Source: Somniosus microcephalus
Taxonomy: Eukaryota
DNA: 64,000 bases
Direction of reading: 5' to 3'
Assembly: GCA_052327205.1 (NCBI GenBank)
Contig: CM126207.1
Span: forward strand, 207,948,001-208,012,000
The translations under genes were made by a program, and so were the position numbers. A model generated the notes under the pieces. The model searched no databases. It was not told where the DNA came from and was given only the letters and a program-made list of their open reading frames with translations. Position 1 is the first letter of the stretch, and each line of letters begins with the position of its first letter. This document shows positions 1 to 64,000 of the stretch, piece after piece.

Positions 1-21
1 TTCACTACTTCTAATGTTAAT

Positions 22-27
22 TTTATT
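22..27 (-). terminator. Candidate polyadenylation signal (AATAAA) of THAP11
   Basis: TTTATT on the + strand, about 285 nt downstream of the THAP11 stop in an AT-rich 3' UTR. Confidence 0.5.
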
Positions 28-311
28 GTTACTGCAACATGCAGAATGCACCTCAAGTCTGTTCTGCCGTGTGAAACAATCAACAACCACGGATGCCGTT
101 CGTCTGGGACGTACACACAAATTAAGCAAGTGGTTTCACTATTATATATATTTATAAAAAAAATGCGGAACGTCACATCTCAAATGTCACACGAAAAAAA
201 GTCTTAATATCCCGCGCAAACACGGGACATGATCCTTTTGATTTTGTTTGTTCTGTTGTTTTTCCTCCCCCCTCGGGTCGGGGTGGCTGCAAAGTGTCAG
301 TGTAAAAACAG

Positions 312-974
312 TCACATGCCGTGTTTCTTCCTGATGACCGACATGGACAGTAACTTCTCCTTGTTCCTCAGCTCCTCCCGCAGGATCGCCTCGCTGACCT
401 TCAGCTGCCGGATGGTGCCTTTCATCTCCTTGATCTTCACCTCCATCAGGGCGATAATGTCCTTCTGCTCGTTGAGCTTCCTCAGCAGCTCCTCGGAGGT
501 GGTGGTGGAGGAGAGCGAGTAGGAGTGATCCAGGCACTCGGGAGCCTCGGGGCGAGCGACGGCGGTGGCGGCAGCAGCGGCGACGGCGGCCGGGAGGGAC
601 GGCGAGGAGGAGGAGGAGGAGGAGGATAAGAAGAACGGTCCGGACAGGTCGATGGGCTTGACGTCCTCGGAGCCGGCGGCCGGCAGCTTCTTGCGGGACC
701 TCCTGATCTTCCTCTCGTTGACCCCTCTCAGCGGGAAGATGGTGGGCACGTTGATGGAGTAGGTCTTCCTGCCGCCCGGGAAGTGCGCGCTGCAGACCCG
801 GTGGCCGGTGGTGGGGTAGAAGGTGCTGAAGCAGCCCGTCACCCCGGTGCGGGAGATGTTCTGCAGCCACACCCGGCGCTGCTCCTCATCCTTGGGGAAA
901 GTGTAGAAGCGCAGGTCTCGGTCCCGGTGCGAGTTGTTGTAGCAGCCGGGCACGCAGCAGGTGAAACCCGGCAT
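312..974 (-). CDS. THAP11: THAP domain-containing protein 11 (Ronin), intronless, 220 aa
   Basis: Starts [18 protein letters not shown]; C2CH THAP finger (CCVPGC...RVCSAHF...VPTIFPLRG); EDVKPIDL; HCF-binding motif DHSY; C-terminal coiled coil ending VIRKKHGM. True ATG is at 974; the ORF track extends 30 codons further upstream. Confidence 0.97.
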
Positions 975-1230
975 CTTCCCGCCGCGATCCCCGGGGCCGC
1001 CGAGCCGCCGCCGCCTCACTCGCCGCCCCAATGGGCTCTTCTCCCCCCGCCGCCGGCCCCCCACCTGGGCTTTCCCCGCTCTCCTGTTTTTGCGATCTTT
1101 TCCTACCCCCCCCCACTTTTCAATTTATTTATTTTTCCCCCAAACGCTGAGTTCGGTGCAAACCCCAGGCCGCGCGGCGGAACTACATCCCCCACAGTGC
1201 CGCGCGCCCCGCGCTGCCACTTCCGCTCCA
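340..1230. promoter_or_regulatory. CpG island covering the THAP11 body and promoter
   Basis: Very GC- and CpG-rich against an AT-rich, CpG-poor background. Confidence 0.8.
1182..1225 (+). promoter_or_regulatory. THAP11 promoter: ACTACA-N2-(T/C)CCCA SBS2/Ronin-type motif plus ETS site
   Basis: ACTACATCCCCCACAGTGC at 1182-1200 (one mismatch to ACTACANNTCCCA); CACTTCCG at 1218-1225. Confidence 0.65.
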
Positions 1231-4115
1231 ACTCACAACTCCTTTGGCCAAAAAAAAGTTCTGATGATTTTATTAAAAATGAACTTTAAAAATAAATGTA
1301 CCATTTTCCAACCTCACCTCACTGTTGTACAAAAGCTCGCGTGGATTATTACTTCTATAAATGCTGCACAAAATTTGTGTTTGAGTTTTGTTGTACACTT
1401 TTTAATGCAGTACCCGCACAAATTAAGTATTAGTTCAGCAGTTTTACTGTTACAACACTTCCAACGCGTGAATTTTTGTATAGCTTTTATTAGCTGAGAA
1501 TAGGGCGAGAGCTGGCTGCAAAGCAAAGTCCACAGAAATAATTAATTAAAAAATGAAAATCCTATTTCTTGTTATTTTATTTACAGCATATTCACCACGA
1601 GACAATACAGTTTCAAAATAGATCACTAAAATAGTTTTACAAAGTTAGGTTCTTTAACATAATTTTCGTGACATCTTAAAAGCAGTAATGTTTCAAAAAA
1701 AAGTTACAAAAAATAAAATGCATTTTAAATACAATAAAAAGGAAAACCAAATTGACAAATAATCATTGAAGATAATTATGTGACCTAAAATCAAATCATT
1801 GGACTAAAACGGTTTGAAATCTGAAATAAAACACAATCTGCCAAAAAATTAACTCGTAATTCATTCTTATTCTATCAAAACTGCACTCTCCCTTGTCCAT
1901 TATTTGCAATTCAGAAGAGTTGAGCAAACACTAGTTGTGCATTCCCACCCACCTGCAGTCTTACACTGTTTTACAGGATGCCTAGACAAATTCAATAGAC
2001 TCACTGCAGCTGATCTGGAGGGAAGTCGTACTAATTATTTTATTAATAAAGAGATAAGGATGCCCTCAGTATAATTTTAGAAAACCATCAGTTCCTTTAA
2101 CATAAAAGCATATAATTAGAACCAGAACGTGTTGTACAAATGGTTATGGTAACCCGGTGGGTATGGTACTGCCCTAAAATTGCAGAGGTTGTGATTTCAA
2201 ATCCCATCATGGCACATTGGGAAATTAAATTCAGTTAACCTGGTAATTTGTGGGCTGGCACCAGATGAAATAACCATGAAAACTGCTGGACTGTTGTAAA
2301 AACCCAACTGTTTCTCTAATGTTCTACCTGGTTCCACATACTTAATGCTTTCAGGGCAACTATGAATGGGTCAAAAATGTGGCTTTGCCAGCATTTCCCC
2401 ATATCCTGAGAACAAATCATATATATATATATAAAAATGTTGGTCTGCCAACCTTCAAAAAGAGGAAAGATATTTGTTTACTGTGATTGTTGCAACCATT
2501 AAAGGGATGTTTGCACCATAAATGGGCCAGCATGCCATGGATTAAGAATTTTAGCACAATATTTTGCACCTGAGGTTGCATAGGCAGCTCAATATGAACT
2601 CCATATTGTCAGACTATCATTCCAGCTAAAACTAGCAGTAAAATTTATTAGCAAGATTTTATAATTACTCAAAGTGAGGGTAATCAGCAATACAATTTTG
2701 ACATACAATACTTTAAACTGCCTTGTGATAATAAAAAAAGGAAACTCAGTCCTTTTTGGAATCTTTTAACTGAGACATCAATGAATGTAATGGAACCCTT
2801 TGGCACACCACAGAATTCTGTCTCACTGCCATAACATGGAAACAAATGGTTGAAGTTGGGGAACTGCAGAATAGGGATACCCAGCAGCACTTACACTGCT
2901 CCAAAGCTTCTTTTGAAACCCCAGATCAGAGCAGTCCTTTCACACTAGGCATGTTTTTTTGTAGTTGACCAAGATTCTTTGTCACAAGAAGGTAGCTAAA
3001 TATTCATTATTTCTATCACTTGAAGGGATGGGAAGTGAACAGTACCACATTTCTGGTCTGGAGAGTTGTTTGGTGGAACAAAGCTTATTGCAATTTTTAC
3101 CTAGTGACACTAGATAAAATGGTTGTAATAATCACAGTAAACAAATTCTGTCTGCCTCCACAGTCACCAACTTACACACATTGTTATTTTAACAACATAA
3201 GGTACTCAAGCAAACTCGATATGATTAAATACTGATTACAAGCAGCTCATTAACTGAGGTGGGCTACTGCTCCTTGAAGCCAACAGTTATCGCCAGACAA
3301 TATTTGTCTAATTTCCCCAATATAAAGACAAAATAATTCTTTCCAGCAATCCAACATAATGATGACACCTAACTCTACCTCTCCACCACCTCTCTCGATC
3401 ACTGCACTGCTACTGTGTTGTCAGCCTGGATGAGCAGCAATTTCTTTCAGTTAAACATAGGGAAGACCACTGTACAAGTAGATGAGTTCTCAGAATAGTA
3501 TTCCACCTGACTGACAGCAGCTCCCAGAATGCAGCACTCCCTCATCAGCATTGATTACATGCTCAAATTCCCTGGATTTCTGTCAGTGATATGCTCTCCC
3601 CAAAACATAAGGACAGGTATGCACACACACTCTACTACATTATCTCTTATCCTGCTACATTCCACGTAGTGTAGTCTAGGACACAGCTGAAAACTTGAAG
3701 TGAATGTGACCTAGAGTTAAAGCCGTTGTGCTGAAACTGAGACCATGGCAAAACTGGAGATGCATTTGTAAACTTTAGCTTTTCCAGTGCCAACATGGAA
3801 AGATCAGTTGGCACTGAACTGCATTTTCATATTGCCCATGCACTTCTTGGCATAGCGTGTTGCAGCTGGAGTGCAGTATGCCATTGTGCTGCTTGAAAAA
3901 TAATTTCTGTTAAGCTGTGCCAAGTTCTGGATTGATGGCCTGAATGAAGAAGCAGCACTTCTGCCAGGTCAGGGTTGCTAGATTAGAGGAAGAAGAAGCA
4001 AGTTTATTGACTTGCACCATGTATGGGTTTAATGAACTTGGTTAAATTCAGATTGAACCATAACTGTTCCTTTTTACAAGCTCAAATCATTTATCCTTAA
4101 CAAAATGCAATTGTA

Positions 4116-4354
4116 TAGGGTCGCCAACCCTTGAGGATTGTCCTGGAGTCTCCAGGAATAAAAATTAATCTTCTCGACACTGCTGCAAGCAACACGGGAG
4201 AAAAATCTTAGGGGCATTAAAATTGTGTGTTCTTTTCATTTTCTTTGAACACTTTCATTTATTAGCTATAAAAATATTGGAAAAAAGGCTGTTTGAGGGG
4301 GCAGTTCATGTGATGAATCCTCTGGGAATACGTCCTACTGGAGTTGGCAATCCT
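4116..4354. mobile_element. Old non-autonomous DNA transposon (hAT-like MITE)
   Basis: Imperfect terminal inverted repeats TAGGGTCGCCAAC ... GTTGGCAATCCT; target-site duplication (TSD) not clear. Confidence 0.45.
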
Positions 4355-4379
4355 CTTCTTGTGTAGTTTTGAGAAGTTA

Positions 4380-4675
4380 GGGACTTTTTATACTGGACTG
4401 TAGAAGGTTAAGGAGTGACCTGATAGAAGTTTTTTTAATTATGAAGGATTATGAAAAAGTAATCACACATAGTTAGAATGTGTTCTTTTGTCACAGGCAG
4501 TTGTTGAAACAGAGTCTATAAACCTTTTAAATGGATTTAGATAGTTGCTTGAATATTAAAGAGTACAGGCAGCAAGCAGGAGAGCAGGGCTTAAGTCAAT
4601 GGCTCATATGGAGATAAAGCAATGATGCCGACTTGATGGGGCAGTCAAATGACCAGTTCATTTGCTGTAATATTC
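4380..4675 (+). mobile_element. Degenerate CR1 LINE 3' end
   Basis: AGAAGGTTAAGGAGTGACCTGATAGAAGTTTTT (RRLRxDLIEVF) and a tail similar to other CR1 copies in the window. Confidence 0.55.
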
Positions 4676-5085
4676 TAAATGGAGCTTCAACCCAGAATAT
4701 TCTGACAGAGTTCTACCATCTAAGCTAACTTAGCACTCACTCGTTTTTAAAATACACACAGATATATAGATGTAGACCTTTCTTTAAAACCCAATACAGC
4801 TTGTAGATTTAAACTGGGTTTCCAATTTGTGTCACTCCTGACATTCCCCTCCTCTAAGTATTTATAGGAGCCTCAGACAATATTTTTAGCAAAGGCCTGA
4901 GAAGAGATTGTTTTTTCAGCCTTTTGATAAGGGTGTGGTGCTGGTAGCCCTATAGAAGGGAAAGGGGGTCTGAACGCTAAAATAAAATGTTTAATGAACA
5001 AAAATAAGTAAAAATGGGTCCCTAGTATCGGAAAACCAACAAATTCACCTAACCTCACCAAACACGAAGAAGCCACAGGAAATAA

Positions 5086-5180
5086 ACTACATTTCCCAGA
5101 GGCCATTGTGATGCCGAGGAGTTCACAGACCGCGCTTCCGGTGCCCGATTCTCGCGATAACTAGTTGAATTACGAAGCAG
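5086..5180 (+). promoter_or_regulatory. CENPT: CENPT promoter and putative non-coding exon 1
   Basis: Perfect ACTACATTTCCCAGAGGCC (SBS2, 5086-5104); GCTTCCGG ETS site (5134-5141); TCTCGCGATA, the reverse complement of the TMTCGCGAGA BANP-type motif (5150-5159); strong donor CAG|GTGAGG at 5180/5181; CpG-rich. Confidence 0.7.
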
Positions 5181-5396
5181 GTGAGGCGCGGTTGTGGGGA
5201 AGGTTCCTGAGGCCCGGACCGATCTAAACAGTCGCCTGTTTCATTGACCGACACATCCCGAACGGCCGGCTGGACTGGAGGCGTCTCAGAAATATACGGT
5301 TTAGAGTTTATGCCGAGGAGAAGGTGAATTAATCGTCAAATGAAAGGCAGTGATGGGGGCGGGTCTGGAGCCCAACCGCCGCGCAACGGATAACAA

Positions 5397-5727
5397 CCAG
5401 GGAGCCGACCCTGTAACCCGGGCACGGACCCAGGGAGCCGACCCTGTAACCCGGGCACGGACCCAGGGAGCCGACCCTGTAACCCGGGCAAGGACCCAGG
5501 GAGCCGACCCTGTAACCCGGGCACGGACCCAGGGAGCCGACCCTGCAACCCGGGCACGGACCCAGGGGGCCGACCCTGTATCCCGGGCACGGACCCTGTA
5601 ACCCGGGCACGGACCCTGGGGGCCGACCCTATAACCAGGGCACGGACCCTGGGGGCCGAACCTGTAACCCGGGCACGGACCCAGGGGGCCGACCCTGTAA
5701 CTCGGGCACGGACCCAGGGGACCAACC
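5397..5727. repeat. GC-rich minisatellite, 33-bp unit, about 10 copies
   Basis: Unit CAGGGAGCCGACCCTGTAACCCGGGCACGGACC in tandem, with one partial unit. Confidence 0.95.
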
Positions 5728-5764
5728 ACGTATTCGGGACATCAACCCAGGGAAAACTGATTCT

Positions 5765-7030
5765 ACTACTTGATTTTCAGAGCTAAGATCCTTTCTATCT
5801 GCTGTCTTTACCCATCCTTCATTATCAGGACTACCCTTCCTCCAATTCCATTTTGCCTATCTCTTCTAAAAGTTAAGTATCCTGGAATATTTATTTCCCA
5901 ACCTTGGCCACTTTGCAACCTCGTCTCTGTTATGGCTATTAGATCAAACCTGTTAAATTCTAGTGGTGCTATTAATTCATCTCTTTTGTTGCGAATGCTT
6001 TGCGCATTCAGATATAGTGCCTTTAGCTTTGACTTATTTCTATTTTTCCCTGATGTCACCGTAGTCACTGATTACCTTTGTTACTCTCTCTGTTCCTTCC
6101 TGACCCACTCTGCTTATTTTTACCCACATCTCTACTCTGCTCTAGAGCCTTGACAGTTCTCTTGCTGCTTTTAAATTTGCTCTTTCCTGAATCCTCCCAC
6201 CCCACCTTCATTAGTTTAAAGCCCTGTCTACTGCCCTAGTTATTTGGTTTGCCAGGACACTGGTCCCAGCCTGATTTAAGTGGAGCCTGTCCCATCGGAA
6301 CAGCTCCCTCTTTCCCCAGTACTGGTGCCCATGCCCCATGAACTGAAACCCTTTCCTCCCACACCACTCTCTAAGCCACGCATTTAAACCTGTAATCTGT
6401 TTGTCCCTATGCCACTTTGCGCCTCAAACTCCCTCAGCAGAACCTCATTCCTAGTTCTACCTATGTCGTTGGTTCCTACGTGGACCACAACAACTGGATC
6501 CAACCCCTCCCAAGTTCTTCTCCAGCCACGAGGGGATGCCTTTAACCCTGGCACCGGGCAAGCAACACAACCATCGGAACTCTCGGTCGCTACCACAACT
6601 ACATTCCCTTTCACTCCCCCCACTTGAATGGCCTCCTGTACCATGGTGCCATGGTTAGCTTGCTCATCCATCCTGCAGGCCTTTCCCTCATCCACACAGG
6701 CAGCAAGAACCTCATATCTGTTGGATAAGGGCAAAGGCTGAGGCTCCTCCAGCACTGCACCTGGGGTCCCCTTACCTGCCTGAGTTGCAGTCACACCCTC
6801 CTGTCCCTGACCACTAACCAGACCTGTACCACTACCTAACCTAAGGGGTGTGTCTGCCTCCTGGATCAAAGTGTCCAGGTAACTCTCCCCATCCCTGATG
6901 CCCCGCAATGTCTGCACCTCAGACTCCAGCTCCTCTGAGCTGAAGTTCCACAAGATGCAGGCACTTACTGCAAACGTGGTTGTCCAGGATCACAATGCTC
7001 TCCACAAACTCCCACATGCTGCAGTTGTGG
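5765..7030 (-). mobile_element. CR1 LINE 5' portion (ORF1 esterase plus start of the ORF2 endonuclease), decayed
   Basis: ORF1 SGNH-like VVVHVGTNDIG; ORF2 start LYLNAQSIRNK...DLIAITET...IPGY..FRRDR. Confidence 0.85.
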
Positions 7031-7225
7031 AACACCACCTGCACTGCCATCCCTATATGACCTTGTTTTATTTAATTAAATTTGTGATTAGGTAACTTAG
7101 TTTACAGTGTAGTTTCTTGACTACTTGATCTAGATTAAGTTATGGATACTGAAATTAAATATCTACCTGTAACACAAAGCACTACAAGTAGTGTAGGCAA
7201 AAAGCAACTCCTTTCCCCTCTTCTC

Positions 7226-7625
7226 CAAATTCCCACTCTTTCCAAATTCCCAAATAAAACACTGTTTAAGTACACTCTGTTTTCAGACCGCTCTGTGCTC
7301 TGCAGACCCGTTTACTCTTATACTCTAGGAGCCTCACCCAATTTACAAGTGTTGACTCTGCTCCCCTGCTCCTGCTGATTTGCACCTATTCAGGACACTT
7401 ACCGCTGACCGAACGTTAACTGCCACTGGCAGGCAGCTTCTGTTACCTACAGTTTTTAAAGTTCTAGGTTAAAATTAAAATCTTAAACTATATTTTACTT
7501 TTTACAGCTTCTACTTACCCAATACTGTACTTAGCAGAAATTCCCAATCTTTCCAAATTCCCAAATAAAACACTCTGTTCAAGTCCACTCTGATTAATCC
7601 TGCTCTTTGCAGATTGCAGTCCATC
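7226..7625. repeat. Two diverged copies of an approximately 80-bp unit, probably the CR1 5' UTR repeat
   Basis: AAATTCCCA(C/A)TCTTTCCAAATTCCCAAATAAAACACT at about 7228 and 7538, just upstream of the minus-strand CR1 ORF1. Confidence 0.6.
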
Positions 7626-7917
7626 ATGGATTGCTTTTTGTTTGTGTTTGTTACTTTGTACAGCCCAGAAAATGTACTTGTCAGTGAATGCAATAAGGAC
7701 AGGATTGAAAATGGGATCTTTCCAGATCAGCAAATGAAACAAATGGTCTGACAAAAGTAGTGCTGGTGCACAGCTTTTAGTGAAAATCCAATATGCTCCT
7801 AAATTCCAGCAAAATATGATGCATTCGAAGCCCTTCCAGATTTTCTGGGTTAACAATAGATGACTGGGAAAAGTACTTGTGCTAAATTTTTTTTTGCAGA
7901 TTTTTCTAACCAAAGAG

Positions 7918-8015
7918 ATGGATTCTTTACCTGAAGATATGACGATGCGCACCTTAATTAAGGGTATGATTGCTGAAGAGGCTCCACAGAGTATTGTGCG
8001 TCCAGGAACACACAG
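7918..8015 (+). CDS. CENPT: CENP-T coding exon 1 (MDSLPEDMTMRTLIKGMIAEE...)
   Basis: Acceptor TTTGCAG at 7899, ATG at 7918, donor AG|GTTAG; first RTL(L/I)K Ndc80-binding-type motif; ends in phase 2. Confidence 0.8.
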
Positions 8016-9286
8016 GTTAGAATGTCATCTCCCCAATTTGTTATCTCTCTACCTCCCTCTTTAAGTCCACTGACATCAATCTCACCATTCCCAGGATAGT
8101 ACTATTTTTTGAGACACGTTAAATAATGCCACCTCAGTCACACACACAGAGGGGTCAAGCATTCTAAGGCGCTTGATACAGGTTCCAGTCTCTGCGAGTA
8201 TGTGATGTTGAATCTGACCGTTGCCAGAATTTTGCAGCTGCGATTGCTGAGAGGTTACAGCGTTGGTCTTGAAATCCAGTGGGGTTCAAATCCTGCTCAC
8301 AGTGCTACTGTTTAATGTTCTGCTGAATTATCAAATCAATGAGTTGGAGCTACCTGTCGGTACTTCTCTCTCTCGGACCCTGAGGGATACTCCAGTCCGA
8401 TAGGTGCTTTTAACTGGGAGCCCAAAGTGCACCTGCAAGATTTCAACACATGAGAAGGAATCGCCCTCAAGCTGCACCTTAAATATTAACCCTTACTGCT
8501 CAGTCGCAGAATTTGATGTAGTTGCCCATGTCTGTGGTGCTCGAGTTTCATGTGAGATTCAGAGCAATACTGTGCCCAGTTTAAGACTGAAGGAAACTGA
8601 TGTTTTTATGGTGAACTCACAGAACTCTGGTATAAATTGTGCATGGCTATCTTAAGCTGCTTTTATGTTAATGTTGCCACACTAGGAGAGTGGTGCTCAG
8701 AGACCTACAAGCACTCTTTTCCCAGCAATGTGACAAGAGGTGTCAACTGGAGAGCCAATAGGAATGAACCTAACATTGTGTGCTACCTCAGATGGCAGCT
8801 CTTGGGTCACGGGGGCAGTCAAGCCCTGGATGCTCGATATATTGATAATTTAGCATTGTCCATAGGAAAACCATGTGTCTTCTATCAGTGGCACACTATT
8901 AATGTAAAAGCTTCTCTAGTGCAGCAGCAACATACTCGATGGCTGGGTAACCTGCTCTTGAGCCATTGCTGCTATATACAGAGGTTGTTCCAAGTTGGCT
9001 TGCTATTTGTCATTTTCCATTAGAGTGCTGAATTCAGTGATGAGTTGTTGATGTACAAATGTGTTGCCGCATTGATCTGACCCATCGTTGTTCAGAGGGC
9101 TATTTGACAAATAGTCTAATCACATCTAAGGTGCACGGACATTCATCAAGTGTCCCAGTGAAAAACGGTTGTTTCAACAAAGCTTAGCAAATATTTTTAC
9201 CAGATACAACTTGATCGACAGATGTGACACCTACAAATTATTCTTTGCTAATTTTGTAGATCTTAATTCTTTTTCTCTTTAAACAG

Positions 9287-9410
9287 TAGGTTACAGAAAA
9301 GAACAAGTACTCCCAAAAAGCTCACCATCTCTGTGCAGCAGTCTCCAAGTATGGTTCTTCGCAGTCACATGAAAGCAAAAGTCAGATCTTCTGTGACAAA
9401 AAAAACTTTA
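9287..9410 (+). CDS. CENPT: CENP-T coding exon 2 (RLQKRTSTPKK...TKKTL)
   Basis: AG/GT boundaries; phase 2->0 fits both neighbours; open frame. Confidence 0.75.
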
Positions 9411-10151
9411 GTATGTAACAAGCCACTTTTCTGCTATTTCATCACAACTGACGTTAATTTGTATCAATCTACTGTTGTGAAGGTTTTGGATACTTACTTT
9501 TATAAAATGCTTTTCTAATGATTTTTAGTAAAGTGTCTCCCCATGGAATATCATAGTGTGTTGATGCTCCAGTATACTGACTGCCAGTTTGGCTCAGTTA
9601 ATAGCACAGTCGCCTCTGAGTGTGAAGATCATGAGCAGGTAATCAGGAGAGCTGGATTTTTTGAGACATTAAACCAAGGCCTCATCTACCTATTCAGCTG
9701 CAGATGAAAGATCCCGTGACACTAAGTGACCAGAAGATTTGTGTCTATCATCTATTATCTGACGCATTTGGATTTATGATTTTGGGGGGGGGGGGTTGAG
9801 AAGGTATATTTCAAGATAGCTGTGTTCAAATGTGTAAGTTTGTCGGTCATCTTTTGGTCTTCTGAGAGCAGTGGAGGCAGGCATGATTATGATCCTAAAG
9901 AGAACCACTGCTTTTTAGTTTATCCTGTTCCACTGTACTGTAGCCTGTGTAGAGGTGAAAGTGTGAAAACCTTGAGAGTAGAATAGAACGTTGTGCACAA
10001 GTTTATGTTACGGACACTAGTCCAGATTTAATAAGTGAAGGGTTGCATCTTTATTATTTTTGCTTTTTGAGGAGGTGAGAATTAAATGTTCTGTAATCAA
10101 GTGAAACCTACTGTATTGACCCTTTAACACGGTTTAATTTTTACTTTTCGG

Positions 10152-10582
10152 TGTCGGCCTTGGCTCAATGAATGGTAGCACACTCGCCTACGAGTCAGAG
10201 GGTCGTGGGTTTAATTCCCACTCCAGATACTTGAGCATATAAACTAGGCTGACACTTCAGTACTGTACTAAAGGAGTGCTCAGTTAAACCGAGGCCCCAT
10301 TGCCTGTTCAGGTAGACATAAAAGATCCCATGGCACTATTCATAGAAGAGCAGGGGAGTACTGCTGGTGTTCTGGCCAAGATTTATCCCTCAACCAACAT
10401 TACTAAACAGATTATCTGGTCATTTGTCTCAGCTATTTGGAGACCCTTGCTGTGTGCAAATTGGTTGCTGCATTTTCCAACATTGCAACAGTAACTGCAC
10501 TTCAAAAGTACTTCATTGGCTGTAAGGTACTTTGGGATATCCTGAAGTCATGAAAGGTGCGATATAAAAGTTTTTCCTTCTT
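10152..10582 (+). mobile_element. tRNA-headed Deu-domain SINE (SacSINE/AmnSINE-like)
   Basis: A/B-box-like head; TTAAACCGAGGCCC...GATCCCATGGCACTATT core; L2-type tail. Further copies at about 9585, 36350, 37190, 52040 and 60170. Confidence 0.7.
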
Positions 10583-10921
10583 TAATAAACATTATTCATA
10601 ATTTATAGCCTAAGAGGCATGGTCTGATAGTGCTTATTCTCCCACTATCTTTAGGTGAGGAAAGTACAAGCTGGTTAATTCCAGTGACTAATTACAGTAA
10701 TACGGTTTCTGTTGAACCCTATGCCATGCTACATTATCACATGCATATAAGGTTGCATTTGGTTCATGAGCGAGGGGCTCATTTATGGGAGTGGTCGTTA
10801 ATACTGAGCATGAGAGCAATATCTGGTGAAGTTCTAAGATCGTAACAAAGTCACTTGTGTAAGTCCAATACTAGTGCTACAATATGCTCATTAATAAGGA
10901 AAACTTGTTTTTTGTATAAAG

Positions 10922-11039
10922 GGAACTGCTGCATCATCGAGAAAGCATTCTCCAGCCCCGAGGAACGTAGAAGCATTCCCCCGGGAGGCTCTAGATGATT
11001 ACACACCAAGAAGACTGCTGAAGAAATTCATACAGATAG
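10922..11039 (+). CDS. CENPT: CENP-T coding exon 3 (…DDYTPRRLLKKFIQI)
   Basis: Contains the TPRxLLK Ndc80 (Spc24/25)-binding motif; phase 0->1. Confidence 0.9.
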
Positions 11040-11656
11040 GTAGGTAGAAACTGCATCTTTTAAAATTTTTTATAGTTGTAGACAGCTTGTGCATTTTTAA
11101 TGAGCTGCTCAATGCAGGGATGTCACACTTAAATATATAAAGTGGAAAAAGAATGATGTCTATCTGGTAATCTTATCACAAAGAGTTCTAATTTGAGAAG
11201 TTTGTATTTCAGCTAGAATTGTATATGGAAGTCGTTGTGCAGTTCCACGGGCACCAATCAGCCTTCAGCACGTTGCCCAAGTGGCAATTAATGTGTGAGC
11301 TGAAACAGTGAGTGTTGGCAAGTTATTCAGCTATGGTGGGATATCATAGCTGAGTGTCATCTGGTCCTGAGCTGATAGCCACTGGATAGTATTAGGAGTA
11401 GGAAGTCTTGCTGATTTCCCGAATCTAGTGACTCTGAGGCCAATTATAATCCTAGGATCAGCTAACTCTGTACAGAGCAGGAAATGCAACCCGTGATGAT
11501 CTGATCTGTCTGGCTCCATTATGTATTGATTATACCAAATGAACCATCGGGGGAGAGACCAGACTACCCTTAACATTACCTGCTCACAGATTTTGCGTTA
11601 CGTTAGTAGGATTAAGATTATAAATTCTTAAACAAACTATCTTCTTTCCCCAACAG

Positions 11657-11750
11657 AGCTGGAATCCTCCTTGGTTAAGGTTGTGAATCCTAAAATGAAA
11701 GAGTCTGTGCAAAAGAATTCTCAACCCAAGACAAAATTGTCATCTGGCAG
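11657..11750 (+). CDS. CENPT: CENP-T coding exon 4 (ELESSLVKVV...)
   Basis: CAACAG acceptor, AG|GTATAT donor, phase 1->2; ESS motif continues the Ndc80 site. Confidence 0.85.
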
Positions 11751-12315
11751 GTATATAAATTAATTAACTATTCAAGAATACATAGAGTTAACTCCTGGCA
11801 TGGATTATTAGTAGAAGAAATCATACTGCCTCTTTAATGCTCCACTCTTCAAGGCACAGAATGATGATTTTAAAGGCATAGGCATCACTTAAGTGGTCTT
11901 CATTCATATGTGATCCTTGGCAGTGAGTGTTAGCAAGCTGTTTAACTGTGTGAAGCACCACAGGCAAGCCTGATCCTGCTTTCACCTCCCACCTACACGT
12001 ACACACTTCCAATAAGGGTCACTCTATAGGGATAAGGAAAAAAAACCCAGGGTAATTCTTTTACTTCCCTCAACTCGAAGCACTGAGGAGAATCATAGCC
12101 CTCTTAAAACCACCCTGGATGAGTACAGACTGAGGATCATGACTCCTTCTTGTTCTGGGCAGCTCATGAGGTGTTCCACTGTCAAATTGAGCCATTGAGG
12201 GTGCTTCAGACCAATTTCAATCAGAATTTTAAATGTCATTCTGCAGGAAGATTATACATGTGTGTACAGTAGGCTGTCAGAACATATTGCTTTAAATAAT
12301 TCCTGTTTTCTTCAG

Positions 12316-12458
12316 TAATGACAGCTTCGGTTTAAGTTTGCCAGCAGAAGATACCACAGAGCAGAATTTGCCCATAGACTATAACGTTCGGAAACGGAAG
12401 AAAATCAGTGTTTTAGAGTTTGAAAAAGCAACACAACAGAGACTCCAACGTGCAGCAG
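12316..12458 (+). CDS. CENPT: CENP-T coding exon 5 (…GLSLP…RKRKKISVLEFEKA…)
   Basis: Resembles human LELQLP…RRKQRLRLSVFQQG; phase 2->1. Confidence 0.88.
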
Positions 12459-12809
12459 GTATATGCGGACTTATCCCGATGTGATCAAATATTTGAGAAA
12501 TTGTTCGGACAAGGATTTTTTCTCTCGTGTCTGTTAAGATTCCGAGACACTGTTACTGATCTTCCAGTTTACAGTATACTCCTATTTCATAACTAACCAA
12601 AAAGCCGATGTAGGCTAAATGGTATTGTTCCCATAACTTGAATTATCAAATTTCTTTTGCCTTGAAAGCCTATGCCATTTCTCTAACATTTTAGCTAATG
12701 TAGACTGAAGTAGTTTTTGTTAAAGGTGAACTTTCTGGCTAGATGGACAACAAGTGCTATTTCCAAACTTCAATTACTCTGTCCCCTTAAAAAACAAACA
12801 AATGCAGAG

Positions 12810-12896
12810 CAACGTTTCCTTCAAGGGATCCTGCGCAGCTGGCTTTTCAATGTAAGAAGGGGCTGCACGGTGCCAAAAAAATTAGAGTGAACTTTG
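12810..12896. mobile_element. Short copy of the hAT-type MITE family
   Basis: CAACGTTTCCT ... TTAGAGTGAACTTTG ends resemble the copies at 17730 and 18239. Confidence 0.5.
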
Positions 12897-13854
12897 CTTG
12901 GCTAATCTACAACAATGAACATTGGTCTTTTTTCATCCAGCAATCCCTATGTCCATTTAGTTCGCCTTCTACCACCCTGGTGGTCACATGATGCAATGTT
13001 AATGGAGTTATTGACTAATAGCAATCAATCTCTATTAATTAGTCTACAACAGACCCAGACATGAGGTGAGGAAAACCCCAGTGGTGGAAAGCCTAGGGAA
13101 CCACCGGTCCAAAGTCACCAGTTCTGCCATTCCCCCCGCCTCCCCAGCATGCTACGTTTACCATATGCAATAATATATCAAATTACTCACACTATCTCAA
13201 AATATTATATTCTGAAATTTGAATAAATCAACACTATGTGCTTCCACCACCTCCCTTGGAAGCCTGTTCCATAGATTTACCACTCGCTCACTGAAATAAT
13301 GTTTCTGCAGGGTTGTTTTGAATTTGCCCCCTTCAAGCGCAGGTTGGGTTCTTTGGTTCTACTATTCTGGACAAGGTGAAATAGTCTGTTATCTAGTCCC
13401 TTTTTAGAATCTTAAAAACAACATCTTTCAACCTCTTTTCCAGTGAGAATATGCCTGTAATGGCTGATCATAATCAAATCCCTCCATCCCCGCAATCATT
13501 CTGGTTGCCCTCTTCTGTATCCTCTCAATAGCTGCAATATCCTTTTTGTACTGTGGCAACCAGAGCTGTACACTGTATTGTAAGTGCAGCAACAGTGCAG
13601 GATCATCTCCCTATTTTGGCTCAGTGTTGACCTTTTTAATACATCCCACACCTGATTTGCTTTACTCGCTGCTCAGTATTGTGATAGTCAGTCAGTCATT
13701 TTCCACGCACCTTAGTTTCTTTCCATTTAATTGATGACACTTCAGTGCTAAGTGGACCAGGTTTTTAAAGGTCATTCATTTCCCTCTTTGCATGTTGCTG
13801 TTAGTTAAAGATAGAGATTGATTTTTTCCTCGTTATGCAATTTTGTGATATTTA

Positions 13855-15560
13855 AAAGGCCAGTCAGTTTAACATCAGCGCTGGGTAAAGTTTTCGAAAC
13901 AATAATCAAGGAAAAACTTAACAGGCACTTGGAGAGGTTTAAGCTAATTAAGGAGAGCCAACACGGATTTGTAAAAGGCAAATCGTGTTTGACTAATCTA
14001 ATTGAATTTTTTGATGAAGTAACAGGAAGGATTGATGAAGGGAATGCAATGGATGTTTTCTACATGAATTTTAGGAAGGCGTTTGACAAAGTACCACATA
14101 GAAGGCTGGTTAACAAAATTGAGGCTCAAGGAATAGGTGGGTCAGTGGCAGCTTGGATAAGGAATTGGCTTAAGGACAGAAAACAGCGAGTTGTGGTAAA
14201 TGGCTGTTTTTCAGACTGGAGGATGGTAGACAGTGGTGTTCCCCAAGGGTCAGTGCTGGGGCCACTGCTTTTTTTTGATATATATAAATGACCTGGATAT
14301 TGGAATACAGGGTAGAATCTCTAAATTTGCCGATGACACCAAACTTGGGGATGTGGCAAACAGTGAGGATGGTACCAATCGATTGCAACAGGACATAGAA
14401 AGGCTAGCAGACTGGGCAGACAAGTGGCAGATGGAATTTAATACAGGAAACTTTTGATTTACCGGCACCTAAATAACCGGAAATCTCGGTTAACTGGATT
14501 CAGGAGTAGGTTTTACTTCATATTGTATTTGCCGCCTTCCATCTGTGCTGTGCAAGGGTGTGGCTGCAGCTGTTGCTAAGCTACAGAGACGCTTGAAACT
14601 TGTGGCCATTGTTCTACAGTTGTTGCTAAGCAATAGGGTTTGTTGCTTTATACGGAGCTGTCCGCTTTCCCTGTCTTTTACTATAGCATTCAGTTATCCG
14701 GAATTTTTGATAAACCGGCACCATGTCGGTCCCGTCCGTGCCTGATTTTAAAAAAAAGTTTCCTGTACAGAGAAGTGTGAGGTGATGCATTTTGGCAGAA
14801 GGAACAGGGAGAGGCAATATACACTTAATGGCACAGTTTTAAAGAGTGTGCCCGGACAGAGGGACCTGGGAGTTAATGTGCATAGGTCCCTGAAGGTGGC
14901 AGGACATATTGAGAGAGTGGTTAACAAAGCATATGGGGTCTTGGGCTCCATAAATAGAGGTATTGAGTACAAAAGTAGAGAAGTTATGCTGAACCTTTAT
15001 AAAGCACTGGTTAGGCCACAACTGGAGTATTGAGTCCAGTTCTGGTCACCACACTTTAGGAAGGATGTGAAGGCCCTTGAGAGGGCGCAGAGGAGATTTA
15101 CCAGAATGGTTCCAGGGATGGGGGATCTTGGCTACAAGGATAGGTTGGAAAAGCTGAATTTGTTTTCATTAGAGCAAAGGAGGTTGAGGGATGATTTGAT
15201 AGAGGTGTACAAGATAATGACAGGTTTGGATAGGCTAGATGGGGAAAGGCTGTTCCCACTAGGTGATGGTGCAAGGACTAGGGGACACAGATTTACAGTT
15301 TTGGGCAAGAGATACAGGGGGATGTGAGGAAAATCTTTTTTACACAGTGAGTGGTGAGAACCTTGAATTCGCTGTCGACGGAAGTGGTGGAAGCGGAAAC
15401 ACTCGATGTTTTCAAGGGGAGACTGGATAGGCACTTCAGGGAAATAAACTTGCAAGGCTACGGGGATAGAGCGGGGGAATGGGACTGACTGGATTGCTCT
15501 ACAGAGAGCCGGCACGGACTCGATGGGCCGAATGGCCTCCTTCTGTGCCGTTATGACTCA
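13855..15560 (+). mobile_element. 5'-truncated CR1 LINE (RT through 3' end) interrupted by a MITE
   Basis: RPVSLTS, QHGF, AFDKVPH, GVPQGSVLGP, KFADDTKL, LVRPQLEY; frameshifts and stops; CR1 tail GGGCCGAATGGCCTCC. Confidence 0.95.
14444..14765. mobile_element. Tc1/mariner (pogo/Tigger-like) MITE nested in CR1
   Basis: TIR CAGGAAACTTT...AAAGTTTCCTG flanked by TA/TA; removing it restores CR1 FNTEKCEV. Confidence 0.9.
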
Positions 15561-15739
15561 CCTTTCTGCACCTTTAGTAGTTAAAGTAACATCCTTCATG
15601 TTAGTAATGTGTCACATTCTTTACTGGGGGAGATGGCTGGTGGCATCAGCCTTTAAAATTCTCATCCTCTTGTTCAAATCCCTCCAAGGCCTCACCCCTC
15701 CCTATCTCTGACCTCCTCCAGCTCTGCAACCCTCTTAAT

Positions 15740-16056
15740 AAAGATAAACTGTTTTCAATGTCAGAAGGGTTGGTAACCAGAGGGCACAGATTTAAGGTAA
15801 TTGGCAAAAGGACCAGAGGTGAGATGAGGGGAAAAAAATACGCAGCGAGTTATGATCTGGAATGCACTGCCTGAAAAGGTGGTGGAAGCAGATTCAATAG
15901 TAACTTTCAAAAGGGAACTGGATAAACACTTGAATCGGAAAAAAATTGCAGGGCTATGGGGAACGAGCAGGGGGGTAGGACTAGTTGGATAGCTTTTTCA
16001 AAGAGCCGGCACAGGCACGATGGGGTGAATGGCCTCCTGTGCTGTATCATTCTATG
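15740..16056 (+). mobile_element. CR1 3' end fragment
   Basis: TRGHRFKV-like coding remnant and CR1 tail. Confidence 0.8.
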
Positions 16057-16847
16057 GAAGACCAAATTGGTAATTTGGGTTCTGAAGTCATAGTGGTGAA
16101 GGGGAAGTGCAGCAGTTTAACTGAGAAATGTAGCAAAGTTAATCTGATGGATACCAATGCCAGTCATCTAGGAAGAATAGTTAAAAATGTTGATTTTAGT
16201 GGAAAGTTAATCCCTTTCTATATCTGTTTAAGCAACTGATTTTCGCAATCTTTTAAATCAACAATCCTCAACTTCCACAACAGCTAAGATTAGATCAGTA
16301 TAAGCATGTTTCAACAATGTAACAAGGGTGATGAATGTAGAAATAGTATCTAAGAATGTATTTCAGTGATGTGAATAGAGCTTCCCCAATGCCTCAGCAG
16401 GTTTCTCCAGTGAGTAACTGAGCCACACAGGCTACGAAGATACCAGCTTCCAACCCTGTTGCTGAATTACCTGATATTAACCAACATAGCAGTGGCCCTG
16501 GACTAGGGAGGAGAAAAATAGGCCAGTTTTCCCACTCGTGATCATTATCTGGTGGAAGTGCGTTTGCGTGGATGTATAGTGAGGACATGTTCAGAATTAG
16601 CTATGCTGACCCCTTCTCGCAGTTGAATAGCTCTGATTCCCCTCCTTTGGTGATTTGAATAGCCTATGTATATTCACTTTTGAGGCTCACGTGTAAATAA
16701 TGGTCACTTGTGTAAGGTCCCAAAGGGAAACTGGCTTGTAACTGTACTTCAGCAAGGCAACACTGCCTTCAGGAGAATGAGAAAAAATTGTGAATGGAAA
16801 TAGTCAAGTCGTGTTTTATGTGCTAAAATGTCTGTTTTGATTCCTAG

Positions 16848-16920
16848 AACCTCAAGAAAGTGAACAAGTGGAACTAAACGAAAAGAGCACAAGACTTCCA
16901 GATGTCTCAACAATAGTTGG
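16848..16920 (+). CDS. CENPT: CENP-T coding exon 6, duplicated-module exon A copy 1 (EPQESEQ…DVSTIVG)
   Basis: 73 nt, phase 1->2, donor GG|GTAATA. Confidence 0.85.
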
Positions 16921-17729
16921 GTAATAACCATGCAATCAGATGAAATGAATACTGATTTTACTTAATAGTACTAGAAGCTATTTTAAGGGATTTTGCTGCA
17001 TTTACCATATAAATGTTGAAAAGTTATCTGCAAAGGAGTCTTGCATTGACTTAGGAATTCCATCATTCTAAGGCTTGTGACTCACATTTTGGGAATGACT
17101 GGGGAAATGAATAGAATATATCAGTTTAAAAAAAAAAAAAAAAAAAAAATCCAATGAACAGGTGGAAAAGGAGTAAAACCTCTTGCATTGGTGTTGCTGT
17201 ACCCACTTTCTGACCCATAATACCATGTTCGTGTAATTACATTTTTCTGCTGGGTGTTGTGGCACCATCCAGTCTTGATGTAGGAGCAAATTCTGGAACT
17301 GAGCCTTAAAATGTGTTGTGTTACAGCGGACCCAATTATTGAATTAACAGTTTTTAACCTAGCTTCCAACATACCTACAGCCCCATTTGGTTTCATTATT
17401 TTAGTTAATTATTGCAGGCTAACTCATGTCAGAAATGTGGCTCATGATTGGATGGTTTCAAAGACTTGGGACTTGAAAGCTAAATTAAATGTAAACTTTG
17501 TATTGTTTTTAATTCTCGGGATGTGGTTTGGCTGGATTTATTGTCCAGCTCTAGTTGTCCTGAGGTGGTGGTTAGGTTTGATACAACTGGGTGCCTTGCT
17601 AGGCCACTTCAGAGGGCAGGTTAGACTGGAATCACATACAAACCAGATCAGGTAAGGATAGCATGTGTCTTTCTCCAAAAGACGATAGTGAACCAGTTGG
17701 GTTTTAACGACAATCCGACAACTTCATGG

Positions 17730-17894
17730 CAACATTCGCTCTAAGCTGCGCGGCCACTCTGCTGTCTGCCGGTCCTGCGCAGCCCGGAACCGGCTTTTCC
17801 AATGTGAAATTTTGCGCATGTGCAAAACTTTGAGTAGGCTGCACAGCCCGTTAAAGGGACCGCGTACCCAAATTTAAAATTAGGAGGAACATTG
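17730..17894. mobile_element. hAT-type MITE with 8-bp TSD
   Basis: Ends CAACATTC...GAACATTG; perfect TSD CTTCATGG (17722-17729 and 17895-17902). Confidence 0.85.
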
Positions 17895-18238
17895 CTTCAT
17901 GGTCACTTTTACTGATACCAGCTTTTTATTTCCAGATTTTTAAAACTGCATTCAAATTCTTAAACTGCCATGGTGGGATTTGAACTGACCGTCTCTGGAT
18001 TATTAGCCCAGCAACATAAGCACTACACTACTGTACCCTGTTTTAGTTTGATAGAATGTGCACTGTGTTGGATAAATGTGCTGAGAATATAATTAGATAA
18101 TGAGTAAATTCTAGAATGATGCTTGGAGCAGCTAGCTCTCGAGTGAAAATTTTCAGTTGTGTTGTTTCACCAGTTGAGTTTACTAGTACACTGAGCAATA
18201 AAATATTTACTGTGGAAGACTGGAATTATAGTTGTAGT

Positions 18239-18391
18239 CAACGTTCCCGCTAAGCCGCGCAGTGGTCTGGACATCCCGCGCAGGCCACTCACCAGTTTTT
18301 AAATGGAAGAAACAGCGCATGCGCGGAAATTTGAATGGGCCGCGCAGCCAGTTAAAGGGACCACACGAAAAAAAAATGACAGGGAGCATTG
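18239..18391. mobile_element. hAT-type MITE, same family
   Basis: CAACGTTCCC...GGGAGCATTG; diverged 8-bp TSD GTTGTAGT/GCTGTAAT; shared GCGCATGCGC…TTAAAGGGACC core. Confidence 0.75.
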
Positions 18392-19440
18392 GCTGTAATC
18401 CCCTTTATACACGCTTGTGAGAAGAGGGAAATGGCTTGAATGGTGTCACAGACACTTATTAAGGAAACTCCCGAAGAATAAATGCTTCTCATTTCTAAAT
18501 TGTGTTTAACCAGTTCAAAAATCAAGATGGTATGTAAAATATTACTATATATACGAACTTCAGAAGCAAAAGTATATGTAAATGTACCAGCAAATTGGCA
18601 AGCATTTATAAATATAGCTGTAGAGGTGGGGGAAGCTAGGACGGATAGGAATTTGTGGCTTTGGGTAAAAGGAATTTGGCTGAAGTAGAGTTCCATACCA
18701 AATGTAGTTGGCTTAAAGTTAATTGTTATTTTAGATTTTGAGTCCATTCTAATCCTTTAGTATAGCAGGACAGCAGAAGCTAGTGGTGTGGGGAATTTGC
18801 TTAACATGGAAGTTTCTGTAAACCCTGAGTGTATGGGATATTCACTGGAGAAAGTGTCTGCAGTTGGACGTATTCAATCTTAAAGTTACTGAATTTGAGA
18901 GAGAGTTAGAGAAACTGCACTATGACAAGAATGGTTCCTGGCATATTACAGGAGGTTGTCACTCCTCAGCTAGAGAAGGATAGTAAAGCAGGGAAGTGGG
19001 TAGCCATCTGCTGGGGGGCGATGGGGAAGGAGGAATTGGGTAGTGCAGGAGATTCTTGGGGGTCTGAAGCTGTCTGATAGGCATATGGTGCTGGCTACCT
19101 ATGACACAGACAAAGACATGACATGAAAGGAAAATCACAAGCAATACTAGCACCATGGAGAAAGTGATTTTGGTTTGGAGGAGGGGAAAAAGTGATAGTG
19201 TTGAGAAAAGGCAGATGTAGTTATTTTACTGCTGGAGGGCCAGGTAGCCTTTACTGCAGCTGCATCAGGAAGACTTGAATGGTGAAATGCTTCCCAGGTG
19301 TCAGGGTGAGGGATGCAAGCAGCTGGAGGAGATTCTGTAAAGGAGTGTGAGCAGCCTAAAGTCGTGGTTTTTATTACGAACAATAACAGACAGGAAAAGA
19401 CCCTCTGGTCCATTCAGCCTATCTCTCACAATTGTGATAC

Positions 19441-19993
19441 TGTGGCAGTACCACTGGTTGTCCCTTACATTGAGACACATAATTCCCTTTAACTTACCTT
19501 TCGGGGCCGTTGCCCTTTTAACTTACCTGTTGGGGCCATTGCCCCTTTAAGGCGCGCCCTAGCGCGCTGACGTCACGTCACGTACAACGTGATGTGCGTG
19601 CGCCGGCATAGCCCGGCCTAGCATCTTCGGCCTCAACGGCCAGCCGACAGGAGCGGCGCAATCTTCCGCTCCCGCGGCAAGCACCGGCACAGCCCGGCCT
19701 CCCGACTTCGGCCTCAACGGCCAACGACGCGCATCACGTGACGCCCTAAGCGCGGGAAACGCGAGCAACGTGATGACGTCACAACACAAACGCGATGATG
19801 TCATCACGCTCCCCACAGGACTGCGAACTCAGTCCTTGTGGAGTCCCCGCTGGGACAAGACCTACACCACGGTGCTCCTACAGTCAGCCATCTTACCTGA
19901 TGTAATTAGCCTGTTCCTGTAAATAAACAACCTATTTATAGTTCGTCGAAGTCAAACTCTCTTATTTAGTGGCGATCTACACGAACCGCTACA
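19441..19993 (+). mobile_element. CpG-rich solo LTR (553 bp)
   Basis: TG...CA ends (TGTGGCAG / CCGCTACA); 4-bp TSD ATAC on both sides; AATAAA at about 19922; internal direct repeats. Confidence 0.85.
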
Positions 19994-20139
19994 ATACCTT
20001 GTATATCACAATATATCCACTCTTCACCCCACCTAAAAACCATGTGATATTGAAATAATTGTATTGGCGAAGAGTAGAATAGAGTTCTTGCGGGGGAGTT
20101 TGAGCAGTTGGGCGTTATATACAAAAGTAGGATCATAAG

Positions 20140-21060
20140 GGTAGTAATCTAGTACCACGGCTTAGGCCAGTTAGCAAGAAGCAGATGAGATGCATCAATA
20201 CATGGCATGGCAAATGGTGTAGAAGGGAGGATTTCAGGTTTCTAGGGAAATGGGATAGGTTCTGTGGAAGGACAAGATCTACCGACTGGATACCTTCTTG
20301 TAAACCAAACGGGTACCAGTCCTCTCCCAGAGAGGATGAATAGGGCAGTGGGGGAGGATTTAAATAAGTAAAATGGGCAGAGAGGTTGGGGTTAGTATAA
20401 GTGAAGTTGAAAAGCAATTTAGAACAATAAGCTTGAGGTTGGATACAAAGAGACATATTAGATATGAACAATGTTGAGAAGGATATTGAAAGAAAGAATA
20501 AGAAAAGAGTATTTCCCTCCTTTTTACTGAGGTGTGTGAAGGGCCAGGGTTGCAGTCCTTGTATGCAAATGTACAGAGTATTAGAAATAAAGTAAACTTA
20601 GCTGGGAGCTAAATATTTCCACCTAATTTTTAGAAGCAGTAAAGATGGAAAAAGGGGAAGAAGGGTGGTCTTTTTAAGAACACAGTTATAGCCTGAAAAA
20701 GGAAGGTTTTAACTGATGATGCTCCGATGGAATTTATTTGAGTTGATTAGGAAATAAAAAAGGGATCTGTTACCACATTGGGAGTGGGGGGAAAATGAGG
20801 ATGAGATTTGTAAGCAATTTAGAGAGGTTTGCAGTGGCAACATAGTTTTAATTATTCTGTGGTTGGGGTGCTTTGTGAACTAAGGTAGATTAGGATAGGA
20901 CAAAAGTTTGTGATAGAAATGGGGATGGATTCTTAGAATGCAGCCAAGATGTTTCCTAGTCAGTATGTTGCATGTCCTGCAAAGCAGGATGCATTACGTC
21001 TGGTCATGGTTAACGAAACAAGACAAGTAAGCGGCCTGAATGTGGGAAGAGAAAATGGCA
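20140..21060 (+). mobile_element. Highly decayed CR1 fragment spanning the ORF1 end and ORF2 start
   Basis: WCRREGFRFLGxWDRF-like remnant and LYANxQSIRNK-like remnant. Confidence 0.6.
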
Positions 21061-21671
21061 TACGAGACTGCAGATCAACAATGGGATATTTTTAAAAAGG
21101 ACATTGCAAAGTTGCAGAGTAAATGTATACTTTTTTTTAAAGAAACCTACTTTAAGTTACAGAATGTCATGGATAAATAAAGATGATAGAAACAAGTTAA
21201 AATTAAAGAGGGCATGTGGGGCCTGCAAGTATAAAATGATTTAAAAAAGAGATGGAAAATAGGAAAAAAGATTGAGAGCGACAAGGAAAGCAAGGAGGCA
21301 GTATGAGGAGAGAATCTCAAAGTATTAAAAACAGTAAAGCCTTGGGGAACAGGAGAGGAACATCCCAGTGTTTTCCTGAAATGACCATAGTTTTGTTTCT
21401 GTGTTTTTGCCAAGGAGATTGCATGGTTAGAGGGCGGGTCAGTGTTGTACATGGTAGCACTGTGACTGGGGTGGTATTAATGGTCCTGATGTCCTTTTCA
21501 TACGTTCTGGCAGCTTTTCTCAGCTGAGTACAGCATACATTGGACAGCGCATTTGGAGAAGTGTATGGCCCAGACTGTAACATATACCTAACTGAAGGTG
21601 GAAACGTGGTAGTAGTATTTCAAACAGAGAACGACTATAAAGTAATCCATATGGTTGTATATTTGTTGCAG

Positions 21672-21799
21672 TTTAATTAATTCTGACTTTGAAGAGTCCA
21701 AAACAAAACCAATTCTTTGCAGAAGACCTGTAAACCGCAGAGTCATAAATGAGGATGACTTTGAAGAGGGAGTGCACAACTTTCTGGAACAAGAGAAAG
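21672..21799 (+). CDS. CENPT: CENP-T coding exon 7, duplicated-module exon B copy 1 (…SKTKPILCRRPVNRRVINEDDFEEGV…)
   Basis: 128 nt, phase 2->1; aligns to human SVQRPGLARRPPARRAVDVGAF. Confidence 0.9.
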
Positions 21800-22305
21800 G
21801 TATAAACTTAAATTTTTCTTGGGCTTTATATAGTTTTTTGACCACTATCACTTTACAGCTGCTTTAAAGCATGAATGGCCTGTAGTGGCTTGCCACCCAG
21901 TTTTGGTTTTACTTCTCCACATTTAAGGGATGAATAGTTGTCAATATCCATTGTACCTTGCAACATGTTAATTGGAAAGGCATACAGTTTAACGTGAGCA
22001 ATGCACAGCTTTCTGTTTTACATGTGTGTAAAATATAGATATGTGAATATAGTCTCTAATTATAAACTATATAACAACAACAAATATTTGGTATTAGTGT
22101 TGGGTTTAAATTTGCTTTAATCACAGATCAAATTTAGAAAATTGGGAAAAGCTGCGCGGGCTATCTTTGGAAATGGCTGGTTTCTACATTGAGTATGGGG
22201 CTGAGAATTGTGTTGCTTCTGCGCACACATTCTGCTTTACTTTGCAGTGCATTTAGTGGTGATCTGTTAGGCCCTTAAATAACATGTTAATTCTTCTCAT
22301 TATAT

Positions 22306-24133
22306 TCTGCAGTCCTGCCACATCCAGTCGTGAGTGGTGGTGGACAATTAAACAGTTAACAGGAGGAGGAGGCTCCAAAAATATCCCCATCCTCAATGAT
22401 GGTGGAGCCCAGCACGTAAGTGCAAAAGACAAGGCTGAAGCATTTGCAACTATATTCAGCCAGAAGTGCCGAGTGGCTGATCCATCTCGGCCTCCTCCTG
22501 AGGTCCCCAGCATCACAGATGCCAGTCTTCAGCCCATTCAATTCACTCCACGTGATGTCAAGAAACGGCTGAAGACACTGGATACTGCAAAGGCTATGGG
22601 CCCTGACAACATTCCGTCAATAGTACTGAAGACTTGTGCTCCAGAACTAGCTGCGCCCCTAGCCAAGCTGTTCCAGTACAGCTACAACACTGGCATCTAC
22701 CCGGCAATGTGGAAAATTGCCCAAGTATGTCCTGTCTACAAAAAGCAGGACAAATCCGACCCGGCCAATTACCGTCCCATCAGTCTACTCTCAATCATCA
22801 GCAAAGTGATGGAAGGTGTCGTCGACAGTGCTATCAAGCGGCACTTACTCAGCAATAACCTGCTAACTGACGCCCAGTTTGGGTTCCGCCAGGGCCATTC
22901 AGCTCCTGACCTCATTACAGCCTTGGTCCAAACTTGGACAAAAGAGCTGAACTCGTGAGGTGAGAGTGACTGCCCTTGACATCAAGGCAGCATTTGATCG
23001 AGTGTGGCATCAAGGAGCCCTAGCAAAACTGAAGTCAATGGGAATCAAGGGGGAAAACTCTCCATTGGTTGGAATCATACCTAGCATAAAGGAAGTTGGC
23101 TGTGGTTGTTGGAGGTCATTCATCTCAATCACATGACATCACTGCAGGAGTTCCTCAGGGCAGTGTCCTAGGCCCAACCATCTTCAGCTGTTTCATCAAT
23201 GACCTTCCCTTCATCATAAGATCAGAAGTGGGGATGTTCGCTGATGATTGCACACTGTTCAGCACCATTCGAGACTCGTCAGATACTGACGCAGTCCGTG
23301 TCCATATGCAGCAAGACCTGGACAACATTCAGACTTAGGCTGACAAGTGGCAAGTAACATTCGCACCACACAAGTGCCAGGCAATGACCATCTCCAACAA
23401 GCGAGACTCTAACCATCTCCCCATGACATTCAATGGCATTACCATTGCTGAATCCCCCACTATCAACATCCTGGGGGTTACCATTGATCAGAAACTGAAC
23501 TGGACCAGCCATATAAATACTGTGGCTACAAGAGCAGGCCAGAGGCTGGGAATTCTGCGGCGAGTGTCTCACCTCCTGACTCCCCAAAGCCTTTCCACCA
23601 TCTACAAGGCACAAGTCAGGAGTGTGATGGAATACTCTCCACTTGCCTGGATGAGTGCAGCTCCAACAACACTCCAGAAGCTCGACACCATTCAGGATAA
23701 AGCAGCTCGCTTGACTGGCACTCCATCCACCACCTTCAACATTCACTCCTGGCGCACTGTGGCTGCAGTGTGTACCATCTGCAAGATGCACTGCAGCAAC
23801 TCGCCAAAGCTCCTTCAACAGCACCTTCCAAACCCGTGACCTCTACCACTTAGAAGGACAAGGGCAGCAGACGCATGGGAACATCACCACCTACAAGTTC
23901 CCCTCCAAGCCACACACCATCCTGACTTGGACCTGTATCGCCGTTCCTTCACTGTCGCTGGGCCAAAATCCTGGAACTCCCTTCCTAACAGCATTGTGGG
24001 TGTACCTACACCATATGGACTGCAGCGGTTCAAGAAGGCGGCTCACCACCATCTTCTCGAGGGCAATTAGGGATGGGCACAAAATGCAGGCCTAGCCAGC
24101 GACGCCCACATCCCATCAATGAATTAAAAAAAA
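22306..24133 (+). mobile_element. 5'-truncated CR1-group (L2/Crack-like) LINE
   Basis: NYRPISLLS, QFGFR, AFDRVWH, GVPQGSVLGP, MFADD, YKAQVRSVMEY; A-rich tail; few disablements. Confidence 0.92.
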
Positions 24134-24474
24134 CATTTGGCTTGACCCAATTAAAATTTTGCATGGCGTACTTGGAAACGTTTTATCAATATATAAGAAC
24201 AGCAGCAGGCTATTAAACTCCTCTAGATTGTTCCGCCATTCAATTAAAGAATGGCTGATCTATATCTTAACTGCAGCTACTTACCTTGGTTCCATAACCT
24301 TTAATACTCTTACTTGACAAAAATATGTTGAAAATGTTTGAGAGCTCACCCAGTGGCTTATTTGGTGACAGTACCACTTGGTGCAGAACTGAGCCTTTCA
24401 ATCAGAAAGATCACAGGGTCAATGTCTGGTCTGTGCCGAGTTAGTTAATTTTAACTGAGGTAAAGGTAAGGGCA

Positions 24475-25138
24475 ACAGAAAATGCTGGAAATACTCGGCA
24501 GGCCAGGCAGCATCTGTGGAAACAGAGTTAACGTTTCAGGTCTGGGACCCTTCATCAGAACTGGAAAAAGCTGGAGATGTAACAGATATTAAGCAGATGC
24601 AGAGAAAGGGGGAGAGGTGGGGGGTTAGGAGGGGAGGAAGGAATTGAAAGAATATACTGTGCTTATGTAAGAGGCAGGAAAGATAAAATGTTGCAAATGG
24701 GAATGGCAAAATCATACAGCATGAAAAATGGGAGCAGGGATTATTGTCTGAAATTGTTGAACTCAATGTTAAGTCTGGAAGGCTGTAAAGTGCCTAATCG
24801 AAAGATGAGGTGCTGTTCCTCGAGCTTACGTTGAGCTTCATTGGAACAATGTAATAGGCCGAGGACAGAGAGATCAGAGTGGGAGTGAAGCGGAGAATTA
24901 AAGTGACAGGCGACTGGAAGCTCAGGGTCACCTTTACGGACTGAACGGAGGTGTTCCGCAAAGCGGTCGCCCAATCTGCGTTTGGTCTCCCCAATGTAGA
25001 GGAGACCACATCGTGAGCAGCGAATACAGTATATTAAATTGCGAGAAGTACAAGTAAATCGCTGTTTCACCTGGAAGGGGTGTTTGGGGCCCTGGACAGT
25101 GGGAAGGGAGGAGGTAAAAGGGCAGGTGTTGCATCTCC
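24475..25138 (-). mobile_element. Penelope-like element 3' end (GIY-YIG endonuclease plus pseudo-LTR)
   Basis: NLIYCIRC..CGLLYIGETKRRLGDRFAEH...GTLQPSRLN, followed by a typical Penelope terminal segment. Confidence 0.93.
24526..24562 (-). ncRNA. Minimal type I hammerhead ribozyme of the Penelope element
   Basis: - strand reads AGTT CTGATGA A GGGTC CCA GACCT GAAA CGTT AACT: core CUGAUGA/GAAA, stem II GGGUC/GACCU, palindromic ACGU stem III, stem I AGUU/AACU. Confidence 0.75.
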
Positions 25139-25719
25139 TGGCTTCAGCATCTTTCGGCCAGTGAGTGGGAAGTCAGCCAGTGCTCTTGGCTCAGTATATA
25201 GTGACCTGCTAGAAGGAGCATGTTGACAGATGGGGTTCAGATGTGATCTCCTTGTGGTGAAATAACCTGCTTACATTCATGAAGAATGGATGAGATGCCA
25301 GAAGTCAGTTATTGACCCTGTTATCACTCGTAATCCATATGCATGTATTTCGAGATTGGGGTCACTGGATGATGGTGAGCAGGAGCTCTGTTTATTTTTC
25401 CTTTCCTAGCGCAGAGATATTGACGCTTATTATCGTTTCCCCAAAGCTGTCCTGGCTACAATCATTCAGCTTAGCACGGACCAGGCATCGATCATAGGTT
25501 TTTCCTGATTTGTGCTGTTCAACGCTACTTAAAATTACATTTGCCCAAAGAAGGTCCACCATATGGCAGGTTTGAAATATATCTGGCAAGTTCAATCCTA
25601 ATTACTGAAATGAACGGTATCTATATGCACTTGGGGAACAGAAATGGTCGATGCGCATCACATTGGTATCTAAATATGTTGAATTGTTTCTCTGCTAAAG
25701 TGCTTGTTTTTTTTTAAAG

Positions 25720-25792
25720 AACCTGAAGAAATTGAAAGATCTGGACAGTTTGAAAAGACTGCAGGACTGACTGACATTTCAGGAATAGTTGG
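25720..25792 (+). CDS. CENPT: CENP-T coding exon 8, duplicated-module exon A copy 2 (EPEEIER…DISGIVG)
   Basis: 73 nt, phase 1->2, same GG|GTAATA donor as exon 6. Confidence 0.85.
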
Positions 25793-27344
25793 GTAATAAA
25801 TGATAGACAAGTAATAATCAGAGCTGTTGATTTTAATGATTTGAATAAGTCAAATTCAATTTTATTGCATGGTTTATGATATTTATTGATGATTTGGAGA
25901 TTAGATGCCATGATTGTATTCATTTTTCTGTGTAAACCATAAATAAGTGGCATTGTTAATTCATAAATGCAAAGATAGCTTGATATCAGTAAATGTTGCC
26001 ATTTATGGAATTCTCTGACTTTCATTGTATTTGACATGGTGCACTGGTCCTGTTTGTCGACCAAGTATTACAGAACATTTGTAATCAATCATCTTCAAGT
26101 CTATTAATCCCATGTCAGCAACTCCAAATTTCCTTTATTTTTGGGGGGAGGGGGCATTTAACCTCATGGGGTAAATGCCAGTGTTGCACTGATACTGTGC
26201 TGAGTTGAATTGTAATTTTCTTGTGTGGATCTGATTGCAGATAATTAGCACTTTTTTAGCTCTACGTGGCTGAGCTAAGAGCAAGAAATTTAGGCATCAT
26301 TCTCTAACCTCTCTCTGCACTGCCCTCAATTTTCTTTCCCTTTTTCCTCTTCTGAAAGCAGTGATTCGTGCAGGGATACAGTTGCTCACCAAAGTGACCA
26401 TCCTTCATGTCTAAGCCTAGATAGTGAGTGTTTGAAGTTATTTGATAATGGGGGCATCTCCGCTGAGCCCAATCCTGCCCTCATTCAATGTGCGCAAATG
26501 TATACTAATCACTGTATAAAAATCAGTAGCGGGAACTCTGTCAGATTTTACCCTTCTTAACCCAGTTGCCTTTTCATCAACCCATGGGGGTGAGACAGTA
26601 AAGAAAACCCCAAGCCGAGACTCATTTCTGAAGCTGTGGGGTTCCCAAATAATTCAGTTGATAAATACACTTCCCATTGTGGAACTAAGCCATACACACC
26701 AGAAAAGTGCATGATTCAACTCCTGGTCTATACCAAGGTAATGACAATAGGAGTGTTGCAATGAATCTCGGTGCTTTTGGACCAGAAAAAGAAGAAAATC
26801 AGTTGAGAGTTCCTGCACCTGCTTGCTATTCACTGCTGGCAAGTGCCTGCATGTGGATGACTGGCGAGGACAGGGTCAGGCTCAGCTATGCCATCTCAGA
26901 TATGAGAGCAAGTTACAGATTGATTTGTTCGACCGCTCCTCAGTGGGAGAAGAAGTCATGATGCAATTGAGTACACCCTATTTTGATGCAGTTCATTGGC
27001 TCCAGAATGAGGTAAATTGGGTTTTTGTGGGAACTTTCTAGGCCTGTTCTGCACCATACAATTGAGAGCCCAGTGTCCAGGCAACTTATAGTTTTGAGCA
27101 CTAATTACTGTAATGCTTTCATGGATTTTTGATCATTTTAAATTATTAGTCCCATCTGAGGAGTTGTGGGAAGATCATTTAGTCCTGTGGATTTGTGCAG
27201 GCTGATGCAGAGCCTAGCCTAAACTTAGTGGAAAGAAGAAGATAGGTTGTTAAAACAGAAGACCACGTAGAAAGTCACCTGCTCTGAACCCCATATAAAT
27301 CGTGACCACTGTTTATATGGTTTTAAAATGCTGCTATTTTGTTT

Positions 27345-27845
27345 GCATAGAATGTACAGAACAGAAACAGGCTATTCGGCCCAACTGGTCTGTGCCGATG
27401 TTTATGCTCCACATGAGCCTCCTCCCACCCCTCTTATCTAACCCCATCAGCATAACCACCTATTCCTTTCTCTCTCTCCTGTGTTTATCTAGCTTCCCCT
27501 TAAATGCATCTATGCTATTTGCCTTAACTTACTCGTGGTAGCGAGTTCCACATTCTTAGGGGTAAAGTAGAATCTCCTGAATTTCCTATTGGATTTAGTG
27601 ACTATCTTATATTTATGGCCCCTAGTTTTGGTCTCCGCCACAAGTGGAAACATCTTCTCTATGTCTACCTTCTCAAACCCCTTCATAATTTTAAAGACCT
27701 CTATCAGGTCACCCCGCAACCTTCTCTTTTCAAGAGAAAAGAGCCCCAGCCTATTCAGCCTTGCCTGATAGGTAGATCCTTTCAGTTCTGGTATCATCAT
27801 TGTGAATCTTTTTTGCTGCTTCTCCAGTGCCTCTACATCCTTTTT
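27345..27845 (-). mobile_element. CR1 3' fragment
   Basis: LGLFSLEKRRLRGDLIEVFKIMKG…TRGH. Confidence 0.85.
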
Positions 27846-28145
27846 TATAATCTGATTTAATCATGATATTTTAATGTAGAAAATATCGGGTATGCTGGAA
27901 TATTAATAGTCTATAGCCTGATGGCTCTGGCAGTGAGTATTGCTCTTGCAACCTTCTAAAGTTCAAGTTGGTCAATTTTGCTGGTTTGCAACTGGTCCTC
28001 CAGGTGATGCGCTCTGGATTTCAGCTAAGGTGAGAAGAGCTGGTGAGACCTGCCCAGTCTCACGGAAATGTATTTCTAGACAGAACATCAAAGGCCATAT
28101 ATGGCACCTGTGGAGAATGTATTAATAGTATTCTGTCTGTTGCAG

Positions 28146-28273
28146 ATCAATTAATTTTGATACTGAAGAGTCTCTGTCAAAACCAGTTCTGAGCAGAAGA
28201 CCGAGAAGAGACAAACTCATCAGTGAAGATGATTTTGAAGAAGGAGTACTTTTCTACTTGCAACAAACAAAAG
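28146..28273 (+). CDS. CENPT: CENP-T coding exon 9, duplicated-module exon B copy 2 (…SLSKPVLSRRPRRDKLISEDDFEEGV…)
   Basis: 128 nt, phase 2->1, GTTGCAG acceptor as in exon 7. Confidence 0.88.
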
Positions 28274-29369
28274 GTGTAGTAAATGTTTTATTAAAGCTTT
28301 TTCCTCCTGCTTTTAAGTTTTATCGGGGCTCTGCAATTCCCTTGTCTTAAATGTATGCATAGGTGGCCTGGTTCTTCAGGGTCAACTGCTGCTCTTGTAA
28401 CCGTATGCCAGAAGGTAAGTGACAGCTGCCTGGGGTGGCTCACCTTGTTTTCTTTTTCCACCTCTCTTTGGTAAAGTGGGTCACTTCTGCTCAGTATATC
28501 CTCCAACTACCTATTCAAGTTTGGGAACTTGAGTCCTGCAACTGCATGGCATGTTACTTTGATAAGTACTAGGTGTCCCAGCAAATTAAAAGTTGTGTGA
28601 AATGTTGCTGAATACAATTTAATGTGAACAAGTACAATGGTGTGTAAAATGCAGAATATAATCACCATTTCTAAATGTCTACTGTATTAACTATTAGTGC
28701 ACTAAAGAAGCATATCCCACAGTGATAGAATATGGATCTGTGGCTCAATGCTCCATGGAAATAAAGCAAAACTATATTGATGACGTGCATGTGTGCAGCT
28801 GGCACACTGAGGTTGGATAATCCCTTGAGGAGGCCTTGTGCCTACTGTGTGCTGTGATTGTGCTGTCTGTGTTTTTACAGCCAGGCTGAGGTGTCATCAC
28901 AGGATGCTTGCATTGATGGTGTGCAAAGTTCCCGTAGGGTTTGATTATGAGGCTTCCCTACCGTACATTTTGCATGGTTTGTCCAGAAATGCAATGTGAT
29001 CATTGAAGGACAGGATATTGCACATTTTTAAACTTGCTTCCTGGCCTTTGAGAGTGAGTTTCTTAAAGATGTTTAGCTGGTTTGTGAGTGAGTATGGGCT
29101 AGCAGAGTACTACTTTTGGCTTTTCGGATTGCTTTTGTTCTTAGTTTGCTGCATTTTTCTACATTATTTACTTAATTTTTATATTTTAGTTTCTTTGCCT
29201 GCCATTTGAAGGGAGTTTTAATCTCATTTTAAGCAACTTTCACTGGTACCCAAGGAGATGGGTGTAGAGACTCCAGTAGAGTTACTTGGACATCTCCAAG
29301 TAGATCTGCCTTCCATGCCTACACTTCACCAGGGAGATGGTCTCTACTGCAGACATCCTGCAGGATTAG

Positions 29370-29992
29370 AATGGCTCTGCCTGTGGCAATGAAAGTCATG
29401 ACTGCCTCAAACTCCTATGCTATTGGCTTCTTTCAAACTGCCTCGGCCAATATCTGTCACTTCAGCCAGTCTGTGGTGAAATGCCGCATACATGAGGTGA
29501 ATGATATCTTGTTTACTAGGGCTAATGGGTTTATCACTTTTCCATGGAAAGGTCTCTACTTTTTCAGAGTAGACGGGCTCTCGAGTGCAAGGTCTTATCG
29601 ATGGAACCCATGAGACCAGTTGGGCTCCTTTCACCAATGTTACGGATTTTATAAATAGGACAGGATTCCACTAAATTAACATACAGCTTGTGACCATCAC
29701 ACCACATTGTAAAGGTGGATGCCAGGTAACCTGGAAACTGCCATGACACACTTATCCTTTAGCAGTTAACAGTTCCATAGTTATTTCATGGTCTATCTAG
29801 ACAAAACTGATGGATCCTGAAGGAGCAGGAATAGTCTTTTGATACATGATACCAATATAAAATCTATGAAATACAGCTGAAGGAAAATATAATGAGGCGT
29901 ATGCCACCACAAGAATACAAATAGCACATACCACAAGCATGCTGAAGGCAAGATTCTGCTGTTTGAATAGATCTGGGGGTGTCCTGTTGTAC
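29370..29992 (+). pseudogene. Fossil PIF/Harbinger (HARBI1-like) DDE transposase
   Basis: Across frames: ALPVAMKV..SYAIGFFQ, VQGLIDGTH, FINRTGFH*INIQLV, DAR*PGNCHD, YNEAYATTR, LKARFCCLNRSGG; stops and frameshifts. Confidence 0.85.
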
Positions 29993-31094
29993 AATGTTGC
30001 AGTTACGCTCTCAGAAGAAAAGTCACCATGGAGTAGGTGGAAGATGCATGTCAGGCAGGCCTGAAGAAGACAGTGAGTCTGGGGATGAAGAATTGCAACT
30101 GCAGCAAGGAAGATAAATGGCAGTGTTTAATGGACAACAATTTGAATTTAAAAAAATCAAAGCCAGCCCAGCACCGTGTACATGTTACTAATAAACCAGC
30201 CCACCAAACCACATGCCCACCATTATCCTCTACTTAACATTAGTTACCATGCTTATCCATTCATTATTTGTAAATGTTTTTTCCCCCTCTTGTGACTGTA
30301 TGGTGGGTGTTTCCTGCTACCTAACCTAGTGCCACTTTTAGATGCTACCTAACCTAGTGCTACTTTTAGATGCTACCTTAGTGGGAGAAGAAAGTGAGGT
30401 GGCTTCCCGATAAATGTCTGAGTAGCTCCTGGAATGGAGGTGGCTCTTTACTCTTTGTGCTGGGTTTTAAGATGCTGATGCTGTGGTAGCTGCCTAAGTC
30501 TGTCCTCTTTATGGCTCAGCATGAACCATTTGAGTGGAGTAGCTAGTTGGTACGGTTGTTACATTGAACTGAGAGACAGCAGTCTCATCTGTGCCTACTC
30601 CTGCGTGTCCCTACTAGTGGGCACGCTCTCTGCATAATCTGTGATCTGCTTGGGAGCAGATTGCAGGTCTGCAATCATGCTTTTGAAGCCCTGCATCAGG
30701 GTACTTTCCAGATGATTCCCAGCATGGTGAATCCAGACAGGACAGTCATGGGCATTGGAGTCCAAAGTCTCTAACATCAAGTTGGAACATTCCCAAGAGA
30801 GTCCTGAGCTGCGATTTAGACCTCTGCTAAGCACGGGAGTGGGGTGTGGTGGGAGTGCTGCACTGCAGATGACCCTGAAGGTTTCATGCACTACACGTGA
30901 AACAGCACTGCACAAATGTGCTTGGTGAACTCCTTCATACTATTGGATCTTGCAGGGTGTTTTGCACATTCAGATGACTCTATGAATTGATGGTGCTCAG
31001 AAAACAGCATTCTTTTGTATACAGGACTTAAATTGCACCAATCCTGGAACTCAGCAGCTGAAGGTGGCCTTGAGTTAGTCCTCAGGCCAACTTG

Positions 31095-31747
31095 TTAGAA
31101 TCATAGAATATTACAGCAGTGAGGGAAGCCATTCAGCCCATCGAGTCTGCAGCAGCTCCTTCGAAGAGCAATCCAGTTAATCCCACTTCCTGGCTCTCCC
31201 CCAGATCCCTGCAATTTTTTCTCCTTTGAGTATTTATCCAGCTCCCTTTTGAAAGCTACTATTGACATTGAATCTGTTTCCACCACCCTATAAGAACATA
31301 AGAAATAGGAGCAGGAGTAGGCCATTTGAGCGCACTCTGCTATTCAATAAGATCATAGCTGATCTTCTACCTCAACTCCACCTTCCCGCACTATCCCCAT
31401 ATCCCTTGGTTCCCTTAGTATCCAAAAATCTATCAATCTCTGTCTTGAATATACTCAACAACTGAGCATCCACAGCCCTCTGGGACAGAGAATTCCAAAG
31501 ATTCACAACCCTTGAGTGAAGAAATTTCTCCTCATCTCCAGTCATAAATAACTGACCCCTTATTCTGAGATTATGCCCACTAGTTCTAGACTCTCCGGCC
31601 AGGGGAAACAACCTTTCAGCATCTACCTTGTCAATCCCCCTCAGATTCTTGTATCTTTCAATGAGATCACCTCTCATTCTTCTAAACTCCAGAGAGTATA
31701 GGCCCAATCTACTCGATCTCTCCTCATAGGACAACACTCTCATCCCT
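31095..31747 (-). mobile_element. Two adjacent CR1 3' fragments
   Basis: LGLYSLEFRRMRGDLIE…VVNLWNSL; two CR1 tails at about 31100 and 31295. Confidence 0.85.
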
Positions 31748-31749
31748 GA

Positions 31750-31930
31750 AAAACGCAGATAGGTTAATATTTCAGGTAGAGACCCTTTATTAGAACTTGA
31801 TCAGAATTCTGTTCAAAATTGATCACCTGAAATGTTGAGCTGTCTTTTTTTCTTTTCAGATGCTGATGGACCTGCTGTGTATTTTTATTATTTTTGTTTC
31901 TATTCCAGATTTCCAGCATTTGTACTTTTT
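31750..31930. mobile_element. Degenerate Penelope terminal segments in inverted arrangement
   Basis: Similar to 24480-24565 in both orientations (GTTAATATTTCAGGT..GACCC; CCTGAAATGTTGA..CAGATGCTG..ATTTCCAGCATT). Confidence 0.55.
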
Positions 31931-32175
31931 CTTTATATCTCAGAAATCATCTGAAGCTGATTGGTCTTGTGTAATAGTTCAGTATGCAATTTATATTCTC
32001 CATCTCAATCTACTTGGAAAGACATCAAATTAGAGATCAGAACTATACATTACAATATTTACAAATTATGACCAATGAAGCATAAGAAAGTTAGCAATTT
32101 GTCTCGTATAGAGCTAAAAATCATAAATGTTTGTGTTTGCAGAACTAGCAATAGTCCTGCAGCTGCAGAATTTAC

Positions 32176-33449
32176 ATAGATACATAGATACATAGAAGAT
32201 AGGAGCAGGAGTAGGCCATTCGGCCCTTCGTGCCTGCTCCGCCATTTAATGAGATCATGGCTGATCCTTTAATTCAGTATCCCGTCCCCGCCTTCTCTCC
32301 GTAACCCTTAACCCCTTTTGCCCGTAGAAATATATCTAATTCCCTCTTAAATATATTTAATGAGCTGGCGTACACTGCCCTCTGTGGCAATGAGTTCCAC
32401 AGGTTCACCACTCTCTGAGTGAAGAAATTCCCCCTCATCTCTGTCCTAAATGGTTTAGCCCTTATCCTTAAATTATGTCCTCTAGTTCTGTTTTCACCCG
32501 CCAAGGGAAACATTCCTTCTGCATCCAGTCTGTCTAGACCTGTCAGAATTTTATACACTTCTATGAGGTCCCCTCTCAATCTTCTAAACTCCAGTGTGTA
32601 CATCCCTAAACTACATAGTCTCTCCTCATAGGTCATTCCCGCCATTCCTGGTATCAGCCTGGTGAATCGCCGCTGCACCCCCTCCATGGCAAGAACATCC
32701 TTCCTCAGATGAGGCGACCAAAACTGTACACAGTACTCGAGGTGTGGTCTCACCAGTGCCCTGTACAGCTGCAGCAAGGTATCCCTGTTCCTGTATTCTA
32801 ACCCTTTTGCTATGAAGGCCAGCATACCGTTTGCCTTCTTGACCGCCTGTTGCACCTGCATGCTCGCCTTCAGTGACTGGTGTACAAGAACACCCAGGTC
32901 TCTCTGTACTTCCCCCTCTCCCAATCTATTGCCATTTAAATAATAATTTGCCCTCCCGTTCCTGCACCCAAGGTGGATAACTTCGCACTTGTCCACATTA
33001 TAGTGCATCTGCCATTTATCCGCCCAATCGCCCAGTCTGTCCAAATCGCTCTGGAGCTTCCTGGTCTCTTCCTCTGAGCCCACCCCACCTCCTAGTTTAG
33101 TGTCGTCTGCAAATTTGGAAATGCTGCATCCGACTCCCTGATCCAGGTCATTAATGTAAATTGTGAACAGCTGGGGGCCCAGGACAGATCCCTGTGGTAC
33201 CCCACTTGTTACTGCCTGCCATTCAGAAAATGAGCCGTTTATTCCAACTCTCTGTTTTCTATCTGACAGCCAGTTCCCTATCCACGCCAAAACTTTCCCC
33301 TTTATCCCATGAGCCTCAATTTTCCATGCTAATCTTTTATGTGGGACCTTATCGAAGGCCTTTTGGAAGTCCAGGTACACCACATCTACTGGCTCTCCCC
33401 CATCTATTCTACCAGTTACTCCCTCAAAAAATTCCAATAGATTAGTCAA
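32176..33449 (-). mobile_element. Young 5'-truncated CR1 LINE with an uninterrupted 391-codon RT/C-terminal frame
   Basis: YLDFQKAFDKVPH, GVPQGSVLGP, KFADDTKL, LVRPHLEY; (TCTATGTA)n tail. Confidence 0.95.
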
Positions 33450-34035
33450 TTGTGGAAACCTTGGCTGATTGCTTCAATCTTCCTTGGCTAAAAAGAATAC
33501 AATTATAGCAGCCCTACTGCCACTGTTCTAAGATCACCTAACAGACCAGGATTTGAATCTGGAACCTTCTGGTCTGTATGATTCAGCTACACACTGCCCT
33601 TTCCAAATGAGCCATCAGGAATGCTGACCAATTGCACTCTTAAATTGATTAAAAGTTTTGCAAAAGAGGAGCCTGGGTTGACTTCTATTTTTTCTTTCCA
33701 CTCTATGGAAAATTGCTTTGATCGTGTCTTGATCTTGCCTAGGATTGACCAGTGGCAGTATTACTGAGCCCAAGAACTCACCGTGGTGAAAATTTTGCCA
33801 TGAGTTAACAATTTACCATTGGATTGCTGCACCATGTACCCAGATAATGATTACACATTAGCTTCTGTTAGTGATGACAATTTCTGATAAACATAATAAG
33901 CCTGGCTATAATTTAGTTTTAAATACATTTTGACCAACAAAGTGGAATCTATATTGTTTTTCTTTAACTTATTTAGTTAGTAGAATACCTTAAAAACAAT
34001 AAGGTAATGAGACAACATTTTCTTTCATAATCTAG

Positions 34036-34449
34036 AGAAACCGCTCCCTGAAGTACAAGAAACATCAAGTGACAGCACTGGGAAAGAGAAATCAATTGCA
34101 AACACACAGCAGGATGAACTTGCTGCTACTGAACTGTACACTTCACCCCGGCCAACGAAAAGTGATGGGATGGAGGCTCTTTCAGTTGGGACTGAAGAGA
34201 TGAAAAATGAATTTGGTCTGAACTCCAGGCTTGACCTGGAAAAACAAACAGAATTATCAGTACCCGCTGAAGAAGAATCTTTACCAGTACCCGCTGAAGA
34301 AGAATCTGTAAAGATGGCCTACGCAGGAAGAGCCAGCTCTCACCCTCTCATTAAAGAAAAGAGCTTGACAGATACAGGCCACCAGATGGAGTATAGTGCA
34401 GAGAAACTCACTGAGGATCTTCATGTGGGTGAAGAGTCTATGGATCATG
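34036..34449 (+). CDS. CENPT: CENP-T coding exon 10 (…ATELYTSP… acidic linker)
   Basis: 414 nt, phase 1->1, open frame; TELY motif; internal VPAEEES duplication. Confidence 0.85.
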
Positions 34450-35285
34450 GTATTGCATTTCAGTCATACTGTTCTGTTGTAATGTTGCTGAATCCACTAG
34501 ATTATGCAGAAATGAATGTTTTGCATTATTGAAGGGGTTATAAGGGCAATTTTCTTGGGATGAAAAGTGTGCAGAATTATTTAGTTCAATATTTGATCCA
34601 TATAGTCTGCAAATCAGTTATTATTGGTACTGCAGACATTCTCCCTGTGTAGATTCAACTGTTTTCTTTGCAGCACTTCCCTATAAATATATTTTTCTGT
34701 TCCCTTTTTATATTTTTTCTCATCTTCAAAGAAATTATAGGAATTTTACTTTCTCCAGTTTTACTCCAGCATTTAATGCAGAATTCTGAATTATATCAAA
34801 AATTCTGAACATAAATTGAGGTTGTAACTAATTTTCTCTTATAAAAATGTAACCATTAAATACTGCATTTCACACCTGCAGGAAAGTGGTGGCTATGTAG
34901 AGGATGAAATACTCATTCATAACTTTGGACCTTATTGGGATGGAAATGGTATTTAGACCCATACCACATTCTTCTTATGACTTGTGTGTAGTGCAAGGAA
35001 ACTTCATGTCATTACTAATTACAAGAACTTCCATTTGCATTGTGCTTTCTGGATTTGAATCCAGCGTGGCTAGTTGGGATAAGTCTCCTTTCTCCTGGCT
35101 GTAAAGTTGTAAATGAGCTGAGTTTGGTTAGTGCCAACGCTATGCCGAATGGTTCCAAATCCATAGCACGCACAAATTGACACTAAATTATATTAAAATG
35201 GCAGTTTCGCTCCGGTTACAAGACAGCTAAGTTGGGCAAAATTGACACCGTCTACTTTTCATTCAAAACTGCTTAATTCAAATTA

Positions 35286-35598
35286 CAGGAAACTTTCTGG
35301 TATCCGGCATGGACGGGACCGACCTGGTGCCGGTTCATCAACAATTCCGGATAACTGAACGCTATAGTAAAAGATACGGAGCTCAGGGCTCCATATAAAG
35401 CTACAAACCCAACAGCTTCAAAACAATCGGCACAAGTTGCAAGCGTCTCTGTAGCTTAGCAACAGCTTCAGCTACACCCTTGCACAGCAACAAATGGAGT
35501 TTAAAAAGGTAATAAAAGTTAACGGAACCGACTCCTGAATTTTGCCGGTGGATAGAGCGTTCTGGTTATTTAGGGGCCGGTTAATCGAAAGTTTCCTG
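35286..35598. mobile_element. Second copy of the Tc1/mariner MITE, opposite orientation to 14444-14765
   Basis: TA-CAGGAAACTTT...AAAGTTTCCTG-TA; interior matches the reverse complement of the first copy. Confidence 0.9.
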
Positions 35599-36351
35599 TA
35601 TGTGAATTCAAATTTCTACTTTGCTGCATTATTAACATTGCTTAATTCAAGTTACTGGACATTTGATTTTTTAAGCACAAAATGACTGAATTGTCAGGAG
35701 TAGACTAAATTATATCAAATTGGTAATTATTTAGTTCACAAAGTTTGCCTACATATGTCACTGAGCTTGTAAAATTAATTTCTGTGAATTGTTTGGAGTT
35801 GATTCTTAGACATGATATGGAATTAAACATTCAAATCATCATCTTTGTTTACAATTGGTCAGTAAGGGTAATGCAAAATAAATTGGAAGGGAAACAAGAA
35901 AATGGAGTAAGAGCAGTAGGACTATTTCAATAGGGTGATTGCTGTTGATTTTCCCATCGTGGCTTAATGAATACATGTACGATTTGGTGTGGTGCTGAGT
36001 CATTGAGACCAGGAGGTTCCCTCTTTCCTGGTCTATGCAGATTTGGCTGCTCTCAGCCAGTGTAGCAGTGGGACTTTACAATCAATCTGTGTCCCTACGC
36101 TCAGAGGGGAAATATTAGCCAGGGTCCCAGTTCCTGATTTGCCATCTAGTAACCCATGCTGGAGAGTACCTGCAGACATCGGGTGATGGCAGTATTTGGG
36201 TTTGGCTGCGATGTCCCTCACACTTGAATAGCCTGTCAGCATTCACTATCTAGGCTCACCCATGAAAAGTGGTCCTTTTAGGTAAGGTACTGGAGGGTAG
36301 CTATAGCCCGGCATGAACCATTATCTTCAGAAGACATTGAAAGAAGAGAAA

Positions 36352-36760
36352 ATGAAATTTACGTATAGTGTCTTACTACATCCTTTGAACATCCCAAAGT
36401 GCTTTCTAACCATTAGATTACTTTTGAAGTACAGTCACTGCTATGTAGGTAAATGTAGCAGCCAATTTGTACACACAGGTTTCACAAACCGCAAGTGACG
36501 AATGACCAGATCATTTCTCTCTTTTTGGTTGTGTTGACATGGAGAGGAATGTTGGTCAGAACACCAGGAGAACCCCAACTCTTCAATAAGTGCTACAAGA
36601 GCTGCGCTGGCTTCTGTTTAAGGTCTCATCTGAAAGACAGCACATCCAACTGCACTGAAGTGTTAGCCTAGATGATGTGCTCAAGTCCATAATGGGACTT
36701 GAACTCGACAAGCTCTGACTCCGAAGTAAGAGTACTACCAACTGAACCAAGCCGACACTG
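36352..36760 (-). mobile_element. Deu-domain SINE copy
   Basis: Reverse-complement similarity to 10152-10582. Confidence 0.65.
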
Positions 36761-37655
36761 AAGGGGCAAAATGCGGTCAGTTCCTTTTAAGTGAATACAT
36801 TGGTGGGAAATCTGGGAAAATTCATGGTACCAAATTTGGGAGAACAATTTTTTTGTACAGTCAGTCATAACGCAAGACCTTGTGAACAATAAACAATGTC
36901 AAACTTCTTTTGAATTTTGATCAGTTGAAATAATAGAAGAAATGCAACAGATTTCTGCTTTCTGTTCTGGCTATATTTCTCAACATTCTGTTATCTTTTT
37001 TAAATTGTTCTGCTACATTATCTGGGCATTGAAAGTGCTGTGTCTTGCTATTACTCTGATTATTTTTTAAGCCTCCCTGTGTTGATCCAAATCCACTCCA
37101 CTTATTTCATACTTGTGTCCCACATTTTTTTCCAACCTGTTTCATAGGCAACCATTTGCTGTATTTAATTGAGAATCTGAGTTTATCTCTGCTATTTGTG
37201 GGACCTTGCTGTGCACCTTGCTTTTGCATTTGCCGAAGTGACATTGACTATACTTCAAAATAATTCATTTTCAGTGAAGTGCTTTGGGACATCCTGAGGA
37301 TGTGAAAGATGCTGTAATTAGTGTGTTCTTTTCCTTTTCAGTAAAATATAGTTCTAATTTTCTCGCAGTTTCTTTGTTTTTCTAAAACTATAGGCATTGG
37401 AGTTGTGCTTTCAGATGTTCGTGTACAGATGTACAATGCATTTGTGTGACATTCCTTTGTTTGCTATGTTAATGGTAGTAATTCAAACAGATTCAATGTG
37501 TATTAAAACAGTGGACAGCTTTTGTACACGACTATCTGACAGTCATTTGAAGACCTTTTTAATTTGGGAAATTCAGAGCAATAGCTAGAAAATTTACTAA
37601 AAACAAACTCTTAAATCGGTCCCTTGATTTTTTTTTGGTGTTTTTTTCCCTTCAG

Positions 37656-37802
37656 GTGTCCAGACACAAGGGGGTAGCAGGGAGCACCGGTCTGAGCATG
37701 GAGGATCAGAGTCAGTAGCTGTCACTCAGCATTCTGAAAGAACCAAACCAGATAAAGGAAAAGAAACAGAAAATGATGGTGAATATCAAGCTGGTTATGA
37801 AG
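37656..37802 (+). CDS. CENPT: CENP-T coding exon 11 (VQTQGG…GGSESVAVTQHSE…)
   Basis: Strong polypyrimidine acceptor, G|GTGAG donor, 147 nt, phase 1->1. Confidence 0.82.
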
Positions 37803-39136
37803 GTGAGAGTGGAGACTTGAGATGAAAACAGCAAAATCCTAACACGATAGTTTTTTTTAATTGAATCTAAGCAAAAACTGATGTGCCAAAATAAACAATG
37901 TTATAGTTTTTCAGTTTTATTACCCGTGGCTGGTGCTGTACTGCACTGTTTAAGTCCTGCTTGAAGAAGGAGAGTAACAGATGATTTAAAGCTCCTCCAA
38001 ATACAGTGTAGATTTTGACATGTATTTTATTTGTTTGCTTTGTCATTCACCTTGGACACTGACCCAAAACTCAATGACTTGTTTGCATGGTGGGCTGAGA
38101 GCCCAGCCTAGCCAGCTCCTTTTTGGCAGAACAAGACAAAACAGTTTATTAGGAGACAGCAACATGTTACCAGACTGCACGCTGCATATAGCAGAACAAA
38201 GCTGAATTCAAGTACAATAAAGAAATCTACTGGGGAAGCTTCCTTGATGGCTTAGAATCGAGGAAGCCTCTTGATTCTCCCAACTCAGAGGGAGAAATCC
38301 TGCCTTTAACCCGTGATCTTTGTCAAATGAGATTCAGATCAGCTGTAACTGTGATGTTCTCCATACTCAATAGCCTACCAACATTCACTGTTGAAAATTA
38401 CAAATGGATGCTTGGGCAAGGTACCAAAAAGCACCTAATGCCAGTAGAGCTGCACTTGAGAAAGGAATTGACAACAGGAACGGAGGAGGGAAAATTGATG
38501 AGAAAAATATTTTTAAAATACCTGAGCGTTTAGTCCACAAAATGGCTTCATATTTTCTCCTGGGATCTATAGCTCCCAGGCCTTCATGACTTTTCATCAG
38601 CATGGGCTCCATGATTGCTCTTTGTGAACAAAGCACTTAGTCTTTGTCTCATTTAATGCCCTTGTGTTTGAAATACTTGTTGGCCATTTTGAAAGTCTTT
38701 GTTTCTTTCAAACGCAACATTTACTTCACATAGTATTGTGGAGTCATACATATCTTACATTCTTAGATTTTCTAAATTATCAAGACCATTATAGTTGGGT
38801 AACCAACATGTGTCTTTGATCTGAGCTGGGCTGTGTGATGGAAACCCTACGCAAGGGACTCTTGCACAAGGAGAAAGTACATATGTTCCAGTTACCAGTG
38901 ACCGTGATATTGGCATCGTCTGTGCTCTCAGCAAATGACCTAGGGATGATTTTTTTTTTTTAAAGGAGGTAATCAAAGGAATTATTTACTTGTTTCAAAA
39001 CCTCAAAATCCATTCACGGGCAATTCAGTTTCAGCATCGATCTGATAATTTATTATGACGGTATCTGAATGGAGTGCCGATGCCCTTGGTGGAGTTCAAA
39101 GGAATTCATTGTAATGACGGTCTTCTTCATCTGCAG

Positions 39137-39535
39137 AATTGGAGATGCCCAAGGATACTGAACAGAACTTATCAACGCAAGGGGGACAGGAGTCAGCCGC
39201 AGCACAGCACTCTGAAGGAGTGGACGTTGATGAAGGAATGTTAGTTGATGAAATGGGTGGTAAAAGAGTGGAAGGTGATGAAGTGGATGATCGAGTGTTT
39301 GTTGATGAAGTGAGTGAAGCAGGAGTGGAAGATGATGAAGTTGATGATGGAAGAATGGAAGATGATGAAAGAATGGAAGGTATTGAAGTGGATGATGAAG
39401 GAACAGAAAGTGATGAAGTGGATGATGAAAGAGTGGAAGCTGATGGAGTAGAAGATGAAGTAGTAGAACCCGATGAAGTGGACGAAACAGAAGAGTTGAT
39501 AGATGACAGTGAATATGAGGAAGATGACAGTAAAG
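39137..39535 (+). CDS. CENPT: CENP-T coding exon 12 (acidic D/E/V repeat)
   Basis: 399 nt, phase 1->1; repeated DEVDD units. Confidence 0.85.
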
Positions 39536-39778
39536 GTAAAAGTCAAAGATGCAGATAGTTGCTAAAATCGTGATGCAATCTTGACTGAATCTGAGAAAAT
39601 TGTGTAATACTAGTGAATGCTTTAAAGTCTTTGTTTTTGAATGTCTTCAGCTAATATATAAAATTGATTATTTAAATCATTAATGAGTGTAAAAGATTAT
39701 TTGTGTAATCTAATCCATACTTTTTTCTTCCTTTCTGAATATATAAATGTGATCTGGAAACCTGCATTGTTATAAAAG

Positions 39779-39866
39779 TGAGACCAACTTTCCAGCAGAT
39801 TGGCAAAGTATTCAGATCCTCTCCATTACTGACCACACCACACTTTCTCAGGATACTGGGTAGAAA
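39779..39866 (+). CDS. CENPT: CENP-T coding exon 13 (VRPTFQ…SSPLLTTPHFLR…), 5' boundary uncertain
   Basis: Only candidate found that bridges phase 1->2; perfect AA|GTAAGT donor; atypical acceptor. Confidence 0.6.
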
Positions 39867-40588
39867 GTAAGTAACAAGTGCAATACTTCATCCAATATTT
39901 CATCCACATAAGACATCTAGATATTGCTAAGAAATGTTTCTAGCATGGAGCCATCTTTTAAATACAGGACTACGCAATTTATCTTCACAGCTTGGGAAAC
40001 AGCTCTGCTTATAGATAAATATATATTTCAAATAATTGTTAATTTAAATGTTCTTCATTAAACAATATTAATTCAGTTCAAAAACTACTGATGTTTTTAC
40101 TTAATGGGAGGTCCAGCGGGATTGGCTAACCAGTCTGTTTAGGTAGGGAGTGTTAATATGAATGGGTTTCCTCTGTATTGGGGTGGATGGAAGAGAAGAG
40201 GAATGGTCATTAGCAATTCAGTGCTGAACTCCCAACAGAAGCCCACAAGTCTGAGTCAAAAGGCCACCTATCACTCAGATTTGCTTGCTTTTGTTATTAG
40301 TTTTCACAGCCCTTATTGCACTGAAGCAGTGAGGAATTCCCTTCTTGGGAGTAGAGAACTGGCACAATACAGCTTGGCCTATCATAGCTCTTGACCATTA
40401 TAGTGGAGACAGCTGTGGCCCAGCCTGATCTTCTCACACACACATTCTCTCTCTTTTCCCCCCCCCCAACCCCATTTTTTTTTTATTTTTTTATAAAAGA
40501 GCAGAAATTGTGCTCAAACATGGAAAGAATAAATAAAAATTACTGAAAAAGCTAAGTGAGTTTGTAAGTTTAAGGTATTTCAAATTAG

Positions 40589-40687
40589 AAAGGTTAAAAA
40601 AATGAGTCTGTGGAGTCTGGAAATCTTATGGTGGATGAGAGTCAGCTGCAACCCAGAACTCCGAAGGAGCAGAAGTTGATGAAACGG
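40589..40687 (+). pseudogene. Dead duplicate of CENPT exon 11/12 (pseudo-exon)
   Basis: GG*ESAATQNSEGAEVDE versus exon 12 GGQESAAAQHSEGVDVDE; AG/GT ends; two in-frame TGA codons. Confidence 0.7.
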
Positions 40688-41963
40688 GTGGTTAAAAACT
40701 GTTAAATTCTAGCCTGGAACTTCTGTAGGTCATAATTATATTCGCTGGTTTTATGAATAAAATATCTCTACCCCTGCCCACATTTGAGTCCCTTCATCAT
40801 TTTTAAAACTTGGTTATGCTTTCTTCAATCTCCGACCTACCCCCGCCCCCCCCCCCCCCCCCCCCCCCACAACAAGAATACATTGACAGCTCCTCTGATA
40901 GCTTAGTTACTAAATGTAATATATAGTGTTGTATTGAGCCATGGAGAGCAGGAATATTCCAGGCTCAATCCCTGGTCTTTGCTGAATTGGCTGATCTCAA
41001 CCGGGATTGTGCCTGGGACACTACATTTGGCGTCAGTGCTACTGAAGACATGAGAAAAAAATCACCCAGGACTCCTGTTTCTAATGGAAATGCTACCTGG
41101 AGGGTAGAGGAGGTTCTCTTTTGAATGTGAGAAAAGGTACGTTGAGTCAAATTGTAAAAATATTAGATCCAGATGAAGCAGCTGGAGAACTGGTATTTCT
41201 TGCATACCACATCAGCTTGAGATAGTGGGGTTCATTAAGGCATTCCAGTAACATTCACACCTAATGTGTTGGAATGGTTTCATTCGTATGAGCCCAGTGG
41301 GAGGCTGCTGGTAGCTATTGGAGAAGCCCACAGCTATACTGACAGCTTAAGTGGCCACTCCTTGAACAGTGTCAAAAGTCAGGTCTTTCCGCCTAGCTAA
41401 GAAAAGAGATAGTATGTAGAAGCTCAGTTTTAAGACTGACACAGAAGGAGAAAACTCTCAAGTTTAATGCTGAATAGCTTCAGAAATTTTCTGGTCAGTA
41501 AAGTGAATTTAGTCCTCTAACAGGGATAGTCTGGTATGCTTTCTTATTTTCCATGTAACGAGGGGCATTATGGAAAAGATTAAAATTCACTAAACTTTAT
41601 TCTGTCTGTTCATGTCATGTGTAAAAGTAAACCAGCTTATTGGTTCACTAGAGTCTGACTTCTGGAAGATAGGAGAAATGCACGTGGGGTAACTTGAGAT
41701 TACATAATGAGGGGTTTCAGTGTTGGGAACCCCCGGGATAGCTATCCCTATGACTAAATATTGGGCAGTAAAAGTAAACTCCTGGACATGGTCTGCTTAC
41801 AAAAGTGACGAGTGACACTGAACCCAACTGAAAAATCTGGTGCAGATCTGAAACACACACTTTTGATTTTGAAATCTGGTTTCCAAGTACCAGATGGTTA
41901 TAAATCTGTTACAAAATAAAATCAATTGCTTGTACCAACAATAAATATATCCATTTTCAACAG

Positions 41964-42119
41964 GGCACAAAAACCACTTGCAAAGGTAAAGCAAAATCCG
42001 AAAAAGCCAACACAAACACGAAAGAAAGCAATTTTGCCAAGCAGCTTTGTAAAGTCTGTGTTTACTCACTATGCCAAAATGAGAGTGAAGAAGGAAGCAT
42101 TTACAGCAGTTGAACAATG
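41964..42119 (+). CDS. CENPT: CENP-T coding exon 14 (start of histone fold, LPSSFVKSVFTHYAKMRV)
   Basis: CENP-T histone-fold motif; phase 2->2. Confidence 0.93.
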
Positions 42120-42280
42120 GTAAGTGGCAGTTTCAGGATACGAAGTAATGCAAATCATTTTGTAATACAAATCTTTCAAACAATCCTAAAAACAAATTTT
42201 CATTACTGGGGTATAGGCAAATAAGATATTGCTTCTATATATGTCACGGATATTACAAATGCTACTGACCTCTCTTGCAG

Positions 42281-42385
42281 CTTGGAGTTGTATTTCAAAC
42301 AGCTTTGTGATGATGTGGATGTTTACAGCAAACATGCTAAAAGAAAGACCATTGAAAAAGAAGACTTGGAACTTCTAATGAAAAG
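42281..42385 (+). CDS. CENPT: CENP-T coding exon 15 (YFKQLCDDVDVYSKHAKRKTIEKEDLELLMKR)
   Basis: H4-like HAxRKT histone-fold signature; canonical splice sites. Confidence 0.95.
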
Positions 42386-43201
42386 GTAAGGGTTTGAATG
42401 CTGTCACAATAAACAGCAAGTCCACAAATCTTGGGATGTATGCTTTTAATCAGCAATTGGTTCCATTATTTTTCATTGGGTATGTTCTGGTCTTGGGGTT
42501 ATTAAGGATTCATTTAGAGAAGAGGTCATTTCATTGTTTGCAAAGTCAATTAATCTGCTGGGGTTAGCAACACCCATCCTTTTAAGAGGCAACGTCAAGA
42601 CTGTTAACTAACCGTTTTCTCCAAATTGGCAGTCTGACATCAGCAGCCCTAATACGTGAGTCAGCTTTTTGCCACAAGTAGAAAGCAATTTAAGAGATGA
42701 GACTGCATTTACAGCCATTGGCTGATATCTGTGGTTTCAGTCTTTGCATTGGGCAAATCATATCAATCATGCTTGATTTGTATGACATGCAGATCTCAAT
42801 AAATACGCAGCTGTTTGACAGTAAACTTGCTGTTCAGAATCTCTACGACTTTCAAATGTAACAGGGATGGTTTGTGGCCTTCTATCTATGCACGCTCACA
42901 TGTGCGCACAATATTCAAAGTACTTCATTGGCTGTAAAGCGCTTTGGGACGTCCTGAGGTCGTGAATGGCGCTATATAAATGCAAGTCTTTTTTATACAC
43001 GCGCGCAGTTGCATACACATTTTATAAAGTTATAACTCTATTGTGAACAGTAAATTCAAGAAATGTGTTCATTCTGTTAAACTAAGGTATTTTTGAAGTG
43101 GGTTGTGGAAGAAAGGCAGAATTCTAAACTGATCTGGTAGAATATAATTGAGATCCATATGTTGAATTTGTTGTTGAATTATTGTTTTTTCTGTTCCTTA
43201 G

Positions 43202-43325
43202 ACAGGGTTTTGTGACTGCCAAGACACCCTTGAACGTACTCATTGAACACCATCTACCTATGGAATGCAGAGAAAAACTAATTCCAATGGCTGTCAGTGG
43301 GAGTAAGATAATTCCTAAAAAATAA
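43202..43325 (+). CDS. CENPT: CENP-T last coding exon (QGFVTAKTPLNVLIEHHLPMECREKLIPMAVSGSKIIPKK*)
   Basis: Characteristic CENP-T C-terminus; TAA at 43323-43325. Confidence 0.95.
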
Positions 43326-43330
43326 CTAGC

Positions 43331-43361
<31 letters not shown>

Positions 43362-44971
43362 TGATGGTGTCTCATCAAATCTGTTGCTTTTAGTTGTCAA
43401 GTCAGAAATTACAATTCTACGTGAGCAAGTGGAAATGTTTCTCTTTGGTGAAGACAATGTACAGGTCTATAGCCATTTTATAGGCCTTACAGACTTTCAT
43501 GAGCTGTATGAATCGTAACATCTCTCCACTGAGGGAAAAAATGGTAGTGTAGCATCACATTTAATCCACGGATCCCATCGACTTTAAAACTGATTGTTTC
43601 CCAATCACCACCATTTATAATTTTATAATCTCCCCCTCCTAAATTATAAAAGAGGCCAATGTATATATATTTTTACTGGGTCATTTTTTATCTTAATGAT
43701 GTAAAAGCTCCAGGCTCAGATGGAAACCCTGCTAAGAGATTCCAACATTTTTTTTTAACATGTTCATCAAGATGATGGATGCCAGTACTTTTGGCACTAA
43801 CTGTCAACATTGAGTACTCCCAGGTTAGGTGTAGCGGAGCCATTTGCAGAGTAATCTTCCCTCTACTCAGCCCAATAACGTGTCTTAGCCCCAATTCCCT
43901 ACTCCACCAGTGTGAACGTTTCCTGTTCCCGCACCAGCTGCTCTGAGTGAGATTGCCAATTTTGTATAAAATTGTGCACAATTACATGGTGGGTCTGTGC
44001 TCACTAGGAAGCAGGTTAAGACTGACCAAAGAAGTTTCCAACAAAAAGAGAGCTAGATTCCGGTCTGGAGGTGAAAAGAAATAAGTACAGTATTTTACTC
44101 CAATTGTAGATCTTAAAGTAAAAGTAACTTACAGCACAAGCAATTTTTCTTGCCAAAGCTTTTTGCAATTTTGATCAGATTTTGTTTTGAATTAAAATGC
44201 TACTTTCTTAAAATAATAGATGACATGAAGGGTACTGTTGGGTACCTCATTTAAAAAAAATATCTCTTACACCTCTAGTCTTGGGTTTTGCATTCCTGAC
44301 TTGGAATGACTTCCATGACCAATGTTTGTGAGAACCCTGTACATACAGTGTTGTACATTTTATGTAAAATGTTGTATAAATATTTAAGGAAAGCCTGCAT
44401 CTAGTTTAGTAAAACTTTACCACAATTGAGATGACCCTTCTATTTGAGTAATTATTGAACTCCCATTACTCCTGTCCCAATAACTACTCAGATACCCTAG
44501 TAGTTCTCTTGTAACTTCAAGTAATTTAAATTACTTCATGTTGCAATGGTTTACTAAGTAAATAACAATGTTAATTTAACTTTTAAAGTGTAGAAATAGT
44601 GGGAAGTTATTAATCATGACTTTGTCATTCATGAATCATTAAGTTATCCCACTCCTGCAGATGTCTATTGTAATTCATTGACATGTCTATTGTATTTCAT
44701 GATTCTGAGTATGTATTCGAATAACCTGTATTTCTAATTAAACTGATAGTATTACTTGTTTCTGTTTGGCATGCTATGAAATGTTTCACAGTCTGTTTAT
44801 CAAGTGTGCAATGTTGGTAATTCTTTAGAATATACTATAAAGGCAACAACTTATTTGTATAGTTGAATCTCAAATTAACTTTCTTTGCATAAAGTTCCAT
44901 TGTCTGTTGTGGAACCCCTACAATTAGAGTAACTTACTTATTTCCTTTCACCTCCAGGACCTGTTACTTTC

Positions 44972-45720
44972 TATTCTCTTCTTAGGCGGAACCGAGGATG
45001 ACTTGCTTCCACATTAAAAATGAGTTTGCAAGTGACTGAGTCCAATGTGGGACCTACAGTCTCTGTCACAGGTGGGGCAGACAGTGGTTGAAGGGGCGGG
45101 TGGGTGGGGTGCTTGGGTTGACTTGCGCTGCCTGCGCTTGGATTCCGCTTGCTCCCGGCGGAGCGACTAGAGGTGTTCGGCACCTTCCCGGATGCTTCTC
45201 CACTTTGTGCGGTCTTGGGCCAGGGATTCCCAGGTGTCGGTGGGGATGTTACACTTTTTCAAGGAAGCTTTGAGGGTGTCCATGAAGTGTTTCCTCTGCC
45301 CACCTGGGGCTCTCTTGCCGTGCTGGAGCTCCAAGTAGAGCGCATGTTTTGGGAGTCTTGTATCGGGCATGCGGACAATGTGACCCGTCCATCGGAGCTG
45401 ATCGAGCATGGTCAGAGCTTCGATGCTGGGGATGTTGGCCTGAGCAAGAACACTGACGTTGGTGCGCCTATCCTGCCAATGGATTTGCAGGATCTTGTGG
45501 AGGCAGCGTTGGTGGTACCTCTCCAGTGCTTTGAGGTGCCTGCTGTACACGGTCCATGTCTCTGAGGCATACAGCAGGGTGGGTATCACTGCTGCTCTGT
45601 AGACCATGAGCTTAGTGCTGGGTTTGAGGTCCTGGTCTTCAAACACTCTCTTCCTCAGGTGACCGAAGGCTGCACTGGCACACTGAAGGCGGTGTTGGAC
45701 TTTCTATTCGATGTCGACGA
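44972..45720 (-). mobile_element. RTE-clade LINE 3' fragment
   Basis: TKLMVYRAAVIPTLLYASETW…LRWTGHIVRM…RLPK…GKRAPGGQRK. Confidence 0.9.
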
Positions 45721-45977
45721 CGTTCTATTAATACTTTATTAATCCCTACGAAGTTGCAATATAGCTGTTTCATCTTAATCTGTTCCAAACAAGGGACAGA
45801 ATTTCCTGTGGCCAGGTTTTTGTGCTCTGTCCACATGATGGGATTTTCCAAAGTGTTTTGTGTCACTTTTTTTTAGTTGGAGACAAACCTGAGACTCCCC
45901 CAATGGGTAAATGTACCATATGGTGTTCCTGAACCAGAATAGTCCCAGTTCAGTTTCTGGTCTGTGCTGAGTTAGCC

Positions 45978-46062
45978 TATCTCAGCCAGTGAGGATACGA
46001 GTTCCTGGACGAGGAAGTTAGCCAATCTCAGCCAGTGAGGATACGAGTTCCTGGACGAGGAA
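45978..46062. repeat. Local tandem duplication (about 47 bp x2) within a SINE-like sequence
   Basis: ATCTCAGCCAGTGAGGATACGAGTTCCTGGACGAGGAA occurs twice. Confidence 0.85.
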
Positions 46063-47150
46063 AGGGAACTTCAGCCTGAATGCTCTGATTACAAGCCAGT
46101 GACCCTTGCTGGAAAGGGCATGTCAGAGAAACCGGAGCAAGCTATGCATTTTTACTGCCACAGTTCAGCAGCCTGCTAATGCTCACCATTCACACTCGTG
46201 CATGCAGAATGGTCACCTAGATGAGTTAGCAGAGAGCTGCAATGCCCATGGAGCCATACCACATAATAAGTTACTGCCTTGAGATGGAAGAAAATGACAC
46301 AGTCACCTCGGCAGATAAATCTCTGCCAACAGTCAGATACTTTTTAATATCTGGGCTGCTCATTTTAATAACACTTGAGTTCACTACTGCAAGTAGGAAT
46401 TGCCATTTTCAAACTTTTGTATTGAAGATTAGGCTCGGCATATCTCCTCGGTTTCAGAGGCAATTTTTCTAAAATAGGTTTTATAATGTATGACAAGAAT
46501 TGAGTAGTGTCTAGTACTAAATTGAAAGGATGCTAATGTTAATTTTAGCACTATTTATATATTCATTTATAGAAAAGCTTATTTGGAGCTGTAAAAAGAA
46601 CAAAACAGTAGTCTCGTTTTAGCATTTATTTTCTGAATGCAAAAAAAGGAACAGCTCAGTTCAAAAACACTACAGCAGCAAGTAGCAACCAAATATGGCT
46701 CCTTAAATGTCCCACTATTGTTGCTCATTTGGATGTTAATTCATTTTATGTGGGAATTGAGCTACATTGAAAACATTAGGAAGAAATATACCTCAATCAG
46801 ATGATCTTGCATGGCCCAAGACATTTTTTGAAATTACATTAGAGAGACAATTGTGGAAAGAATTCTTAGTTTTATACCTAAAATGGACACTGTATGGGTA
46901 TTAAAGTTGCATTGATGTACTTCTATTTAAGCGCTGAATTATTACAGTATAACAGTTTGAATCTGTAGTAAAACAAATCTGTAATTATACCATCAACATG
47001 TGACTGATGTCTCGCACTTTCTCACAGCCAGTTTTCATGCTTGGAGCATCACTTAACTTCTGGCTTCCAATGGATGTCATTCAGAAACTGGCAGCAATCA
47101 CTATTTTAAACAGACTATGGATGTATTCAGTTACAGAAAACAAGAGTACT

Positions 47151-47156
47151 TTTATT
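47151..47156 (-). terminator. Candidate TSNAXIP1 polyadenylation signal
   Basis: AATAAA on the - strand about 140 nt after the stop. Confidence 0.45.
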
Positions 47157-47294
47157 TGGGTCCTTATGCTATTTCTACATTGAAAATCAACTGCATAATG
47201 TGATTTTTAAAACATCAGCATTAAGTAAGGTTGTACTCATCACAACTGTTTTTAAAAAAAAAAAAAGACAACTGAATTGGAATATCCATTTGTA

Positions 47295-47493
47295 CTACTT
47301 CCGTGGTCCACTTCTCTTTATATCACTTGCTTGTAGTCGGTCAAAAACAGTGTCGGTGTCCACAGCACTAGCCTGATCAAGCTGTTCTTTTGTTGTTTGG
47401 AAACCTTGAGCTAAATATGCGGTCAGGATTTGTGGATCCACAGAAGGGTCAATTTTAAGAAAAGCCTTTTTTAGGTCAGCTACAGTCAGCTCC
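47295..47493 (-). CDS. TSNAXIP1: TSNAXIP1 last coding exon (ELTVADLKKAFLKIDPSVD…RLQASDIKRSGPRK*)
   Basis: Resembles human IDPSLD…ERLQVIDIRRVGPR; TACAG acceptor, phase 2. Confidence 0.9.
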
Positions 47494-49443
47494 CTGTAGA
47501 TAAAGGACAGGTAAGAGAATAAAATCAGCATTTCTTTTAGTCATCTTCTGTGGATTGCAAAATAATCTGCTTTGTGGGTGTTTCAACAATTATGCACAAG
47601 CTTGACTGCAATGAGAGTGCTTTTAACTTATCCACATTCTCCCAGGACTATGTCCCCAGCAGGCTCAGTTGTAATTGACATTTAAATAAGGAGTGCCGAG
47701 AATACAAGAGGGAATACTGTACAAGGTTGAAGTTCTGAAGCTTGCCGGTGTCTGGGAGCAGAAATTTAAAGACTTAAGCGGACCTGAAGCTCTCTGGGTT
47801 ATCTTTATGGATGTTTATTTGATTCTCCTTTGGGGAGTCTAGCTCAGAATGTCATCAGCACTCCCTGTTTAAACAACACTTTTTTTGTAAATATGAAAGG
47901 ATCAAGTTTGCTATATGACTGTCCTTTAATCTCTGGAGTTCTGCTGACATTGATACAATGTTGAGTGCTGCACTTGTGGTTTATGAAGTCAGTAGAATCC
48001 CTTATTTGAATTCTAGTCCTGTAACTTCTGCTTATATTGGGAAATATATATTTTTGATTTTTTTTAAATGCTCACCGTATTAAGGTGTTCCGAGTGAGAA
48101 GGACCAACAAATAAAAAATATCTGACCTTGTAGCAACAGGTTGCAAAATTATTGCAGTTATCAACGTACTATGTCTCAAGACATTACAACTAAAGGTTTT
48201 TTCCCCAAAAACAAAACTATTACAATAATAGAAATATGTCTATTCCAGTAAAGATACAATTCATTCTCTATTCCCTGTATGGAAATTAATTTAACTAATT
48301 TCATAACTGTTGCATGTAGACGTTCTCTTGAACATTTCACACGATTAAAGTCCATCTTTTTTAAAAAGCCCTTCAAGAAACTTTGTTCACCTCATCAAAT
48401 TGAGTGAAATTAGAAACTTGGTTAAATGATCCACTGGAAATTGGTGTGCTTTCAATTTTCATAGTGAAGCCCCTGCTAAGTTGCTTTGTAGTGAACTGGA
48501 GCAAATTCTTGAAGATCCACATTGGTAAGTGGTCTGATGTCAAATTGTGAAGGAAATACTGTGGTATTTTTAAACTGCTAGCTGGTTTCTCCACACTGGT
48601 TTATATTCAATACGCAATGATTATTTTCTTCAGGACCATAATGTGATTACATTGTGCATCATTTTTGGTTACCAGCACACGGACTATACTGATCAGTGCT
48701 GTGAGACATCTGAGCTGCTTTGTTTTTCAACCGGGGCATTAGATAAGGTTTATACTGTACGTGGTTTGGGGGCAGCTGGCTTTATCCAGCACAGTATTCA
48801 TTTAATTTTTTGTTGCCTTTACATTAAAATATTAGACGATATCACCACTAAACCATCCTTTATCCAATTTGTGTACTAGCATGCTAAAGTTCCAAATGCA
48901 ATTGTATTTTATTTACTGCATATCCTTGTTTTCAATTATGTTTTAAGGAAAAATGAATTGTAGTTATAAAAATCTTAAATTGTGTCCTATAAAATTTTGC
49001 CTAACAAGAACTTAGTTTCAAATTTAAGCAGAAGTAAAATGACCTAATATCAGTATCTTTAATGAGTCCTATGTAATTAATATGATGGCCACAAAATATC
49101 TGTAGTCTGTTTCCCAGTAATCTGCTGTCCAAAAACCCAACAATATACTAGCAGTTCCATCAGGCCACACAATAGTCATGTGACCTGTGCCACATCTGCT
49201 AATAAGTGGAAAAGGAATATTATTTAAGAATCAAATATCCCACTATATTAAATACAACTGGCAATGAGTTTAAAGCAATAATAACTTGAGATTCATAACT
49301 ACTTGGCAGTCAAGCTTGATTTATGAAATCAGAACTGCTCAATTCAATTTGTGTAACTTATAGCCAATCATGTATAATGCCATATGCAATACAGATTTGA
49401 TCTTTCTGCTGGAACAAGATCCATAATAAAGTTTTACTCTTAC

Positions 49444-49550
49444 TCTTTCTCTGCCACTATATTTTTCAGTTCATTGATGTATTTGTTTTTCTCTGCTGCA
49501 TACTGGCTTTGCAGCAATGTGATAAAAGCTCCTACTTTGCCTTCTTCATT
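49444..49550 (-). CDS. TSNAXIP1: TSNAXIP1 exon (NEEGKVGAFITLLQSQY…)
   Basis: 107 nt, phase 0->2, canonical splice sites. Confidence 0.88.
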
Positions 49551-49892
49551 CTGTAAAGCAGCAACAGGAGAAAATAATAATAAAATGAGAAATCAAACTA
49601 CCAAATGGGATGGGAGTTTATCTCTGTGGGAGTTCTAATAGAAATCTTCCTTAGGTAGAAAATAAGGGAAATAGTGTGTTGTCGAGTTAGGTTTGGACAT
49701 AATTGAAATCATGGAATGTACAACAAAAACTTGCAATGCAAGTTTTCCTTTGAAAATGGTACTTAGTAAAAGATAAATCACAAAGGCATTCTTTGCCTCA
49801 TTAAGTGAGTTAGATGCCTCACCAGTAGGCGGCGTTAGTTTGTATTTAGCTTGTGCACAATGCATCATCACTTGTGAGGGTGAGGTGAGATT

Positions 49893-50690
49893 CGGTCAAA
49901 TCTTGCTGGAGCGGGGCATCTCTCAGTGTGCGCCGTTGGACCTTTTCCCTTCAGCTCTAATATAATTTGCGGCGTAACTTGGTGGAAGTACGAGCTGATA
50001 ATGGTGCAGCAAGCACAATGGCGCATCTGGGAGCTAAGTGAATGGCAGGACCAACAGTGTATCTCATTAAAGAATGAGATTTAAGGATTGGGAAAGAAAC
50101 AGAGTGAATTAGAGTCAAATCAGGTACAGAAACAGGGAAAGAAAGATTGGATTGAGAGAGAGAAAATAGAGACAAAGAAAAGTAAGAAAAAAAACAAATT
50201 TAAAATCTCTTAGAAGCATTTACTACATACAGGAATGAGACAACAGTTTAAATTGTTCCCTTTATGGGACGGAGAGGTTGATTGGCATTGCATTAACAAT
50301 TATCACATTATTAAAAGGGTACTTACACTGCTAATTATGAGCCCGAACTTTCTGTGGCAAGTTTAATGGCAAGTAACGTGCAGATCCAGCAAATTCTTTA
50401 AAATAATGTTCCCATTAAGCTGCGCAGCAGTCTGGCTCACCGGCTTTTAAATGGAAAAACCGCGCATGCGCGGAACTTTGAATAGGCCACATGCCCAAAA
50501 AGAATTAGAGGAAACATTGGTTGAGGATGAGCTGTCATTTGTGCAAGGCAAATGGCGGAGCAGCGTAATTTAACCAGAAAGTTACAGAGATTCACGGCGA
50601 ATCTCCTCTTCCCCTGAACTTGCTGGCCGATTTGCGTATTAATGCCATGCATCGTGAACCCGCCGTTATATTTCCAGGAAGCTTTGAATA
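49893..50690. mobile_element. Harbinger-type non-autonomous element, copy 1, with a nested hAT MITE at 50404-50519
   Basis: Reverse-complement similarity to 54886-55629 along its length. Confidence 0.7.
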
Positions 50691-51821
50691 TTTTAACAAT
50701 CAAAAAAGTTCACTTTTCTAGTAATTTGGCTGGCCTGCTGAATTGTTGTCCTCATGTTATGATTGGTCAGTGGTTCCCTAAAGCCTAATGCTTCCAATTA
50801 GACACTTATCTAGCAATCTGAATGTTTGTGGAAACCATGGCCTTTGAACTATTGCTTGATATGACTGCAGCGACTATCTTGCAGTTTAGGTTTCTTTAGT
50901 GAAATTTCTATATGATATACTTGAAACTTGTTACAAGGTCAGAGACCCAACCTGGCAGCAGCAACACTATTCACTGGCAGAGTATCCCCATAAATCTTCC
51001 CCCTAACACCCCTTGGCCAGAATCAAATAAATTGGCTGTACTGTTAAATATGCACAACTGGACCAATTAACCCAATGTATAGTCCTGTAAGCATTGTGTG
51101 GACTAAACCTATTGTGACTTAACCAACTATGACAATGTATGTAAAATGCTCAAAAGTAATTTAAAAGTATATCAGTATACATCTTGCGATCAAAATATAG
51201 TTTTATCTCAATGTATTTAAACCTGTAATAAATACGTTGCACAATTTTTCCAATTGACATTTTAATTAAGTCGTCATTCTGAATTGACAACCTACTTGCC
51301 CCACATTCAGTGTTGTGTTTTGTTAATTTTCTTTTTACTAATCTCATTTGTGTCTATTGCCCTAGTTATTTCTGAAAGGCCCCTCCCTCTCCACGTGTCA
51401 CAGCATGGTTGCTATATTTGGTCACCTATCTGTTACAAAGGGTATAAAGATCTATCCATAATCTATTTCTATCATAATGAGGGCCTCAGTTCTTTTATCT
51501 CAAATGCCACTTCATAACTTGTGAAATACCACGGCCATGTGATAAACCGCAGACATGAACCAGAATCCATCATTCCTTAATACTGTAGACCCGCGCACTG
51601 CGCTGCACGACTGGGAGGAGGGATTTTTGTAAGCTGGGTGTAGCAAAGTCATGAACATTTCATAAAGAACCAGTTTATGATTTTGCTACACTAACGTAGA
51701 AGAAACCTTTGCCTAGGGACACCAGCCTACTAGTTTGGATATTCTTGAATATAATGTTTGCAAGGTGATCGTTGTCTGAAAATGCAGCCAAGCCACAACT
51801 AGATTTTTTTTTTTACATTAC

Positions 51822-51942
51822 CTCATCAAATAAGGCTTTGTATTGAATTTTTTTGCCATCTCCAAGCTGGGTTGTTGCAGCACTAATTAGCTCGTGGACG
51901 TTTCTTTCACTCTTATTAAGGAGGGCAGTCTTCAAAGTTTGA
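51822..51942 (-). CDS. TSNAXIP1: TSNAXIP1 exon (QTLKTALLNKSERNVHELI…IQYKALFDE)
   Basis: 121 nt, phase 2->0; resembles human LKSTFPLKTEEQIQEL…YRSLFME. Confidence 0.88.
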
Positions 51943-52039
51943 CTATAAGAAACAAGTTTGAGTTTTTATTTCAAAGCTACATACACCAAGATATAAAGAT
52001 ACAGTGGCAAGCTACCAGTGTCTATTGGGCTCTGTTGGT

Positions 52040-52970
52040 AGCTTCTTGTCTGGGTTCAAGCTTCACTCCAGGACTTCAGTACATAATTAGGCTGATACTT
52101 CAGTGCAGTAGTGAGGGAGTATTGCATTGTCAGAGGTGCTTTCTTTTGGATGAGATGTTAAATGAAGGCACTGTTTGCTTGTTCAGGTGGATGTAAAAGA
52201 TTCCAAGATATTATTTAAAGAGTAGGGAATTCTCTTGGTGTCCTGACCAACATCCCTCTCAACCGACAGCACCAAAACAGATTAACTGGCCCTTATCTAA
52301 TTTGCAATTTGTGGGGACTTGCTGTGCACAAATTGGCTGCTGTACTTGTTACATAGTAACAGTGACTACACTACAAAAGTAATGAATTGGTTATGAAGCT
52401 GTTTAGGATACCCAGAGGCATGATTCTCATCGTGCTGGTTCTCATCCTATTCTGGCTGCTGCTTCCAAGCTGCTGAATGATCTCTGCTTTGCTGCTATCT
52501 GCTTGCTTCCTCTGCTCCACTTGTCCATCACCTTTTGGGTTGGACCAGCTCCTCGTCATCCTACAGTTGTTCCTCTCACTAGTTCCCTCATCCTCTGACT
52601 AGTTCCCTTATTCTGCCGATTTGCCCTTCAACCTCTCCTGGCTCCCTGCTCTTAATCCTTGGGTTTCACTCCCAATGATCCTCGCTCCTTTACTGGTCCA
52701 CTGGATCTGTGTGTGCAATCTGCTAACACTTGAGGCAACTGCACACCTCTGCCTAAGCCTCATGCTCTGGAATTCCTTCCCTAAACCCCTCCACTTCTCC
52801 ATCTTCCTTTCCTCCTTTAAGACCCTCCTTTAAACCCACCTCTTTGACCAAGCATTTGGTCACCGCTTCTAATCTCTCCTCCTTTGGCTCAGTGTCCAAT
52901 TTTTTGATTATGCCTTTGTGAAGTGCTTTTCTACATTAAAGGTACTATATAAATGCAAGTTGTTGTAGTT
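52040..52970 (+). mobile_element. Deu-domain SINE followed by an L2 3' end
   Basis: SINE core at 52040-52425; L2 tail CTCTGGAATTCC…CTCTTTGACC…TATATAAATGCAAGTTG at 52740-52970. Confidence 0.6.
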
Positions 52971-54472
52971 GTCTTGTCTCAAACAATGGGCAAGCCAGTG
53001 CACAGCCATAACTCCATTGTTTATAGTCCTTTATTTTCTTTGCCAGCAGAAAAATAGACACAAGAGAGTCCAGTAAAAAGTAAAATCTTAGATCCTGATG
53101 GTCCAGTGGAATTTTACATTAAATACTGACGGAGATCTTGGAAATACTATGTTGAAGGACACTAGTTTAGTTTACTATTTCAGTACAAGGCACCATTTAT
53201 CAGTGACTCATTAATGGCAGCATTTTGACCATATTTAAAGTAGAGACTCAATATGTCCTACATAGTTTGTTTTTTTGATGGTGAAAGATGACTATGTTCA
53301 AATAGTGTTGATGCTCAGAGGGTTTAAATTTTTTTCTTCTTTTGTTACATTGATGAGTCAGCTTTTTCTTATCTAGGTTCCTCTGCACTGCAAAGTTACA
53401 GCACCTAAAATCACTAAGATACATCTTGTATATTTTGCTAACTTCAGCCAATTTTCATCTCAGTACAGAAGAGGTTTGTGAAACTTCTTTTTAATGAATA
53501 GCACTGTTTCCTTGTTAAATTAATTCCTTCTGGTATGCTTATTGTTACACCACAGCTGAAACTGCAGGAATCAACTTTGTTGGAATTCCACCACATATTA
53601 CAGTCAACTAAAATCTCACTCAAATGCCCAGTCTTCATGTGTCAATTGGGACAGAGAGTGCCAGCAGGCTATTTGAGCTTGGAAGGCATCATGGCCAAGA
53701 CTGACCCTGTCCTCACAAAAACAACTTGCATTTATATAGTGCCTTTTAGTCATCAGTCACCCACATACATGCACTGTTCAGCAGGAATCACTAGATAGCA
53801 ATCAGCATCAGGAACACAGGCCACTGTTCTTCCTAACCCAGGGACATTGGGACCAATTGTAGCACCATTATTGCCATCCCACCTCAGATCACACACAAAC
53901 AAAAAGCAGGAATTGAACCGGAGATCTTTAGATTTGTATGGCTGAATACCATATCATGCATTTACCCACAGAGTCATCAGGAATACCTTCAAAATATTTT
54001 TGTTAACTTTATGTTTATTGATGTATTTAAATAAGCTTTTAACTTTTGTATTTTTTTAAATTCCCCTTTTTTCTTTGCCTGAGCTAACACCTGCAGCCGA
54101 AAGAGCAGCTTACGGCCACCCCCGCTGTCATCAATGTCCCTTGTAGCCGACTGCAAAGAGGTGAAAGAGATTTTCCAGTTATGACTCTTCCCCCTCCCCC
54201 CAACCCCTCCCAGTTTACAGTTACTGTTGGTAGTGGAGATTGTAGCGTTCCCTCCTCCTGAAAGGAAGTACTCTGTTTTAGCTCTCTACTCCACTGGACT
54301 AAACTCAACAGTGAGAGGCAGGTAGGTTCTAAGTGACCATGAACCTTGAGGGTCAGAGCCATGGCTCCTAGTTAGAGGTGTAAATGTTCTTTTGTTCCTC
54401 CTATTGCGTTATTCATTTGAAAGCCATTTGATTTCCCTGGGTAATCTAAATACTTGTTTGAACAACTCCAAC

Positions 54473-54582
54473 CTGAACTCCTGTTTGGAAAGAAAGCCTT
54501 TTCCGGAGGTGTCACGATGTGTCAGTTCTTTCAGCAGGTGTGAAATAAGTTGAATCTGCCCATGGTATACACTTTCATCAAC
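54473..54582 (-). CDS. TSNAXIP1: TSNAXIP1 exon (VDESVYHGQ…LLKELTHRDTSGKGFLSKQEF), EF-hand-like
   Basis: 110 nt, phase 0->2. Confidence 0.9.
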
Positions 54583-54885
54583 CTAAGAAAAACATTTTTT
54601 AGAACACAAGCATTGTTAGACAGCTATGCTAGAATATCTTAGCTATGTATAATTTTTTCCAATTTATGTCTCAAACCTTGGCCAGTAACTTCATTCTCTC
54701 GAATTTACTCCCATTAGGTAAAGATCCAATTTCTACAATGCTACTTCCTCAAATGACACAGTCATAATGAGGAACTTGTTGGATAGGAGATCACCAAAGC
54801 AAACCCGAGTTCTGTCCCCTTGCAGTGGAGAGCAGTGAAGAACTAATCTGCTGCTTTGCTGTCCTATTACTCTTGGGAATATATT

Positions 54886-55629
54886 GGGCCAGATTTTGCT
54901 GAAAAAATAACTACGTCTGAATGATGCACACGTTTATTAATGTGCAAATCAGTCAGCAACTTGTGGCGAGGAAGAGATAGCCCGTGAATTGCGAATCATC
55001 ACAGGTTGCTGGCTGATTTGCGCCGCTCCGCTGTTAGCGCTGCGAAAATGGCATCTCGCCCTTAACTTCCCTGTGATTTTCATGGAGTTGCTGCATGTAC
55101 ACATTAATTGCCATTAAATTTGCCACAGAAAGTTAAGTCTAGTAATTAATAGTGTAAGTACCCTTTTAATGATGTGATCATTGTTAATAACTGCCAATCA
55201 ACCTCTCTTGCCCAGAAAGTGGACAATTATAAATGTGGAGTGTCATTCTGAGTTGTGAATTGTTGTTTGAGATTTTTAAAATTTCATTTAAAAAAAATCT
55301 TTCTTTTCCTTTTTGTCTCTTTTTTTCTATCTCTCAATCAAATCTTTCTTTGCCTCTCTTTATTTCTCTTTCTGTACCTGATTTCACATTGAATTCATCC
55401 ACTCTAATTCACCCTCCTCCTTAGTCCTTCCTCTATTTATATTTCAATCCCTAAATCTCATTGGTTAAGGAGATATACTGATTGTCCCATCGTTCACCAA
55501 CATCCCAGATGCCCTGTTCCCCTGTTATCAATTCGCTCTTCCAGCAACTTTGTGGGCAAAAAATTTAAAAACCTAAATGTGCACAAACAAGTCTCATTAA
55601 CAGGGCCCTGCTCCAGCAAAATCTGGACC
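54886..55629. mobile_element. Harbinger-type non-autonomous element, copy 2 (about 744 bp)
   Basis: TIR GGGCCAGATTTTGCTG...CAGCAAAATCTGGACC with 3-bp ATT flanks. Confidence 0.75.
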
Positions 55630-56539
55630 ATTATTTATTGTGGATATGTTATCTTTTATTTTCCCTCTTTTTTCCCTTGTACTTGTTACTAATCCAAGAT
55701 CTTCTCTCGGGTTCAGCAGCACTGGAGACACCCGTAAATGGATCCCACACCCTTACGATCTGGAGTTTACTATCACTACCCAATTATCTAGGTTTACCAT
55801 AGTGTAACCTGGGGGTTGTAATGACAGTACCACCTTGTTATATAAACTGGATATTGTGAGCCTCACACATGCCTTCACATGTGCTTCTCCAATCTTCTGA
55901 AAGGCAGGCTGATTAATATCTGGCCTCATCTCACTAGTATGTTAATCATTAAACTGCTTTATTTTACACTCAGTAAGTGAATGCACACAGTAACCACTTG
56001 TAGAAAATCTCACTTACTTCAATTTAACCTTGATTTCTCTTCATAGATAAGAAAAAATAAACCACACTGCCCTGTCCCGGATAGTGGGTTAAATATATTT
56101 GCTTTTGGTCAATCTTAGCATTGAATCAGAACAAGGCTTACGCTCAGCCAGGACAACTCTATTCTTGAGGTAGATTGCCTAGACATTACTTGCCTTTCTC
56201 AGCAGATCTCACCAACTAACCTCCGATATATGGACCTTTGTTCTTTTTTTCTCCATGTCCTCAGGAAGTATGACCTCCAACTCCTCCCTTATCAAGGAGT
56301 TGGTCAGTAGGGCTGCTAATTAACCTGGTTACCACCCTCCCATGAGTGGATTCTTACCAGACAGCCCATTCTATGTACACAAGAATAGCACCATCTCATG
56401 TCAATGGCCTAGATGCCTGAAATGAGATAACAAATTAACTTTTATCCCAGGTCATTATGGATAACATACCAATCTCCCAGCAGCCTTGGAATTTCCTTCT
56501 GTTAACAACAGCCAGGGAGAGGCAATATCTTTGTGAATT

Positions 56540-58165
56540 AACCCCTAAAATTCCAATTCTGAATGCATAATCAGAAATATGTTTTAGATTAAAACAAGTC
56601 AGCCTAACATCGGCGGTGGGGGAGTTATTGGAAACCATTATTAGGGACAAAATAAACTTTAATTTGGAAATGCATGAATTAATCAAGGAGAGCCAACATG
56701 GATTGCTAAAGGCAAATCGTGTCTGACTAACTTGAGTGAATTCTTTGATCCAAGATGTGCGGGTTAGGTTGATTGGCCATGATAAAAATTGGCCCTTAGT
56801 GTTAGGGGGGGATTAAATACGTGGGGTTATGGGGATAGGGCTTGGGTGGGATGGCTGTCGGTGTAGGGACCGGGTGCTAGGGTTTGGATGATCAGCCATG
56901 ATCTCGTTGAATGGCGGAGCAGGCTCGAGGGGCCGAATGGCCTACTCCTGCTCCTATGTTTCTATGTAACAGAGAAGGTTGATCAAGATAGTACAGTAGA
57001 TGTATATATGGACTTTCGGAAGACATTTGACAAAGGGCCACACAGGAGGCTTATTAAGAAGATGGAAGTCCATGGAATTAAGGGGAAAGTGGCAGTATGG
57101 ATATGGAATTAACTCAGTGACAGGAAGCAGAGGGTGGTAGTGGGTGATGTTTTTCAGACTGGGGGTGGTTTGCAGTGGTGTTCCCCAAGGGTCGGTTTTG
57201 GCTCCATTACTCTTTTCAATTTTTATAAACAACCTAGACTTGGGTGTAGGGAGCAGCATTATAAACTTTGCAGATGATTAATTGAAACTTGGCAACTTAA
57301 TAGATAATGAAGAGGATAGTTGTAGATTTCAGGATGATATAGACAGGATGGTGAAATGGGCAGAAGTATGGCAGTTGGAATTCAATGTGGAGAAGTTTAA
57401 AGTGATGCACTTTGGAAGGACTAATATGGAAAGACAGTGTACTATAAATAATACAAAAAGTGTAGCTGAGCAGAGAGACCTTGGTGTCCATATACATAAA
57501 TCCTTAAAGATGGCAGGGCAAGTTGATAAGTTGGTTCAAAAAGCATATCGGTTACTTGGGTTTAGAAATTGAGGCATAGAATATAAAGGAAGAGAGATCA
57601 TGCTAGAACTTTATAAATCATTGGTTAGGCCTTAGCTGGAGTACTTTGGATAATTCTGGGCACCACACTTCAGGAACGATGTAAAGGCCTTAAAGGGTAC
57701 AGAGAAGGTTTACCAGAATGTTACCAGAGATGAGGGACTTCAGTTATGAGGAGAGGTGGGAAAAGTTAAGACTGATTTCCTTGGAACAGGGAAGGTTAAG
57801 AGATGACCTAATAAAGGTTTTCAAGATGGAGAGGTTTTGATAAAGACTATTCCCTCTGGCAAGTGGGTCAATAACCAGAGGGCGTAGATTAAAATCATTG
57901 GCAACAGATCTAGAGTGGAGAGGAGGAGAAATATTTTCAGTCAGAGAGTTGTCGGGATCTGGAACACTCCACCTGAAAAGAGGATGGAAGCCAATTCCAT
58001 AAATAATTTTAAAGGGAGTTGGATAGGTACTTGAGGATGAGGAACTTACAGGGTTACAGACAAAAAGCAGGGGTGTGGGACTAAACACGACTGCTCTTTC
58101 AAAGAGACAGCACAGGCATGAGGGACCGAATGGCCTCCTGTGCTGTGTTTCTATGATTCTATGAA
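56540..58165 (+). mobile_element. Decayed CR1 LINE with a nested SINE-like insertion (about 56750-56966)
   Basis: QHG..KGKSCLTNL.EFFD | insertion ending in a CR1-type tail | VTEKVD..YMDFRKTFDK, GVPQGSVL, FADD. Confidence 0.88.
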
Positions 58166-58580
58166 AAATCCCTCCTTGGTCAATTAGCCAATAATTCCTA
58201 TGCAGGACAGTAGTCTTTTGTGCTGTTAAGGCTAACACTGATGTCCTCCTCCCATGCTAACACCAATGACATATTTAGCTGGTTGAAAGGAAGTAGATAG
58301 TTCCAACCTTCCTCACAATTTTCCCTCTGGCTGTAAGAAAGCTCCTGGCCTTTGCTCAACACCTCCACAGTAGCACAGCTGATATTGGGAATGCAGCAGA
58401 GTAGGGGGAACTCAAACCTACATCTCACCACTGCTGCGGCACACCTTATCAATACCATAATGTGGACACCAGCACACATCAGAGCAGAAGGGTATCCTGT
58501 TAATAATGTAGGACTAACAAAAATGATTACTATTTGAAATTTGAAATAACTTTGTTGAATCAGGGAATGCAGAAACTCAC

Positions 58581-58739
58581 AATTCCATTGATAATACTGA
58601 AAAACAGACTGATGAACTCATCTGTCTGCTGGTTCCTGCAGCCATAGTAAATGTTGTAGGCCCAAAGCATAGCAGAGTCTCCATATTTCTTCTGGAGGAA
58701 TTTATGGAAAAACTCAGGAAGGTTGGACCTTGTCCCACT
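58581..58739 (-). CDS. TSNAXIP1: TSNAXIP1 exon (…LPEFFHKFLQKKYGDSAMLWAYNIY…)
   Basis: 159 nt, phase 0->0; resembles human PDFFFNFLEHRFG…AMAWAY. Confidence 0.92.
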
Positions 58740-59994
58740 CTATATTTTGGAAGAAAATGCTTAGAATTTAAAAAAACAGTATACAAATATTTTTATAGAA
58801 TCATTACATCATAGACATAATTATATTATCAGTATCAATGGATGGAAAATAAATCATGTTCTCTTGTTTCATAAAAGTTTCTTCCATTGCAGTTATTATA
58901 TGTCTATAGGAAATCAATTAAGAGGTGTTATCTAAGCACAAAATAAACCATAACATAGTATTTTAAAAAAATCAGCTCCAATTTTCTCATGCTGGGTGCA
59001 AGTTCAGGATGCCACGATTCTCTAGTATCTCACTCAGGTGTGAGTCTAGACATTGAATGTTGGCAGTGGGGGATATCACAGATACCTTCAGCCCTATCCC
59101 CGCTCACCTTCCGCCCATGTATACTGTCACTGAATAGAAATCATGAATGTGATCTTTGGCTATATATTTTTTTCCCTAGCCCAGAAACACTGAGGCCAGT
59201 CCCAGTTGTGGCTTTCCACTGCAGTGCCCTCAATGATGGGTTGGGGCAGGACATCACAGCCAAGTCCAGTTGTGTCCACTTCCAGCAGTGGTCACTGGAA
59301 AACAAGCAGGATTCGGAACTCTGGCAAATTTTCTCTTCCCTATCTGAAGTGTGCTGACGGCACCTGTAGTACCGCTACCACCATTTTAGCTGAGATCAGC
59401 TAATTCAGTACAAACTACGATTGAGCCTGGACTCCTCCTGTCTGTATGTTCAGATACTCACTGAAACTTGCTGAACCATTGAAAGATATTAAAAAGTGAG
59501 TTTTTAAGTGTAATAGGGATGCAATCCTTGAGGCTCCGGTATAAATGATGTTCAGGGAGGAGAGTAAGTTCATGGCTGGGGGATATCAAGATTAGTGGAA
59601 CAATTGGAGATAGAGAGATATGAATTTATGGCAGACAGAGGAGACTGCTTTGTGACAAAGTGTCTAGAGCTTATACTGGCATGCTAGCATTCTGCAAAAT
59701 TCAGGCCAGTTTTGTCCATGTATATGACATAATACATGCCACATAATGCCTCCTAAAGCAAAGCACCCAGTGTGTGTAGCGAGTATAAGCTGTCCAGCTC
59801 AATTGATGTGCTGTTAATATATGACTGCTTTCCTTATATACTGCATTGTTGAAATCTCTCCAAATAACAGGCAGAATTATCCCAAATATAACTGACTTGC
59901 TATCCTTCCAGAGAGAACAGTTCCCTCTTTTGTGAGAATCTGTATCAATTCCGTGAAAGTCACTGCTGTGGTGCTGAGGACTGAATTCACATAC

Positions 59995-60123
59995 GTGTTG
60001 ATCTGCTGCAATCTTTTCTTTCCAGATTTCCTTCAGCAAGTTGGTTACGTCCTCCTTTCCCAAATTCACATTCTTGACTAGACCATCATGACGCAGATAT
60101 ACAATAACATCTTCTCCAGTACC
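59995..60123 (-). CDS. TSNAXIP1: TSNAXIP1 exon (GTGEDVIVYLRHDGLVKN…LLKEIWKEK); gene continues beyond the window
   Basis: 129 nt, phase 0->0; resembles human GYGEAIPAFLRFDGLVEN…LLKDAWKER. Confidence 0.92.
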
Positions 60124-60597
60124 CTATGCAAAAAGAAGGCAATCTTGCTTGTAATCCATGCTTTATATTCAGATGAGACATTTAACCAAGACCTTGTCTG
60201 CCTGCTGAGGTGCACATAAAAGATCTCATGGCACTATTCAAAGAGTAGAGCAGTTCTCCCGGTGTCCTGGCCAATATTAATCCATCATCCAACATCACTA
60301 AAAAACAAATTGTTTCCCATTGCTGTTTGTGGGACCTTGCTGTATGTAAATTGGCTGCCATGTTTTCCTACATTCCAACATTCAACACTTCAAAAGCACG
60401 CAATTGGCTGTAAAGCACTTTGGGACATGCTGAAGTCATGAAAGGCACTGTACAAATGTAAGTCCTTTCCTGTAATCCATGTTTTATTATGTTTATGTAC
60501 TTGCCATCATTTTAGGTCCTTGTGCACCAATGTTCAATTGAGAGACCCTGTTTGCTGTCTCGGCCAATGCTGCTCTCCATCCATATCCATGAGCAGC

Positions 60598-60738
60598 TTT
60601 TTTTAAAATTCATTCTCAAGATGTGGGCATTGCTGGCAAAGCCAGCATTTATTGTCAATCCCTAGTTGCCCATAGACCATGATGGTGGGCCTTCTTATTT
60701 AACCACTGTGGTGAAGGTGCTCCCACAAATGTTGTTAG
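60598..60738 (-). mobile_element. 3' end of an L2/Crack-like LINE, cut by the Gypsy insertion
   Basis: Reverse-complement similarity to 23985-24133. Confidence 0.75.
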
Positions 60739-63700
60739 TGTAGTGTATGTACCTTTAAGGGGAGAACTACTTTTTACAGCTCCTGTATACTGTCGTACCG
60801 GCAGTGACCACACCTGTATATAGACCCTGAGTAGGGATCTGTACTGTTAATTTTAGAGTAACCCTCATCCAGTAAACACCTGTTGATTGTTCTCTGCAGT
60901 CTCTGGTCTAGTTATTGAAGGACACACAACATCAAGATACACGGATTTAACATTGGCGACGAGTCGATTCGAACCTACCTGCAACTCTGCAGAAGAAGGC
61001 CGATTCCACCAGCACGGGCGTCGACCATCCAGCGGAGACTCCAGCGAGACGGGCTGGCAACAGGTACGGCACAGACCCTTCCCGCACAGCGGCAGCTACA
61101 GCCGACCGACGGCACAGGAAAAGGCCGAGCAGCATCGACAGGAGCAGAGAGAGGGTAGAGCGCACAGGGCGCAGCCGGTGTTCAGGACCGAGCGGCGTCG
61201 ACGCGAGAAGAGAGAGGGTAGAGCGCACAGGGCGCAGCCGCTGTTCAGGACCGAGCGGCGTCGACTCGAGAAGAGAGAGGGTAGAGCGCACAGGGCGCAG
61301 CCGCTGTTCAGGACCGAGCGGCGTCAATGAGAGAGGCGCGCAGGAAACCGCGCAGAGTGCAGCCGGTGTTCAAGGGCTGAGCAGCGTCCGCGGGGAAGAA
61401 AGGAAGCGCGGGAGACGCCATTTGAGCCACAGCGGAGAAGAAGGGAGAGCGCGGGAGACGCCATTTTTTTTGAGCCGCAGCAGAAAAGAAGGGAGAGCGC
61501 GGGAGATGCCATTTTTAGCCAGTCTAACCACACCCAGGGATGCCAAAGACTGGCAGTGTCACAGCGTTCGACAATGAAGTCGAAGATTGGACGACATATG
61601 TCGAACGCATAGAAGTGTACTGCAAGGCGAATGAAGTGCCAGATGACAGGAAAGCACTGGTATTGTTGAATTCCATGGATGCAAAAACGTATGGCTTACT
61701 GCAAAACCTAGTAACCCCAGAGAAGCCAGTGGAAAAGGATTTTGAAAACATAGTGTCAATCCTACAGGACCACTTAGACCCCACACCGCTGCTGATAGCG
61801 GAAAGATTTAAGTTTCACAAAAGGAACTAGCATAAAGATGAAAGTAATGCTGAGTTTTTAACGGAACTGCGCAAGCTATCGAAACACTGCCAGTTTGGAA
61901 CGGGACTAGCAGATACTTTAAGGGACAAGTTTGTGTGTGGGCTTCAAAGTGAAGGAACCCAGAAACGGCTTCTATCAGAAAAGGATCTTACGCTGGACAA
62001 GGCTTTCAGCATGGCAGTATCACATGAAGCAGCAGCACGGGGCATGGCAGAGATACAACGGAGACCGCAAGAATATGGCACAAATGAAATGTCATACGGA
62101 ACAGTGAAGTGCTATTGCTACGGCAGAACAACACACGACCATAAGGATTGCTGGTTCAAGGACCAAGTGTGCAGACAGTGTGGAAAAGTAGGACACATAG
62201 CAAGAGTCTGCAGGTCGGAAAAGAAAACCAGCAGCAAGAAATCCCCACAGGAGAAGTACAAGAAGGTACATAAGGTGGCGGAGAGTAGTGCAGACGAACA
62301 GAAAAGTGATACAGACTCCGGAAGCAAGGAGCTGGGTTGTCTGAAACTACATAATGTGATCAAAAAGGAGGATCACCAAACTATCTGGGTCACGCTCAAG
62401 ATAGACGGAGTCCAAGTGAAAATGGAATTGGACACAGGATCAGCCCTAACAGTCATAAACTGAAGGGACTACAAGCGGCTATTCTCACATATACCCTTGA
62501 GAGATACAGAGATTGTCTTGAAGACGTACACGAGGCAAAAAGTCTACCCCAAAGGAAAAATAAGGGTGAACGTTATATATAACGGCAAGGAAACACCAAA
62601 AATGGACCTATATGTATTGGCAGATGGAGGACCACCACTACTAGGACGTGAATGAATCCGGAAGATACAGCTAGATTGGCATTCCATACAAGCACTGACT
62701 GTAGATGCCAAAAAGGATGATGATGTCACACCTGGACAACTGTCAAAAATGCTAACTGATGCACAAGAAGTGTTCCAGGAGGGACTCGGAACACTAAAAG
62801 GCATAACAGCGATGATCAAAATAGAGGAAAATGCAAGCCCAAAGTTCAACCACTATCTCCACGGGCAGAAGTTCACCTTGCTGACTGACCACCAACCACT
62901 TGTCTCCATCTTTAATCCAAAGAAGGGCGTTCCGGTGATGACTGCGCATCCGCCCAGCCGTCGAAGCAGAGCTGGAAGGTTTTGGAACGTTCAGGAGTAC
63001 TGTCCAAAGTGGACTGGAGCGAGTGGGCTACACCCATCGTTCCTGTAATGAAGAGGTCGTTGAGTAATACGCCTGGGGAACCAAAGAAGGTTCGCATCTG
63101 TGGGGACTTTAAGGTGACAGCGAACCCAGTCCTTCACACGGTACAATATCCGCTTCCGCGGATTGAAGATATTTTCGCCTTGCTATTTGGAGGAAAACGT
63201 TTCACTAAGATTGATCTGGCCCAGGCGTACCTGCAAATGGAGGTAGAAGAAGCCTCGAAACAGTACCTCACGATCAACACTCATAAAGGTCTCTACCAAT
63301 ACAACCGGCTGGTGTTCGGGGTAGCATCAGCTCCGGCTATTTGGCAAAGGGCAATGGATCAAGTCCTGCAAGGGATTCCAGGGACCCAGTGTTATTTGGA
63401 CGACATCCTGGTCACGGGCGAAAATGACAATGATCACCTCGCCAACCTGGAGCAGGTGCTCACTAGATTGAAGGAATATGGGCTCCGAGCTAATCGCCAC
63501 AAATGCAAATTTTTCCAGAAGCAGATCTCGTATTGTGGCCACGTTATTGATGAAGAGGGGTTACATAAGTCCCCTGAAAAGATTGAGGCAGTAGTCAAGG
63601 CTCCAGCACCGGAAAATGTGTCACAACTGAGTTCGTTCCTCGGGCTGGTGAACTACTACCATAAGTTCTTGCCGAATTTGTCTACAGTACTACACCCACT

Positions 63701-64000
63701 GAACACCCTACTGCAAACGGGGGTACCATGGAAGTAGAATGACGAATGTAAACGAGCTTTCCAGAAGTGCAAAGAATTGATCACATCAAAAGAGGTGTTG
63801 GCTCATTTCAACCCAGCACTACCAATTCGGTTGGCGTGTGATGCATCACCCTATGGTATTGGAGCAGTGCTGTCGCACAAATTCCCGGACGGCTCGGAGA
63901 GGCCAGTAGCCTTTGCGTCTCGGTCACTAACCTCAGCCGAGCGTAACTACGCCCAGATTGACAGGGAGGCCCTCAGCCTAGTGTGGGGAGTGAAAAAGTT
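60739..64000 (+). mobile_element. Decayed Ty3/Gypsy (Mag-like) LTR retrotransposon, 5' part, in a TSNAXIP1 intron
   Basis: 5' LTR TG..CA at about 60739-60952; PBS TGGCGACGAG (tRNA-Ser-like) at 60954; gag from 61540 with zinc knuckles (CRQCGKVGHIARVC); protease ELDTGS; RT YLDD; RNase H ACDASPYGIG; several in-frame stops. Confidence 0.95.
61141..61520 (+). repeat. Tandem repeats in the Gypsy 5' leader (60-bp x3, then about 50-55-bp x3)
   Basis: GAGAGAGGGTAGAGCGCACAGGGCGCAGCC…GGACCGAGCGGCGTC x3; AGCGCGGGAGA(C/T)GCCATTT x3. Confidence 0.9.

Follow-up and report, generated by a model that had tools for sequence, protein, structure and literature searches.

A tandemly duplicated cassette homologous to the Mis12 complex-binding segment in CENP-T of Somniosus microcephalus and other cartilaginous fishes

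Does a CENP-T protein that carries the Mis12 complex (Mis12C)-binding segment twice dock two Mis12 complexes? The question is raised by a gene in a 64,000-nt stretch of the Somniosus microcephalus genome (contig CM126207.1, positions 207,948,001 to 208,012,000, hereafter the window), in which an earlier note had described a duplicated two-exon cassette. The Mis12C segment of human CENP-T spans about residues 184-230 (T195, S201, R209/R210 and V219/F222/L226) and CENP-T:Mis12C:Ndc80C is 1:1:3 (PMC5241120, PMC11189301). In chicken CENP-T the Mis12C region is 161-216 (T184, R192/R193, I202/F205/V209), with a KMN-N arrangement (PMC11612794, PMC8844409). Kinetochore models based on human and chicken take one Mis12C per CENP-T, and the number of KMN/Ndc80C units needed is an active question (PMC5241120, PMC8844409). 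Our literature searches found no report of a duplicated Mis12C-docking segment in CENP-T.

The CENP-T gene and its cassettes

The window contains an intact gene of 16 exons on the plus strand (7918..43325, 803 aa plus stop), located by tblastn with named shark CENP-T proteins. A phase and stop check found all introns to be GT-AG, with no internal stops. The first coding exon (7918..8015, +) contains the first Ndc80C-type motif, which reads T-M-R and is missing the CDK T-P. T-M/V/L-R is found at this motif in 17 of 18 cartilaginous-fish proteins (in the 18th an N-terminal extension puts the motif beyond the scanned stretch). The single TPR Ndc80C-binding motif, equivalent to human T85 by profile alignment, is in exon 10922..11039 (+). 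Downstream of the cassettes lie the acidic linker exons D (34036-34449), E (37656-37802) and F (39137-39535), each phase 1 to 1 (34036..39535, +), and the histone-fold exons (41964..43325, +), which match relatives bearing PF15511, the C-terminal CENP-T histone fold. A profile of the gene's relatives matched both the human and chicken CENP-T chains, and human 7qoo_T was matched by the cartilaginous-fish CENP-T profile with an E value of 1.4e-46. Single-exon queries against Pfam and PDB gave no meaningful match, and an ESM Atlas search gave no usable one. A THAP-domain ORF is found at 1124-315 on the minus strand of the same window; in human, CENPT adjoins THAP11. The earlier naming of the gene is thus borne out by tblastn, histone fold, TPR motif and profile match, and its sequence identifies it as CENP-T, a single intact locus beside THAP11.

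Cassette 1 consists of exon A1 (16848..16920, 73 nt, phase 1 to 2), the linker half, and exon B1 (21672..21799, 128 nt, phase 2 to 1), copy 1 of the Mis12C site. Cassette 2 consists of A2 (25720..25792, 73 nt, phase 1 to 2) and B2 (28146..28273, 128 nt, phase 2 to 1), the linker half and copy 2; all four exons are on the plus strand. Coordinates, lengths and phases are as first described, with AG..GT edges. The cassettes are identical at 136/201 nt and 35/66 whole codons; the 36/67 aa counted earlier is this figure plus a junction Glu common to both. The best of 100,000 shuffles reached 15/66 (mean 4.9). The cassettes are frame-symmetric as claimed: each of the three single-cassette skips keeps the reading frame, as does skipping both. 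The surrounding introns had been said to share no similarity. This holds for the A1-B1 and A2-B2 introns and for the pair of introns that precede A1 and A2, between which blastn found no match, but not entirely elsewhere: the introns downstream of the B exons gave one match (68 nt, 71%, at a place where repeat reads pile up heavily) and likeness remains beside the splice sites (26/50 on the upstream side of the A exons and 23/50 downstream). A genome search for further B-type copies found only two matches, both inside the CENP-T gene. The copies are 67 aa apart in the protein, and the linker from the helix of one copy to the Ser of the next is roughly 35-40 residues.

Further upstream is an older cassette, R0 (11657..12458, +), made of exon 11657-11750 (phase 1 to 2) and exon U (12316-12458, phase 2 to 1). 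Its exon phasing is that of cassettes 1 and 2, and it has a basic cluster and a Phe helix with the donor 12 codons past the Phe, as in B1/B2. It aligns with human residues ~130-170, and the RR pair of the Mis12C site is missing in most species. R0 is an older, conserved duplicate of the cassette which appears to have taken another job. Chicken CENP-T without 161-200 or without 201-216 loses Mis12C though the upstream region stays, so a retained copy is not necessarily a Mis12C site.

Homology, age and conservation of the two copies

The earlier note likened the cassette to the Mis12C-recruiting segment, and profile matches in both directions confirm this homology. A bony-vertebrate site profile built solely from 17 single-copy sites detected both copies in 18/18 cartilaginous-fish proteins, above all 950 shuffles (best shuffle 8.9 bits). 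Copy 1 scored 31-47 bits in 17 sharks and rays and 14 in chimaera; copy 2 scored 17-28 bits and fell below copy 1 in 17 of the 18 proteins. The shark profile in turn puts copy 1 against human 195-215. By these alignments the cassette is homologous to the human and chicken Mis12C-binding segment.

Equivalents of S201, R209/R210, F222 and L226 are retained by both copies. In B1 they are encoded at 21697-21699 (Ser), 21721-21726 (RR), 21760-21762 (Phe) and 21772-21774 (Val), and in B2 at 28171-28173, 28195-28200, 28234-28236 and 28246-28248, respectively. The S-x-x-K-P-x-L-x-R-R-P motif is present in both copies as reported, its S-x-x-K supplying the phospho-acceptor position and a +3 basic residue. 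Among 15 species the RR pair reads RR in 13, RK in one and RS in one at copy 1, and RR in 11, RK/KR in three and a one-residue shift in one at copy 2. F222 and a hydrophobic residue at 226 are found in 30/30 units. T195-P is found in 0/81 cartilaginous-fish units vs 77/79 bony-vertebrate site units (first set, with many non-independent salmonids). Its loss from both copies had been noted correctly, but not its replacement by acidic residues: the T195 position is Asn, and acidic residues occupy 197-200, just downstream. T195 matters in human cells and is dispensable in vitro. Both copies also have Glu where the PxSVxR signature has Pro at -2. Position 219 is Glu or Lys in 81/81 cartilaginous-fish units and Glu in both copies of this shark (21751-21753 and 28225-28227). 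In the chicken IFV-RRR mutant, in which three hydrophobic residues (the V219 equivalent among them) are mutated together, Mis12C is lost. Glu219 occurs in 15/80 single-copy units elsewhere, so that Glu219 alone is no mark of a dead site. In a low-confidence AlphaFold2 model the Phe of both copies lies in a helix (pLDDT 54-65). Mis12 of this genome retains Y8, F12 and F13, which human CENP-T binding requires (PMC5241120). Prediction of a complex between a relative's two-cassette CENP-T fragment and head fragments of Mis12 and Pmf1, two of each, scored 0.04 and 0.09 (mark 0.34); run on single sequences without alignments and without Nsl1 and Dsn1, it counts neither way. A PF15622 search for the Mis12C-binding end of shark CENP-C gave one weak match (E 2.2).

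Compared with human CENP-T, the shark protein carries the homologous segment in the corresponding place, past the Ndc80C motif and R0, and retains the Ser with a basic residue at +3, the RR pair and a predicted helix at the Phe. It differs in having two copies vs one and one TPR motif vs two, and in its copies being without T195-P and the -2 Pro and having Glu at 219. Like chicken CENP-T, it has one direct Ndc80C motif, and each copy contains the RR of binding region 1 together with two of three residues of region 2; unlike chicken, which has one Mis12C region, it has Glu at the I202 equivalent.

Both copies are found in 18 of 19 cartilaginous-fish species retrieved, chimaera included (the 19th is a truncated gene model), and in 40 of 43 entries, the other three being one truncated model and two fragments. 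The inter-copy spacing is 66-70 aa in 40/40 entries. In a tree, all cartilaginous-fish units (30) group as one clade (100/99), inside which those of copy 2, chimaera among them, make a further clade (98/97). Since sharks, rays and chimaera all have both copies, a single stem duplication is indicated: the tree and alignments date it to the cartilaginous-fish ancestor, before the chimaera split. The losses of T195-P and hydrophobic V219 are common to both copies, and thus preceded the duplication. With each species compared with this window, mean identity over 18 species is 78% for B1, 81% for B2, 57-59% for exons U and D, and 40% for exon E, the last lowered because exon E is unmatched in rays and in the Chiloscyllium/Hemiscyllium models. 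The B exons of the two copies differ with a dN/dS of about 0.35 and the A exons with one of about 0.47, and dS between the copies is ~0.9. The stem clade, B-exon conservation, dN/dS below 1 and the shuffles bear out an old duplication maintained by selection.

Recurrent duplication in other vertebrates

The same cassette is also duplicated in salamanders, coelacanth, a lizard and several teleosts, and these duplications are independent of the cartilaginous-fish one. Coelacanth has three copies, found in two assemblies. Axolotl and newt have a common two-copy form whose copies group by position (35-36/48 identical between species vs 30-31 within species). Copies are near-identical in lizard and trout and truncated in pipefish; cutthroat and rainbow trout annotations hold both one- and two-copy models. 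A single copy is found in 84/90 representatives with a strong unit, including lungfish, caecilian, sturgeon and most teleosts and amniotes.

Two correlates of duplication were considered and dropped. Glu219 as a compensation tied to duplication was suggested by a first set (81/81 plus 6/6 multi-copy units vs 1/79 others). In the wider set Glu is present in 15/80 single-copy units, and the salamander, lizard and trout duplicates are hydrophobic at 219. A tie to very large genomes was unsupported: the lungfish genome is very large and lungfish is single-copy.

One or two Mis12C docks per CENP-T

The chances are about even, on the homology set out above, that the two conserved, spliced-in copies each bind their own Mis12C in mitosis; a CENP-T would then bear two KMN units and, through its single TPR motif, one direct Ndc80C. 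By analogy with human and chicken, CDK1 would phosphorylate the Ser of each S-x-x-K motif, the RR pair would touch the acidic Nsl1 patch after the Dsn1 basic motif has been lifted away by Aurora B, and the Mis12-Pmf1 head would receive the Phe/Val helix. The ~35-40 residue linker plausibly admits two Mis12 complexes. Each shark CENP-T would then hold three Ndc80C, the same as human, but two Knl1C vs one. Counting against two docks are the absence of T195-P, the -2 Pro and hydrophobic 219 from both copies, the lower profile scores of copy 2, the precedent of R0, and the many vertebrates that manage with one copy.

It is unlikely that copy 1 alone is the Mis12C site and that copy 2 serves in another job (a different partner, or an import or phospho-regulatory motif), as R0 seemingly does. 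Besides the R0 precedent and the lower score of copy 2 on the ancestral-type profile, this reading is favored by the longer copy 2 stem in the tree (0.33 vs 0.18), by a conserved aromatic tail peculiar to copy 2 and by loss of its +3 basic residue in 4/5 rays and skates shown. Unlike R0, however, copy 2 retains S/T201, RR, F222 and V226 in register, and its 53-aa unit is letter-identical across four shark genera.

It is similarly improbable that both copies can bind, with one Mis12C at a time, so that the duplicate lifts effective affinity or offers two differently regulated entries and stoichiometry is unchanged. The weak binding of human peptide 192-215 (Kd about 30 uM; PMC5241120), the tightly kept inter-copy spacing and the shared T195-P and V219 losses, older than the duplication, would fit. 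However, T-P and a hydrophobic 219 persist in the duplicates of salamander, lizard and trout, and Glu219 is frequent among single-copy teleosts, so duplication and site weakening do not go together; nor does a linker of 35-40 residues appear obviously too short.

Transcripts bear on a further possibility, which we rate as very unlikely, that the duplicate exists so that isoforms with 0, 1 or 2 sites can be made by regulated splicing; such isoforms had been suggested in the earlier note. Spliced transcript contigs of four relatives contain both copies. The A1 3' end is joined to B1, and the A2 start directly follows B1, in 3/3 relatives' contigs each; in one relative's spliced contig B2 is 73 nt downstream of B1. 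The A2/B2 pair is thus spliced into mRNA in these relatives. RNA of the same species, from shallow runs, gave two reads on the B1 stretch and none across any junction. Every skip would be in frame, and the trout annotations do pair one- and two-copy models with near-identical copies. Against this, cassette skipping is found in 0/40 cartilaginous-fish entries spanning the region among the clusters retrieved (including all ten Amblyraja isoforms, X1-X10), though exon D skipping is annotated in two species (isoforms P0007 and P0019). Nor do the contigs of the four relatives, which drop rare variants, contain a skipping junction; B1 is covered by one contig per run (depths 9.6, 157 and 203), extending >430 nt upstream and 250 nt downstream. 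With no skipping isoform found, the isoform idea is unsupported here. That copy 2 is a neutral or length-only spacer is highly improbable: phase-symmetric cassettes duplicate easily and repeatedly (as in pipefish, lizard and trout), sharks evolve slowly and dS between copies is just about 0.9, but B2 is much more conserved than the neighboring linker exons and dN/dS is well under 1.

The two-dock reading has a counterpart in engineered chicken CENP-T 2x(1-90), whose doubled Ndc80C-binding region raises kinetochore Ndc80C (PMC8844409). In both a docking module is doubled in tandem; the shark doubling is natural, affects the Mis12C site and would double Knl1C too. The number of TPR Ndc80C motifs in CENP-T also varies, two in primates and one in chicken (PMC8844409), so docking-motif copy number differs among vertebrates in that case as well. 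Unlike such point gain or loss of a phospho-motif, the shark change is a whole-exon duplication of the other docking module. If two docks are true, one linker likely holds two microtubule-binding and checkpoint units vs one. Natural two-copy CENP-T alleles offer a route to testing extra KMN units against attachment strength, checkpoint signaling and dependence on the CENP-C pathway; the existing DT40 CENP-C(delta73) system could take constructs directly, and axolotl and newt are laboratory animals.

More tentatively, and with somewhat less than even confidence, the number of Mis12C docks on CENP-T may be an evolvable dial in vertebrates. At least six independent duplications are counted (cartilaginous fishes, coelacanth with three copies, salamanders, a lizard, spiny eel and trout, with the pipefish copies truncated); the old ones would give two or three complete KMN units, and R0 would be a still older round with changed function. 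If so, each centromere unit in such lineages would bind microtubules with higher valency and have more Knl1-based checkpoint capacity.

Duplicated cassette exons and their age

The CENP-T coding gene was mapped with shark proteins to 7918-43325 (+ strand) in 16 coding exons. The gene model encodes 803 aa without an internal stop, and every intron is GT-AG. The four cassette exons lie where the earlier note had placed them and have the lengths given there: A1 (16848-16920, +, 73 nt) and B1 (21672-21799, +, 128 nt) form copy 1, and A2 (25720-25792, +, 73 nt) and B2 (28146-28273, +, 128 nt) form copy 2. The cassettes share 136/201 nt and 35/66 aa in whole codons, or the 36/67 aa counted earlier once the junction Glu is included; the best of 100,000 shuffles gave 15 identities. 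The paralogous introns, described before as lacking similarity, are indeed not alignable overall, except for a single 68-nt match inside a repeat-rich stretch and some residual likeness adjoining the splice sites. A whole-genome search with B2 as query found only B2 and B1. A protein search with B2 found 12 proteins among 16 candidates, from sharks only, most of them named CENP-T or bearing PF15511. Sawshark, sevengill and horn shark are the nearest relatives by exon identity.

Both copies are found in sharks, rays, skates and the chimaera Callorhinchus, spaced 66-70 aa apart. A tree was built from 76 units (cassette-type segments) over 53 columns, a length at which many forks stay open. All 30 units from cartilaginous fishes fall in a single clade (100/99), and copy 2 is itself a clade with the chimaera's included (98/97); support for elasmobranch copy 1 is 85/90 and the chimaera copy 1 placement is unsettled. 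This distribution agrees with the old duplication proposed earlier and fits a single event predating the chimaera-elasmobranch split, which took place about 400 million years ago.

Several other features were seen in the window. A THAP11-like single-ORF gene (315-1124, - strand; Pfam THAP E 4e-14) is divergent and head-to-head with CENP-T, and a GC-rich array of a 33-nt minisatellite (5397-5752) lies 5' of the first coding exon. The first coding intron has a weak tRNA-like Rfam match (8237-8304, +, 36 bits), perhaps a SINE head. Exon 9287-9410 (+) encodes a conserved S/T-P-x-x-x-L-R motif between two Ndc80C-type motifs, visible too in coelacanth, frog and teleost CENP-T, with a predicted helix (H54-75). 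Its tandem NAGNAG acceptor (9286/9289) would account for one-residue isoform pairs in relatives. Retroelement remains in CENP-T introns (22263-25172 and 32277-33473; fragments of reverse-transcriptase ORFs and one of GIY-YIG type) and a zinc-knuckle and reverse-transcriptase element at the window end (61831-63734) were also found; retroelement remains attract heavy RNA read depth.

Match to the Mis12 complex (Mis12C) site

On a profile built solely from 17 single-copy bony-vertebrate sites, copy 1 of 17 sharks and rays reached 31-47 bits and that of chimaera 14; the range for copy 2 was 17-28 bits. Both copies exceed all 950 shuffles, which peaked at 8.9 bits, and the proposed match to the Mis12C-recruiting segment is upheld. 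Human numbering is that of CENP-T chain 7qoo_T. According to PMC5241120, human pS201 is required and sufficient in vitro and T195 is needed in cells only; PMC11612794 and PMC11189301 give the chicken determinants R192/R193 and I202/F205/V209, equivalent to human R209/R210 and V219/F222/L226. Each window copy carries S201, K204, RR, F222 and V226 in this numbering, as well as N195, E199 and E219. Thus the phospho-acceptor, region 1 (RR) and two of three region 2 residues, F222 and hydrophobic 226, are shared with the human and chicken sites, whereas the T195-P CDK site and the -2 Pro of the human site are gone and 219 is Glu. The S201-equivalent motif noted earlier is present in both copies, but position 195 itself is Asn, not acidic. 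Glu219 occurs in 15/80 single-copy units of a wider set and is therefore tolerated where the protein has just one such segment. The +3 basic residue of copy 2 is lost in 4/5 batoids. Somniosus Mis12 retains Y8, F12 and F13; it is one 224-aa ORF (L001 1477-2151, - strand), the one match found in the genome. Direct observation covers the gene's anatomy, the age of the copies, splicing in relatives and the retained residues. By analogy with human and chicken, we infer phosphorylation, Mis12C binding and stoichiometry for the shark copies; the likeliest reading, at about even odds, is that both dock a Mis12C of their own during mitosis.

Multiple copies recur in other vertebrates. In a profile search over 1.84 billion representatives, the best 150 matches gave 124 new proteins, 90 with a strong unit (one in 84, two in 5, three in 1); the other 34 had none at a 20-bit cut, many being fragments. 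Multi-copy proteins among the matches listed are from axolotl, Iberian newt, wall lizard, spiny eel, a pipefish whose units are truncated, and coelacanth; a single copy was counted in lungfish, caecilian and sturgeon. The axolotl and newt copies retain a hydrophobic 219 and cluster by position rather than by species (35-36/48 identical between species vs 30-31 within), which indicates that the duplication is old there too. The three coelacanth copies form their own clade (99/90) and are found in the old and new assemblies. In these proteins (P0025, P0228) T-P is seen in the first unit only and no separate R0 (older upstream cassette) unit is visible; unequal crossing-over between same-phase cassettes may have removed R0's second exon. 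Annotations of cutthroat and rainbow trout include one- and two-copy forms, the copies of a pair being nearly the same (70/73 aa). Such near-identical pairs may be of recent origin or artefacts of assembly; in trout, the pair recurs in two species.

The older cassette, splicing and alternative readings

An iterated profile showed that sharks, lizards and frogs have one more unit, weaker and upstream; several teleosts have it too. This unit, R0, aligns with human CENP-T at about 130-170 and is encoded by exons 11657-11750 and 12316-12458 (exon U), both +, with phase 1->2->1 and a donor 12 codons past Phe as in B1 and B2. R0 units mostly cluster apart in the tree, lizard and sardine R0 falling outside. 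In Erpetoichthys (P0050, about 140-260), two R0-like segments apparently precede a single Mis12C-type unit, as judged by eye. R0, copy 1 and copy 2 each have a short helix at their Phe in an AlphaFold2 model, a weak prediction (mean pLDDT 39.5). In PMC8844409, deletion of chicken 161-200 or 201-216 abolishes Mis12C although the upstream region is still there; from this we infer R0 to be an ancient duplicate which has ceased to be a Mis12C dock. A duplicate kept yet apparently not docking is the main ground for doubting copy 2, and some other job for this copy is a minority possibility. It is likewise rather unlikely that the two sites serve a single Mis12C occupant.

Regulated isoforms with 0, 1 or 2 sites, suggested in the earlier note, are possible in that cassette skips are in frame. 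RNA junctions were checked in relatives, and contigs of four runs join cassette exons, both copies included. In X19 (a run taken as RNA by guess, but free of introns), a single 1,642-nt contig record contains exon U, B1 and B2, separated by exactly 73 nt at each of the A1 and A2 places. In three further organisms (X17, X21 and X22) one contig each spans B1 edge to edge, preceded by the A1 end and followed by the A2 start (depth 9.6, 157 and 203). Raw reads carrying this species' label are too few to tell, with 2 in the B1 stretch and none over a junction. Both copies are present in 40/43 cartilaginous-fish database entries (19 species), the other three being two fragments and a sawfish model that is truncated at its N terminus. 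No cassette skipping was found in the contigs of the four relatives or in the 43 entries, all ten Amblyraja isoforms included, where rare forms would escape; dock number regulated by splicing is judged quite improbable. Three acidic linker exons, D, E and F (34036-39535, +, phase 1->1), are present: D is absent from one Heptranchias and one Amblyraja annotated isoform and E has no match in ray and Chiloscyllium/Hemiscyllium models, which argues that splicing varies tether length, not dock number.

That copy 2 is a neutral spacer is hardly credible. Between copies, dN/dS comes to about 0.35 for the B exons and 0.47 for the A exons, not near 1 (dS near 0.9), as expected for cassettes kept by selection. 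Mean identity to the window in 18 species is 78% for B1, 81% for B2, 69% for A1 and 78% for A2, compared with 57% for U, 59% for D and 40% for E among neighbouring exons; histone-fold exons show 76-89%, truncated models counted in.

Proposed load on shark CENP-T

A review describes one Mis12C site in CENP-T (PMC9252888). We found no report of a multi-copy site in the literature covered, judged by titles and the openings of abstracts and with most subscription papers outside it; alignment figures and supplements (e.g., Fig. S4A of PMC11612794) may depict repeats of this kind. The duplicated sequence is already in public protein models, without comment. One TPR motif (the Ndc80C-binding motif) is present per shark CENP-T (17/18 proteins), as in chicken. 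If copy 1 and copy 2 each take one Mis12C in mitosis as in human and chicken, the single TPR motif implies that each shark CENP-T would carry two KMN units (Knl1C, Mis12C and Ndc80C) and one direct Ndc80C. The Ndc80C count of three would be the same as in human CENP-T, but the shark protein would bear two Knl1C.
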